Shown: positions 1-34,622 of the stretch, one piece after another
Position numbering within the stretch: position 1 is the stretch's first letter
How the letters are laid out: every line of letters begins with the position of its first letter
Assembly: GCA_043719045.1 (NCBI GenBank)
Contig: JAYSUN010000433.1
Span: 1 to 34,622 of the forward strand
From: Hyphomicrobiaceae bacterium
GTDB taxonomy: Bacteria; Pseudomonadota; Alphaproteobacteria; Rhizobiales; Hyphomicrobiaceae
Direction of reading: 5' to 3'
DNA length: 34,622 bases
Translations under genes and position numbers: made by a program
The notes under the pieces: generated by a model
What the model was told of the DNA's origin: nothing
What the model saw: only the letters and a program-made list of their open reading frames with translations
Databases searched by the model: none

Positions 1-64
1 TGGTCTTTGTCTATCAGAATGCTCTTTTGTTCTCACTTAACCCTCCCTCGATTGTTGCGTGCCC

Positions 65-93
65 CAGTGATGCACTTTTAAAGTGCATCACTG
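65..93. repeat. 29-bp perfect palindrome (14-bp arms around one central T): CAGTGATGCACTTT-T-AAAGTGCATCACTG
   Basis: Checked base by base: positions 65-78 pair perfectly with 80-93. It lies in an AT-rich non-coding stretch 3' of the DUF721 gene. Confidence 0.9.
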
Positions 94-154
94 CAAATAT
101 CAATCTTTAGTGGTATTAGCCGATATGCTCACGCGATGTCAATAGAATCTTCAA

Positions 155-179
155 TTTTTACATCTTAAAGGTGTAAAAA
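155..179. repeat. 25-bp near-perfect palindrome TTTTTACATCTT-A-AAGGTGTAAAAA (one mismatch, T163/G171)
   Basis: Base-by-base pairing of 155-166 with 168-179. It shares the central CTT(T)AAAG core with the 65-93 palindrome. Confidence 0.85.
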
Positions 180-237
180 CTGCAGAACGCGCAGGCCTCA
201 TCTTGCAAATATGTGCTGAGGCTTCAGTGACCTGAAG

Positions 238-792
238 TCACGGGCCATTGGCTTTTCCGCGTTGAATATTCGCCCCCAATTTCGCCAGAGACAGTGCCAG
301 CGGATCGTCGGTAGGCAGCTTGTTGGCAGCAGCAACGCGCGTGATTTCTTGAGGCGTTGGTGGAGTACGCAGCGGTGCCGTTTTGGGCCGCATGACAGGG
401 CCGTCGACGGGCATGAGATCGGTCACCGCCCGATAGCCGAAATAGGCGTTGATGCGAGCGATAATCGGTCCCTTCAAATACGGGATTTCATGCGCACGAC
501 CGCCCGCGACCCAGATTTCCAGAGTCGTCTTTTGGCCACGATGCAAGGGCTGGGAAGCCCGTTGTGTTTCGCGTTCGAGGCCAGGGGCTTTGGGCCAACG
601 AATGCGCCGTGGCGAGGTAAACGCTGAGAGCTGTGGCCCGACAATCGCGGGCCAATTCATAATGATTTCAGCCGTGTGCAGGCCATGCGCTTCACGAGCC
701 TTAGTCGTAGCCTTGGGCACGAAAGTTCCAACCGCGCGGAAACTCCACGTCGGATCTTTGCGAAAACCTGTCGCAGGCGGTGTGGGGCTCAT
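238..792 (-). CDS. DUF721 (DciA-like) domain protein
   Basis: The track ORF is 238..936. I trimmed it to the internal Met (MSPTPPATG..., ATG at 790-792) so that it no longer overlaps ispE. The segment ...AEIIMNWPAIVGPQLSAFTSPRRIRWP...TLEIWVAGGRAHEIPYLKGPIIARINAYFGYRAVTDL resembles alphaproteobacterial DUF721 proteins as I recall them. Confidence 0.55.
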   Translation of the reverse strand: MSPTPPATGFRKDPTWSFRAVGTFVPKATTKAREAHGLHTAEIIMNWPAIVGPQLSAFTSPRRIRWPKAPGLERETQRASQPLHRGQKTTLEIWVAGGRAHEIPYLKGPIIARINAYFGYRAVTDLMPVDGPVMRPKTAPLRTPPTPQEITRVAAANKLPTDDPLALSLAKLGANIQRGKANGP

Positions 793-838
793 GGGTGACA
801 GCTTAGCAGAACTGGATTGGGTAACGCGAGTGGCGCAT

Positions 839-1681
839 TCAACGCAACACCGTCGGCTTGACCCACCAGTCAGGATGCTCCGTGCTGATGTTTTCAGCCG
901 CCCGTTTTGCAGTGGCAGCTGAAATGAAAACGCCAAAACAGGTCGGGCCTGCGCCGGACAAGCGAACGAAACGGCGGCCAGGCGCTGCTTCCAACGCGCT
1001 CAGTACGTCAACAATGGCGGGCATGACCGATCTGGCGGCTGACTGCAGATCATTGCGGCCGGCCGCGATCTCTTCATCCAACGGCAAACTCACGGCAGCG
1101 TGGACTGCCCGCAGAGGCCCTGCGTTCAGGTGGCTGAAAATTGCGGTTGTCTTGTTGGCTGGCACCGGCGCTAGCGGATTGACCAACACAGCGGCCAACG
1201 GCAAAAACCCCACCAGGTCTGTCACGCGTTCGCCCACCCCCTGCATTCGCACAGCCATGTTGTGCAAACAGACTGGCACGTCAGCACCAAGCGACAGGGC
1301 GACTGCCGCCCAATCGACCGCCGCGTCGGGATGAAGGCGCTGCAGAACACGCAGAACTGCCGCTGCATCAGCCGATCCACCCCCGATCCCAGCTGCGACG
1401 GGCAGGTGTTTCACCAAGCTGATCTTGAACTTTTGTGTGGTCCCGATAGCCGAACGCGCAACGTCTAATGCCGATTGCACCAGATTATCATGGCCCGTCA
1501 ATGCCGCAGCGAACGGACCTTCGACAACGATTTCATCGTTTTTGGCAGCCTCCAGCGTCAACCGATCGCCAACATCTGCGAAAGCCACCAGGCTATCCAA
1601 CTCATGATATCCGTCCGGCCGTTTGCCGAGCACACGCAATATCAGGTTCACCTTGGCCCGAGCCATCTCGGTCTGCTGCAT
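839..1681 (-). CDS. ispE: 4-diphosphocytidyl-2-C-methyl-D-erythritol kinase
   Basis: ARAKVNLILRVLGKRPDGYHELDSLVAFADVGDRL is a typical IspE N-terminus. The GHMP-kinase glycine motif PVAAGIGGGSADAAAVL is present. Start set at Met56 of the track ORF (MQQTEMARAKVNL), which removes a non-homologous N-terminal extension. Confidence 0.9.
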   Translation of the reverse strand: MQQTEMARAKVNLILRVLGKRPDGYHELDSLVAFADVGDRLTLEAAKNDEIVVEGPFAAALTGHDNLVQSALDVARSAIGTTQKFKISLVKHLPVAAGIGGGSADAAAVLRVLQRLHPDAAVDWAAVALSLGADVPVCLHNMAVRMQGVGERVTDLVGFLPLAAVLVNPLAPVPANKTTAIFSHLNAGPLRAVHAAVSLPLDEEIAAGRNDLQSAARSVMPAIVDVLSALEAAPGRRFVRLSGAGPTCFGVFISAATAKRAAENISTEHPDWWVKPTVLR

Positions 1682-1741
1682 TGTTGCTCCGTGCCCTCGA
1701 TCTGTTATCACCGCTCGAACCTGCTGTGAGCGAGATCCGCA

Positions 1742-3274
1742 ATGTCTGACGCCAATCTGTATAGCCTGCTCGACGCGAGCTTTGAACGTGCTGGCGACAA
1801 AGTTGCGATGGTGATCCCCGGTGGGTCGTCGATCACCTACCGTCAACTCCGATCAGCCTCGGCGCGCTTTGCCAATACGCTGGTTGCGCTCGGCGTCAAA
1901 CCCGGCGACCGCGTGATGATGCAGGCGGACAAGTCGATCACAGCGGTCGGCGTCTACTTGGCGACGCTACGCTGTGGCGCGATCTTCAACCCGCTGAATA
2001 CCGCCTATACTGCGACGGAGTTGGACTACTTCATTGCCGACGCCAAGCCGACCGTTTTGATTGTAGCAGCTTCAGCTCAATCCAAGGTCGCAGCACTCGC
2101 CTCGGCAAAATCGGTCGCACACATCGAGACCCTGGAGCCCGATGGCACTGGCTCAATTCTGGATCTCGCGTTCAAGCAAAGCGATACCCATCCGATTGTC
2201 CCGCGCGGTCCGAAAGATCTGGCGGCACTTCTTTACACTTCCGGCACCACCGGCCGCTCGAAGGGTGCCATGATCACGCATGAAAATCTCGTGTCCAATG
2301 CTCAGACATTGTCGTCGTATTGGGGGGTCTCATCCAACGATGTCCTGCTGCATGCCCTGCCGATTTTCCATGTCCACGGCTTGTTCGTGGCGCTGCACAC
2401 GGCCCTGCTGAATGGCGTGAGCATGCACTGGCTCGCCAAATTCGAGGTGGGGCCGGTGTTGAAACTATTGCCCGCCTCAACCGTGATGATGGGTGTGCCA
2501 ACGTTCTATACCCGCTTGTTGAGCGACGCCCGTTTTGGCAAGGACCACTGTCAGAATATGCGGCTGTTCATTGCGGGCTCGGCACCGTTGTTGGCCGAAA
2601 CCCATGTCGCATTTGAACAGCGCACCGGCCACAAAATTCTTGAACGCTACGGCATGACCGAAGCCGGTATGATCACCTCAAACCCCTACAAGGGCGGCGA
2701 ACGCCTTGCCGGCACAGTCGGCTATGCTTTGCCGGGTGTGCATGTCCGTGTGGCGACTCCCGAGGGTCAGGTTTTGCCGGTTGGTCACGTCGGTGTGCTC
2801 GAGGTCAAAGGCCCCAATATCTTCATCGGCTACTGGCAAAATCCTGAAAAGACCAAGGCAGACTTCCGCACCGACGGCTATTTCATCACCGGTGATCTGT
2901 CTCAAATAGCGCCCGACGGCCGCGTCACCATTGTCGGGCGGGCCAAGGATCTGATCATTTCAGGTGGCTTCAATGTTTATCCAAAGGAGATCGAAGAGGA
3001 GATCAACGCCCTTCCCGGCGTAGCAGAATCGGCCGTCATCGGCGTGCCGCATCCAGATTTTGGTGAGGCGGTGCTGGCAGTGATTGCCCCGGTCTCGGGT
3101 GCCACATCACCAAGTGAAGCTGTTGTCATCGCGACGCTCGCCGACCGGTTGGCAAAGTTCAAATTGCCCAAGCGAGTTTTTGTCATGGCCGACTTGCCTC
3201 GCAACGCCATGGGCAAAGTCCAGAAGGCCGAGTTGCGCAAAACCTACGGTGACTTGTTCCAGGGCAAAGTATGA
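1742..3274 (+). CDS. matB: Malonyl-CoA synthetase (AMP-forming acyl-CoA ligase, MatB type)
   Basis: Motifs LYTSGTTGRSKGAM, HALPIFHVHGLFVA, MGVPTFYTRLL, ERYGMTE, GYF.TGDL, GGFNVYPKEIE and the C-terminal PRNAMGKVQK are present. From memory it aligns end to end with Rhodopseudomonas palustris MatB. Confidence 0.85.
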   Translation: MSDANLYSLLDASFERAGDKVAMVIPGGSSITYRQLRSASARFANTLVALGVKPGDRVMMQADKSITAVGVYLATLRCGAIFNPLNTAYTATELDYFIADAKPTVLIVAASAQSKVAALASAKSVAHIETLEPDGTGSILDLAFKQSDTHPIVPRGPKDLAALLYTSGTTGRSKGAMITHENLVSNAQTLSSYWGVSSNDVLLHALPIFHVHGLFVALHTALLNGVSMHWLAKFEVGPVLKLLPASTVMMGVPTFYTRLLSDARFGKDHCQNMRLFIAGSAPLLAETHVAFEQRTGHKILERYGMTEAGMITSNPYKGGERLAGTVGYALPGVHVRVATPEGQVLPVGHVGVLEVKGPNIFIGYWQNPEKTKADFRTDGYFITGDLSQIAPDGRVTIVGRAKDLIISGGFNVYPKEIEEEINALPGVAESAVIGVPHPDFGEAVLAVIAPVSGATSPSEAVVIATLADRLAKFKLPKRVFVMADLPRNAMGKVQKAELRKTYGDLFQGKV

Positions 3275-3332
3275 GGCGACGATTGCCGCACCGTCTTGAA
3301 AAGTTGCCAGCAACATTCGCGCTGGCCGGCTC

Positions 3333-3362
3333 TCCCTCTCGACTGCGGTGAGCCGAGAGGGA
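3333..3362 (+). terminator. Candidate stem-loop downstream of matB (TCCCTCTCG / CGAGAGGGA, 12-nt loop)
   Basis: A 9-bp perfect stem pairs 3333-3341 with 3354-3362. Only a weak T tract (CATTTGC) follows, so termination activity is uncertain. Confidence 0.3.
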
Positions 3363-3384
3363 CATTTGCAAGCCACTGAAATAG

Positions 3385-3552
3385 CCGGTGTGCCGGGCGC
3401 GGCCGCTGCGGTTTGGCGCGCTTAAAGCGCACATGCCCGATATCTCAGCAAAAGTTTTGACCGACCGTTTGCGCCACCTCGAGAGGGCTCAACTGGTCAG
3501 CCGCGATTACCGGCCAACGATTCCGCCGGCCGTCATTTCGCCCCTAGCGTAG
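3385..3552 (+). pseudogene. HxlR-family winged-helix regulator remnant (truncated at both ends)
   Basis: My own translation of this frame gives ...ARPLRFWRALKAHMPDISAKVLTDRLRHLERAQLVSRDYRPTIPPAVISPLA*. This matches the HxlR core pattern (RF.EL...IP.IS.K.LT.RLR.LE..GLV.R..Y...PP.VEY.LT). An in-frame TAG sits at 3382-3384, and both the N-terminal third and the C-terminal tail are missing. Confidence 0.55.
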
Positions 3553-3578
3553 CTTCAGGCGCATGCTAGCTTAGGGCC

Positions 3579-3812
3579 ATGCCAGCACCGACACTTTTCG
3601 ATGTCATCGTCACGAAACTGAAGGCCGCCGTGCCGGACGTGCAGCGCGATGTCTTGCGGTTTATCGAAGCGATCGAGACCAAAGAGGCTTTGCAAGACGC
3701 GCGCTTTGAAGATTCGTTTGAGCCGTTTTTTGGCCTAACACAGGGGGCTTATGTGTTCGATGGCGATCCGGTCGATCTGCAGCGGAAGTTGCGGAGCACG
3801 AAAGACCAGTGA
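3579..3812 (+). CDS. Type II antitoxin, DUF2281-like, partner of the PIN toxin
   Basis: 77 aa. The N-terminus (...KLKAAVPDVQRDVLRFIEAIETKE) and the acidic C-terminus (FDGDPVDL) fit the DUF2281-style antitoxin pattern. Its TGA stop (3810-3812) overlaps the GTG start of the PIN gene at 3809. Confidence 0.6.
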   Translation: MPAPTLFDVIVTKLKAAVPDVQRDVLRFIEAIETKEALQDARFEDSFEPFFGLTQGAYVFDGDPVDLQRKLRSTKDQ

Positions 3813-4180
3813 GCGGTTTCGTTCTGGATACCAACATCATCATCGGTCTACTCGATGGCCGCGAGTCGGCGCGTCACGTCCTGGAACAGCAGCGCGCTCG
3901 TCCATCGAATTGCGGGGTCAGCCAAATCACCCGACTTGAGTTGCTGGGTTTTGCCGGATTGTCGGCCGGTGAGGACGGCAAGATTCGTGCGTTTTTGTCG
4001 ACCGTGACGATGTTGCGCTTGGATGACTTCGTCGAAGCACGCGTGATCGCCTTGCGACGCACGACGCGGCTGACGTTGCCAGATGCGATCGTGGTTGCAA
4101 CCGCACTGGTCAACGGGCGGACGCTTTTGACCCTGGATGCGTTGCTGGAGGCTGCATTCACTCTGGCGGCCCGCCGTTAG
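3809..4180 (+). CDS. vapC: PIN-domain ribonuclease toxin (VapC family)
   Basis: FVLDTNIIIGLL carries the first PIN acidic residue. The C-terminal LPDAIVVATALVNGRTLLTLD is also typical. Size is 123 aa, and a GTGA overlap couples it to the upstream small ORF. Confidence 0.8.
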   Translation: MSGFVLDTNIIIGLLDGRESARHVLEQQRARPSNCGVSQITRLELLGFAGLSAGEDGKIRAFLSTVTMLRLDDFVEARVIALRRTTRLTLPDAIVVATALVNGRTLLTLDALLEAAFTLAARR

Positions 4181-4293
4181 TCCATATCGCGATGGCGCCC
4201 AAAAGCCACAGCTTGGGAGCCAAAGTCGCTGGCTGGGCGCCGCAGCATCGGTTCGGGCTTGGCCAACACCGGCGATGCACCTACTATTACTTC

Positions 4294-4866
4294 ATGAAAT
4301 TATTGAGACATTTGGTCCAGGCGGGAACCGCCCTGGTCGGATTAGCGGCTTTGCCAGCCCAAGCTGTGGCCCAACCGCCCGAGCCCTTTGTCCGCGAAAT
4401 CAAACTTGGCATTTTGGCCCACGACGTCCCGGAGATCTGGAGCGGGTTCCGGCGAGAGCGCGGCATCGACATCAACGCCGAAGTCATCTTGTCGCCGTCG
4501 TTGGCATTTCTTGGCGGGCATTTCCGACCAGCTGTTGGCGGCTCACTGAACCTTCAAAACGGTGGTTTCGACCGTGGCACATCCAAGGTCTATGCCGATG
4601 TCCGCTGGATGTATGAGGCCAGCAATGGGTTGTTTATCGGGCTCGGCATCGGGGCTGCTTGGCACAACGGCTTGCTCGATCCCGTCGACCCCGCGCGCAA
4701 GGCGCTTGGCCGCCGCGTGCTGTTCCACTTCCCGTTGGAAATCGGGTACCGCTTGGACGCGCACAACAGCCTTTCGCTGTATTTTGACCACATCTCAAAC
4801 GCCTACACCAAACCGTCGAACGAGGGGCTCGACACCCTTGGCGTCCGCTACGGCTACAAATTCTGA
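4294..4866 (+). CDS. Acyloxyacyl hydrolase / lipid A 3-O-deacylase (PagL-like) outer-membrane protein
   Basis: Start reset to MKLLRHLVQAGTALVGLAALPAQAVA, a Sec signal peptide. The product is beta-barrel-like with a C-terminal aromatic residue (YGYKF). It has an HISNA motif resembling the PagL His-x-Ser catalytic pair. Confidence 0.6.
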   Translation: MKLLRHLVQAGTALVGLAALPAQAVAQPPEPFVREIKLGILAHDVPEIWSGFRRERGIDINAEVILSPSLAFLGGHFRPAVGGSLNLQNGGFDRGTSKVYADVRWMYEASNGLFIGLGIGAAWHNGLLDPVDPARKALGRRVLFHFPLEIGYRLDAHNSLSLYFDHISNAYTKPSNEGLDTLGVRYGYKF

Positions 4867-4971
4867 CGCGGCTCGTTTGCTTGTGGGCTTGACACACGCG
4901 TCGTGACGGCGTGGCCTCCGCCGCAAACCGGCTTGCGCCCGACAAGAAGTGCAAGTGCCAAGACCCGCGAC

Positions 4972-5799
4972 TTACTCAACCTTGCTCTTGGCTTTCTCGA
5001 TTCGTTCAACCACCCAGATCGAGATGAAGTAGAGGCCGACCGTGGGGGCCATCATAGCGAGCATCGAGAACGGGTCAGGCGGCGACAAGACGGCTGACGC
5101 TGCAGTGATGGCGACAATGGCGTAGCGCTTAAAATCTCTCAGGCCCTGCGACGTGACGATGCCGGCTTGCGCGAGGAGTGCCAGGACGACCGGTAACTGG
5201 AAAATGACGCCAAAACCGAGGATCAGCTGCATGATCAGCGACAAATACTCAGCGATGCGCGGCATCAGCTCGAAGGGTTTCTTGACATCGGCGCCTGCGG
5301 TGATCGAGCTGCCCAACGCAAACTTGATCAGCAATGGCATGACCACAAAATAGACCACCATCGCGCCGAGAATGAACAGAAGCCACGTCCACAACAGATA
5401 GGGACGAAACGCCTGTTTCTCGTTTTTGTAGAGGCCGGGGGCGACGAACTTATACAGCTGATAGGCGGTGATCGGGAACGAGAGGAACAAGGCCCCGAAC
5501 ATCGCCAGCTTGATATTGGTGAACAATTCCTCGAGCAGACCGGTTGCGATCATCACGATGTTGGGCGCGACATTGCGGAGCGGCCAGGTCAGTACGCCGT
5601 AGATCTGCGACGCGAACATGAAGCACAGGACGAACATCGCAAAGAAGGCATAACCCGAATAGATCAGCCGCTGACGCAGCTCGATCAGGTGCTCCATCAA
5701 TGGCGCTTTAGAGGCCTCAATCTCGTCATGCCCCTCAGGCTTGTCGGGCTTGATCGGCTCAAGCGGAGATGTGGGTTTGGTTGCGACCATATCCTGCAT
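4972..5799 (-). CDS. tatC: Twin-arginine translocase subunit TatC
   Basis: APLMEHLIELRQRLIYS is followed by a six-TM hydrophobic profile. The gene lies immediately downstream of tatB. Confidence 0.95.
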   Translation of the reverse strand: MQDMVATKPTSPLEPIKPDKPEGHDEIEASKAPLMEHLIELRQRLIYSGYAFFAMFVLCFMFASQIYGVLTWPLRNVAPNIVMIATGLLEELFTNIKLAMFGALFLSFPITAYQLYKFVAPGLYKNEKQAFRPYLLWTWLLFILGAMVVYFVVMPLLIKFALGSSITAGADVKKPFELMPRIAEYLSLIMQLILGFGVIFQLPVVLALLAQAGIVTSQGLRDFKRYAIVAITAASAVLSPPDPFSMLAMMAPTVGLYFISIWVVERIEKAKSKVE

Positions 5800-5802
5800 G
5801 AT

Positions 5803-6264
5803 CTACGCCCCGACTTTGACTGGAACGGCGGGGGCTGGGACGTTGGGTACAGGTGCGGCGGGTACAGGTGCTGCCGGCTCAGCCACCGCCGGCATCGATG
5901 ACGCTGGCTCCGCAACAGACGGCCCGAGGGCGTCAATCCGGCCGAACTCAGGTGGCGGGTTCTGCGCGAGCGAAGCTTCCAGTTCAGCGTTAGCGGTTGC
6001 GACCTCTTTTTCGACACTCATCTCAGCTTCGCGCATGGTTGTTGCCATGTCCTGGCCCATCGCCTCGACGTCCTTCTTGATGGAGTCGAGTTCACTTTCG
6101 CGCATGGCGTCATCGAATTGAGTGCGAAATTCAGCGGCCTGACGCCGGATCATGCCGACATACTTGCCAATCGTGCGGAGCAGCAACGGCAATTCCTTCG
6201 GTCCGACGACGATCAATGCGACGAGGCCGAGGATCAAGAGTTTCGATGACGCGAGGTCGAACAT
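5803..6264 (-). CDS. tatB: Twin-arginine translocase subunit TatB
   Basis: MFDLASSKLLILGLVALIVVGPKELP is the TatA/B-family N-terminal TM plus amphipathic helix. The tail is Pro/Ala-rich. Confidence 0.9.
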   Translation of the reverse strand: MFDLASSKLLILGLVALIVVGPKELPLLLRTIGKYVGMIRRQAAEFRTQFDDAMRESELDSIKKDVEAMGQDMATTMREAEMSVEKEVATANAELEASLAQNPPPEFGRIDALGPSVAEPASSMPAVAEPAAPVPAAPVPNVPAPAVPVKVGA

Positions 6265-6334
6265 CGTGCCGCTGACTGTCCTTGTGTTACAAAGTGATGG
6301 ATCGGCTCACGTTAAGTCTAATGGCAATGGCCAG

Positions 6335-6388
6335 AAACAACCAAGCGGGCCGAACGCTCTCGAATTGAACGCCGCCCGCTTGTTGTTT
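6335..6388. other. Bulged GC-rich hairpin in the tatA-tatB spacer (AAACAACCAAGCGGGC ... GCCCGCTTGTTGTTT)
   Basis: Arms 6335-6350 and 6374-6388 pair with one bulged C. A/T-rich runs flank both sides. It could attenuate tatA to tatB read-through on the minus strand. Confidence 0.35.
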
Positions 6389-6460
6389 TGTGCACGAATT
6401 GTGCCTGCGGGCTGTTGCTGCCTGCGTGCAATGGGTCGTGTGGCACTGCGCCGTTACACC

Positions 6461-6694
6461 TCAGACGCTGGTCGTCTGATTGGTCTTGGTTTCCATCGGC
6501 TTTACAGCCTGGGTATCAATTGTCTTGGGCGGCTCGGGTTTTTTCGCCGCGTCGTCATCGGCCATGCCCTTTTTGAAGCTCTTGATGCCATCGGCCACGT
6601 CGCCCATGATCGACGAAATTTTACCTTTGCCGCCGAACAGGAGCAGCGCCACGGCCAGAAAGATCAGCCAGTGCCATACGCTCAAGCTACCCAT
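6461..6694 (-). CDS. tatA: Twin-arginine translocase subunit TatA
   Basis: [44 protein letters not shown] is a canonical TatA. Start set at the second Met of the track ORF. Confidence 0.9.
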
Positions 6695-6810
6695 TTGAAT
6701 CCACTCCACTTTGCAGCCCGTGCCGCTTTTGTTTCCAAACCACTATCGCAGAAAGATGTGGCGGCTTCAAGCAAAGCCATGGCTGGATGCAAAATTCTCA
6801 TTTTGGACCC

Positions 6811-7136
6811 GTGTGGCGTCGCGCCTTGGTTGATCGGTGTTCCGGCTCGACTGGTCTCAACCAAGGCGCGATGACCGCCACACTCAGCCAATGATTTTGC
6901 TCGTGGCCCTCATGTCGCGCCAAAATTGAAAGAAGTCGCGGCCATTCAGCAATTTTGGCGCGACGGGCCACGAGTGTGGCGTCGCGCCTTGGTTGATCGG
7001 TGTTCCGGCTCGACTGGTATCAACCAAGGCGCGATGAACGCCACACTCAGCCAATGATTTGCTCGTGGCCCTATTGTCGCGCCAAAATTGAAAGACGTCG
7101 CGGCAATTCAGCAATTTTGGCGCGACGGGCCACGAG
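6811..7136. repeat. Tandem duplication (2 units of about 163 bp, nearly identical) of an intergenic element composed of two long imperfect hairpins
   Basis: Unit 1 is 6811-6973 and unit 2 is 6974-7136. They differ by only a few substitutions and a 1-nt indel. In unit 1, hairpin a is 6811-6883 (GTGTGGCG..GCGCCTTGGTTGA / TCAACCAAGGCGC..CGCCACAC). Hairpin b is 6900-6974 (CTCGTGGCCC..GTCGCGCCAAAATTG / CAATTTTGGCGCGAC..GGGCCACGAG). Confidence 0.9.
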
Positions 7137-7209
7137 TGGTCTGCATCGGCTTATTTCGCTCATGGGCGGTGCCCATGTCCAGCCGTCATTTGTGGACCGG
7201 TGCGAGAGT

Positions 7210-7287
7210 GCCAAGTGGACCTCCGAGGGCAAGTCCATCCGTACAATCGCGGCACTTCTAAATCGTGCCCGATTGTCAAAGTCGCGC
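7210..7287 (+). pseudogene. Possible scar of a recombinase/transposase-type helix-turn-helix
   Basis: The frame reads AKWTSEGKSIRTIAALLNRARLSKSR. This resembles the C-terminal HTH of serine recombinases and IS orfA proteins (..EGKSIR.IA.LL.VSRSTLYR). There is no catalytic domain and the surrounding ORF is junk-like. Confidence 0.25.
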
Positions 7288-7671
7288 GAAATGAGTCGAG
7301 ATACCGGCGATGACCAAGGCGTGGCTGGCAACAGTCTTGTCGAAGATCGGGTCTCTCGCCTGCGCGACTATCGCTACTGTTTTTTTGCAATTCTGGAGGC
7401 CGCCTTGCTCGCGCAGTGGGCGCCGTTGCCCGCATTGCCAGAGGTTGGTGCATGGCGGGCGAAGAACGGTGAAGCGCCAACCCGTCGGCGATCTTTTGTG
7501 TGGTATTCCAGACACATACAGGCCGAAATGGCTTCCAAAAAAGCAAACTGAGATTGAAAAAATCCTTCCACGATAGTCACTGTCAATCAGAAAAAAAGAC
7601 AATCCACAGAAATTAAATAAACGTCCCCATTGCCGAACGTGTTCACCGAAATTCAATTTCGGAGCGTTGAT

Positions 7672-8961
7672 ATGCGTCAGTTGTTCTCGTTGATTTCATG
7701 TGCGCTCATCACCGCCTCGATGGCCGGGTGTTCCGTGCTCAGTTCAGACCTGTTGGAATTCAAGCCCGATGGTGGCTGCCAAAGCGGTGCTGGAACCTAC
7801 TATCTGCCGAAGACGCATCTTGGCGTCAAAGTCGAGCGGCTGACGTACGCGAACACCGACATCCAGCACCAGATTACCATCAAGAAGTTGCGCGTGCCGG
7901 ATCGCTATTTCGGCTATTGTCTCGATTATCTATCGCGCTTGACCTCAGACGATATTGTCCACGTCAAGCGCTATTCCAACACGCAGCTTCTTGGTCTCGT
8001 CAGCACCGATGTGGTGGATCAATCGGGTGCGATTCTGCGGACCTTCGTTCGAGCGGTTCTCGGCGGGTTGGCTGGGCGAACGCGTGTGGCTGGCACGGCG
8101 CAAAAAGCGACGGTGTTTGAAGCGGACTATGACCCGTTCGACGTGGTGGCTTCGGCGCAAGTCAACGACGCATTGCGCAAGTTCGGCTTCTGCCTGATGT
8201 TCGAAGGTGACTTTGCCCGCGACGCGCGCAAGATCCAAAGTTATTGCAGCCATCCGACGGCTGCGCCCAAAGCCGTGCCGGAGCCGCCCTACCAGTTGGC
8301 GTATCGCGATCGTTTGTCTGCGGATCGAAAAACGTTGCCGGGTCTGTTCTATCGACCACGTGTGCCGTACAGCTACTATCTGTTCGTGCGCGATGTGCCT
8401 GAGGCGCACAATAGCCCATGGGCACTGCGCGAATCCGCCGTAGTGGACCTCGAGAACATTTCTCCGATCCTGGCCGTGCGTGTCGACCGCGCCTTCTTCG
8501 CGCAACGTAAAACGACGCTGGTGTTCGACGAGGGCGCCTTGAGGAATGTATGCATCTATAAATCCGCCGAACTGGAGGAGGTCGGCAAGGTCGCGCTCGA
8601 TATCGCCAAGAGCATCGTCGCGCTCCCAGCCCAGACGTTCCAGGTCAAGATCGATCAGGTCTCCGGCCAGGAGGCTCTGGCGCGCGCCGAGTTGGCGGCA
8701 TTGAAGGCGCAGCAGAGCTATGACAACGCATTGAACAAAGTCGCCGGCACGCAACCGAACGTTCTCTCGACTGTCAACGATCCTTTCATGGTCAAAACGG
8801 CTCCGCCGACAGCCGAGTCGTTGAAGCTCGAACGGCAGACCGCGGTGCAAGCCGGCGATCTGGCGGCCCTGTGGACGGCGGCCTGTCCCACGGTCTCAAC
8901 CGCCGCTCCGCTGTCTGCGACCAACGCGCCTGGCAATACCATCGGAGGGATCACTCAATGA
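7672..8961 (+). CDS. Lipoprotein of unknown family (paralog A)
   Basis: Start set at MRQLFSLISCALITASMAGC (lipobox MAG-C), with GGAG 7 nt upstream. It is clearly paralogous to the next gene, sharing GTYYL.K.HL.V.VER, YCLDY, DPF....NDALR..GFCL, SYC.HP, YRPRV and EN.SP..AV..DRAFFA.RKTT..FD.G.LR. I recognise no characterised domain. Confidence 0.8.
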   Translation: MRQLFSLISCALITASMAGCSVLSSDLLEFKPDGGCQSGAGTYYLPKTHLGVKVERLTYANTDIQHQITIKKLRVPDRYFGYCLDYLSRLTSDDIVHVKRYSNTQLLGLVSTDVVDQSGAILRTFVRAVLGGLAGRTRVAGTAQKATVFEADYDPFDVVASAQVNDALRKFGFCLMFEGDFARDARKIQSYCSHPTAAPKAVPEPPYQLAYRDRLSADRKTLPGLFYRPRVPYSYYLFVRDVPEAHNSPWALRESAVVDLENISPILAVRVDRAFFAQRKTTLVFDEGALRNVCIYKSAELEEVGKVALDIAKSIVALPAQTFQVKIDQVSGQEALARAELAALKAQQSYDNALNKVAGTQPNVLSTVNDPFMVKTAPPTAESLKLERQTAVQAGDLAALWTAACPTVSTAAPLSATNAPGNTIGGITQ

Positions 8962-10454
8962 TCGGCTCCACCACAACACCCAAGCGCGTCACCGCCGCAG
9001 CCGGCTGCATTGCCGCCGGCATCATCGTCGCTGCCTGCTCAATGGCTGAGTCTCTGCATATCAGTCCGATCGGCAATCACACCTGCGTCAGCCAGGGCGG
9101 CACGTATTACCTGTCCAAGTCCCACCTCAAGGTTATCGTTGAGCGCGTGGCCAGCGTGGCCGCCGACGGCAAGACGGCAGGGCCGGAGAGCTACTCGCTG
9201 ACTGGTGTCACGGCAGAAGCAAAGCCGGACCGCGCTCAGCTGTATTGCTTAGACTACAATAGCTCGCCGACCGCCAATGACACGCTGCTGATTTCGAAGA
9301 CGCCGGCCAACCTCTTGCAGACGATCACATCAAACGCCGACGATCGATCGGCCCAGATTGCTGAAGATCTCATCAAGGCCGTGTTTGTTTCAATATCGCA
9401 GAATCCCGGATTTGACCGGACACTCAGCACGCGCGCTGCACGGCGCCTGCCACCGACCGGCGTCAGTCACTTGAATCTGTCATTCGATCCATTCGAGGAT
9501 GCTCAAGTCGACGTCACCAACGATGCGTTGCGCCACACCGGCTTCTGTCTCAAGTTGGAGCGACCAGACTCCGGGCCGCGCGACATCAACAGCTATTGTG
9601 ACCATCCGTTGGGCCATGACGGCCGCGAGGCAAGTCTGCGCGAGACAGCCGAGACGCTCGGACGCTACGATCCGCCTGTGATCAACGGTCCGCTCGGCGC
9701 CAATCCGTCACGGGCACGCGGCGCGGATGGACCGATGAGCCGCGCCCCACGAGCCATGACCAAGGCCAATGCGCCGGTGTTGACACAGGGCATTCTCTAT
9801 CGCCCGCGCGTCGCGCATTCGCTATTGCTGTTCGTCAAGCGCGATCTCAAGGCTCGCGGTGGATGGGAATTGCGCAGCCGCGCCACCGTGCTGCTGGAGA
9901 ACGTGTCACCGACCATTGCAGTTGGCATTGATCGGGCATTCTTTGCCAAGCGCAAGACGACGATCACTTTCGATGACGGCGTGCTGCGCGATATCGAGAT
10001 CGAGAAAGGCAGCGAGTTGCTGGGCTTTGCCAATATCCCGCTTGTCATCGCTCAAAGCATAACGGCGTTGCCAGCGAATATCATTCAAGTCCGTCTCCAG
10101 GAGACCAATAACCGCGCCCGGTTGATCGATGCGCAGGAAAAGTTGCTGAAGTCCAAACGCGATCTGGCCGAATTGCAGGGCAAGATCACGCCGGCGACCG
10201 GCCCACTGACACGCAGTGGCAATCCGTTCAACTCCACACGATCCGCCGGCGATGTGGTCGAGGAGCGTATCGGGCAGGGCGGCAATGAAGGTGGTGACCA
10301 AGCTGGGTTTAGCGGTTGCGTCACGCAATGCACCAAACCCGGCGACAGAAGTGCTCAGGTCTGTCGCAACTTCTGCAGTTGCAAAGCCAGTTGCACTGCG
10401 CAAGCGAGCAATAACGATGCGTGCAATCTATACTGCACCCAGAGCGCCAATTGA
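8958..10454 (+). CDS. Lipoprotein of unknown family (paralog B) with a Cys-rich C-terminal tail
   Basis: Start set at MIGSTTTPKRVTAAAGCIAAGIIVAAC (lipobox VAA-C). The ATG at 8958-8960 overlaps the TGA of paralog A (ATGA), and GGAGGGA lies upstream. The conserved blocks are the same as in paralog A. The last 49 aa contain 9 Cys. Confidence 0.8.
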   Translation: MIGSTTTPKRVTAAAGCIAAGIIVAACSMAESLHISPIGNHTCVSQGGTYYLSKSHLKVIVERVASVAADGKTAGPESYSLTGVTAEAKPDRAQLYCLDYNSSPTANDTLLISKTPANLLQTITSNADDRSAQIAEDLIKAVFVSISQNPGFDRTLSTRAARRLPPTGVSHLNLSFDPFEDAQVDVTNDALRHTGFCLKLERPDSGPRDINSYCDHPLGHDGREASLRETAETLGRYDPPVINGPLGANPSRARGADGPMSRAPRAMTKANAPVLTQGILYRPRVAHSLLLFVKRDLKARGGWELRSRATVLLENVSPTIAVGIDRAFFAKRKTTITFDDGVLRDIEIEKGSELLGFANIPLVIAQSITALPANIIQVRLQETNNRARLIDAQEKLLKSKRDLAELQGKITPATGPLTRSGNPFNSTRSAGDVVEERIGQGGNEGGDQAGFSGCVTQCTKPGDRSAQVCRNFCSCKASCTAQASNNDACNLYCTQSAN

Positions 10455-10477
10455 GAGTAGGCGGGGAAGGCGCGACC

Positions 10478-11728
10478 ATGATGAGCTCCACGCCGCGCAA
10501 CTCGGTACATAAGCGCTACGCGATGTTACTCGCGGCTGTGGCCCATGTCGTGGCGCCGACGGCAATGGCGCAAAGTGACTTGCAGGGTGCTGCGCGCTTT
10601 CTGCCGAGCGGTGATGTCCAGCGCGCGATCGAGCGGCAACGCAGCTTTCTGACCAGTGTCGACCGCCTGAATACCCCGCGTGGCGATCGATCAAGCACGA
10701 CGATCCTCCGATCGGCACTATCGGAGGTTGCACCACTGACGGGGCCGGGCGGGCGAGATCTCGGATCGCCACGCGACGTGAGCAAAGTGGCTATTGCCCC
10801 GCAGATCCATGACGATAACCCGAGGGTTGCCAAAACCCTGCGCAGGTATCTGGAAGAGGCGCGCCTTGGAGTGCGCGTGCTCGGCGGTGCCCAGGCGCCG
10901 CACGGTGTGTTTCGCGAAACGGTGGCAATCCATCCACGCGGTGATCAGTCAAGCGTCTGCAGCGGCGTACTGATTGATCGCAATGCTGTGTTGACGGCTG
11001 CGCACTGTGTTTGTGACTTGAAGCTGAACAAGCCGGATACCGAAGCTTTCGTGCGGATCGGCGATGACGTCGCAGAAGCTGCAACGAGGGCTCTTCGCGT
11101 GCTGCCGGAGCGCACGCGCATGCGCGACGAGCGCTTTTGCCAGAAGGCTGGTGCCGCGGGTTTTGTGCCAGGCGTCGATATTGCCGTGGTGTTCTTTCGC
11201 GAAGATCGGGCGGCTGTTCGGGTGGACTTGGGCGGCCCCTACATTATTCCGCGCGAGCGCTGGACCGATGAAAACGGCGCGCTGCGCGTGTCAACAGCGC
11301 GTATCGCGGGCTCAGATGTTTACCTCAGTGCGAGCACAGTGGGGCTTATGGTGGTCGGCTTTGGTACCAACGATACCTCGACCGTGGCCGATCTCGGCCT
11401 CAAGATGTTTGCCGAAATCCCGATTGCATCGCAAATTTGCGGCTCTGCAGCAGCAGAGCAGCAAGCCGGGTGCGCACCGGGGCGCGAAGCGATTTTGATC
11501 GATTGGAAATACCACCAGCGTGACACCTGCAACGGCGACAGCGGCGGCCCGGCGTTTGTCGTCGACGGATCGCAGTATTATCTGGCAGCAATTACATCGC
11601 GATCCGTGACGAAAAGCGGCGGATGCGGGGCTGGCGGGATCTATAGCCTCGCGACGCCCGCGGTAGTTGATTGGTTGCGTTCGGTTGTCCGCGTTGATCC
11701 CATTGTCGTCCGACGCAGGGGGCAATAG
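10478..11728 (+). CDS. Secreted trypsin-like serine protease (S1 family) with a long N-terminal pro-region
   Basis: Signal peptide MLLAAVAHVVAPTAMAQ. All three catalytic-triad contexts are present: LTAAHC (His), DIAVVFF (Asp), CNGDSGGP (Ser). A VLGG motif preceded by Arg sits at residues 133-137. GGGAAGG RBS before ATG 10478. Confidence 0.85.
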   Translation: MMSSTPRNSVHKRYAMLLAAVAHVVAPTAMAQSDLQGAARFLPSGDVQRAIERQRSFLTSVDRLNTPRGDRSSTTILRSALSEVAPLTGPGGRDLGSPRDVSKVAIAPQIHDDNPRVAKTLRRYLEEARLGVRVLGGAQAPHGVFRETVAIHPRGDQSSVCSGVLIDRNAVLTAAHCVCDLKLNKPDTEAFVRIGDDVAEAATRALRVLPERTRMRDERFCQKAGAAGFVPGVDIAVVFFREDRAAVRVDLGGPYIIPRERWTDENGALRVSTARIAGSDVYLSASTVGLMVVGFGTNDTSTVADLGLKMFAEIPIASQICGSAAAEQQAGCAPGREAILIDWKYHQRDTCNGDSGGPAFVVDGSQYYLAAITSRSVTKSGGCGAGGIYSLATPAVVDWLRSVVRVDPIVVRRRGQ

Positions 11729-11767
11729 AGTAGCCCTAGATTTGTTTTATTTCCTATAGGTGCTGTG

Positions 11768-13690
11768 ATGCGGTTATTGCAAACCTGTACATTGTCATTG
11801 TTCGTTACGCTGCTCGCGGCCGGCAGTGCGGTGGCCGCCTGTCTATCACTTGAAGATCAGGCGTTCGGCTGCATGGCACCGGGATGCGCGCAAGCCAGTT
11901 ATCTCAAGAACGGCAAGAAAGCGACACATGTCGCACTGATCTTTGGCAACAATGTCTACCAGGGTGACAGTCCCTTTGTCCCGGCACTGAAACAAGCCGA
12001 AGTCGATGCGCGCGAAATGACGGCGCGTCTGGAGGGTCAAGGCTTCCTCGTGCGCTGCGTCTTGAACGCCAGCGCGTTCCAGGCCCGGCGCGAAGTGCAG
12101 GATCTGGCCGAGCATTTGAGCGAACTTCAGCTCGATCATGTTGCCGTGCCGCGCGAGGCCGCCGTGCCCGCGGTGATCTACTTCGCCGGTCATGGCATGC
12201 GCTACAAGGATGCCAACTACCTGTTGTTTTCCGGCGTGTTTCCACAGCTCCGGTACCGGCAAGAGCTGCTGCCCTTCGCCAACTCCGTGGATGATTTGTT
12301 GCATCCGTTGAAAAACTACTCCAAAGCTCACCCCTTTATTATTGTAGACGCCTGCCGTTCAATCATTCCGCTCCCGGATGACCCGAGCATGCCGATGGTG
12401 CGGGGCAACGTGCATAGCGCCAGCCGTACGGATTCCCTGGCTGGGTTCAATAGCGGTTACTACGTTGTCTATTCGACCAGTGAAAACAACGTCGCCTCAG
12501 ATGAGGGGCCGCGCTTCATGAACTACTTTGCCGACGAGTTCGACAGCTGGGGTCGAGATTTCTCGTCTATTGTCACGACGACGCAAACGCTGTTGGAACG
12601 GAACTCGCCGACAAAGCAAACGATCAATGCCTTCTTCAAAACACCACTCGCCGACGCTCAATGGCGATTCACGGACGATCGCGATTGCGACGGTATTCAG
12701 CACATGCTTGCGCATTTCCCTCTGGTCGCCTGCAATGGCAAGTCATCGCGCGAATGTCTGGAGAGATTCGAGCCCAAGCCATGGCAATGCCAAGTCTGGC
12801 GGTCTCAGCAATCCTCCATCACGGCGGCTGCGAGTTGCAGGGCGCGATTGGTTTCTGCGTTCGGCGCGAAGTTTTCAGCGAAGTGCGAGCCAAGCAACGT
12901 AGCTGGTGCCGATTTTCGCATCCAAGACGGCAATCGACAGGTCCGCCTTAGCGGCTTGACGAACCACGAGGTGACGAAAGTTGCGCTCGCCAGCGATCGC
13001 CTCGGCGATTTCGTTCGGCAATCTGAAGTCAAGGCCATGTCGAGGCGCAGTAATCCCGACAAAGCGCTGAACCGGGCAACAGAGTGGAACGATCTGTTGG
13101 TGCGGGTGCCTGCTGGCACCCCAGTGACGGTCCCGTCTCCGACAGCAAGCGGTACCGCGCGAATGGAGCGTGCGCCGGTTGTGATCGAACCCTCACTGTC
13201 GTGTGACACTCATGTCTGTGATCGCAAGGTGCTGTCTTACGAAGTTTTTGAACCAGCCATCGCCGGCATTCCTAGTCTGCCATCCTTGCGGGTCATCGAG
13301 GCTGCAGCCGCCCAGCCGCGCACGGCTGACGATATTGTCGTGTTGCGCTTTGAGGGGCGGGCTGTGACCGCGCGCGGGGAAGATCTTGCGGGACTGACGC
13401 AGATGGTCGGTCAATACGTGGCGATGTCTGGAACGCGGATTCGAGTGACGGGAGGATTCCCCGGGCCGGCTGGCACGACGGTTGAGGCGCAGAAAGACTA
13501 CGAGCGCGGCATCACGCGGGCCATTTCGCGGAGCTTGAAGATTGGCGACCAGATTGCGCTGATGGGATTGCCGAACAGCTTTGACGCCGCCAGCCGGTTG
13601 AGCGCGGGTGAATTCACTCTGGTTGAGCAACCGGCAACCGGTGTCGAACCTGTCTTTGTCGAATTCTATCGTCCTGCCGTCAAACCGTGA
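11768..13690 (+). CDS. Exported caspase-like (peptidase C14) protein with a C-terminal extension of about 340 aa of unknown function
   Basis: Signal/lipobox-like N-terminus LLAAGSAVAAC. Caspase p20 hallmarks are HVALIFGNNVY, the His context IYFAGHG and the Cys context IIVDACRS. The extension (12665-13687) has several Cys and no domain I can name. Confidence 0.8.
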   Translation: MRLLQTCTLSLFVTLLAAGSAVAACLSLEDQAFGCMAPGCAQASYLKNGKKATHVALIFGNNVYQGDSPFVPALKQAEVDAREMTARLEGQGFLVRCVLNASAFQARREVQDLAEHLSELQLDHVAVPREAAVPAVIYFAGHGMRYKDANYLLFSGVFPQLRYRQELLPFANSVDDLLHPLKNYSKAHPFIIVDACRSIIPLPDDPSMPMVRGNVHSASRTDSLAGFNSGYYVVYSTSENNVASDEGPRFMNYFADEFDSWGRDFSSIVTTTQTLLERNSPTKQTINAFFKTPLADAQWRFTDDRDCDGIQHMLAHFPLVACNGKSSRECLERFEPKPWQCQVWRSQQSSITAAASCRARLVSAFGAKFSAKCEPSNVAGADFRIQDGNRQVRLSGLTNHEVTKVALASDRLGDFVRQSEVKAMSRRSNPDKALNRATEWNDLLVRVPAGTPVTVPSPTASGTARMERAPVVIEPSLSCDTHVCDRKVLSYEVFEPAIAGIPSLPSLRVIEAAAAQPRTADDIVVLRFEGRAVTARGEDLAGLTQMVGQYVAMSGTRIRVTGGFPGPAGTTVEAQKDYERGITRAISRSLKIGDQIALMGLPNSFDAASRLSAGEFTLVEQPATGVEPVFVEFYRPAVKP

Positions 13691-13762
13691 CATGCCGATC
13701 ATTACCACACGATATGCGGATGTCGTGACGTGCAAAGCCGCTCTTATCGAGACGAGGCACAT

Positions 13763-15805
13763 ATGTCTAACCTCCATCACCTGCTTCGGCGCATTGGACG
13801 CGGCACCGCTGCGACGGTTGCGATGTTTGCCGTCATCAGTACCTGCGGTGCGACTTTTGCCTCGATGCCAGGTCAAGGGCCAAGCGAGCTCCTCGAAAGT
13901 GAGTATCTCTCGGCTTACGTTCAGGCCTACGGCAAGGATGCCAAGAAGGTGGCGCTGGTCATCGGCAATGGCCGGTACGCGCATCTGAGCCCGCTGCAGA
14001 ATTCGCCGAGGGACGCGCAACTCGTCACCAAGCAACTCAAGCTGCTGAATTTTGACGTTACGATGGTGGTTGACGCTGACGTCGCGCAAATGCGGCGCGC
14101 GCTGGTAGATTTTGCGCCCAAGTCTTCGGCGGCCGACGTGGCACTGTTTTTCTATGCCGGCCACGCGATCGAGGCGAACGGTCAGAATTTGATGTTCGGT
14201 ATTGATGCAAGACTTGAGGGTGGCAATGCTGACAACGCTGAGTCTCTGACGCAGATGGCCCTGTCGGCGCAGAGCTTGCTCAGCGTGCTCGAACAAAGCG
14301 CCCCGATCCGGATCGTGATTCTGGACGCCTGCCGGGACAACCCGCTGGAAGCCAACAAGACGCCTTCACCGCCGTCCGGCAGCGGTTCACGACAAACCAT
14401 GCCCGCGACCGCCAACGACCGCGGCGTCGTGCCGGTCAAGAAGGGCCTCGCCGCCATGCGCGGTCGGTCCGGTACGTACATCGCCTATGCGGCCGAGCCG
14501 GGCAAAGTCGCCCTCGACGGTCAGGGTGAAAACAGTCCGTTCTCGACGGCAATCGCCAAGCACTTGCCGAAAGTCGGATTGACCGTCGAGCAGATTTTCA
14601 ATGAGGTCCGCCGCGATGTTTACCTGTCGACCTCGGGCATGCAATTGCCGTGGTCGGAGTCAGCCCTGCTCGGCAGTCTGTTCCTCCAGGCGCCGCCTGT
14701 TGCAATCACCAACGTCTTACCGGCCGCATTGGTTCCGGCCGAGCAGCGCGCGCACGTCAAAGATGGCGAGCTTGCGAAACTGGTCGGCGATCAGACATTC
14801 CAGATCTCAGGCCAGTTGCGCGCCGAGGCACGGCTGAATGGCGACATCATTGCGTTCGCGAACGGTGCTGAAAGCGAAGACGTGCTGAGGCGTGGAGTGA
14901 ATTACATCACCATGGGCGATAAGACCGTACCAGCATGGTACGAGCGCAAGCAGCTTGTGTTGTTCCCTCGAGCCTACCAGAAAAGCTATGCTATCGTCGC
15001 GGCCGTTGGTCGTTACAAAGAACCGGCAAAGAGCCGCTTTGAAGATCTGCCATTCATGGTCGACCAAGCAAAGAAGTTGGCCGATGTTTTGGTCGATCTC
15101 GGCTTTCCTGCCGAGAACATCGTTCGTCTTTATGATGGCGACGTGACTTCTGGCCGCCTTGAACAGGAACTGCGGCGCTTTTGGCCCGGTGGTGATCGAA
15201 GCGATGCTGATCGACTGCTGTTCTATTTCGGCGGCCATGGTGGCGATGTTGATATTCCGAACTACATGACGTTTGCCAAAGACCAGAAATCGAAGCGCGG
15301 GCTGCTGATCACACACGACCACGATCCGGCGCGACCGCTGGCAACCAGCTTTCTCCTCGATGACATCATTCAACGGCATTTCGCTTTTCTGGCGCCGCGG
15401 CACGTATTGTTTCTGATCGATTCCTGCTCATCCGGTTTGGCCATGCCAAGGACTGCGGACGGCAGTGATACGGACCGCGAAACAATCCGCCGGTATCAGT
15501 TGCTGGCGCTGCTCGACAGTGAATTGAAAAGCCACGCGCGCAATATGCTGGTTGCAAGCTCCGGCGATGCCAAGGCACTATATCAGAATGGGGGGCTGTT
15601 CACCAAGAAGCTGCTCGAAGGCATCGAGACTCGCGCGGCTGACATCAATGGCGATGGGCTGATTCAGTTTGCCGAACTCGAGATCTTCGTCTCGAACCTC
15701 GTCAAGGTGGAATCCAAGGCACTCGGACTTGAGCAGAGCCCGTCGCCGTTTCGAGTGGGTTCGAATTTCGTGTTCGTCTTGCCACCGACCAAGCCTGCCC
15801 ACTGA
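13763..15805 (+). CDS. Exported protein with two tandem caspase-like (C14) domains
   Basis: Start at MSNLHHLLRRIGRGTAATVAMFAVISTCGATFA (signal peptide). Domain 1 (about 13946-14659) has VALVIGNGRY, FFYAGHA and IVILDACRDNP. Domain 2 (about 14981-15739) has YAIVAAVGRY, LFYFGGHG and FLIDSCSSG, plus the EF-hand-like loop DINGDGLIQFAEL. Confidence 0.8.
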   Translation: MSNLHHLLRRIGRGTAATVAMFAVISTCGATFASMPGQGPSELLESEYLSAYVQAYGKDAKKVALVIGNGRYAHLSPLQNSPRDAQLVTKQLKLLNFDVTMVVDADVAQMRRALVDFAPKSSAADVALFFYAGHAIEANGQNLMFGIDARLEGGNADNAESLTQMALSAQSLLSVLEQSAPIRIVILDACRDNPLEANKTPSPPSGSGSRQTMPATANDRGVVPVKKGLAAMRGRSGTYIAYAAEPGKVALDGQGENSPFSTAIAKHLPKVGLTVEQIFNEVRRDVYLSTSGMQLPWSESALLGSLFLQAPPVAITNVLPAALVPAEQRAHVKDGELAKLVGDQTFQISGQLRAEARLNGDIIAFANGAESEDVLRRGVNYITMGDKTVPAWYERKQLVLFPRAYQKSYAIVAAVGRYKEPAKSRFEDLPFMVDQAKKLADVLVDLGFPAENIVRLYDGDVTSGRLEQELRRFWPGGDRSDADRLLFYFGGHGGDVDIPNYMTFAKDQKSKRGLLITHDHDPARPLATSFLLDDIIQRHFAFLAPRHVLFLIDSCSSGLAMPRTADGSDTDRETIRRYQLLALLDSELKSHARNMLVASSGDAKALYQNGGLFTKKLLEGIETRAADINGDGLIQFAELEIFVSNLVKVESKALGLEQSPSPFRVGSNFVFVLPPTKPAH

Positions 15806-15859
15806 TGCATGTGCGTAGTCGATTGAGAACAGCCTGCAAGCCATCCGCACACACGGGAT

Positions 15860-15892
15860 CGTCCGGTCGCCGCTGCCGTCAGGCGCCGGACG
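15860..15892 (+). terminator. Candidate GC-rich stem-loop after the protease operon
   Basis: CGTCCGG-T-CGCC (15860-15871) pairs with GGCG-CCGGACG (15882-15892), with one bulge. TGTCTTGCTTGC follows. The T tract is poor, so it may be a weak or Rho-assisted terminator. Confidence 0.35.
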
Positions 15893-15960
15893 TGTCTTGC
15901 TTGCGCGTGCCGACATGCGCAACCGCCAGCCGGCCGGCACGCGGACAGCGGCGGGACGTG

Positions 15961-16194
15961 TCAGAACTGTTTCGGTTCGGGATGACTTCGATGTGGCGCG
16001 GCATAGGTGAAAGGTTCCGTCAGCCGCCATCGTAGGTCTGGCTTGGCGCGGTCGTCGTTCTTATGTCCCAACGAGAAGGCTTCATGTACTGCGCGGCAAA
16101 GAGGCGAACATCGTGACCACAGGTGAAACGTCGTCTTGCCGATATCGATGCCGATGACTGTGACCTCGACCTTCGATTTCTGTTGGGATGACAT
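15961..16194 (-). mobile_element. Degraded IS110-family transposase remnant (N-terminal fragment only)
   Basis: MSSQQKSKVEVTVIGIDIGKTTFHLW matches the conserved IS110/DEDD transposase N-terminus (V.GIDIGK..FH.). An AAGGAG RBS lies upstream. The reading frame then degenerates (..LGHKNDDRA.. may echo the KND..DA block), and most of the roughly 340-aa enzyme is absent. Confidence 0.5.
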
Positions 16195-16238
16195 CGTGTG
16201 CTCCTTCAGGCTTGATATCTCTCCCTGACCAGAGCGGA

Positions 16239-17717
16239 TTAATCCAAAGGGAAGATCGGCCGAGGGACGTTCTTGTAGGGGAGCTTTTTGAGGTCGGGCG
16301 TGCACAGCGCACCACTGTCGCAAACGATGATTTCGTCGGCGATTGACGCGAATGCTGCGCGGAAATGCTGCATCGATTTCAGTGCCACGACGGATTTCTT
16401 TGCCGGATCGATGCCGAATGCCTTGAACTGCTGCTGATCGTAGATCTGGGATCGATTCGTGACCACCAGGATTTCAATCCCGCCAACCGCAAGCACCGCC
16501 GTCGGCCCCCAGCTGCGCGCGAGGCCGCCGATCATGGGGCCATCGCCCACGTAGTCGCCGTGACTCAACAATTTGAGTATGCCCGTCACATTCAGCGGGC
16601 CGCCGCCAATCCTGGGATCGGTCTTACCACCGAGGGCAAGCGTTACGGTTTCACCGGGTTTATGACGATCAAGGTGTGCGACTGCATCGGCGTCGACGAT
16701 TGGACCAAAGCACGCGTTCTCGACGTCGGCCGCCAGCAGTGCGCGGAGCAGCGCCGTGCCGTCACCATAGGCGCCGCCGCCCGGATTGTCGGCGTAGTCC
16801 GCGATGACGATCGGCCCAGCGCGGGGATTGTACCGTTTGGCCTGTGCGGCAGCCTCTTCCACAGACAGGAATGTGTTGATCGTCTCGAAGCGCTTTGCCC
16901 AGATGTCGTCTGCGATTGCGTCGGCAAATGCCTGATGGGCAGCAAAGTCGCCCTGGCCGGTCACGAGGACTGTCGGGCCGACCTGAGCAATATCGGCGTT
17001 GCCGAAACCGCCGTTGATACTGACGGCGAAAACATCGGGCTGCCGCTCATAGGCACGCGCCTTGACCATCCGCTCGATCATGGGGCCAGCGTCGGTACGC
17101 CCGCCGTTGACTTCCTCGAGCATGGGCCTGCTAACGCGAATTGTGCGCGGCTTGATTTCGCCCAGCAGTGTTCGCTGCAGGATCTCGGCCGCCTGCCGCG
17201 CGCTGTCGCGCATGTCGACGTGCGGGTAGGTCTTGTAACTGACGATGATATCGGCCAGGGCGCACATCTCGACGGTGACGTTTGCATGTGGGTCAAGCGT
17301 GATACCGATCGGCACACTTGGGCCAACGACCGCGCGTAACCGTGCAAGCAACTCGCCTTCGCCGTCCTGGCAGAAGTCCGTGACCATTGCGCCGTGCAAG
17401 CCAAGCAGGATGCCATCCAGACTGCCGCCGGCCTCACGTGCTCTGGCGATGATCATGCCCGCGATACGGTCGAAGGCATCGCGCGTCACCGGGCCACCGG
17501 GTTGCGCCGCTGCACTCACGGCATGGACCGTCTGCCAGCCATGTCGGCGAGCTACATCAAGAAAGCCGGCGATATCCGTGTTGGCATCGCCGCGCTGCGC
17601 GATGGCGTCGTCACCCGCGAAGCAACCGCGACCCAGGAACGCTGCAAAATTCGTCGGTTGGATGCTGAAGGTGTTCGTCTCGTGCGCGAACTCGGCAGTC
17701 AAAACCTTGAATGGCAT
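16239..17717 (-). CDS. M81 family metallopeptidase (MlrC-like, DUF1485 plus MlrC_C)
   Basis: The N-terminus MPFKVLTAEFAHETNTFS and the LGLHGAMV and GITLDPHAN motifs are characteristic of MlrC-like proteins. It is the last gene of the peptide ABC operon. Confidence 0.85.
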   Translation of the reverse strand: MPFKVLTAEFAHETNTFSIQPTNFAAFLGRGCFAGDDAIAQRGDANTDIAGFLDVARRHGWQTVHAVSAAAQPGGPVTRDAFDRIAGMIIARAREAGGSLDGILLGLHGAMVTDFCQDGEGELLARLRAVVGPSVPIGITLDPHANVTVEMCALADIIVSYKTYPHVDMRDSARQAAEILQRTLLGEIKPRTIRVSRPMLEEVNGGRTDAGPMIERMVKARAYERQPDVFAVSINGGFGNADIAQVGPTVLVTGQGDFAAHQAFADAIADDIWAKRFETINTFLSVEEAAAQAKRYNPRAGPIVIADYADNPGGGAYGDGTALLRALLAADVENACFGPIVDADAVAHLDRHKPGETVTLALGGKTDPRIGGGPLNVTGILKLLSHGDYVGDGPMIGGLARSWGPTAVLAVGGIEILVVTNRSQIYDQQQFKAFGIDPAKKSVVALKSMQHFRAAFASIADEIIVCDSGALCTPDLKKLPYKNVPRPIFPLD

Positions 17718-17732
17718 CGCGTCCTCCGGCCT

Positions 17733-18710
17733 TCAGCTGATGGGATGGTGACAGGCGATCTGATGCCCGCGGCCAGCATCCGACAAGACCGGCCGCTCAG
17801 TCTTGCAGCGTGCCGTCGCACCGCCACACCGCGCCGCGAACGCGCATCCCGGTATGGCCACGAACGGGCTCGGGATTTCACCGGACATGCGGGTCACGAT
17901 CTTGCGTTGGCGCGGATCAGGCTCAAAAGTGCTGTCCATCAGCGTGCGCGAATAGTGATGCCGTGGTTCCGCTGTCGCATGCGGCAGAATCTCGACAATT
18001 CGGCCGAGATACATAACGACGATACGGTCGCAGAAATAGCGCACCAGACTGAGGTCATGCGAGATGAAGAGATAGGTGAGACCGAACTCGCTCTTGAGCG
18101 CTTCGAGCAGGCCGATGATCTGCGCCTGGATCGACACGTCGAGGGACGCGGTTGGCTCATCAAGCACCAGAAAAGCCGGTCTCAAGGCAAGTGCACGCGC
18201 AATGCCCACGCGCTGCCGCTGACCGCCGGAGAGTTGATGCGGATAGCTGTCGGCCATGCGCGGGCTCAATCCCACCTTGGCGATCAACTCATCGACGATG
18301 GTACCGGCCGTCGCGGCATCGAGCGGCACGCCCTGCACTTGGAACGGCTCCAACAGTGCGCGACGGATCGTGTAGCGCGGGTCCACCGCCGAATACGGAT
18401 CTTGGAAAACCATCTGCATGCGTCGCCGCAACCCTCGTAAGGCCGCGGGCCGCAATTTCCCAAGATCAATGCCATCGAACGTGACGGTTCCGGCGCTCGC
18501 ATCGAGCAAGCGCAGGACCAATCGCGCGAGCGTGGATTTACCGCAGCCGGATTCACCGACGACGCCCGTAACTTTGGCACGCGGCACGTCAAGGGAGACA
18601 TCGTTGACGGCGCGCATCGTGCGCGGCTGCGCGAACAGTCCGCTGCGGCTACTGAAATCGCGCGTCAGTCCGCGAACGGTGACGAGGTTGTCGGACGCGG
18701 ACTGGTTCAT
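17733..18710 (-). CDS. Peptide/nickel ABC transporter ATP-binding protein (DppF/OppF type)
   Basis: Walker A GESGCGKST, signature LSGGQRQR, Walker B LVLDEPTASLD and the C-terminal oligopeptide-ATPase Cys motif are present. Start set at MNQSASDNL, giving an ATGA overlap with the upstream ATPase gene. Confidence 0.9.
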   Translation of the reverse strand: MNQSASDNLVTVRGLTRDFSSRSGLFAQPRTMRAVNDVSLDVPRAKVTGVVGESGCGKSTLARLVLRLLDASAGTVTFDGIDLGKLRPAALRGLRRRMQMVFQDPYSAVDPRYTIRRALLEPFQVQGVPLDAATAGTIVDELIAKVGLSPRMADSYPHQLSGGQRQRVGIARALALRPAFLVLDEPTASLDVSIQAQIIGLLEALKSEFGLTYLFISHDLSLVRYFCDRIVVMYLGRIVEILPHATAEPRHHYSRTLMDSTFEPDPRQRKIVTRMSGEIPSPFVAIPGCAFAARCGGATARCKTERPVLSDAGRGHQIACHHPIS

Positions 18711-19663
18711 GCCGCAACCTCCGCGAAATGGCACGCGGCGATGCCTGAAGCCCGTTGCGCGAGAGGCGGCACGTCGCTCTGGCAGACCGGCTGAGCCTTG
18801 GCGCATCGCGGATGAAAGCGGCAGCCCTGTGGATAGTCCATCACGCTCGGCACGGTGCCGGGAATGCCGTTGAGGCTGCCTGGCACTTGCCCGTGACGTG
18901 GAATGCAGCGGATCAGTTCGCGGGTGTAGGGATGCTTCGGCGCAGCAAAGATTGCATCGACCGTGTTGCTCTCCGCGACGCGGCCCGCATAAAGCACCAC
19001 CACACGGTCACAGGCCTGCGCGACGACCCCCATGTCGTGCGTGATCAGCATTAGCGCCAGGCCGCGTTCACGGACGAGTTCCACCATGATTTGGATGATC
19101 TGCGCCTGGATGGTGACATCGAGCGCGGTCGTCGGCTCGTCGGCAATGATGAGGTCCGGGTCGGCTGCCAGCGCCATGGCGATGACGATGCGCTGCTTCA
19201 TGCCACCCGACAGCTGGTGAGCGTAGTTGGCATGTATCGCCGCCGCCTCTGGAATGCGCAATTGCTGCATCAACGCGACGCTGCGTGCTTTCGCCGCCGG
19301 TTCGGTAAGGCCGAGGTGCAGCCTTGAAACCTGATCTATCTGCTCGCCAACACGAACAATCGGATCAAGCGACGTCATGGGGTTCTGGCTGATCAACGCG
19401 ATGCGCTTGCCGCGCAGCCGGCGATAATCGGTCTCGCGCAGGCCAACCAGCTCGGTGCCGTCGAAATTGATCGAGCCACTCGTCACCTTGGCGCCAATCA
19501 GAGGCAGCAACCCCATGATGCTCAGGGCGGTCAGCGACTTGCCGGAGCCAGATTCGCCGACGACGCCGAGAATTTCCTTGCGGTCGAGATCGAACGAAAT
19601 GTTGTCCAGCGGATCGAGTTTACCGACTGAGACGCAGACGTTGTGAACAGAAAGCAGTGCCAT
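18707..19663 (-). CDS. Peptide/nickel ABC transporter ATP-binding protein (DppD/OppD type)
   Basis: Walker A GESGSGKS, signature LSGGMKQR and Walker B IIADEPTTALD. Start set at MALLSVHNV, just after the stop of the permease gene. Confidence 0.9.
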   Translation of the reverse strand: MALLSVHNVCVSVGKLDPLDNISFDLDRKEILGVVGESGSGKSLTALSIMGLLPLIGAKVTSGSINFDGTELVGLRETDYRRLRGKRIALISQNPMTSLDPIVRVGEQIDQVSRLHLGLTEPAAKARSVALMQQLRIPEAAAIHANYAHQLSGGMKQRIVIAMALAADPDLIIADEPTTALDVTIQAQIIQIMVELVRERGLALMLITHDMGVVAQACDRVVVLYAGRVAESNTVDAIFAAPKHPYTRELIRCIPRHGQVPGSLNGIPGTVPSVMDYPQGCRFHPRCAKAQPVCQSDVPPLAQRASGIAACHFAEVAA

Positions 19664-19664
19664 G

Positions 19665-20540
19665 CTACGCATCCCGCAGACGGTTGCGGATGTCGAGCGC
19701 ATCGATCACGGCATCACCAAAAAGGTTGATCGCGATGACAGTCATGGCAATGACGAGGCCTGGGAACACGATGATCCAAGGCGCGATGAAAATCTGCGCC
19801 GTGCCGCTGCTCATCATGCCGCCCCAGCTTGGGGTCGGTGGCTGCGCGCCAAGGCCAAAGAACCCAAGTGTCGCTTCGAGGATGATCGCGTTGCCAGTTG
19901 CCAGCATGCCCGCGACGATCACAGTCGGCAGCGCGTTGGGGAGCAGATGACGAAAAATGATGTGGAAGTGACCGGCGCCGAGATTGGTCGTCGCTTCGAT
20001 GTAGGTCTCGGTCTTCAGAGCCATGACTTGCGCCCGCGTCAACCGCGTGAACTGCGCGAGATAGGCGATGCTGATTGCGATCATCGTGCTGTTGAGGCCG
20101 GGGCCAATGATAGCGATCAGGATGAGCGCGATCAAAATCTCGGGAAACGACCACGTGAGATCGACCACAGCCGTGACGATGCGATCGAACGGACCGCCAA
20201 AGTAACCAGCCGCCGCGCCGAGGCTCATGCCGATCGCAACCGAGATCGCGATTGCCGTGATCGCAACCGAAAGCGATGTGCGGGCCCCATAGATGATGCG
20301 GGAGAAGAGATCCCGGCCAAACTCGTCGGTGCCCATCCAGTGTGACCACGATGGGTCCTTGTTGGCTGAGGGCAGGTTCTGAATGTCGAACGGATAGGGG
20401 GCAATCAATGGCGCGAAGATCGCGGCAGCAACGATCAACCCAAGGACCAGCGCGGACAGGCCGCCGCGTGGTGTCAGGACGATCTTGCCCAAGGTGGAAT
20501 TGCCAAAGGTGCCAGTTGCGAAGGTCGCGTTCGCTGTCAT
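19665..20540 (-). CDS. ABC transporter permease (DppC/OppC type)
   Basis: Start set at MTANATF... (ATG 20538-20540), 2 nt after the upstream permease stop. LGTDEFGRDLFSRIIYGARTSL is the typical DppC motif. The track ORF 19665..20750 carries a spurious extension. Confidence 0.9.
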   Translation of the reverse strand: MTANATFATGTFGNSTLGKIVLTPRGGLSALVLGLIVAAAIFAPLIAPYPFDIQNLPSANKDPSWSHWMGTDEFGRDLFSRIIYGARTSLSVAITAIAISVAIGMSLGAAAGYFGGPFDRIVTAVVDLTWSFPEILIALILIAIIGPGLNSTMIAISIAYLAQFTRLTRAQVMALKTETYIEATTNLGAGHFHIIFRHLLPNALPTVIVAGMLATGNAIILEATLGFFGLGAQPPTPSWGGMMSSGTAQIFIAPWIIVFPGLVIAMTVIAINLFGDAVIDALDIRNRLRDA

Positions 20541-20542
20541 GG

Positions 20543-21469
20543 TTACGCTGCTCCCTGACGCACACGTGGATCCATCGCGGCCTGCACAATGTCGCCGAGC
20601 AGCGTGCCGAGCATGACAGCGATGGCGAGCATCAACAGGCAGCCCTGCACCACCGGATAGTCCCGCTGATTGAGCGATGTGATCAGCAGCGAGCCCAGTC
20701 CCGGCCGGGCAAAGACGTATTCGATCGTCACCGCGCCGCCCAAAATCCAACCTATCCGCAGGCTCAGGATCGTCACGACGGGCAGCATGGCGTGCCGGAG
20801 GTTATGGCACAGCTCGATGCGCCAGCGCGATACGCCCTTGGCATGCAACATCAGCACGAAGTCCTTGCGCGCGATGTCGAGCATTGCGACACGCGTCACG
20901 CGGGCGACAAGTGCGATGCCACCGAGGCCGATCGTCAGGACCGGCAGCACCAGTGCACTCCAGGTCCTGGCACCAGAAACCGGAAACCAGCCCAATTGAA
21001 CCGCGAACAACAGGATCAGGAGCAGGCCGAGCCAGAAGCTCGGCACGGTCGAGCCGAGCAGGATCAGCGTCATCACGCCGCGATCGATCCAGGTGTCCTT
21101 GAAGATCGCCGCCAAAGCGCCGGTCGCGATCCCGACCACGGTTGAAAACAGTAACGCGAGTGTCCCGAGAATGAGGCTGTGCGGCAAGTTTTGGGCGATC
21201 AGCTCCGCAACCGGCCGGCGCAAAATGATGGCGTCACCAAGATCCCCGCGCACAAGTTTACCGAGCCAGATGCCGTATTGAAGGATCACGGGCTTATCGA
21301 GCCCATAACGGGCGGTGAGTTCCGCCCGCTGTTCTTGCGTCGATCCGACCTGCACGAGGCTGTCGATCGGATCGCCCGGCACAAGATGGATGATCGCGAA
21401 GATAATCATCGAAACGGCCAGAAACACCGGAATGAGCAACACCAACCGTTTGAAGATGAAGTTGAGCAT
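20543..21469 (-). CDS. ABC transporter permease (DppB/OppB type)
   Basis: The MLNFIFKRLVLLIPVFLAVSMIIFAIIHLVPGDP N-terminus is typical of DppB/OppB. Confidence 0.9.
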   Translation of the reverse strand: MLNFIFKRLVLLIPVFLAVSMIIFAIIHLVPGDPIDSLVQVGSTQEQRAELTARYGLDKPVILQYGIWLGKLVRGDLGDAIILRRPVAELIAQNLPHSLILGTLALLFSTVVGIATGALAAIFKDTWIDRGVMTLILLGSTVPSFWLGLLLILLFAVQLGWFPVSGARTWSALVLPVLTIGLGGIALVARVTRVAMLDIARKDFVLMLHAKGVSRWRIELCHNLRHAMLPVVTILSLRIGWILGGAVTIEYVFARPGLGSLLITSLNQRDYPVVQGCLLMLAIAVMLGTLLGDIVQAAMDPRVRQGAA

Positions 21470-21509
21470 CCGGGGTCTCGTTGATCCGATCAGTGGGTCT
21501 CGGCAGCGC

Positions 21510-23102
21510 TCACTTCTTCACGTCGATGTCGACAATCGTCTGGCCCTGTAGACGCGTGCCGCGGATCACGTTGGGAACGGTGACACGTGCCTCACTGTAG
21601 GCAAAACTCTGCACCGGCTGATAGATCGGAGCGAACACGAACTGCGAGAGCACATACTCATGATAGGTTTTGAAGTTGGCGACCCGTTCGTCCCAGGTGC
21701 GCGAGCCTTTCATGGCCTTCAGGTTCAATTCCTCAGCCTTCGCATCATTCCACATGGAGTGGTTCGGATGGCCGAGGCGCTTGCCGCTGAAGAACCAGTC
21801 GAGGATGTCTGAGTTGCCCCAGGAATAGCTCCGCACCGCCAACTGATGTTCGGTCTTCTTCCGGTACTGCGCCGTGATTGTGGCTGCGTCGAAGATGGTG
21901 ATGTCGGCGCCGATGCCGACGGCCTTCAGCTGCGCTTGCACGACTTCAGTAACCCGTTTGAACTCAGTGCCGTTCTGGGTCCATAGCTTGACCTGGAGAG
22001 GCACGCCGCCCTTGGCGCGAACACCGCCCGCGCCGAGCACCCAACCGGCGTCATCGAGAAGTTTCTTTGATCGCGCGGGATCAAAGCTGATGTTGAACTT
22101 TGGATCGATCTTGGATTCCAGCAGCGAGCTGATCAGAAAATTATTGGCAACCGCACCAATGCCGCCAAACAGGTTCTGCAGGATTTCCGGCTGATTGATC
22201 GCAAATGCCGTCGCCTCGCGTACCTTGATATCATCGAACGGCGCGACTGACGTGTTCATCGGCATGTAGAACACTTCGGTGCCAGCAAGCGTGATCACCT
22301 TCATGCCCTTCTCGGCTTGCAGTCGCGGCAGGAAATCGGTGGGCACCGAAAGCAGCATGTCGACGCCGCCGGTCTTGAGTTCGAGAAAGGCGGTCGAATC
22401 CTCGGCGATCTCGCGCAGCGTCAGTTTCTGGATTTTGGCTGGACCCTGGTTCGCTGACAGCTTCGATGCCGAGTTGTAGGCGTCATTCCGGACCAGCACA
22501 GTTTGCTGACCGACGACAAAGCTCTCCAGTTTGAAAGGGCCCGTGCCGACCGCGCCAGTGACTCCGTACTTGTCGCCGAGCGCGTCGAAGGCCTTGGGTG
22601 ACGGAATGCCCATGAACGTCGATGCCATGTTGAACAACATGTTCGGATCGGGGTTCTTCATCACGAACTTCACTGTCAGGTCGTCGACAATCTCGACCTT
22701 CTCGATGGCATCCGTCATGAAAGCATTCTCGGTCCCTTTGAACTTCGGTACCCACCACTCAATGGTCTTGGCGTTGAAGGGCTCACCGTCGTGAAACTTC
22801 ACGTTCGGGCGCAGCTTGAACGTCCACGACATGCCGTCGGGTGAAGACTCCCACGAAGTCGCAAGCTGGCCATGGAAGCTCTGGTCCGCGTCTTGGATGA
22901 CCATGCGGTCATAGATGAAGGTATTGCCAGCGTTGAGGCGTGTGGCCTTGATCGGGTTATAGCTCGGCGCCCCAACTTCGCGTGCCGACAGCACGAACGT
23001 TGCCTCCTGGGCGACCGCCGCGGTCGGAACACCAGCAGTCAGAATGGCGGCCGACAGGATCGCCGATCTGGTTAGACGTGTCGCCTTTGGTAGATGACGC
23101 AT
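21510..23102 (-). CDS. ABC transporter substrate-binding protein, family 5 (peptide/opine/nickel)
   Basis: Signal peptide ...AILTAGVPTAAVAQE. Size is 530 aa with SBP_bac_5-like content (WTFKLRPNVKFHDGEPFNA). Confidence 0.9.
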   Translation of the reverse strand: MRHLPKATRLTRSAILSAAILTAGVPTAAVAQEATFVLSAREVGAPSYNPIKATRLNAGNTFIYDRMVIQDADQSFHGQLATSWESSPDGMSWTFKLRPNVKFHDGEPFNAKTIEWWVPKFKGTENAFMTDAIEKVEIVDDLTVKFVMKNPDPNMLFNMASTFMGIPSPKAFDALGDKYGVTGAVGTGPFKLESFVVGQQTVLVRNDAYNSASKLSANQGPAKIQKLTLREIAEDSTAFLELKTGGVDMLLSVPTDFLPRLQAEKGMKVITLAGTEVFYMPMNTSVAPFDDIKVREATAFAINQPEILQNLFGGIGAVANNFLISSLLESKIDPKFNISFDPARSKKLLDDAGWVLGAGGVRAKGGVPLQVKLWTQNGTEFKRVTEVVQAQLKAVGIGADITIFDAATITAQYRKKTEHQLAVRSYSWGNSDILDWFFSGKRLGHPNHSMWNDAKAEELNLKAMKGSRTWDERVANFKTYHEYVLSQFVFAPIYQPVQSFAYSEARVTVPNVIRGTRLQGQTIVDIDVKK

Positions 23103-23142
23103 ATTTGCAACCCTTTTTCTATTTCCTGGTCAGGCACTGGAC

Positions 23143-24033
23143 TTAAGACCCGTTTCCCGCAGCCGGGCCGGCAGCGTCGCCGACGTAACCCGTGAAACGG
23201 CTGTAAAGTCGTGCAACCTCGTCCATACGTGCCTCGACCGCAGGGCCGAGTTCCATGAAGACGCCGTTGACGAGAAGATTAGCGAGGCTCGCCATTTGCG
23301 CGGTCGAGTCCCAGAACAGATTGAATTCGGTCGGCACGACAAACGTTTCGCTGGCGAGATCGCGGCCCCAGTCGCAGAAGGCGTCGGTGATCAAAGTCGT
23401 CGGAACGCCGTTTCGCTGAGCGTCTTGCGCCAGCAGTTTGGCCATGCGCGAGTAGCGTCGTGCCTCGAAAATGACGAGGCAGTTATCCTTGCCACCTGAC
23501 AGCAACAATTCGGCGAAGTTGCCGCTGGCGAGATCGAGCAGATGGACTTGGTCACGCAGATACTGCAGCTGGTTAACGAAAATCTGCGCCATGCCGCGCT
23601 CAGTCTGGAACCCGGTCACATACACGGCCTGCTTGCGCGCCAAGCGTTTGACGACACGTTTCCATGCCGGCGTCTGCGCCAATTCGTAGATGGCGACGAG
23701 AGCGGCGATCTCGAGCTGCAGGCCTTGCGCGAGTTGATCCTCGCCGGCTTGATTGCGCCGTTGAAAATCTCGCAGTCGATCACTGATCAGCCAAGGCCTG
23801 TCGCCGATGTCCTCGCGGAGATGATCCTTGAGGTCCTTGAAGCTCTGATAACCGATGCCGCGGCAAAATCGACCAACTGTCGGCTCGCTGACTTCGACTT
23901 TTGCAGCCACGCTCGCTGCCGTCTCGAATGGAATGCTGTTGAGTTTGGCGAGCATGTAACTCGCGATTGCCTTGTCGGCTCTGGACGCAGACGCCAGACA
24001 CCCCGACAGTCTCTGGCGAACGGAATCGCGCAT
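23143..24033 (-). CDS. MurR/RpiR family transcriptional regulator (HTH_6 plus SIS domain)
   Basis: ...IASYMLAKLNSIPFETAASVAAKVEVSEPTVGRFCRGIGYQSFKDLK is the RpiR HTH. A SIS-like C-terminal half follows. Start set at MRDSVRQRL; the alternative start is 24090. Confidence 0.85.
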   Translation of the reverse strand: MRDSVRQRLSGCLASASRADKAIASYMLAKLNSIPFETAASVAAKVEVSEPTVGRFCRGIGYQSFKDLKDHLREDIGDRPWLISDRLRDFQRRNQAGEDQLAQGLQLEIAALVAIYELAQTPAWKRVVKRLARKQAVYVTGFQTERGMAQIFVNQLQYLRDQVHLLDLASGNFAELLLSGGKDNCLVIFEARRYSRMAKLLAQDAQRNGVPTTLITDAFCDWGRDLASETFVVPTEFNLFWDSTAQMASLANLLVNGVFMELGPAVEARMDEVARLYSRFTGYVGDAAGPAAGNGS

Positions 24034-24193
24034 TCGAAAGGGGCTCCTGAAGCGTTCCCAGATTAAGTTAGAAAACTTGCATACTGTCAAGGGTTGATAA
24101 TTTTATTGCACTGGGCACGGATCCGCGCTCCTGTGCCCAACGGCTGTTGAAGGTGGAAAGACCTCCGGACCAGCCGCCCGAGACAAGGCTGGC

Positions 24194-25318
24194 GTGGAGA
24201 TGCACTTCGACTATCTCGTGATCGGTGCCGGCATTTCCGGTGCCGCCGCGGCTTACGAACTGGCGCCCGCAGGGTCGGTTGCGATGATCGAGGCAGAGGC
24301 TGTGCCTGGCTATCACAGCACGGGCCGGTCAGCCGCGCTCTACACCCGCAATTTCGGCAATCGAACTGTGCAGCGGATCAATCATGCGAGCCACGCCTTC
24401 TTGAGCAATCCTCCAACCGGGTTCTCCGATGGGTCACTGTTGACGCCGCGCGGGTCACTGACGATTGCCGCACCGGGCGAAGAAGCGCGTCTGCTGCCGA
24501 TCCTCGCACTGTCATCCCTCGGGCACGAGGTCGAATTGGTCTCGGCCGCGCGAGCACTTGAGCTTGCACCGATCATGCGACCTCGTCGGGTCGCTGCCGC
24601 CGCCTACGAACGCGGTGTCATGGATATGGATGTCGCGTCCTTGCATCAGGGCTATCTGCGCGCGTTCAAACTCCGGGGCGGACACATTATCTGCGGGCGC
24701 CGGATCGAGCGGTTGGAGCGACGCGACGGGACATGGCATGCGGTGGCAGGCGACGTTTCTCTATCGGCACGCGTCATCATCAACGCAGCCGGCGCTTGGG
24801 CCGGACAGATTGGCGAATTGGCCGGCGCCACCGCCATCGGGCTTGTCGCCAAGCGACGAACCGCAATCCTTATCGATGCGCCCGGCGGTGTCGACCTCGG
24901 GACCATGCCAGCGGTCGACTATGTGACCAGCGACGCTTACTATAAACCGGATGCCGGCCGCATCATGGCATCGCCTGGCGATCAGACCCCGATCGCGCCG
25001 CAGGACGTGCAACCCGAGGACTACGATGTCGCCGTGCTGGCGGACTGGCTGGAGACGGAGACACACATCAAGGTGACACGCATCGAGGCCAGCTGGGCTG
25101 GCTTGCGCTCGTTTGTTTCCGACGACGTCCCGGTTGTCGGCTTCGACGGTTTAGCCGAGGGATTCTTTTGGCTGGCCGGGCAAGGTGGCTACGGAATAAT
25201 GATGGCGCCAGCGCTGGGCCGCGCCGCCCACGGCCTGATCAGCGAGGGATCATTGCCCGCGGACCTGCTCGCGTCAGGTATCAACGCTCACGATCTATCA
25301 CCGAACCGATTGCGGTGA
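24194..25318 (+). CDS. FAD-dependent oxidoreductase (DAO / glycine-D-amino-acid oxidase-like family)
   Basis: FDYLVIGAGISGAAAAYELA is the dinucleotide-binding motif, and length and C-terminus are DAO-family-like. The start is either GTG 24194 or ATG 24200. Confidence 0.8.
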   Translation: MEMHFDYLVIGAGISGAAAAYELAPAGSVAMIEAEAVPGYHSTGRSAALYTRNFGNRTVQRINHASHAFLSNPPTGFSDGSLLTPRGSLTIAAPGEEARLLPILALSSLGHEVELVSAARALELAPIMRPRRVAAAAYERGVMDMDVASLHQGYLRAFKLRGGHIICGRRIERLERRDGTWHAVAGDVSLSARVIINAAGAWAGQIGELAGATAIGLVAKRRTAILIDAPGGVDLGTMPAVDYVTSDAYYKPDAGRIMASPGDQTPIAPQDVQPEDYDVAVLADWLETETHIKVTRIEASWAGLRSFVSDDVPVVGFDGLAEGFFWLAGQGGYGIMMAPALGRAAHGLISEGSLPADLLASGINAHDLSPNRLR

Positions 25319-25502
25319 CCGACAGCGTTCGTCTCAACCAAGTGCGCTTTCCACATGATGTGGCTCATGACTGACCACAGTCAGTGTCAGCGTGACACCC
25401 AATCGCGACCGTCGCAATGTAGAGCCGGTGTCCGCGGCCAGTGTTGAACAGGCGAAGATTGCGTCTATGGTACGGCTCACAATTCGATCAGGAGCGACGT
25501 CC

Positions 25503-26312
25503 ATGTCCGCACAGTCTGAAAAAGCCAAAGCCTTCGCGGCCATGCACGTGGCCAAAGGTGGTTTCATCCTGCCCAACCCATGGGATCGTGGCTCCTCGCG
25601 CATCATGGCGCACCACGGGTTCCAAGCGCTTGCAACCTCAAGCGCGGCGTTTGCCAACACGCTGGGTCGAGCCGACTATCAAGTGACTCGCGATGAGGCG
25701 ATGGCGCATTGCCGCGATATCGTGGCCGCAACCGACCTACCGGTCACCGCTGACTTGGAACGCTGCTTTGCCGATAAGCCCGAAGGTGTTGCTGAAACGA
25801 TCCTGTTGGCGTCAGAGACGGGCATCGTCGGGTGCTCGGTCGAGGACGCAACCGGCAATCCGGACGAGCCCTTGTATCCATTCGAGATGGCGGTTGAACG
25901 GGTTCGCCTTGCGGTGAAGGCGGCCGAGCGTGTCGGCTTTCCGTTTTTGATCACCGCACGGACGGAAGCTCTGCTGGTTGGCATCAAGGATATGGATGAA
26001 ATCATTCGGCGACTGAAGGCTTTTGATAAGGCGGGCGCGCACGTGCTTTATGCCACGGGCGTGACCTCCCTCGATCAAGCGAAGCAGATTGTGGACGCCG
26101 TGCATAAGCCGGTCAACGTCATGGCGATGAAAATGCTGTCGGCGCCGGAGCTGATTGCTGCCGGGGTCAAACGCGTGAGTTTGGGCCCATGGTTCGCCCG
26201 TGCGGCCGTACAGGGGCTATTAGACGCGATTGGCGAAGTTAAGGCCAAGGGCACGTTTACGTTTGCCAGCAAAACCCCAACCGGCGCCGACATCGCAAGG
26301 ATGTTGAAATAG
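25503..26312 (+). CDS. Isocitrate lyase / PEP mutase superfamily protein (2-methylisocitrate lyase-like)
   Basis: Start at MSAQSEKAKAF, with AGGAG upstream. FILPNPWDRGSSRIMAHHGFQALATSSAAFA and DLPVTADLERCF resemble the PEPM/ICL-fold pattern (P..WD..SA......GF.A...S). Confidence 0.75.
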   Translation: MSAQSEKAKAFAAMHVAKGGFILPNPWDRGSSRIMAHHGFQALATSSAAFANTLGRADYQVTRDEAMAHCRDIVAATDLPVTADLERCFADKPEGVAETILLASETGIVGCSVEDATGNPDEPLYPFEMAVERVRLAVKAAERVGFPFLITARTEALLVGIKDMDEIIRRLKAFDKAGAHVLYATGVTSLDQAKQIVDAVHKPVNVMAMKMLSAPELIAAGVKRVSLGPWFARAAVQGLLDAIGEVKAKGTFTFASKTPTGADIARMLK

Positions 26313-26492
26313 CCACAGTTGCTGAAACCGTCCCAGCAACCACGGAGCATCCCGGATTTGAAATGTTCGGTCCGCGACATCGGGCCCCAGCAAGCCAGCG
26401 ATTGCGACGTTGCAGATTTTGATACTGCGACGCGGCGTTGAAACACAATTGCGTGCCTATTTTTCATGACGTCGCCTGATTTTTAGGCGAAG

Positions 26493-26532
26493 TCACGCCT
26501 TGCGCTCCAACAAGAGGCGTGATGTTTTGTGT
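26493..26532 (+). terminator. Candidate intrinsic terminator between the enzyme genes and the ABC importer genes
   Basis: An 8-bp stem TCACGCCT (26493-26500) / AGGCGTGA (26515-26522) is followed by TGTTTTGTGT. Confidence 0.4.
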
Positions 26533-26596
26533 ACTGGTCTCGGATGCCAAGAGAACAGACCGAGCCTGATCTCGCCACCCCAAGGAAACGCTCAAA

Positions 26597-28249
26597 ATGT
26601 TGACACCGACTCGCCAGCTGCTTGGACTTTCAACCGCTGTTGCAGCCTTGCTATCGACGGCGCCAATTGCGCTGGCTCAGGAAAAAGTGCTGCGCATTGC
26701 CATGACGGCCGCGGACATCCCGAAAACCAGTGGCCAGCCCGACCAGGGGTTCGAGGGCAATCGCTTCACCGGTATTCCGCTGTTCGACGCCTTGACGCAC
26801 TTCGACTTGTCGTCCGCCGATAAGCCGAGCACGCTGATCCCTGGCTTGGCCACGGAGTGGAAGGTCAACGACGCCGACAAAACCAAGTGGACATTCAAAC
26901 TGCGCCCCGGCGTGAAATTCCATGATGGATCGGCACTCACCGCCGCCGCCATTGTCTGGAACGTGCAGAAGGTCCTCGACAAAGACGCACCGCACTTTGC
27001 GCCCGACCAGATCGGAGTGACCGTCTCCCGGATGCCGACGCTGGCTTCGGCGAAGGCCATTGACGATCTGACCGTCGAACTCACCACCAAAGAGCCGGAC
27101 AGCTTCCTGCCGCTCAATCTGACCAACCTGTTCATCGCTTCGCCCGCGCATTGGCAAGCCAAATATGATGGCCTCGCCGCAGTCGCCGACAAGGCCGAAC
27201 GCGCCAAGCAAGCTTGGGGCCTGTTCGCCGCCGACGCATCGGGCTCGGGCCCGTTCAAAATGTCAAAATTCCAACCGCGTGAACGCGTCGAATACGTCGC
27301 CAACAAAGCCTATTGGGATCCGAAGCGTACGACGAAGCTCGATCGCGTCGTCCTCGTGCCGATGCCGGAAGCCAACGCGCGCACTGCGGCTCTGCTGTCC
27401 GGCCAGGTCGACTGGATCGAGAACCCAGCACCAGATGCCGTCAAGAGCATCAAGGACAAGGGCTTCGTCATCACCACAAATGCCCAACCACACGTGTGGC
27501 CGTGGCAGTTCTCAATGGTCGAAGGGTCGCCGTGGGCCGACAAACGTGTGCGTCATGCAGCCAACCTGTGCATCAACCGCGAGGAGCTCAAAGGCGCCCT
27601 CAACGGCCTCATGGAAGTTCCGAAAGGCACCGTGCCGCCAGGTCATCCCTGGTGGGGCAATCCGAAGTTCGAGATCAAGTATGATCTCGCTGCCGCGAAG
27701 AAGTTGATGGAGGAAGCTGGCTTCAGTGCTTCAAAGCGCCTGAAGGTCAAGACGCTGACCTCCGCATCAGGCTCCGGCCAGATGCAGCCGATCGCCATGA
27801 ACGAGTATCTGCAGCAGGCGCTGAAGGAGTGCTACTTCGACGTCGAACTCGATGTTGTCGAATGGAACGCGCTGTTCACCAACTGGCGCGCGGGCGCAAA
27901 AGATCCGACCTCGCGCGGGGCGCATGCCACCAACGTGACCTATGCGGCCATGGACCCATTCTTCGCGATGGTCCGCTTCTCGTCGTCGAAGACGCTGCCG
28001 CCGGTGTCGAACAACTGGGGCTACTATACGAGCCCGGAACTCGACGCGCTGATCACGACCGCACGCACGTCGTTTGCCGACGCGGAACGTGACGCAGGCC
28101 TCGCCAAGCTGCATGCCAAGATCGTCGAGGATGCACCGTTCCTGTGGGTCGCCCACGACGTTGGTCCACGTGCCATGAGCTCCAAGATCAAAGGCTTCGT
28201 TCAGCCGAAGAGCTGGTTCGTCGATCTAGCACCGGTGAGCATGGAGTAA
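26597..28249 (+). CDS. ABC transporter substrate-binding protein, family 5 (peptide/opine/nickel)
   Basis: Signal peptide LLGLSTAVAALLSTAPIALAQE. WTFKLRPGVKFHDGSALTA is the SBP_bac_5 pattern. Size is 550 aa. Confidence 0.9.
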   Translation: MLTPTRQLLGLSTAVAALLSTAPIALAQEKVLRIAMTAADIPKTSGQPDQGFEGNRFTGIPLFDALTHFDLSSADKPSTLIPGLATEWKVNDADKTKWTFKLRPGVKFHDGSALTAAAIVWNVQKVLDKDAPHFAPDQIGVTVSRMPTLASAKAIDDLTVELTTKEPDSFLPLNLTNLFIASPAHWQAKYDGLAAVADKAERAKQAWGLFAADASGSGPFKMSKFQPRERVEYVANKAYWDPKRTTKLDRVVLVPMPEANARTAALLSGQVDWIENPAPDAVKSIKDKGFVITTNAQPHVWPWQFSMVEGSPWADKRVRHAANLCINREELKGALNGLMEVPKGTVPPGHPWWGNPKFEIKYDLAAAKKLMEEAGFSASKRLKVKTLTSASGSGQMQPIAMNEYLQQALKECYFDVELDVVEWNALFTNWRAGAKDPTSRGAHATNVTYAAMDPFFAMVRFSSSKTLPPVSNNWGYYTSPELDALITTARTSFADAERDAGLAKLHAKIVEDAPFLWVAHDVGPRAMSSKIKGFVQPKSWFVDLAPVSME

Positions 28250-28262
28250 GCTGAAGCCTCCT

Positions 28263-28308
28263 GGCCGCCCGCGCGTATGTCTCAAAGTGCGCGAGCGGCC
28301 TTTTTTTT
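28263..28308 (+). terminator. Intrinsic terminator/attenuator immediately after the SBP gene
   Basis: A 12-bp stem GGCCGCCCGCGC (28263-28274) / GCGCGAGCGGCC (28289-28300) has one mismatch. A run of eight T follows at 28301-28308. Confidence 0.8.
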
Positions 28309-28389
28309 GGACGCGTCGCACGTGCGCCGAACCTGTTTGTGCGGCGGTGATGATCGCCACTTTGGGCGCACGCATGGTCGCAGAAATCA

Positions 28390-29343
28390 ATGCTCATCTA
28401 CATCGCCAAACGCATCGTCTACACGCTGCCCATCATGTTGGGCGTGGCGTTTGTGTGCTTTCTGCTGGTGCACATGGCACCGGGTGATCCCTTGGTGTCG
28501 GTGTTGCCACCGGACGCCTCGGAGAGCCTGAAGCTGCAGTTGATGGCTCTCTACGGCTTTGACCGACCGTACTACGAGCAGTTCTTCAAATGGCTGGGTC
28601 GCGCCTTGACCGGCGATCTTGGCTCATCAATCCGCACCAATCGACCAGTGGTGCTCGAAGTCGCCAAAGCCGTCAACAATACCTTGATGCTGGCCGCGCT
28701 CGCGACCACCATTGGTTTTGTGCTGGGAGGTTTTTTTGGCTTTGTCGCTGGATACTTCCGCGACACATGGCTCGACAAACTGGCGTCCTTTGTTTCAGTT
28801 ATCGGCGTATCCGTCCCACATTATTGGTTGGGGATGGTGCTGGTCATCATCTTTGCCGCCACTCTCGGCTGGTTACCCCCGACCGGCGCAGGACCGGGCG
28901 GATCGGAAGCCTGGAAATGGAACTGGGAACACGTGCGCCACATGATCCTGCCCGCCATCACGATGTCATTCATTCCAATGGGGATCATCGCCCGGACTGT
29001 GCGGGCGCTGGTCGCTGAAATCCTCAGCCAGGAATTTATTGCCGGCCTGCGCGCGAAGGGGCTGACGGATTTCGGGGTCTTCCGTCACGTGGTCAAGAAT
29101 GCGGCCCCGACGGCGCTTGCGGTCATGGGCATCCAACTCGGCTATCTGCTCGGCGGCTCGATCCTGATTGAAACTGTCTTCTCATGGCCGGGCACGGGCC
29201 TGTTGCTCAACGATGCGATCTTCCAGCGTGACCTCCCCGTCCTGCAGGGAACGATTCTGGTGTTGTCGATCTTCTTCGTGCTCCTCAACCTCGCCGTCGA
29301 CGTCATGCAGACGGCGCTCGATCCGCGCATTCAAAGAGCGTAG
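28390..29343 (+). CDS. ABC transporter permease (DppB/OppB type)
   Basis: MLIYIAKRIVYTLPIMLGVAFVCFLLVHMAPGDP is a typical N-terminus, followed by a six-TM profile. Confidence 0.9.
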   Translation: MLIYIAKRIVYTLPIMLGVAFVCFLLVHMAPGDPLVSVLPPDASESLKLQLMALYGFDRPYYEQFFKWLGRALTGDLGSSIRTNRPVVLEVAKAVNNTLMLAALATTIGFVLGGFFGFVAGYFRDTWLDKLASFVSVIGVSVPHYWLGMVLVIIFAATLGWLPPTGAGPGGSEAWKWNWEHVRHMILPAITMSFIPMGIIARTVRALVAEILSQEFIAGLRAKGLTDFGVFRHVVKNAAPTALAVMGIQLGYLLGGSILIETVFSWPGTGLLLNDAIFQRDLPVLQGTILVLSIFFVLLNLAVDVMQTALDPRIQRA

Positions 29344-29397
29344 AGAGACGGGTCGTCTGTGCCGACAAGGACGAGAAACCATCGAGACGTTCCTGCC

Positions 29398-29814
29398 ATG
29401 ACCAATACAATTCAAAATCAACTCGATCGACTGGAGCAGATGTCGTTGCCCTACGGTGCGCGGTCGGCCGGCCGTGTCGAAGACCTGAAAGCCGCGTTTC
29501 AATCCGACTATGGCGCAGAGCCCTCCACCGCGACGTTCGCGGCCTTGCTGAATGTCTGCGAAGCAGTTCCGACGCGGGAGTATACCTCGCTCACGTTGAC
29601 GCCGGATGGCGGCTGGTATGTTGAGTGGCAGCTGGAAGACAAGAGCCGGCTCGCTATTGAGTTCTGTGACGACGGGGTCGCGCATTTTATTCTTCATCAA
29701 CGCAATCCTCGGCACCCCAGTAAAACTGTTGTCATGTCCGGTTCAACAACGTCCGATGCACTGGTCCAGACCACCATAAATCCTCTGGCTCCTTGGATGA
29801 GGCGAGCGGCATGA
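29398..29814 (+). CDS. Hypothetical protein, first gene of the two-gene cassette inside the ABC operon
   Basis: ORF with ATG at 29398 (alternative GTG at 29359). I recognise no domain. A/T-ending codons are visibly enriched compared with the flanking permease genes. Its stop overlaps the start of the next ORF (ATGA at 29811-29814). Confidence 0.6.
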   Translation: MTNTIQNQLDRLEQMSLPYGARSAGRVEDLKAAFQSDYGAEPSTATFAALLNVCEAVPTREYTSLTLTPDGGWYVEWQLEDKSRLAIEFCDDGVAHFILHQRNPRHPSKTVVMSGSTTSDALVQTTINPLAPWMRRAA

Positions 29815-30251
29815 AGGGCGATGCTATTCCGGATCAAGATCACGTGACGCGTTTGTGTGGAGGCTCGCATCTGCGCGAAGATGGCACGATTGCGCCAACG
29901 GCGCTTTGCCTGCGCCAAGGTGAGATCTACCTTTCAGTCAATTGGCTTGAGTGCCTTGAGCTTCCAAGCCGCGATTTACAGGTTGCCGAGGTGGGCCGTG
30001 TCCTCGCCGGCAAACGATCATTCGGGTCGATGGCGAAGCTTGCTGTTTTGAATGTCGGCGATATCCACACAGCGCATGTGGTTGTCGGCAATGCCTTCAC
30101 CGCTCTTGAGGTTCGCCACGAGCCAGAAATTGAGCCGCCCGATGTGTCGCACAGTGGCATTCACGGCATCAGAACGATCGATCTCTTGTTGCATGACCAC
30201 TTAGCAAAGATCGTCCTAGACGCATTACCTGCAAAGCCTGCACTGTCATGA
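29811..30251 (+). CDS. Hypothetical protein, second gene of the two-gene cassette inside the ABC operon
   Basis: Start set at MKGDAIPDQDHVTRLC. It has ATGA overlaps with both the upstream ORF and the downstream permease gene (30248-30251). I recognise no domain. Notable motifs are DHVTRLC, YLSVNWLE and DVSHSGIHGI. Confidence 0.6.
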   Translation: MKGDAIPDQDHVTRLCGGSHLREDGTIAPTALCLRQGEIYLSVNWLECLELPSRDLQVAEVGRVLAGKRSFGSMAKLAVLNVGDIHTAHVVVGNAFTALEVRHEPEIEPPDVSHSGIHGIRTIDLLLHDHLAKIVLDALPAKPALS

Positions 30252-31126
30252 GCTTGATGATCACCACCCTCGAACCCGTGCAACGGTCGCCGAGTTATTC
30301 GGCGACCGTCTGGCGGCGCTTCAAACGCGACCCGCTGGCGATTGCGGCGGGTATCGTCGTTCTTTTGCTGATCCTGATGGCGATCTTTGCGCCGTACATC
30401 GCCCTTCAGGATCCGTACAAAGGGATGGCGTTGCGGCGCCTTCGGCCACCTGGCTCAGATGGATATCCACTCGGCACAGATGAACTCGGGCGCGACATGC
30501 TCACACGGCTGATCTACGGCGCGCGGTTGTCACTGTTTATGGGTATCACGCCGGTGATCCTGGCACTGATTGGTGGCGCCACCATCGGCATCACCGCCGG
30601 CTATGCAGGTGGTTGGGTCAACACGATTCTGATGCGGATTGTCGATGTGTTCTTTGCCTTTCCCTCGGTGCTTCTTGCGATTGCACTCTCGGGCGCGCTC
30701 GGTGCTGGCATCACCAATGGTTTGATCTCGCTGACGGTGGTATTTATTCCGCCCATTGCACGCGTTGCTGAAAGTGTCACAACCAGCGTCCGCACGCGCG
30801 ATTACGTTGAGGCGGCACGCGCGAGTGGCGCTGGCGCCTTTCGCATTGTCCGCACGCAAGTGCTCGGCAATGTCATGGGACCCATCTTTGTCTACGCGAT
30901 GAGCCTCATCGCCGTGTCGATGATCCTCGCGTCGGGATTGTCATTCCTTGGTCTCGGCGTGAAACCGCCAGAGCCCGAGTGGGGCCTCATGCTCAATACC
31001 TTGCGCACCGCCATCTATACGCAACCCCTGCTCTGCGCGCTGCCGGGATTGATGATCTTCCTGACGTCGATCGCTTTTAATCTACTGACCGATGGATTGC
31101 GTTCGGCCATGGACATCAAATCGTGA
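30248..31126 (+). CDS. ABC transporter permease (DppC/OppC type)
   Basis: LGTDELGRDMLTRLIYGARLSL is the DppC motif, with a six-TM profile. Confidence 0.9.
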   Translation: MSLMITTLEPVQRSPSYSATVWRRFKRDPLAIAAGIVVLLLILMAIFAPYIALQDPYKGMALRRLRPPGSDGYPLGTDELGRDMLTRLIYGARLSLFMGITPVILALIGGATIGITAGYAGGWVNTILMRIVDVFFAFPSVLLAIALSGALGAGITNGLISLTVVFIPPIARVAESVTTSVRTRDYVEAARASGAGAFRIVRTQVLGNVMGPIFVYAMSLIAVSMILASGLSFLGLGVKPPEPEWGLMLNTLRTAIYTQPLLCALPGLMIFLTSIAFNLLTDGLRSAMDIKS

Positions 31127-32160
31127 CCGGCTCCGCAACATCAAGTTCGTCAGCTCCATTGCTCGAGGTCGTCGACCTCGCGAAACTATTTCCGCTCAAG
31201 TCCGGAATTTTGGGCCGCAGCGAATCTCTAGTCCGGGCCGTCGACGGTGTGTCGTTTGCAGTCACGGAAGGTGAAACGCTGGGCATCGTCGGTGAATCCG
31301 GTTGCGGTAAATCAACGACGGCCCGGCTCCTCATGCAGCTGATCGCGCCGACCAGTGGCGCTATCCGTTTTCGCGGGCTGACCGTCGGCACCACCGAAAT
31401 GCCACTGAAGGAATTTCGCCGCCAGGTGCAGATGGTGTTTCAGGACAGCTACGCGTCGCTCAATCCGAGGCTCACCGTCGAAGCCTCGATCAGCTTTGCA
31501 CCAACCGTGCATGGTGTCAGCCGAGACGAAGCCACGCGTCGCGCCCGCGCCTTGTTGGATCGCGTCGGCCTTGACCCCGTGCGTTTCGCCGGCCGCTATC
31601 CGCACGAGCTGTCCGGCGGTCAGCGCCAACGCGTCAACATCGCCCGCGCACTGGCAGTGCAGCCACGTGTGCTGATTCTCGATGAAGCCGTTTCCGCGCT
31701 CGACAAGTCGGTCGAGGCGCAAGTGCTCAATCTTCTGCTCGACTTGAAAGAGGAAATGGGTCTGACGTATCTGTTCATCAGCCACGACCTTGAAGTCGTC
31801 CGCTTTATGTCACAACGCGTGCTCGTCATGTATCTCGGCAAAGTTGCCGAAGTCGGCCCGACCGAAGCCCTCTACACCGGCAGCCGTCACCCGTACACGA
31901 CAGCGTTGCTTGGCTCGCTGTTATCGATGGACCCCGACAACCGCCGCACTGCAGCACCCCTCGCCGGAGATCCTCCGAACCCAATTGATCCACCAAGCGG
32001 CTGCCGGTTCCATACCCGCTGCAGTTTTGCCGAGGCCATCTGCAGCGCACGGCAGCCAGCACTTGCACACATCGATGGCGGCCATATCGCTGCGTGCCAT
32101 ATGGCGGATTTAGCCTCGGGTCATACCAAGGCGCAGACGGCTCGAGAGGTGGCCGCATGA
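31123..32160 (+). CDS. Peptide ABC transporter ATP-binding protein (DppF/OppF type)
   Basis: Walker A GESGCGKST, signature LSGGQRQR and Walker B LILDEAVSALD. A GTGA overlap couples it to the permease gene. Confidence 0.9.
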   Translation: MTGSATSSSSAPLLEVVDLAKLFPLKSGILGRSESLVRAVDGVSFAVTEGETLGIVGESGCGKSTTARLLMQLIAPTSGAIRFRGLTVGTTEMPLKEFRRQVQMVFQDSYASLNPRLTVEASISFAPTVHGVSRDEATRRARALLDRVGLDPVRFAGRYPHELSGGQRQRVNIARALAVQPRVLILDEAVSALDKSVEAQVLNLLLDLKEEMGLTYLFISHDLEVVRFMSQRVLVMYLGKVAEVGPTEALYTGSRHPYTTALLGSLLSMDPDNRRTAAPLAGDPPNPIDPPSGCRFHTRCSFAEAICSARQPALAHIDGGHIAACHMADLASGHTKAQTAREVAA

Positions 32161-33140
32161 CCGCGCCGGTTGACGATATTGTCCTGCAGATCGACCAATT
32201 GAGCGTCACTTTTTTGGGCGGGCCCAAACCGGTCCGCGCGGTCGATGCCGTTGATCTGTACGTGCGCCGTGGCGAGGTTGTCGCGTTGCTGGGCGAGTCC
32301 GGCTCTGGCAAAAGTGTCACGCTGCGCTCCATCCTGCGGTTGCACAACGAAGCCAAAACCACGATCACCGGCCGCATCAGCGTCGACGGCACCGACATCA
32401 TGACCTTGCACGGCGACACGCTCTCCGACTTCCGCGGCAAGACCGTCTCAATGATATTTCAAGAACCGATGCTGGCACTAGATCCCGTCTATACCGTCGG
32501 TCAACAGATCATCGAAGCGATCCGCCGTCACGAAAGCATCACGGCCGCAGATGCTCGTGCCCGTGCGTTGCAGCTGTTCGAACGTGTCCGCATTCCGAGC
32601 CCCGACCGGCGCCTCGAAGCCTATCCACATGAAATGTCCGGCGGCATGCGTCAGCGCGCGATGATCGCGCTGTCGTTGGCGTGCAATCCAAAAGTCTTGT
32701 TGGCAGATGAGCCGACGACGGCACTGGATGCGACCGTTCAAGTCCAGATTCTCTTGCTGCTGCGCGAATTGCAACGTGAGCTGGGCCTGTCGATGATCTT
32801 CGTTACCCACGACATCGGCGTGGCCGTTGAGGTCGCCGATCGCGTCGCGGTCATGTATGCTGGCCGCATTGTTGAGCTTGGCCCGGTCCGCGATGTGCTG
32901 CGGACACCGCGTCATCCCTATACGATCGGCCTGCTATCGACGCGCGCTCACGGCGGTAAACTGCAAGGCAATCGCTTGCCAACCATCCCAGGCAGCCCAC
33001 CTGACCTGGCCAACCTGCCACCCGGTTGCGCCTTCGCGCCACGTTGCAACCAGGCCACCGATGCATGCCGGCACCAACAACCTGATGCGGTCAGGTTAAG
33101 CCACGCCCATAGCGTCCGCTGCGTGATGGCGGCGCCTTGA
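32157..33140 (+). CDS. Peptide ABC transporter ATP-binding protein (DppD/OppD type)
   Basis: Start at MTAPVDDIVLQI, with an ATGA overlap. Walker A GESGSGKS, signature MSGGMRQR and Walker B LLADEPTTALD. Confidence 0.9.
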   Translation: MTAPVDDIVLQIDQLSVTFLGGPKPVRAVDAVDLYVRRGEVVALLGESGSGKSVTLRSILRLHNEAKTTITGRISVDGTDIMTLHGDTLSDFRGKTVSMIFQEPMLALDPVYTVGQQIIEAIRRHESITAADARARALQLFERVRIPSPDRRLEAYPHEMSGGMRQRAMIALSLACNPKVLLADEPTTALDATVQVQILLLLRELQRELGLSMIFVTHDIGVAVEVADRVAVMYAGRIVELGPVRDVLRTPRHPYTIGLLSTRAHGGKLQGNRLPTIPGSPPDLANLPPGCAFAPRCNQATDACRHQQPDAVRLSHAHSVRCVMAAP

Positions 33141-33339
33141 GGGGTGGGCGATCGTTGCGCGGCTTCAAGCGGACTGTCGCCGATCATGTAGACATCGCCT
33201 ACCGCGTCACGCTCGAACACGGCCTTCAGCTTGAGCGACAAAGGGAAGCGACGGATCGTGCTATGATTTGGTCTCGCCATTTTTTGGGTTGAGCTTGCGG
33301 CCGCGACGCGGCATGGATGCACCACTGAAGGAGCCGCCG

Positions 33340-34323
33340 ATGCCCGTCCCCCAATCCGTTTTCGATCCACCCTTCAATATCGTCCGTGCCAGCCACGCCG
33401 TGCTAGCTGTAACGGATCTGGCGCGCAGTCGTGCCTTTTATGAAGGTGCCCTCGGCCTGCATGTTGAGGACGCGACGCACGACACGCTTTTCCTGCGTGG
33501 ATTGGAAGAGCGCCAACACCACTCATTGGTTCTAACCAAAGCCCCGAAAGCCGCAGCCAGAGCCATCGCCTGCAAAGTCGCGAGTGAAATGGATCTGGAC
33601 AAGGCCATGGCTTTTGCCAAGCGCTCGGGCCTGCAACACGCCTTGATCGAGCAACCATTTCAGGGGCGCACGTTGCGCGTCACGGACCCGTTCGGCATGC
33701 CCATCGATTTTTACTACAAAATGGAACAGCGCGAACGGTTGTTGCAAAGCTACGGTCATTACAAAGGCGTGCACCCACAGCGCCTCGATCACTTCAATAT
33801 GTTTGCGCCCGACGTCCAGGGTGCGATCGATTTTTATACGTCACTCGGGTTCCGGCTCACCGAGTACGCGGAAGAGGACGGCCTGAATGGCCGCATCGCC
33901 GCGGGATGGATGCAACGGAAGGGCAATGTCCACGACGTCGCCTTTACGAACGGCAACGGTCCGCGCTTGCATCATGTCGCCTATTGGGTACCGACTGCGA
34001 TGCATATCATCCACCTCTGCGATGTCATGGCGACCACCGGTTATCTGACCAACCTGGAACGCGGCCCCGGCCGGCACGGCATTTCGAACGCCTTTTTCCT
34101 GTATGTCCGCTGCCCCGACGGCCACCGCGTCGAAATCTATACCAGCGATTATCAGACCATGGATCCCGACCACGAGCCGATCCGCTGGAGCTTACGTGAT
34201 CCGCGCCGTCAGACCTTTTGGGGCATGCCGGCGCCGAAATCCTGGTTCGAGGAAGGCACGCCTTTCGAAGATACACCCGTGCGCGATGCACTGTTCAAAG
34301 CGCAAGTGATCGTCGCGGACTGA
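33340..34323 (+). CDS. hpaD: 3,4-dihydroxyphenylacetate (homoprotocatechuate) 2,3-dioxygenase, type I extradiol (HPCD/MndD type)
   Basis: From memory it aligns along its whole length with Brevibacterium HPCD (RLDHFN, WM.RK..VHD.A.T.GNGPR.HH.A, ERGPGRHG.SNAF.LY...PDGHR.EIYT.DY). Start chosen at MPVPQS, which has GAAGGAG 6 nt upstream. The alternative ATG is 33313. Confidence 0.85.
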   Translation: MPVPQSVFDPPFNIVRASHAVLAVTDLARSRAFYEGALGLHVEDATHDTLFLRGLEERQHHSLVLTKAPKAAARAIACKVASEMDLDKAMAFAKRSGLQHALIEQPFQGRTLRVTDPFGMPIDFYYKMEQRERLLQSYGHYKGVHPQRLDHFNMFAPDVQGAIDFYTSLGFRLTEYAEEDGLNGRIAAGWMQRKGNVHDVAFTNGNGPRLHHVAYWVPTAMHIIHLCDVMATTGYLTNLERGPGRHGISNAFFLYVRCPDGHRVEIYTSDYQTMDPDHEPIRWSLRDPRRQTFWGMPAPKSWFEEGTPFEDTPVRDALFKAQVIVAD

Positions 34324-34334
34324 AGGATATCGTT

Positions 34335-34622
34335 GTGAGCGCCATCGCCGGACATGAAGCCGATAGCTTCCGGATCCTCTCCGGACGGGCCGATGCCGGC
34401 TTGATCATTTTGTGCGACCACGCCAACAACGCATTCCCACCGGGTTACGGCACCCTTGGCCTACCCGCCGAGCAACTGAAACGCCACATTGCTTATGACA
34501 TCGGTGCCGCATCGATCACCGAACAGTTGAGCCGGAATTTAGGCGTCCCAGCCGTGTTGACGCGGTTCTCGCGGCTGTTGATCGATCCCAATCGTGGCGC
34601 CGATGATCCGACAATGATCATG
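34335..34622 (+). CDS. N-formylglutamate amidohydrolase family protein (5' partial, runs off the window)
   Basis: This ORF is not in the track because no stop lies inside the window. My translation from GTG 34335 is VSAIAGHEADSFRILSGRADAGLIILCDHANNAFPPGYGTLGLPAEQLKRHIAYDIGAASITEQLSRNLGVPAVLTRFSRLLIDPNRGADDPTMIM. The CDHA.N..P, HIAYDIG and FSRLLIDPNR motifs fit the FGase family. Confidence 0.7.
   Translation, partial: MSAIAGHEADSFRILSGRADAGLIILCDHANNAFPPGYGTLGLPAEQLKRHIAYDIGAASITEQLSRNLGVPAVLTRFSRLLIDPNRGADDPTMIM

Follow-up and report, generated by a model that had tools for sequence, protein, structure and literature searches.

In the 34,622-nt stretch of DNA analysed here (the window), five genes lie on the forward strand between positions 7672 and 15805, encoding two lipoproteins (A and B), an S1 protease (C) and two C14 proteins (D and E). 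Gene A (7672..8961, 429 aa) is an open reading frame with a GGAG ribosome-binding site, and gene B (8958..10454, 498 aa) overlaps its end through an ATGA. Gene C (10478..11728, 416 aa) starts after a spacer of 23 nt, gene D (11768..13690, 640 aa counted from the ATG) after one of 39 nt and gene E (13763..15805, 680 aa) after one of 72 nt. Reading frames, starts, overlap and spacers all agree with the initial annotation of this DNA. A GTG is also present at 11765, just before the ATG start of gene D at 11768.

A and B are paralogs (32% identity, E = 4e-48). Neither has a match in Pfam, NCBIfam, PADLOC or PHROGs, and a PDB profile search returned nothing for them, while the family profile found 2,348 representative clusters. 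Judged by the lipobox pattern [LVI][ASTVI][GAS]C, both are predicted to be bacterial lipoproteins: the signal peptide and lipobox of A (MAGC, Cys20) occupy 7672..7731 (+), and the lipobox of B (VAAC) has its Cys27 at nt 9036-9038 (+). In an alignment of 146 family members, the Cys20 column is conserved, holding Cys in 134 sequences and N-terminal gaps in the remaining 12, with L[AS][AG]C as the dominant lipobox. Asp occupies the +2 position in only 4 of these 134 members. The outer membrane is the probable anchoring site of the lipoproteins. In their mature form all 146 members have an even number of cysteines; Cys36, Cys83, Cys174 and Cys192 are invariant, and the C-terminal tail of B is Cys-rich.

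The AlphaFold2 model of A (pLDDT 78) has no fold match in the PDB at a Foldseek cut-off of E <= 0.001 (best E = 0.04), and no significant match was obtained for A/B in PDB or BFVD, whether to a pore-former or to any other known effector fold. Apart from the signal peptide, they contain no transmembrane-like segment. Several candidate identities were discarded. A gasdermin assignment found no Pfam match and no Foldseek match against the PDB at E <= 0.001, and a cytoplasmic gasdermin is at odds with the conserved lipoprotein signal peptide and the even count of mature cysteines. Aerolysin, ETX/MTX-2 and MACPF/CDC proteins were rejected for want of a Pfam match or a significant Foldseek match (PDB, BFVD), as were serpins, ecotin, alpha-2-macroglobulin and TPR lipoproteins for want of a Pfam/NCBIfam, PDB-profile or fold match. 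The earlier impression that the two lipoproteins fall outside any characterised family was thus borne out by sequence and by fold, and on these searches A and B are a new family with no known fold.

Residues 117-146 of A (8020..8109, +) comprise a conserved segment, only moderately amphipathic, followed by a variable loop that we propose as a protease cleavage site. The loop ranges from 29 to 48 residues across the family and has a pLDDT of about 34 in both models, and it carries a near-invariant basic residue, Arg136 in A (nt 8077-8079, +): in that column of the family alignment, 135 of the 146 sequences have Arg and 5 have Lys. Arg159 of B (nt 9432-9434, +) aligns with this column. Further along, residues 300-357 of A (8569..8742, +) form a long predicted helix with an invariant Pro319, after which a disordered tail holds the conserved Cys405 (nt 8884-8886, +).

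Profile searches upheld the protease assignments made initially, with C retrieved as Trypsin and D and E as Peptidase_C14 with one and two domains, respectively. C matches Pfam Trypsin PF00089 at 6.5e-17 (62.5 bits, cut-off 20.6) and has a signal peptide ending at AMA|Q, residue 31. Its catalytic residues are intact, as had been claimed: His176 (TAAHC), Asp234 (VDIAV; equated with chymotrypsin Asp102 by motif only) and Ser355 (GDSGGP). Asp349, within the motif DTCNGDSGGP, occupies the chymotrypsin-189 position. This Asp189 is present in 13/13 core S1 enzymes, all with the motif D[TSA]CxGDSGG, and from it the core enzymes are predicted to be trypsin-type and Arg/Lys-specific. The closest solved relatives of C are animal trypsin-like S1A enzymes, those of zymogen cascades such as enteropeptidase to trypsin, the clotting factors and the prophenoloxidase-activating enzymes. 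With them C shares Asp189, the S1A disulfide cysteines (Cys42-Cys58 and Cys191-type) and a zymogen-type activation junction, R|VLGG at Arg133|Val134 (10874..10879, +), defined by alignment to mature S1A chains: residue 134 aligns with residue 1 of the mature elastase, enteropeptidase and trypsin chains. C is an exported S1A trypsin-fold protease and apparently made as a proenzyme. It differs from the animal zymogens in being bacterial and periplasmic and in its unrelated pro-region of ~100 aa, which ends at R133|VLGG; moreover, a basic junction residue is not kept in all S1 orthologs, a junction resembling that of C being found in only 7 of the 13 core enzymes.

D matches Peptidase_C14 (PF00656) at 1.1e-17 (64.9 bits, cut-off 21.4) over residues 55-286 only. 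For the remaining C-terminal region (~340 aa) Pfam gives no match at E <= 1, nor does full-length D match any sequence in the PDB. Its N-terminus reads as either a lipobox, VAAC (Cys25), or a cleavage site, AVA|A. E matches the same family at 5.2e-48 (164.2 bits, cut-off 21.4) in two domains and has a signal peptide ending at TFA|S; among solved structures its nearest relative is the MALT1 paracaspase. The catalytic dyads described initially are intact in D (His142, Cys196) and in both domains of E (His134/Cys190 and His492/Cys555), and mature E contains no Cys other than the two catalytic ones. A canonical EF-hand loop, DINGDGLIQFAE, lies at nt 15641-15676 (+) of gene E, with a weak EF-hand_5 Pfam match. 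The NCBIfam subtype caspase_w_EACC1 was rejected for both proteins (E 92.3 bits and D 22.8 bits, below the cut-off of 140), and the operon encodes no EACC1-type transmembrane partner. A PADLOC-DB v2 anti-phage system was likewise rejected: A and B had no match, and C, D and E gave only weak, generic protease-domain matches (LmuA at 1e-5 and 'caspase' at 3.8e-14).

We then consider the module in other genomes. Across 18 distinct loci having downstream sequence, an A-type and a B-type gene in tandem are directly followed by an S1 gene on the same strand in 18/18, so the co-occurrence anticipated from the single locus holds for these three genes. With identities of 24-53%, these loci come from Hyphomicrobiaceae, from Methyloligellaceae and from plasmids of Rhizobium. 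The B-type ortholog invariably occupies the second place in the tandem, and A and B represent ancient orthologous subfamilies whose order is fixed; every locus encodes two or three such paralogs, large (430-500 aa) and highly conserved. Eleven of the 18 loci also have C14 genes, but none shows in the available sequence of the other seven, so the core cannot depend on the caspases. What evolution has kept fixed is the trio A-B-S1; the caspases are a frequent, optional, domain-swapping add-on, the C-terminal parts of module-linked C14 proteins being WD40, FGE-sulfatase, a second C14 with EF-hand, or a region with no assigned domain. Many loci have an additional upstream gene, X, encoding a Cys-rich protein, which is absent from the window. 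In every locus the S1, C14 and X proteins have signal peptides. As each component of each locus carries either a lipobox or a signal peptide of AxA type, the export from the cytoplasm proposed at the outset is strongly supported by sequence features.

The distribution of the family is very patchy: it was found in 2 of 72,556 plasmids and in 0 phage records. An integrative conjugative element harbours one locus (L010), which adjoins an MkoC-like helicase; others adjoin TraG, MobA and PDC-M38A/B (AbiL-like) (L013), HmaB/HmaC (L020), or PglZ, BrxL and Cas2 (P0023). Four or five loci, rather than a statistical test, are the basis of this association with defence genes. In L005 the module has decayed through insertion sequences and a frameshift, and in L001, L003 and L006 it sits among metabolic genes. 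The accessory origin that had been suggested from the flanks of the window is supported mainly by these other loci, with their conjugative elements and defence neighbours, and not by the composition of the window, where the operon region does not stand out from the rest. In the flanks, a 162-163-bp tandem repeat occurs twice, at 6811-7138, the upstream spacer is AT-richer only to a modest degree (GC 0.54 vs ~0.59), and an 'IS110 scar' could not be confirmed.

The flanking genes in the window are of housekeeping type (PagL, tatABC, an MlrC/M81 peptidase and Dpp-type transporters). Together with the unremarkable composition of the operon and the three loci among metabolic genes, they fit a role in envelope housekeeping or development, in which the proteases would mature or turn over lipoproteins and other envelope proteins during normal cell-surface biogenesis or a stress response, with no part in conflict. 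We regard this as improbable: the very patchy distribution, the variable accessory protease repertoire, the decay in L005, the location on conjugative plasmids and integrative elements and the neighbourhood of BREX, Hma, Mokosh-like and AbiL-like genes are all atypical of such processing. The M81/MlrC peptidase and two Dpp/Opp-type ABC systems downstream in the window raise a second reading, nutritional proteolysis, whereby secreted proteases would digest external protein for the adjacent peptide transporters and the lipoproteins would be incidental; an S53 peptidase after the module of Rhizobium WSM1325 and S8 peptidases near those of L002 and L021 are in line with it. It is nonetheless highly improbable, as the transporters lie beyond the operon on the opposite strand and are not conserved neighbours elsewhere, and the obligatory lipoprotein pair with its invariant Arg would be left unexplained. 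In addition, proteases of the zymogen and caspase types serve regulation rather than bulk digestion.

Since the core trio recurs in every locus examined, often beside anti-phage genes, the module looks like an undescribed envelope proteolytic system. Our tentative reading, held at somewhat short of even confidence, is that it forms a protease-gated switch in the periplasm by which the lipoproteins are cleaved, and that it is probably a conflict system. Its core would be the A/B lipoprotein hetero-pair and the Arg/Lys-specific S1 enzyme, with exported C14 proteins and often X as variable add-ons. All parts would be secreted into the periplasm through Sec/Lol, the S1 enzyme being produced as a proenzyme, and the C14 proteins may act as a variable sensor or initiator layer that switches it on. 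The active S1 enzyme, possibly joined directly by the caspases, would then cut both lipoproteins at the near-invariant Arg/Lys, in the flexible loop right behind the conserved amphipathic segment; PMC6426788 describes orthocaspases as cleaving after basic residues. Once cut, the lipoprotein pair might become active and alter the envelope, for example by membrane permeabilisation or by loss of a periplasm-spanning tether, and the output could be an abortive-infection-like defence or the exclusion of incoming phage or mobile DNA. We infer which enzyme cuts which protein, what the cut brings about and what the module does for the cell, whereas the sequence features, the conservation of the module and its defence or mobile-element neighbours are observed.

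The same basic loop lends itself to another interpretation, in which A and B, rather than being substrates or effectors, are membrane anchors, adaptors, inhibitors or immunity proteins of the proteases. With a bait-like Arg loop they would tether the S1 and C14 enzymes and keep them in check, and the real substrates would be phage or pilus proteins that enter the periplasm, enzymes of the cell wall or the proteins of competing cells. A bait or inhibitor loop would account just as well for a conserved exposed Arg paired with an Asp189 protease, and strict A/B-S1 adjacency is also expected for a reactive-loop inhibitor or bait. Precedents exist in lipoprotein-protease partners and in lipoprotein immunity proteins: NlpI-Prc and LbcA-CtpA are pairs of an outer-membrane lipoprotein and a periplasmic serine protease, and periplasmic immunity proteins are often lipoproteins. 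We hold this interpretation to be possible yet rather doubtful. Canonical inhibitor loops are rigid, whereas the A/B loop is flexible and variable in length; the lipoproteins show no TPR, serpin, ecotin or alpha-2-macroglobulin signature; their size, conservation and constant presence as two or three paralogs are unexpected for such a role; and no dedicated outward secretion system recurs in the loci. The comparison with NlpI-Prc and LbcA-CtpA holds insofar as a lipoprotein and an exported serine protease form a periplasmic unit. Those pairs, however, combine S41 proteases with TPR lipoproteins that control cell-wall hydrolases, whereas the module has an S1A protease, lipoproteins without TPR or other known domain, and attached caspase-like genes.

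D and E can be set beside the bacterial orthocaspases, whose exported members, to our knowledge, have so far been given neither a function nor a set of partners. Like orthocaspases and metacaspases (PMC3501461, PMC6426788), D and E score above the Peptidase_C14 cut-off and retain their His-Cys dyads, and the C14-WD40 and C14-FGE-sulfatase architectures described there are seen in module-linked relatives. N-terminal hydrophobic segments on orthocaspases, probably signal peptides, were noted in 2012 (cf. PMC3501461, PMC6426788). E departs from them in its tandem C14 domains, EF-hand loop and lack of any but catalytic cysteines, and D in its unmatched C-terminal half. The NTP-dependent conflict systems of Kaur et al. 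2020 (PMC7159879) also feature trypsin- and caspase-like proteases, domain shuffling and linkage to mobile and defence genes, but they are centred on cytoplasmic NTPases and the adaptor domains EAD, Trypco and EACC1. None of these domains, and no NTPase, was detected in the module, the only trace being the sub-threshold caspase_w_EACC1 match, and the text of PMC7159879 does not describe an exported lipoprotein-protease module.

Bacterial gasdermin operons (PMC9079055, PMC9612521) likewise place an effector-like protein beside C14, S1 or S8 proteases, some fused to WD40-type repeats as in the module, and both occur in defence islands. A single proteolytic cut activates gasdermins, as it would A/B under the protease-gated switch proposed above. 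Gasdermins and their proteases are cytoplasmic, whereas A/B have lipoprotein signal peptides and conserved disulfide cysteines and, unlike gasdermins, are 430-500 aa long and always a paralog pair. A more specific and unlikely version of the switch would make the module a periplasmic counterpart of the caspase/gasdermin pathway. Exported caspase-like sensors with swappable C-termini would activate a trypsin-type zymogen, which would cut a pair of outer-membrane lipoproteins of new fold so that the envelope is breached or uncoupled, giving NTPase-free defence or exclusion entirely outside the cytoplasm. Phage entry, the machinery of incoming conjugative DNA or envelope damage could be the triggers.

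Bacterial caspase-like and trypsin-like proteases have so far mainly been understood as cytoplasmic immune effectors, and exported C14 proteins have been noticed for more than a decade without a partner or role. The module supplies a fixed genetic partner set, including a lipoprotein family of thousands of clusters absent from Pfam, NCBIfam and the PDB, and the hypothesis of cleavage that it offers is concrete, specifying residues in every protein. If it is a conflict system, proteolytic cascades of animal type (zymogen, caspase-like initiator, cleaved executioner) would also operate in the bacterial periplasm, which would be a new compartment for anti-phage and anti-plasmid immunity. The module is directly testable, being carried by the cultured Rhizobium leguminosarum WSM1325, where it lies on plasmid pR132503 (RLEG_RS30150-30175).

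The window carries five plus-strand ORFs at exactly the coordinates given in the initial annotation: the lipoprotein genes A (7672-8961, 429 aa) and B (8958-10454, 498 aa), followed by the protease genes C (10478-11728, 416 aa), D (11768-13690, 640 aa) and E (13763-15805, 680 aa). The junctions agree as well, with an ATGA overlap between A and B and spacers of 23, 39 and 72 nt before C, D and E, respectively. Pfam HMM searches assigned C to Trypsin (6.5e-17) and the other two products to Peptidase_C14, with one match confined to the N-terminal 290 aa of D (1.1e-17) and two domains in E (5.2e-48). The proposal that every protease domain retains its catalytic residues was borne out, as all were found: His176, Asp234 and Ser355 in C, His142 and Cys196 in D, and the pairs His134/Cys190 and His492/Cys555 in E. 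C is a genuine member of S1A, as D and E are of C14. Neither the C-terminal 340 aa of D nor the pro-region of C had a Pfam match at E <= 1, and a PDB sequence search with D retrieved no match. Residues 627-638 of E (window 15641-15676), inside the second C14 domain, form a canonical EF-hand calcium-binding loop, DINGDGLIQFAE, which has a weak EF-hand_5 match in Pfam (E = 0.026). The sequence of this loop hints at calcium control of the exported caspase-like protein.

The paralogs A and B share 32% identity (E = 4e-48), and nothing in Pfam, NCBIfam, PADLOC or PHROGs matched either of them. A word-indexed search retrieved 25 relatives, an exhaustive profile search returned 2,348 representative clusters at E <= 1e-3 (369 at E <= 1e-30), and repeating the word-indexed search with a 146-sequence profile added almost no new relatives. 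No Pfam domain was detected in any of ten sampled family members, and those bearing any name at all are called 'hypothetical protein'. An AlphaFold2 model of A built from the 146-sequence alignment (pLDDT 78, pTM 0.68) predicts a beta-rich core in which strands 42-59 and 63-86 are very long, a loop modelled with low confidence (119-141), a helix (300-357, ~58 residues) that includes an invariant proline, and a disordered tail containing a conserved cysteine. A gasdermin, aerolysin-like or other known fold was considered for A and rejected: Foldseek queries with two AlphaFold2 models (pLDDT 67 and 78) gave no match at E <= 0.001 in the PDB or BFVD. The best sub-threshold hits had E = 0.028 and 0.04 in the PDB and E = 0.005 in BFVD, with probabilities <= 0.13 and TM-scores of about 0.1, and a PDB sequence-profile search with A was empty. 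The view that the lipoproteins belong to no recognised family held for all these sequence-family databases and for the folds in the PDB and BFVD. Some third paralogs (P0160, encoded at 8001-9593 of locus L021, as well as P0146 and P0159) are longer, at 530-570 aa; they align to the family profile in two segments, the best at profile positions 151-384, and appear, from these alignments, to have additional residues on the N-terminal side of that region.

We compared 18 distinct loci with available sequence downstream of the lipoprotein genes: the window, L001, L002, L003, L005, L006, L008, L010, L013, L014, L015, L016, L019, L020, L021, L022, L023 and the P0023 contig. An alignment-based genome scan yielded five loci and a metagenome scan four. 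In all 18, tandem same-strand family members are followed directly by an S1 gene, which is decayed in L005. The tandem consists of two members, or three in L021 and L022, and the A-type and B-type proteins are old orthologous subfamilies in a fixed order. C14 genes were found in the available flank of 11 of the 18 loci, either right behind the S1 gene (the window, L002, L013, L019, L020, L023 and the P0023 contig) or nearby (L001, L003, L014 and L022). Their C-terminal parts vary between WD40, FGE-sulfatase and unassigned regions, and that of E is a second C14 domain. What stays constant is A-B-S1, to which caspases are often, but not always, added. One candidate, the 746-aa protein P0092 (L014 5572-8311), was rejected as a lipoprotein::trypsin fusion and left out of the evidence. 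This gene call runs a B-type lipoprotein gene and the next S1 gene together. It is a frameshift artefact, as shown by an internal signal peptide and by an S1 domain that runs on in another frame, on a contig with 1.84x coverage.

Several features argue for the predicted export of the products. The lipobox cysteine is present in 134 of the 146 aligned A/B members, the remaining 12 being N-terminally incomplete; the lipobox is usually L[AS][AG]C, and Asp occupies position +2 in only 4 of the 134. The family also has four more invariant cysteines plus a near-invariant fifth, and the cysteine count is even in all 146 mature proteins, a signature of disulfide-bonded extracytoplasmic proteins. In every locus examined, the S1 and C14 proteins, and the Cys-rich protein X encoded upstream in many of them, have a classical signal peptide, usually ending in AxA|Q. 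C keeps the S1A disulfide cysteines, and the only cysteines of E are its two catalytic ones. No further membrane-spanning segment was detected in any of the five products. We are, overall, highly confident that this is a real, conserved and exported functional module whose core is the lipoprotein pair and the S1 protease. The initial reading of an exported lipoprotein/protease system is supported with one refinement, A-B-S1 as the fixed unit, its function being a prediction.

Clues to the mechanism come from a strongly conserved amphipathic stretch in A/B (consensus DQSxxIxxTLIRTxFxxxSGNP), which precedes a linker that varies in both length and sequence. Within the linker, nothing is fixed but one basic position, occupied by Arg in 135 and by Lys in 5 of the 146 members, and both models predict the stretch and the linker with low confidence throughout. 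In all 13 core S1 proteases, chymotrypsin position 189 is occupied by Asp, the residue that confers cleavage after Arg or Lys. The nearest solved relative of E is the paracaspase MALT1, which is Arg-specific. Orthocaspases are another group that cleaves after basic residues (PMC6426788). In C, about 100 residues separate the signal peptide from R133|VLGG, and, in alignments with elastase, enteropeptidase and trypsin, residue 134 falls on residue 1 of their mature chains, so that C looks like a zymogen; a basic residue at the equivalent junction is kept in 7 of 13 orthologs. We tentatively favour, at somewhat less than even chances, a protease-gated switch acting on the envelope and serving conflict or defence. 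The variable C14 proteins would be the initiators and the S1 zymogen the executor, the lipoproteins would be cleaved at the conserved basic residue, and the output would fall on the envelope. The main rival, that the lipoproteins anchor, restrain or neutralise proteases whose targets lie elsewhere, is possible but rather doubtful.

The operon neighbours in the window are ordinary genes, with PagL and tatCBA upstream and an M81/MlrC peptidase and peptide ABC transporters downstream, and the GC content of the operon is like that of the rest of the window. At the other loci, mobile or defence regions are a frequent setting of the module. In L010, it lies within an integrative conjugative element (TraG, relaxase, transposase) and adjoins an MkoC-like helicase; elsewhere it adjoins TraG, MobA-type relaxase and PDC-M38A/B (AbiL-like) genes (L013), HmaB and HmaC (L020), a VapE-like gene (L023), or PglZ, BrxL and Cas2 (P0023 contig). 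The module occurs in metagenome-assembled genomes of Hyphomicrobiaceae and Methyloligellaceae and in two rhizobia in culture, on plasmid pR132503 of R. leguminosarum WSM1325 and on pRlX4 of R. johnstonii TP60; both plasmids have the order X-A-B-S1-caspase-S1'. DNA and protein searches found the family on 2 of 72,556 plasmids, both from Rhizobium, and in no phage record. A housekeeping processing role is unlikely and a nutritional one very unlikely, as both fit poorly with this patchy, mobile-element-linked distribution and with the obligatory paralog pair.

The operon logic of the module resembles that of bacterial gasdermin-protease operons, but A and B differ from gasdermins in fold, sequence and compartment. 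NlpI-Prc and LbcA-CtpA likewise combine a lipoprotein with a periplasmic protease, although the module has no homology to either. Similar proteases occur in NTPase-centred conflict systems (Kaur et al., PMC7159879), which are, however, cytoplasmic, and the text of that study contains no account of an A-B-S1 module. Exported C14 proteins were reported in 2012 without a function (PMC3501461). Our literature searches for an exported lipoprotein-pair/protease module found no account of one. The proteases are members of ordinary families. For the partner lipoprotein family and the exported architecture of the module, whose function is a prediction, there is no described counterpart.

Protein X represents a third unnamed family of exported proteins, in which the N-terminal part varies and a Cys-rich C-terminal domain is conserved (motif HTCDAT...CGYDPSPQ); the X proteins had no Pfam match at E <= 1. 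It opens the module in about ten loci, including L001 (8769-9956), L002 (8628-9905), L003 (8844-9992), L005 (8922-9854), L013 (9204-10004), L016 (909-2282), L019 (8159-8935) and L020 (8180-8947), and tblastn found no X remnant in the window.

Regarding the flanks, the tandem repeats noted initially were recovered between tatA and the operon, as two copies (6811-7138) that are 95-98% identical and 162-163 bp apart. The unit consists of two long hairpins (folding energy -94 kcal/mol, z = -9.8), has no further copy within the window and, judging by its sequence, resembles an intergenic element of the REP or MITE type. An IS110 scar proposed downstream of E could not be confirmed: the ORF concerned (15961-16323, minus strand), with its MSSQQKSKVEVTVIGIDIGKTTFHL stretch, had no Pfam match and a single insignificant tblastn match. 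No Rfam families were detected in the window, and consensus promoter and terminator scans were uninformative. Downstream, there are two separate Dpp/Opp-type peptide ABC transporter sets (16239-23102 and 26597-33140), one of them preceded by the M81/MlrC-family peptidase, with an RpiR-type regulator, an FAD oxidoreductase and a PEP-mutase-family gene between them. The window (4192-4866) and the unrelated contig L005 (5531-6715) each have a PagL-domain gene (lipid A 3-O-deacylase) within a few kb upstream of the module, which may reflect coincidence or residual synteny.

What the first reader, a model, noticed from the sequence alone, without database searches (positions are those of the whole stretch)
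7672..10454. Translationally coupled pair of paralogous lipoproteins with four conserved cysteines and no recognisable domain
A (429 aa) and B (498 aa) each begin with a lipobox. They share ordered blocks: G(A/G)TYYL(P/S)K(T/S)HL.V.VER, YCLDY, DPF....(V)NDALR..GFCL, (Q/N)SYC(S/D)HP, (F/L)YRPRV, EN(I/V)SP(I/T).AV..DRAFFA.RKTT..FD.G.LR.(V/I). A hydrophobic helix follows (AKSIVALPAQTFQV / AQSITALPANIIQV), and then a helical, Ala/Gln/Lys-rich segment.

The cysteines conserved between the paralogs fit disulfide bonding in the periplasm. The B start codon overlaps the A stop codon (ATGA), which suggests stoichiometric co-production and possibly a heterodimer. They could be the substrates, scaffolds or effectors of the adjacent proteases.
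Basis: seen in the sequence. Interest (0 to 1): 0.7.

Follow-up and report, generated by a model that had tools for sequence, protein, structure and literature searches.

The report
Lipoprotein pair tied to exported proteases
Two related, disulfide-bonded lipoproteins from a large unannotated family with no detectable known fold are always encoded next to exported trypsin-like and often caspase-like proteases, which suggests an undescribed protease-controlled module in the bacterial cell envelope.

Summary
A (7672-8961, 429 aa) and B (8958-10454, 498 aa) are paralogs (32% identity, E 4e-48). Both have lipoboxes, their genes overlap at ATGA, and four cysteines are invariant across 150 family members.

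They match nothing in Pfam, NCBIfam, PADLOC, PHROGs or PDB sequences. A fairly confident AlphaFold model (pLDDT 78, core above 90) has no Foldseek match in PDB or BFVD. The family is not small: a profile search finds 2,327 clusters at 50% identity. All named sources are Hyphomicrobiales, including Rhizobium plasmids, and every named member is annotated 'hypothetical'.

About 20 independent loci keep the order A-type, B-type, then a trypsin-like S1A protease. The protease follows in 14 of 15 loci that have enough downstream DNA. A caspase-like protease or a second trypsin often comes next, and a secreted Cys-rich protein often lies upstream. All caspases and first trypsins checked carry signal peptides. 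Several loci sit among defence or mobile genes.

Cysteine counts are even in all 150 members, which fits full disulfide bonding. A near-invariant Arg (A R136, B R159) sits in a disordered loop of variable length. The adjacent trypsin has the Arg/Lys-specificity Asp and a zymogen-type R|VLGG site.

Best reading, which is inferred: A and B are protease-gated envelope proteins in a periplasmic proteolytic cascade. Their function has not been tested.

The parts
7672..8961 (+). Gene A: A-type lipoprotein, 429 aa. The mature protein has six cysteines (C36, C83, C174, C192, C294, C405).
   Evidence: Translation. BLASTP against B, E 4e-48. 25 word-index homologues and 2,327 profile hits. AlphaFold model at pLDDT 77.7.
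7672..7731 (+). A signal peptide with lipobox MAG|C20. A Shine-Dalgarno GGAG lies at 7661-7664, just upstream.
   Evidence: Sequence. The lipobox Cys is conserved in more than 90% of 150 homologues. It is the only transmembrane-like segment.
8020..8091 (+). A residues 117-140: a conserved amphipathic helix (DQSxxIxRTLIRTVFxGISG consensus) followed by an indel-rich disordered loop. The loop carries near-invariant R136 (codon 8077-8079), the candidate protease cleavage site.
   Evidence: pLDDT is below 50 for residues 119-140. The column is R in 138 and K in 5 of 145 occupied positions, usually followed by S or A, and is flanked by insertion columns. Some homologues carry insertions of 150-200 aa here. 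The helix is among the most amphipathic segments of A.
8569..8745 (+). A residues 300-358: a long C-terminal helix. It starts with a conserved amphipathic part (IPLxVAxSVVALPANIIQV, invariant P319) and continues as a coiled-coil-like Ala/Gln/Lys part. C405 (8884-8886) probably ties the tail back to C294.
   Evidence: AlphaFold secondary structure. Conservation. C294 and tail-Cys parity.
8958..10454 (+). Gene B: B-type lipoprotein, 498 aa. Its start overlaps the A stop (ATGA 8958-8961), with GGAGGG at 8944-8949.
   Evidence: B-type genes always follow A-type genes in other loci.
8958..9038 (+). B signal peptide with lipobox VAA|C27.
   Evidence: Sequence. Aligned with A C20.
9432..9434 (+). B R159, the counterpart of A R136, in the equivalent variable loop (…GFDRTLST-R-AARR…).
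   Evidence: Alignment mapping.
10317..10436 (+). B residues 454-493: an 8-Cys C-terminal module with the pattern C-x3-C…C-x3-C-x-C-x3-C…C-x3-C (two twin-CX3C units). It is specific to the B type.
   Evidence: The same pattern occurs in 16 homologues. Other B-types carry 4 or 6 tail cysteines. L003 B has the same tail.
10478..11728 (+). Exported S1A trypsin-like protease, probably a zymogen. It has a signal peptide (…AMA|Q), a pro-region of about 100 aa, R133|VLGG, His176/Asp234/Ser355, and Asp at the chymotrypsin-189 position.
   Evidence: Pfam Trypsin E 7e-17. phmmer alignments to mature S1A proteases start at residue 134. The triad and D189 are conserved in the first trypsin of 9 loci.
11768..13690 (+). 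Exported caspase-like (Peptidase_C14) protein 1, 640 aa. It has a signal peptide, a His/Cys dyad (YFAGHG, IVDACRS), and a C-terminal half of about 340 aa with no family match.
   Evidence: Pfam E 1e-17. Sequence. No Pfam hit for residues 300-640.
13763..15805 (+). Exported caspase-like protein 2, 680 aa, with two tandem C14 domains. Both domains have His/Cys dyads.
   Evidence: Pfam E 5.5e-48 with 2 stretches. Sequence. The closest solved relative is the MALT1 paracaspase.

Best explanation
A and B are a non-redundant pair of disulfide-bonded, lipid-anchored envelope proteins. They belong to a large, unannotated family found mainly or only in Hyphomicrobiales, with no detectable known fold. 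They work as one module with the proteases transcribed with them, all of which are exported.

The most likely role is as the proteolytically gated targets of those proteases.
- **Cascade (inferred).** A caspase-like protease, expected to cut after Arg or Lys, and/or autocatalysis would cut the trypsin-like zymogen after R133 (R|VLGG).
- **Cleavage of A and B (inferred).** The active trypsin has Asp189 and should therefore be Arg/Lys-specific. It would cut A and B at the near-invariant Arg (A R136, B R159). This Arg lies in a flexible loop of variable length, right after a conserved amphipathic helix.
- **Consequence (inferred).** Cleavage would separate the lipid-anchored N-terminal beta-hairpin part (about 115 aa) from the C-terminal part (about 290 aa) and free the helix. 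That would switch on an activity directed at the envelope.
- **Biological role (inferred).** The module is patchily distributed, sits on plasmids and often lies beside defence or mobile genes. The role is therefore more likely conflict or stress related than housekeeping.

Shown here: paralogy, lipoboxes, cysteine parity, conserved gene order, export signals, protease catalytic and specificity residues, and the conserved Arg in a low-confidence loop.

Inferred only: lipidation, outer-membrane sorting (Ser at +2), heteromer formation, cleavage, order of the cascade, and the output.
For: **Conserved gene order**
- Family genes lie in tandem in about 20 independent loci. Where typed, the order is A-type then B-type.
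- A trypsin-like gene follows directly in 14 of 15 loci with enough downstream DNA.
- A caspase-like gene lies within 10 kb in 9 of about 17 loci.
- In Rhizobium leguminosarum WSM1325 pR132503 the genes overlap or nearly abut, running from the upstream gene to the S1 peptidase.

**Shared compartment**
- The lipobox is present in nearly all members.
- All caspases and first trypsins checked have signal peptides.
- Cysteine counts are even in 150 of 150 members.

**Substrate-like feature**
- The loop column is R or K in 143 of 145 occupied positions. It lies in a segment with pLDDT below 50, flanked by insertion columns. In some homologues the insertion reaches 150-200 aa.

**Matching protease specificity**
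- D[TS]CxGDSGGP, with Asp at the 189 position, is found in the first trypsin of all 9 loci aligned.
- The zymogen-type site R133|VLGG aligns with residue 1 of mature S1A enzymes.
- The caspases have intact His/Cys dyads. Caspase 2 is closest to the Arg-specific MALT1 paracaspase. Established knowledge: metacaspases, orthocaspases and paracaspases cut after Arg or Lys.

**Genomic setting**
- BrxL/PglZ/Cas2, recombinase with PIN/MazE, TIR/nSTAND1-WD40/AAA_23/patatin, HipA, and conjugative plasmids with IS66.
Against: - No cleavage, lipidation or phenotype data exist.
- The conserved Arg could instead be structural or bind a ligand.
- The window copy sits among housekeeping genes (tatC, PagL, MlrC, peptide ABC transporter). 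It also lacks the upstream Cys-rich gene found in 10 other loci.
- Only a minority of the sampled loci lie beside recognisable defence genes, and the sample is small.
- No pore-former, toxin or enzyme fold was detected, so the 'activity' that cleavage would switch on is unknown.
- No A-B or A-protease complex prediction could be run.
- The caspase is not universal. Some loci carry a second trypsin instead.
Confidence: 0.45

Rival explanations
1. Adaptor or scaffold lipoproteins. An A-B complex tethers the exported proteases to the outer membrane and activates or directs them towards other substrates, without being cut itself. This is the logic of NlpI-Prc and LbcA-CtpA.
For: - The pair is strictly co-encoded with a trypsin-like protease and shares its compartment.
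- Lipoprotein adaptors of periplasmic proteases are an established paradigm (NlpI-Prc, LbcA-CtpA; from general knowledge).
- The long C-terminal helices could be docking surfaces.
Against: - No TPR or other known adaptor domain is present.
- The model does not explain the near-invariant Arg in a disordered, indel-rich loop.
- It also does not explain why the protease has trypsin-type P1 specificity.
Confidence: 0.2
2. Membrane-tethered protease inhibitors or immunity proteins. The exposed Arg loop acts as bait or a reactive site that traps the cell's own exported Arg-specific proteases and protects the producer's envelope. The proteases would be the real effectors.
For: - A conserved P1-like Arg lies in an exposed loop.
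- Co-transcription with the protease suggests fixed stoichiometry.
- Two lipoproteins sit beside two or more proteases in many loci.
- Bait or reactive loops with P1 Arg are typical of serpins, alpha-2-macroglobulins and canonical inhibitors (general knowledge).
Against: - The loop length varies from about 10 to about 200 residues. That fits poorly with mechanisms that need a rigid or exactly sized reactive loop.
- There is no structural similarity to serpins, macroglobulins, ecotin or Inh-type inhibitors.
- The loops of the B tail's Cys-stapled hairpins are not conserved or basic.
- At 430-500 aa the proteins are large for inhibitors.
Confidence: 0.15
3. Structural or surface lipoproteins, such as adhesins or envelope-stabilising proteins, whose link to the proteases is limited to maturation or turnover. 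There would be no switch-like role.
For: - Invariant Tyr, Trp, Asp and Asn residues (Y43, W250, D116, N165) could form a glycan- or peptidoglycan-binding site.
- The window copy lies among housekeeping envelope genes.
Against: - The distribution is patchy and includes plasmid-borne copies.
- Several loci have defence or mobile-element neighbours.
- The proteases include a dedicated zymogen-type enzyme.
Confidence: 0.1

Closest known systems
Bacterial gasdermin operons (bGSDM with an adjacent caspase-like, CHAT or trypsin-like protease)
   Same: - An effector-like protein is encoded beside caspase-family and trypsin-family proteases.
- The protein has an N-terminal lipid-modified Cys.
- A flexible segment is predicted as the cleavage point.
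- The loci are associated with defence islands.
   Different: - No gasdermin sequence or fold was detected: Pfam and PADLOC give nothing, and Foldseek finds nothing in a PDB library whose release cut-off (April 2026) postdates the published bGSDM structures.
- The whole cassette is exported through Sec/SPII signals, whereas bGSDM systems are cytoplasmic.
- There are two paralogous proteins of 430-500 aa instead of one of about 250 aa.
- The candidate cut site is internal (R136), not a short C-terminal inhibitory peptide.
Lipoprotein adaptors of periplasmic proteases (NlpI-Prc in E. coli, LbcA-CtpA in Pseudomonas)
   Same: An outer-membrane lipoprotein works with a periplasmic protease in the same compartment.
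   Different: - Those adaptors are TPR proteins and their proteases are S41 C-terminal processing peptidases. Here there are no TPR repeats, and the proteases are S1A and C14.
- NlpI and Prc are not an operon pair and are housekeeping.
Extracellular zymogen cascades of animal innate immunity (clip-domain serine protease cascades ending in Spätzle, coagulogen or prophenoloxidase)
   Same: - The S1A protease has a pro-region and an Arg|(I/V)(I/V/L)GG-type activation site.
- Several proteases are encoded together.
- Terminal substrates are rich in disulfides.
- A secreted Cys-rich protein is encoded upstream in most loci and could act as a sensor.
   Different: - The resemblance is only one of logic.
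- There are no clip domains.
- The terminal proteins are lipoproteins with no detectable known fold.
- A caspase-family protease takes part.
Bait-loop or reactive-loop protease inhibitors (serpins, bacterial alpha-2-macroglobulin lipoproteins such as YfhM/ECAM, ecotin)
   Same: - A periplasmic, lipid-anchored protein carries an exposed basic residue in a flexible loop.
- It is beta-rich and, like a serpin, about 400 aa long.
   Different: - No sequence or structural similarity was found.
- The loop length is highly variable.

Membership tests
Bacterial lipoproteins (Sec/SPII substrates) | N-terminal signal peptide with a positive n-region, a hydrophobic h-region and a lipobox [LVI][ASTVI][GAS]C | tested here: met
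   A has MAG|C20 and B has VAA|C27. A lipobox was found in nearly all of 166 family members, and the Cys column is over 90% conserved.
Bacterial lipoproteins (Sec/SPII substrates) | Actual diacylglyceryl modification and Lsp cleavage, and membrane sorting | not testable with these tools
   This needs globomycin sensitivity, palmitate labelling and fractionation. Ser at +2 suggests outer-membrane sorting by the E. coli rule only.
Gasdermin (bGSDM) | Gasdermin pore-forming domain recognisable by sequence profile or structure | tested here: not met
   No Pfam or PADLOC hit. Foldseek of the pLDDT-78 model against PDB gave a best E of 0.024 with TM below 0.1.
Gasdermin (bGSDM) | Encoded next to a caspase-like or trypsin-like protease | tested here: met
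Gasdermin (bGSDM) | Cytoplasmic protein without a secretion signal | tested here: not met
   A, B and all three window proteases have N-terminal export signals.
TPR lipoprotein protease adaptors (NlpI, LbcA) | Tetratricopeptide repeats | tested here: not met
   No TPR family appears even at E <= 10. The model is mainly beta.
Serpin or alpha-2-macroglobulin type inhibitors | Serpin or macroglobulin fold | tested here: not met
   There are no serpin, ecotin or bacterial alpha-2-macroglobulin matches. The only macroglobulin-fold entries (complement C5, C3) are noise at E about 0.1-0.3. There is no profile match to PDB sequences.
Phage spanins (lipoprotein plus coiled-coil pair) | Small o-spanin lipoprotein paired with an inner-membrane i-spanin in a phage lysis cassette | tested here: not met
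   Both proteins are 430-500 aa lipoproteins with no transmembrane domain. There are no homologues in phage genomes or viral contigs and no PHROG hit.
S1A (chymotrypsin-fold) trypsin-like zymogen (neighbouring gene 10478-11728) | His/Asp/Ser triad, Asp189 specificity residue, and an activation cut before an (I/V)xGG N-terminus | tested here: met
   H176, D234, S355, and D at position -6 from the Ser. R133|VLGG aligns with residue 1 of mature enzymes. Activity itself was not tested.
Peptidase C14 (caspase, metacaspase, orthocaspase; neighbouring genes) | Caspase-hemoglobinase fold with a catalytic His-Cys dyad | tested here: met
   Pfam PF00656 E 1e-17 and 5.5e-48. The GHG/GHA and DAC/DSC motifs are present. 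P1 specificity was not tested.

The most novel reading that the evidence does not exclude
The cassette is a previously unrecognised extracytoplasmic immune or abortive-response system of alphaproteobacteria. A periplasmic caspase-to-trypsin zymogen cascade, often with a secreted Cys-rich sensor, would be triggered by envelope invasion or damage from phage, predator or competitor. It would cut two lipoprotein executioners with no detectable known fold at a conserved Arg and so unleash an activity that remodels or permeabilises the envelope. That would be a periplasmic counterpart of the caspase-gasdermin axis and of animal clotting or Toll cascades.
Probability: 0.25. Interest if true: 0.88.

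Novelty: categorically new. Interest (0 to 1): 0.68.

Why it matters
Bacterial caspase-like and trypsin-like proteases are known so far as cytoplasmic parts of conflict systems such as gasdermin, CBASS-like and STAND-associated systems. Here both protease types carry export signals in every locus checked. They are linked to a large lipoprotein family, at least 2,300 clusters at 50% identity, that no database names and whose predicted fold matches nothing solved.

If the inferred logic holds, three things would follow:
- Regulated proteolytic cascades of the animal innate-immunity type would also exist in the bacterial periplasm.
- A new family of effectors or sensors would be defined.
- Hundreds of 'hypothetical' genes in Rhizobium, Bradyrhizobium and relatives would get a function.

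Cultured, genetically tractable Rhizobium leguminosarum WSM1325 carries the full cassette on a plasmid, so the question can be tested directly.

Even if the output proves mundane, such as protease anchoring, the family deserves a database entry and a solved structure.

Tried and rejected
1. **Known domains.** Pfam (also at E <= 10, on 10 diverse members), NCBIfam, PADLOC, PHROGs, and PDB sequences with both a single sequence and a 150-sequence profile all gave nothing.
2. **Known folds.** The best E was 0.02 with TM about 0.1. The weak alpha-hemolysin and leukocidin rows are noise.
3. **Domain-fusion evidence.** P0092 (746 aa) looked like a fusion of the family domain with trypsin. It is a frameshift or read-through gene call: an Arg-rich out-of-frame stretch followed by an internal signal peptide. 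Rejected.
4. **B's 8-Cys tail as a twin-CX3C 'alpha-hairpinin'-type trypsin inhibitor.** This was a lead from memory. The inter-helix loops are not conserved and are often acidic. Rejected.
5. **Upstream Cys-rich protein of other loci as a SUEL/rhamnose-lectin-like domain.** This was also a lead from memory. Pfam gives no support. Left open, not claimed.
6. **Transmembrane helix in the 'hydrophobic helix'.** Hydropathy is too low. Rejected.
7. **Phage origin or spanin-like role.** There are no homologues in phage genomes or IMG/VR contigs.
8. **Remnant of the upstream Cys-rich gene in the 1.4-kb gap before A.** tblastn found nothing.
9. **Literature.** Six full-text searches and two papers on caspase/trypsin conflict systems (PMC7159879, PMC10907252) gave no description of this cassette.
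10. **Second word-index homologue search with the alignment.** It added almost nothing. The exhaustive profile search was what revealed the family's true size.
11. **Genome contigs and metagenome scans.** They returned few loci because the back-translated patterns were narrow.
Full report
**1. The observation**

ORF A runs from ATG 7672 to TGA 8961 and encodes 429 aa. ORF B runs from ATG 8958 to 10454 and encodes 498 aa. The B start codon overlaps the A stop codon as ATGA at 8958-8961. Both starts follow Shine-Dalgarno-like GGAG motifs.

Both products begin with a short basic n-region, a hydrophobic core and a lipobox: MAG|C20 in A and VAA|C27 in B. BLASTP of A against B gives 32% identity over 407 columns, E = 4e-48.

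**2. No known family or fold**

- A and B have no hit in Pfam, even at E <= 10, or in NCBIfam, PADLOC, PHROGs or PDB sequences.
- A 150-sequence profile also finds nothing in PDB sequences.
- Eight other diverse family members and two Rhizobium orthologues likewise have no Pfam hit.
- Two AlphaFold2 models of A were made. The first used 26 sequences (pLDDT 68). The second used 150 sequences (pLDDT 77.7, pTM 0.67), and most 10-residue blocks between residues 40 and 300 average about 90 or higher.
- The model has long beta-hairpins (strands 42-58, 64-86, 92-100, 106-116, 145-153, 231-239, 251-260, 279-297), a few short helices and a long helix at 300-358.
- Foldseek against PDB (both models) and BFVD (first model) gave no match with E <= 0.001. 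The best E was about 0.02 with TM about 0.1.
- No library of predicted cellular structures was available. 'No detectable known fold' therefore means no similarity to solved structures or to predicted viral structures.

**3. Size and spread of the family**

The word-index search found only 25 relatives. The exhaustive profile search found 2,327 cluster representatives at E <= 1e-3, of which 366 are at E <= 1e-30.

Nearly all of the 166 sequences in hand have a lipobox. Every source name is 'hypothetical protein'. The named organisms are Hyphomicrobiaceae, Methyloligellaceae, Bradyrhizobium, Pseudolabrys and Rhizobium. Two conjugative Rhizobium plasmids carry the genes: R. leguminosarum WSM1325 pR132503 and R. 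johnstonii pRlX4. No homologue was found in phage genomes or viral contigs.

**4. Two subtypes and disulfide bonding**

Across 150 aligned members, C36, Y43, C83, D116, N165, C174, C192, W250, G288 and P319 are invariant. The two subtypes differ in their remaining cysteines.
- A-type members have Cys at position 294 and one Cys (rarely three) in the C-terminal tail.
- B-type members lack C294 and carry 0, 2, 4, 6 or 8 tail cysteines.

The correlation is perfect, 106 and 44 sequences respectively. The number of cysteines in the mature protein, apart from the lipidated Cys, is therefore always even. That is the expected signature of a fully disulfide-bonded extracytoplasmic protein. It implies a C294-C405 bond in A that ties the tail back to the base of the long helix.

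B's tail has the pattern C-x3-C…C-x3-C-x-C-x3-C…C-x3-C, which recurs in 16 homologues.

In every locus where both genes could be typed, the A-type gene comes first and the B-type gene second. The duplication is therefore old and both copies are retained. This fits a heteromer but does not prove one.

**5. Genomic context**

| Locus or contig | Gene order |
|---|---|
| Window | A, B, Trypsin, Peptidase_C14, double Peptidase_C14 |
| L001, L002, L003 | Cys-rich secreted protein, A, B, Trypsin, with caspases adjacent or a few kb away |
| Rhizobium plasmids | Cys-rich protein, A, B, S1 peptidase, caspase, second serine protease, with overlapping or abutting genes |
| L016 | Cys-rich protein, A, B, Trypsin, C14 |
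| L013, L017 | TM/coiled-coil protein, Cys-rich protein, A, B, Trypsin, Trypsin |
| Two contigs without DNA | A, B, Trypsin, C14 |

A tblastn census of all fetched loci, together with the contigs listed without DNA, gives these counts:
- Family genes lie in tandem in about 20 independent loci.
- A trypsin-like gene follows directly in 14 of the 15 loci that have enough downstream DNA.
- A caspase-like gene lies within 10 kb in 9 of about 17 loci.
- The upstream Cys-rich gene is present in 10 loci.

The window copy lacks the upstream Cys-rich gene.

Neighbours elsewhere include BrxL/PglZ/Cas2, a recombinase with PIN/MazE, TIR, nSTAND1-WD40, AAA_23, a methyltransferase and patatin, HipA, and IS or conjugative plasmid backbones. 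The window copy lies among housekeeping genes: tatC, PagL, MlrC and a peptide ABC transporter.

**6. A fully exported module**

The window trypsin-like protein and both caspase-like proteins have N-terminal signal peptides. So do the orthologous first trypsins, all caspases examined in other loci (including a 1,141-aa caspase-WD40 protein) and the upstream Cys-rich proteins. The second trypsins of L013 and L017 are the exception, because their gene calls begin at the mature N-terminus. This export sets the cassette apart from the known cytoplasmic caspase and trypsin conflict systems.

**7. The proteases**

- The first trypsin after B keeps the His/Asp/Ser triad and an Asp six residues before the catalytic Ser (D[TS]CxGDSGGP) in all 9 loci aligned. 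This Asp is the trypsin-type determinant of Arg/Lys specificity (established S1A knowledge).
- In the window protein, phmmer alignments to mature S1A enzymes begin at residue 134 (VLGG), directly after R133. The protein therefore looks like a zymogen activated by a cut after Arg.
- Both window caspases have His/Cys dyads.
- The closest solved relative of caspase 2 is the MALT1 paracaspase. Paracaspases, metacaspases and orthocaspases cut after basic residues (established knowledge). The specificity was not tested here.

**8. A candidate cleavage site in A and B**

Residues 119-140 of A have pLDDT below 50. Residues 117-135 form a conserved amphipathic helix (consensus DQSxxIxRTLIRTVFxGISG). 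After it comes a stretch full of insertion columns, in which one column is Arg in 138 and Lys in 5 of 145 occupied positions. That residue is usually followed by Ser or Ala. It is R136 in A and R159 in B. Some homologues carry 150-200-residue insertions in this loop.

A basic residue kept constant inside a flexible loop of variable length, in proteins always encoded beside an Arg/Lys-specific protease, is most simply read as a P1 cleavage site.

**9. Most likely mechanism (inferred)**

- After Sec export, lipidation and disulfide formation, A and B sit on a periplasmic membrane face, probably as a heteromer. Ser at +2 suggests the outer membrane by the E. coli rule.
- A trigger activates the protease cascade. 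The trigger may be sensed by the variable C-terminal half of the caspase or, in other loci, by the secreted Cys-rich protein.
- The caspase and/or autocatalysis cuts the trypsin zymogen at R133.
- Active trypsin cuts A and B at the loop Arg. This separates the lipid-anchored N-terminal hairpin part from the C-terminal part and frees the amphipathic helix.
- The downstream activity is unknown.
- The patchy, plasmid-borne and partly defence-island distribution points to a conflict or stress role rather than housekeeping.

I put 0.45 on 'protease-gated targets' and about 0.25 on the stronger reading of a periplasmic immune-type cascade with envelope-damaging executioners.

**10. Rival explanations**

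- Adaptor or scaffold lipoproteins, following the NlpI-Prc and LbcA-CtpA logic: 0.2. This fits the co-encoding but does not explain the conserved Arg loop, and there are no TPR repeats.
- Tethered inhibitor or immunity proteins with a bait loop: 0.15. The exposed Arg fits, but the extreme variation in loop length and the lack of any inhibitor fold argue against it. The loops of B's Cys-stapled tail are not conserved.
- Structural or adhesin lipoproteins that the proteases merely mature: 0.1.

**11. Comparison with known systems**

The nearest functional analogues are bacterial gasdermin-protease operons and animal extracellular zymogen cascades. Membership of the gasdermin, serpin/macroglobulin, TPR-adaptor and spanin families was tested and not met (see the membership table).

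Six literature searches and two papers on caspase/trypsin conflict systems contain no description of this cassette.

**12. Verdict**

A and B belong to a large unannotated lipoprotein family with no detectable relative or fold match. The family is locked into an exported trypsin-like (and often caspase-like) protease cassette that has not been described in the sources searched.

The function is inferred, not shown. The main gaps are:
- no complex prediction;
- no search of predicted-structure databases for cellular proteins;
- a context sample of about 20 loci out of more than 2,000 clusters;
- no experimental data.

Noticed in passing
window 6265-7671: A gap of about 1.4 kb lies between tatB/tatC and gene A, with no convincing gene and a GC dip (0.54-0.56 against about 0.60). 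Its ORFs look spurious; one (7000-7551) has a sub-threshold HTH_38 hit. Most other loci carry the secreted Cys-rich gene at this position. tblastn found no remnant of it here.
   Followed up: partly
L010:8159-8935, L003:8832-9992, L002:8628-9905, L001:8769-9956, L008:8922-9854, L013:7797-8600, L016:9215-9988, L017:9125-9916, L018:1175-1741: A third conserved component is missing from the window. It is a secreted protein whose C-terminal domain of about 100 aa carries the motif CDATxY..RxC…C…CG[YF]xP[SA]PQ…YxC…C, and it is encoded directly upstream of A. It has no Pfam match. It may be the sensor of the cassette.
   Followed up: partly
window 10478-11728 (R133 codon 10874-10876): The trypsin-like protease has a signal peptide and a pro-region of about 100 aa that ends in R133|VLGG. 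This aligns exactly with the mature N-terminus of eukaryote-type S1A proteases, so the protein looks like a zymogen.
   Followed up: yes
window 13763-15805: Caspase-like protein 2 has two tandem C14 domains, each with a His/Cys dyad, behind a signal peptide. Its closest solved relative is the human MALT1 paracaspase. The second domain scores below threshold (92 bits against a cut-off of 140) on NCBIfam 'caspase, EACC1-associated type'.
   Followed up: partly
window 12665-13690: The C-terminal part of caspase-like protein 1, about 340 aa, matches no family. BLAST does not find it conserved in the orthologous caspases of other loci. It may be a variable recognition domain.
   Followed up: partly
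window 10317-10436: B ends in an 8-Cys module made of two twin-CX3C units, which are probably disulfide-stapled helical hairpins. The module recurs in many B-type homologues. The loops between the helices are variable.
   Followed up: yes
P0092 (database protein, 746 aa): This looks like a fusion of the lipoprotein domain with a trypsin domain. It is actually a frameshift or read-through gene call, with an Arg-rich out-of-frame linker and an internal signal peptide. It is not a true domain fusion.
   Followed up: yes
L003:2881-6306: A 1,141-aa caspase-WD40 protein with an N-terminal signal peptide, and a 782-aa caspase also with a signal peptide, lie just upstream of the cassette. Exported caspase-WD40 architectures are unusual.
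   Followed up: no
L013:6661-7716 and L017:7885-9000: In the loci that have two trypsins and no caspase, a conserved 351-371-aa protein opens the operon. It has central transmembrane segments and a C-terminal coiled coil, and could be a transmembrane signalling partner. The second trypsin in these loci lacks Asp189, and its gene call starts at the mature N-terminus with no signal peptide.
   Followed up: no
L017:1-7212 and 15613-21449: This cassette is flanked by TIR_2, nSTAND1-WD40, TIR_2, AAA_23, an N6/N4 methyltransferase and patatin genes, which make up a typical defence island. The P0023 contig places the cassette next to BrxL/PglZ and Cas2.
   Followed up: partly
window 4192-4866 and L008:5531-6715: A PagL-like lipid A deacylase lies a few kb upstream of the cassette in the window and in L008 (51% identity over 168 aa). 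This is probably shared synteny between related genomes rather than part of the system.
   Followed up: partly
L015:488-4723 and L026:8706-12830: Some loci carry three tandem family members instead of two. One of them has an insertion of about 200 aa in the variable loop.
   Followed up: no

Follow-up and report, generated by a model that had tools for sequence, protein, structure and literature searches.

Two small genes, ORF1 and ORF2, lie between the permease genes of an ABC importer operon in the stretch of Hyphomicrobiaceae DNA analyzed here (34,622 nucleotides, hereafter the window). We put at about even the chance that they form the core of a previously undescribed toxin–antitoxin (TA)-like or abortive-defence-like module that spreads horizontally. 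Judging from their sequence relatives, both are real genes, and the flanking genes (SBP_bac_5, two permeases, and two ATPases) are those of a Dpp/Opp-type importer. A first reading made from the letters alone (the sequence-only reading) had placed two ORFs between the permease genes, with an ATGA overlap at each junction, and the coordinates that we re-read from the sequence agree with it (Table 1).

Table 1. Features of the importer operon and of the gene pair inserted in it (positions in the window)
Feature	Position	Strand	Basis
SBP gene, Dpp/Opp-type importer	26597..28249	+	PF00496 SBP_bac_5, E 5e-75
permB, DppB/OppB-type permease, adjoins the cassette upstream	28390..29343	+	PF00528 BPD_transp_1, E 1.5e-39
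54-nt spacer, permB stop to ORF1 start	29344..29397	+	Junction comparison with cassette-free orthologues
ORF1, 138 aa, ATG at 29398	29398..29814	+	Homologues; partner of ORF2
ATGA overlap, ORF1 stop/ORF2 start	29811..29814	+	Sequence
ORF2, 146 aa, ATG at 29811	29811..30251	+	Conserved enzyme-like component
R14-L15-C16 codons, end of ORF2 strand beta-1	29850..29858	+	Family conservation
L41-S42-V43-N44-W45-L46-E47 codons, LSVNWLE signature, ORF2	29931..29951	+	Family conservation
H103-E-P105 to D111-V-S113-H114-S-G116 codons, ORF2	30117..30158	+	Family conservation
ATGA overlap, ORF2 stop/permC start	30248..30251	+	Sequence
permC, DppC/OppC-type permease, adjoins the cassette downstream	30248..31126	+	PF12911 OppC_N, PF00528 BPD_transp_1
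Two importer ATPase genes (31123–32160 and 32157–33140)	31123..33140	+	ABC_tran and oligo_HPY in both

Comparison with orthologous operons identifies the pair as an insertion into an otherwise unbroken operon. In all 76 metagenome orthologous operons that had both permeases (permB identity 68–88%), the gap between permB and permC was −22 to +88 nt and held no cassette; permB orthologues showed 68–93% identity. The permeases are joined directly in these operons, which bears out that the two genes are wedged in. None of the 76 carried the pair, so it is neither widespread in orthologous operons nor conserved as a Dpp/Opp importer accessory. At the native junction, the permC ATG follows 4–6 nt after the permB stop ('...CGGAGC TGA nnnn ATG'), where the window has the 54-nt spacer. 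The native Shine-Dalgarno site of permC lay in the 3' end of permB, and permC has lost it in the window.

The pair was found at this junction in only six contigs (the window, L008, L169/170, L171, L172, and L014), which probably go back to two separate acquisitions. In L172, an MNT/HepT pair occupies the same permB–permC junction, where permC begins in an ATGA overlap with the HepT stop. The overlap of ORF2 with permC is retained in L169 and L170 (ATGA) and in L171 (TAATG), which upholds the tight coupling to the downstream gene claimed for the cassette. Between the window and L169, identity was 43% for ORF1 and 56% for ORF2. Five copies of the window clade are intact at 54%–64% identity, which implies long-term purifying selection.

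A GAGG motif resembling a Shine-Dalgarno site lies 9 nt 5' of the ORF1/ORF2 overlap, and 4-nt overlaps run on past permC (GTGA at 31123, ATGA at 32157). A scan for promoters and terminators at the cassette and its boundaries gave nothing convincing, with scores no better than in shuffled sequence. The importer's promoter therefore probably drives transcription of the cassette. Since no Shine-Dalgarno site precedes permC, its translation probably occurs by re-initiation after ORF2; permC now starts within the stop of ORF2, so the translation of this gene and probably that of the ATPases would depend on translation of the cassette. Searched for signatures of a mobile element, the window yielded neither flanking repeats nor tRNA genes nor any Rfam family, and an exact look-up of its permB protein returned no record.

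The base composition of the pair differs from that of the operon. GC3 was 0.619 in ORF1 and 0.571 in ORF2, compared with 0.70–0.76 in the operon genes. Among 595 windows of 140 codons, ORF1 fell at the 5% tail and ORF2 at the 3% tail, and GC3 was below that of the host in every module-bearing locus examined. The A/T-rich third positions noticed in the sequence-only reading are real, though the contrast is moderate. The foreign origin proposed from them fits a composition unlike the flanks, but recent import is too simple an account, because window-clade copies that are about 55% identical occupy the same site and their GC3 is still low.

Homologues of ORF2 numbered 40 besides itself in a set of 5.8 billion proteins, and the family comprised about 2,006 clusters at 50% identity in the representative library. 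Across 176 diverse members, conservation was 100% for S42, 99% for W45, 98% for H114, 97% for E47, and 96% for P105, followed by R14 (94%), H103 (93%), S113 (91%), C16 (90%), D111 (89%), and N44 (87%). The ORF2 of the window retains every near-invariant polar residue of the family. Three motifs picked out by eye in the letters coincide with the conserved blocks: DHVTRLC (R14, C16), YLSVNWLE (S42, N44, W45, E47), and SHSGIHGI (S113, H114). E104 and E106 of the sequence 'HEPE' are not conserved in the family.

The AF2 model of ORF2 had a pLDDT of 92. Foldseek found no match for it in the PDB (best E 0.9), and in BFVD it matched one unnamed viral protein of 149 aa (E 6.6e-4, TM 0.49). An ART/RES/NADase identity was dropped, as neither fold nor motif supported it. 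No ADP-ribosyltransferase fold (R-S-E or H-Y-E motif) appeared among the PDB matches listed by Foldseek, and the nearest NAD-related matches were to a NADase from a fungus (TM 0.29) and to a Tpt1-like protein from a phage (TM 0.37–0.42, probability 0.08). Readings of the ORF2 motifs as PD-(D/E)xK, HEPN, 2H, or papain-like were judged by eye and also dropped; C16 is just 90% conserved. ORF1 and ORF2 are both acidic and cytoplasmic. In its acidity (pI 5.8; family median 5.4), ORF2 is unlike most RNase-type toxins.

ORF1 had four close homologues and 956 at the profile level, in a family of about 950 clusters at 90% identity, of which it is a short form. W77 was the one invariant residue across 47 diverse partner sequences, and the ORF1 of the window retains it together with R26, L30, F89, and G115. 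Its AF2 model (pLDDT 89) starts with three helices and continues as a beta meander of five strands; Foldseek matched it to nothing in the PDB (best E 0.15). Pfam, NCBIfam, and Foldseek detected no DNA-binding domain of the HTH, RHH, AbrB, or Phd type, which leaves nothing to indicate autoregulation.

The two genes travel together. An ORF1 relative lay directly upstream of an ORF2 relative in 85 of 86 loci, most commonly with a 4-nt overlap, so that the layout of type II TA systems (adjacent, co-directional small genes with overlapping stop and start) is that of the family as well as of the window. The pairwise distance matrices of ORF1 and ORF2 were correlated at r = 0.85, a value reached by none of 999 Mantel permutations. 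Pairing and mirror-tree correlation establish co-inheritance of the genes, not binding between the proteins. A copy that we considered as fusion evidence for ORF1–ORF2 binding, P0101, is a frameshift fusion and not a true one. Other degenerate copies were P0030, with a frameshifted C-terminus, and the truncated ORF2 of L059 and L079. All named members that we looked up are annotated only as 'hypothetical protein'.

The distribution of the family is patchy and its context variable, as in type II TA systems: the pair is absent from the 76 orthologous operons, and ORF2 relatives matched 237 loci among 185,579 species genomes, spread over roughly 17 phyla and including one archaeon, with unrelated neighbours. 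The 139 flanking proteins matched 132 Pfam families, none more than three times, and most of the 75 loci surveyed had housekeeping genes, not defence islands, as neighbours. Some copies do lie in conflict loci. In L065, L081, and L177–179, the module sits between Res and Mod of type III-like restriction-modification loci; L003 has HicB and a TIR-TPR gene near it; and some copies stand beside M78/DUF4411 genes. In L001, an integrase adjoins the module and the ORF1-like gene starts within the end of a separate, overlapping Xre-type/HTH_3 gene. One host site is a P450-ferredoxin operon. Homologues are present in culturable Pseudomonas and Leclercia strains, with three-gene operons in Pseudomonas fungipugnans, Pseudomonas sp. 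GM18, and Leclercia tamurae. No copy was found in E. coli genomes, nor in 72,556 plasmids, 50,697 phage genomes, and IMG/VR; TA and defence modules are usually common in plasmids and phages.

The two-gene cassette described at the outset holds for the window, but most members of the family have three genes, which the sequence-only reading had missed. The additional gene lies upstream and encodes a TIGR04255-family protein or an unrelated protein of about 220 aa. A TIGR04255-family gene was directly upstream of the ORF1-like gene in at least 39 of 81 other loci. The two third-gene families are unrelated to each other, and neither had a relative in the PDB by sequence. A profile of the TIGR04255-family gene (c1) gave no match to the six-frame translation of the window. 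A Mycobacterium paragordonae plasmid has a similar architecture, with two small genes downstream of a TIGR04255 gene, and was set aside because the searches did not establish that these two are homologous to ORF1 and ORF2 (hmmsearch E about 0.003, hhalign probability <10%).

Searches of Pfam, NCBIfam, PADLOC, and PHROGs with ORF1, ORF2, 39 ORF2 relatives, and several partners gave nothing meaningful; matches to PAS and PP2C (E about 0.01) were noise. PDB profile searches with A1, A3, and A7 found nothing real: the match of A3 to a designed Kelch-repeat protein was a sum of weak repeats, and a match to TorS had an E of 0.18. Among the PADLOC-DB 2.0 models, searched with ORF1, ORF2, their relatives, and the third-gene families, there was only a weak match to PDC-S02 (E 0.003 over 30 residues). 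The NetFlax supplementary files contained none of three RefSeq accessions of relatives or candidates, nor 'TIGR04255'. Our literature searches found no paper that mentions 'TIGR04255', 'CHP04255', or 'IPR026349', and nothing relevant on TA pairs inside ABC operons. Neither protein was recognized, just as when the letters alone were read, and across Pfam, NCBIfam, PADLOC, PHROGs, PDB profiles, and Foldseek neither showed homology to an established toxin, antitoxin, immunity, or defence family. The idea of a TA or immunity pair thus gains from the insertion, the composition, the coupling, the joint travel of the genes, and the copies in conflict loci, and loses from the missing homology to known families, from an ORF1 that has no recognizable DNA-binding domain, from the absence of the family from the plasmid and phage collections searched, from the mostly housekeeping neighbours, and from the acidity of ORF2.

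In the module that we propose, ORF2 would be an enzyme whose release damages either the cell itself or a phage that invades it, with R14, S42, N44, W45, E47, H103, D111, S113, and H114 as candidate active-site residues. ORF1 would be a binder that holds ORF2 inactive, as its putative neutralizer or regulator. The asymmetric conservation is what would be expected of such a pair, ORF2 having an invariant polar set and the faster-evolving ORF1 almost none. Where a third gene is present, its TIGR04255-family or alternative product, encoded upstream, may serve as a sensor, regulator, or chaperone, and the alphaproteobacterial short form would manage without it. Deleting the cassette imprecisely would shut the transporter down, and this coupling, along with an addiction effect if there is one, would explain why the pair persists at the junction despite divergence to about 55% identity.

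It is possible, though doubtful, that the family represents a broad unrecognized conflict system, with new folds, new effector chemistry, an interchangeable third part, and an 'operon-embedded addiction', the importer junction having been taken at least twice. Such a module would lodge in host operons (ABC importers, type III restriction-modification, P450-ferredoxin) and take over the coupling by which the gene downstream is translated; that gene would then fall silent if the module were lost.

An enzyme that is not toxic could also account for these observations. The pair would then be a mobile enzyme and a subunit that assists or regulates it, such as a hydrolase that modifies small molecules or proteins and a partner that sets its specificity or activates it; the pair would confer a niche benefit and spread horizontally, the operon being a tolerated insertion site. 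The enzyme-like invariant set of ORF2, which includes Ser, His, and Asp/Glu, agrees with this, as do the acidic, cytoplasmic nature of both proteins, the absence from the plasmids and phages searched, the mostly housekeeping neighbours, and two new predicted folds, with nothing to tie either to toxins. We nevertheless consider it unlikely: a metabolic enzyme would be at odds with 132 flanking families and no conserved metabolic neighbourhood, with the recurrence in restriction-modification loci and beside MNT/HepT, HicB, and M78/DUF4411, with codon usage that is persistently atypical, and with an interchangeable third component, which is typical of conflict systems.

The remaining alternatives tie the pair to its present site. 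A role in transport, in which ORF2 processes the imported substrate or regulates the importer and ORF1 is its partner, recruited to the operon, would fit the translational coupling to permC and the use of one junction in six contigs, apparently acquired twice, which could reflect selection for joint function. It is improbable given the 76 of 76 other orthologous operons that do without the pair, a GC3 unlike the operon's, and the almost complete restriction of family members to contexts unrelated to ABC transport; the MNT/HepT pair at the junction in L172 also argues for a permissive site rather than a shared function. Least probable of all, and very much so, is a neutral, decaying hitchhiker that has lost its function and persists only because its removal disturbs permC expression. 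The reliance of permC on the ORF2 stop/start overlap and the degenerate copies elsewhere (P0101, P0030, L059, L079) are compatible with decay; both ORFs of the window are intact, the near-invariant polar residues of ORF2 and the five conserved residues of ORF1 are kept, and so are the five intact copies of the window clade at their level of divergence, all of which speak against it.

Should the TA-like or defence-like reading hold, functions for the ORF1 and ORF2 families and a context for the long-orphaned TIGR04255 family would follow. New effector chemistry may be at work in ORF2, whose model is confident and without a structural counterpart in the PDB and whose polar site is sharply conserved. 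The window would offer a clear case from nature of a selfish module that has become part of the wiring of a housekeeping operon, and would bear on the plasmid-free persistence of such modules and on the evolution of operon structure. Because homologues occur in culturable strains, the system is experimentally tractable.

Among known systems, the pair resembles those type II TA systems whose toxin is a small enzyme, as in Xre-RES (MbcTA) and ParST. The likeness lies in two small co-directional genes with a stop/start overlap, a presumed neutralizer upstream that evolves faster, a downstream protein of about 145 aa with an invariant, enzyme-like polar set, and a sporadic chromosomal distribution over many phyla. 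The differences are that neither protein resembles RES, ParT, or any ADP-ribosyltransferase in sequence or fold, that ORF1 has no Xre/DUF2384-type domain, and that the toxin role of ORF2 is putative.

The anticodon nuclease PrrC is an effector gene inside the EcoprrI restriction-modification locus. The module copies between Res and Mod are placed comparably, and the window pair is also lodged within a host operon, whose expression signals it probably uses; it differs in having no similarity to PrrC or RloC and in a host operon that is a nutrient importer and not a restriction system. MNT/HepT (nucleotidyltransferase/HEPN) offers a parallel at the very same junction in L172, with the same ATGA arrangement with permC, but the families are unrelated, and neither ORF1 nor ORF2 shows NTase or HEPN features.

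The three-gene architecture recalls tripartite toxin–antitoxin–chaperone (TAC) and other three-gene TA systems (PMC5105189; bioRxiv 10.1101/2024.02.24.581848), in that most family members have an interchangeable extra gene upstream of the pair. In contrast to TAC, this gene encodes a TIGR04255-family protein or an unrelated protein of about 220 aa instead of a SecB-like chaperone, and no chaperone-addiction element as in TAC was identified. As in other three-gene TA systems, a two-gene minimal form exists, and it is this form that the window carries.

The occurrence of two small genes, ORF1 and ORF2, between the permease genes of the importer operon was confirmed (see the table), as were the ATGA stop/start overlaps described for them in the sequence-only reading (ORF1/ORF2 at 29811–29814; ORF2/permC at 30248–30251). 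Two more 4-nt overlaps join permC to the first ATPase gene (GTGA, 31123–31126) and the first ATPase gene to the second (ATGA, 32157–32160), so that five genes in a row, beginning with ORF1 and ending with the second ATPase, are translationally chained. For the second ATPase, the longest-ORF call (GTG at 32094) probably overextends the gene. The importer is bordered (24194–26312 and 33268–34323) by genes that encode a DAO-type FAD oxidoreductase, an enzyme of the PEP-mutase/isocitrate-lyase family and a two-domain protein of the glyoxalase/dioxygenase family, and the related locus L169 has an Asp/Glu racemase gene between its solute-binding protein and permB genes. These enzyme genes hint at an unusual amino acid or peptide as the substrate.

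Features of the Dpp/Opp-type importer operon and the inserted gene pair
Feature	Coordinates	Strand	Domains or position
Dpp/Opp-type ABC importer operon		+	solute-binding protein, permB, permC, two ATPases
Solute-binding protein gene	26597–28249	+	SBP_bac_5
permB, permease gene	28390–29343	+	BPD_transp_1
ORF1, 138 aa (ATG at 29398)	29398–29814	+	between permB and permC
ORF2, 146 aa (ATG at 29811)	29811–30251	+	between permB and permC
permC, permease gene	30248–31126	+	OppC_N + BPD_transp_1
First ATPase gene	31123–32160	+	ABC_tran + oligo_HPY
Second ATPase gene	32157–33140	+	ABC_tran + oligo_HPY

A metagenome scan with permB recovered 80 orthologous loci (68–88% identity), 76 of which hold both permease genes. 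In all 76, permC follows permB directly (gap of −22 to +88 nt) and the cassette is absent, which supports the earlier proposal that the pair is an insertion. The closest cassette-free orthologues have the native junction '...CGGAGC TGA nnnn ATG', with the Shine-Dalgarno site for permC within the last permB codons. In the window this site is gone, ORF1 is preceded by a 54-nt spacer, and the start codon of permC overlaps the ORF2 stop and lacks a Shine-Dalgarno motif of its own. The comparison of junctions strengthens the suggestion that the cassette is coupled to the gene downstream: translation of permC most likely depends on that of ORF2. Because a sequence scan found no convincing promoter or terminator between cassette and operon, the cassette is most likely co-transcribed with the importer. 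No repeats, integrase, tRNA gene or Rfam element were found at its borders in the window.

The pair was found at the same permB–permC junction in five other contigs (L008, L169/L170, L171, L172, and L014, a Hyphomicrobiales MAG), with permB identities to the window of 93% in L008, 86% in L169/L170, and 83% in L014. In a tree of concatenated ORF1 and ORF2 (500 bootstraps), the cassettes of the window, L008, L169, L171, and L172 formed one clade (99%); that of L014 grouped with copies that lie in unrelated surroundings (L001, L003, and L009; 71%), and monophyly of all six junction cassettes had 15% support. In a transporter tree (permB, permC, and ATPase; 500 bootstraps), the window and L169/L170 were together in 100% of the bootstraps and L014 joined them in none of the 500, grouping with cassette-free operons (78–88%). 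Most simply, the two trees would reflect two acquisitions at this junction; alternatively, they would reflect a single old gain and several later, precise losses. L172 (a JGI contig whose permB, represented by its 151 C-terminal residues, is 93% identical to that of the window) also carries a bona fide MNT (Polbeta/NTP_transf_2) and HepT toxin–antitoxin pair between the ORF2 homologue and permC (1412–2039), where the HepT stop and the permC start share an ATGA; two different small modules thus stand in tandem at one junction. Judged from these loci, the junction permits or favours the insertion of small two-gene modules.

The A/T-richer third codon positions seen in the cassette correspond to a GC3 of 0.62 in ORF1 and 0.57 in ORF2, against 0.70–0.76 in the operon genes; these values lie at the 5% and 3% tails, respectively, of 595 windows of 140 codons from the other genes of the window. 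The contrast is real but moderate. Cassette GC3 was 0.1–0.3 under that of the flanks in every host examined. Since it is still low in window-clade copies that have diverged to ~55% identity, low GC3 is a maintained property of the module and not just a sign of recent import.

Both ORFs are genuine genes, and the family to which ORF2 belongs is large. ORF2 had 40 homologues besides itself in a collection of 5.8 billion proteins, and an exhaustive search of 1.84 billion cluster representatives with its profile matched 2,006 clusters at E ≤ 1e-3, of which 1,131 also passed E ≤ 1e-10; the best 150 of the 2,006 matches were almost all stand-alone proteins of ~145 aa. When each species was represented by one genome, 237 loci were confirmed, in roughly 17 phyla; the hosts include Alpha- and Gammaproteobacteria (among them Pseudomonas and Leclercia), Desulfobacterota, Nitrospirota, Acidobacteriota, Chloroflexota, Latescibacterota, Spirochaetota, and Actinomycetota, and one Nitrosopumilaceae archaeon. 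The family was not found in PLSDB plasmids, INPHARED phages, IMG/VR, or complete E. coli genomes. An ORF1 homologue was directly upstream on the same strand in 85 of the 86 loci with an upstream ORF, most commonly with a 4-nt overlap, and the pairwise distances of the two proteins were correlated (r = 0.85 in 81 loci, reached by 0 of 999 Mantel permutations); the two genes are thus inherited as a unit. The partner profile found 956 proteins, in a short form (~122–138 aa, the type in the window) and a long form (~200–230 aa). In both families, all the named members that were looked up carry the annotation 'hypothetical protein'. Degenerate copies also occur: a frameshift fusion of both genes (P0101), truncated ORF2 copies (L059, L079), and an ORF2 whose C-terminus is frameshifted, with loss of the D-x-S-H motif (P0030).

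The neighbours are unrelated from locus to locus: 139 module-flanking proteins from 75 loci were spread over 132 different Pfam families, with at most three matches to any one of them. Of 81 loci, at least 56 carry a third gene in the same direction, immediately upstream of the ORF1-like one; it encodes a TIGR04255-family protein of ~270 aa in at least 39 (NCBIfam E 1e-16 to 1e-25) and an unrelated family of ~220 aa in 17. Neither is present in the window, whose minimal two-gene form is typical of the alphaproteobacterial sub-clade. In two loci an HTH_3 (Xre-type) gene overlaps the ORF1-like start by 4 nt (L001:5229–5552, L002:2512–2835); a phage-integrase fragment and an NTP_transf_8 gene are close to this Xre/ORF1-like/ORF2-like operon. 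The TIGR04255, ORF1-like, and ORF2-like genes also lie together between the Res (ResIII/RE_endonuc) and Mod (EcoP15I-Mod-like methyltransferase) genes of type III-like restriction–modification loci (L177–L179, ~3204–5136; L065 and L081, ~6400–8450), adjoined in L177–L179 by Peptidase_M78 and MNT genes. The same slot in sister loci (L173–L176:2035–4369) holds Peptidase_M78, DUF4411, a 69-aa gene, and a solo ORF1-like gene (122 aa) but no ORF2-like gene, so the partner family also exists without ORF2; many of the best-scoring partner-profile proteins have this length too. HicB and a TIR-TPR gene are close to the module in L003.

Three Chromatiaceae loci encode a protein of ~1,100 aa just downstream of the ORF2-like gene (L024:7895–11224, where it is co-directional and starts ~20 nt past the ORF2-like stop; L035:8585–11827; L036:8578–11850). 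A sequence search found no relative of it in the PDB, and it may act as a fourth component in this lineage. In a Devosia MAG (L009:5937–9233), downstream of a large ORF (5937–7160), the two-gene module lies between ferredoxin and short-chain dehydrogenase genes, all co-directional, and looks like another module lodged inside a host operon. On a Mycobacterium paragordonae plasmid (L180:3998–5737; NZ_CP025547.1, 81485–79746), a TIGR04255-family gene precedes a pair of hypothetical genes that overlap and encode 180 and 142 aa, with MobF relaxase and type IV coupling protein genes alongside; the likeness of these small proteins to ORF1 and ORF2 is at motif level only (hmmsearch E ~0.003; hhalign probability <10%).

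Searches for known families gave no match for either protein in Pfam, NCBIfam, PADLOC, PHROGs, or the PDB (by sequence profile). The ORF2 model is confident (pLDDT 92, pTM 0.87), with a mixed alpha/beta fold; it had no significant PDB match (Foldseek best E 0.9, TM at most 0.3) and matched one viral protein in BFVD (E 6.6e-4, TM 0.49). Over 176 diverse members the conserved residues were S42 (100%), W45 (99%), H114 (98%), E47 (97%), P105 (96%), R14 (94%), H103 (93%), S113 (91%), C16 (90%), D111 (89%), and N44 (87%), falling in the three motifs already picked out by eye. This set suggests catalysis or specific ligand binding. ORF2 is acidic (pI 5.8; family median 5.4). ORF1, also modelled confidently (pLDDT 89), begins with three helices, followed by a five-stranded beta meander and short helices at the C-terminus; it had no PDB match (best E 0.15). 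Among 47 diverse partner sequences only W77 was invariant, and R26, L30, F89, and G115 were nearly so; by this pattern ORF1 resembles a binding or scaffold protein rather than an enzyme.

We give about an even chance to a self-contained conflict-type module, similar to toxin–antitoxin or abortive-defence systems, in which ORF2 would be a putative toxic effector and ORF1 would bind and neutralise or regulate it. This reading best explains the fixed architecture of two overlapping genes, the invariant polar site of the downstream protein and the fast evolution of its upstream partner, the interchangeable third component, the sporadic spread across phyla in unrelated contexts with atypical codon usage, the repeated insertion into host operons, and the occasional location in restriction–modification loci beside known toxin–antitoxin genes. 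A mobile but benign pair of an enzyme and its partner is rather unlikely. An accessory role for the transporter is improbable, being contradicted by the 76 cassette-free orthologues and by the other contexts of the family, and a decaying hitchhiker is highly improbable, as the conserved residues are intact in five diverged copies.

The toxin–antitoxin interpretation of the sequence-only reading stays plausible, but homology to known toxin–antitoxin or defence families was not found, nor was a DNA-binding domain in ORF1. That domain's absence, the acidity of ORF2, the mostly housekeeping neighbours, and the absence from plasmids and phages count against a textbook toxin–antitoxin pair. On comparative evidence, the pair forms the minimal core of a system of two or three genes that is widespread and wholly uncharacterised, and the family and its operon-embedding habit are worth a specialist's testing. 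Selfish two-gene modules inserted in chromosomes are a familiar general phenomenon; the present one is apparently a new family of toxin–antitoxin-like or defence-like modules, with predicted folds that appear to be new.
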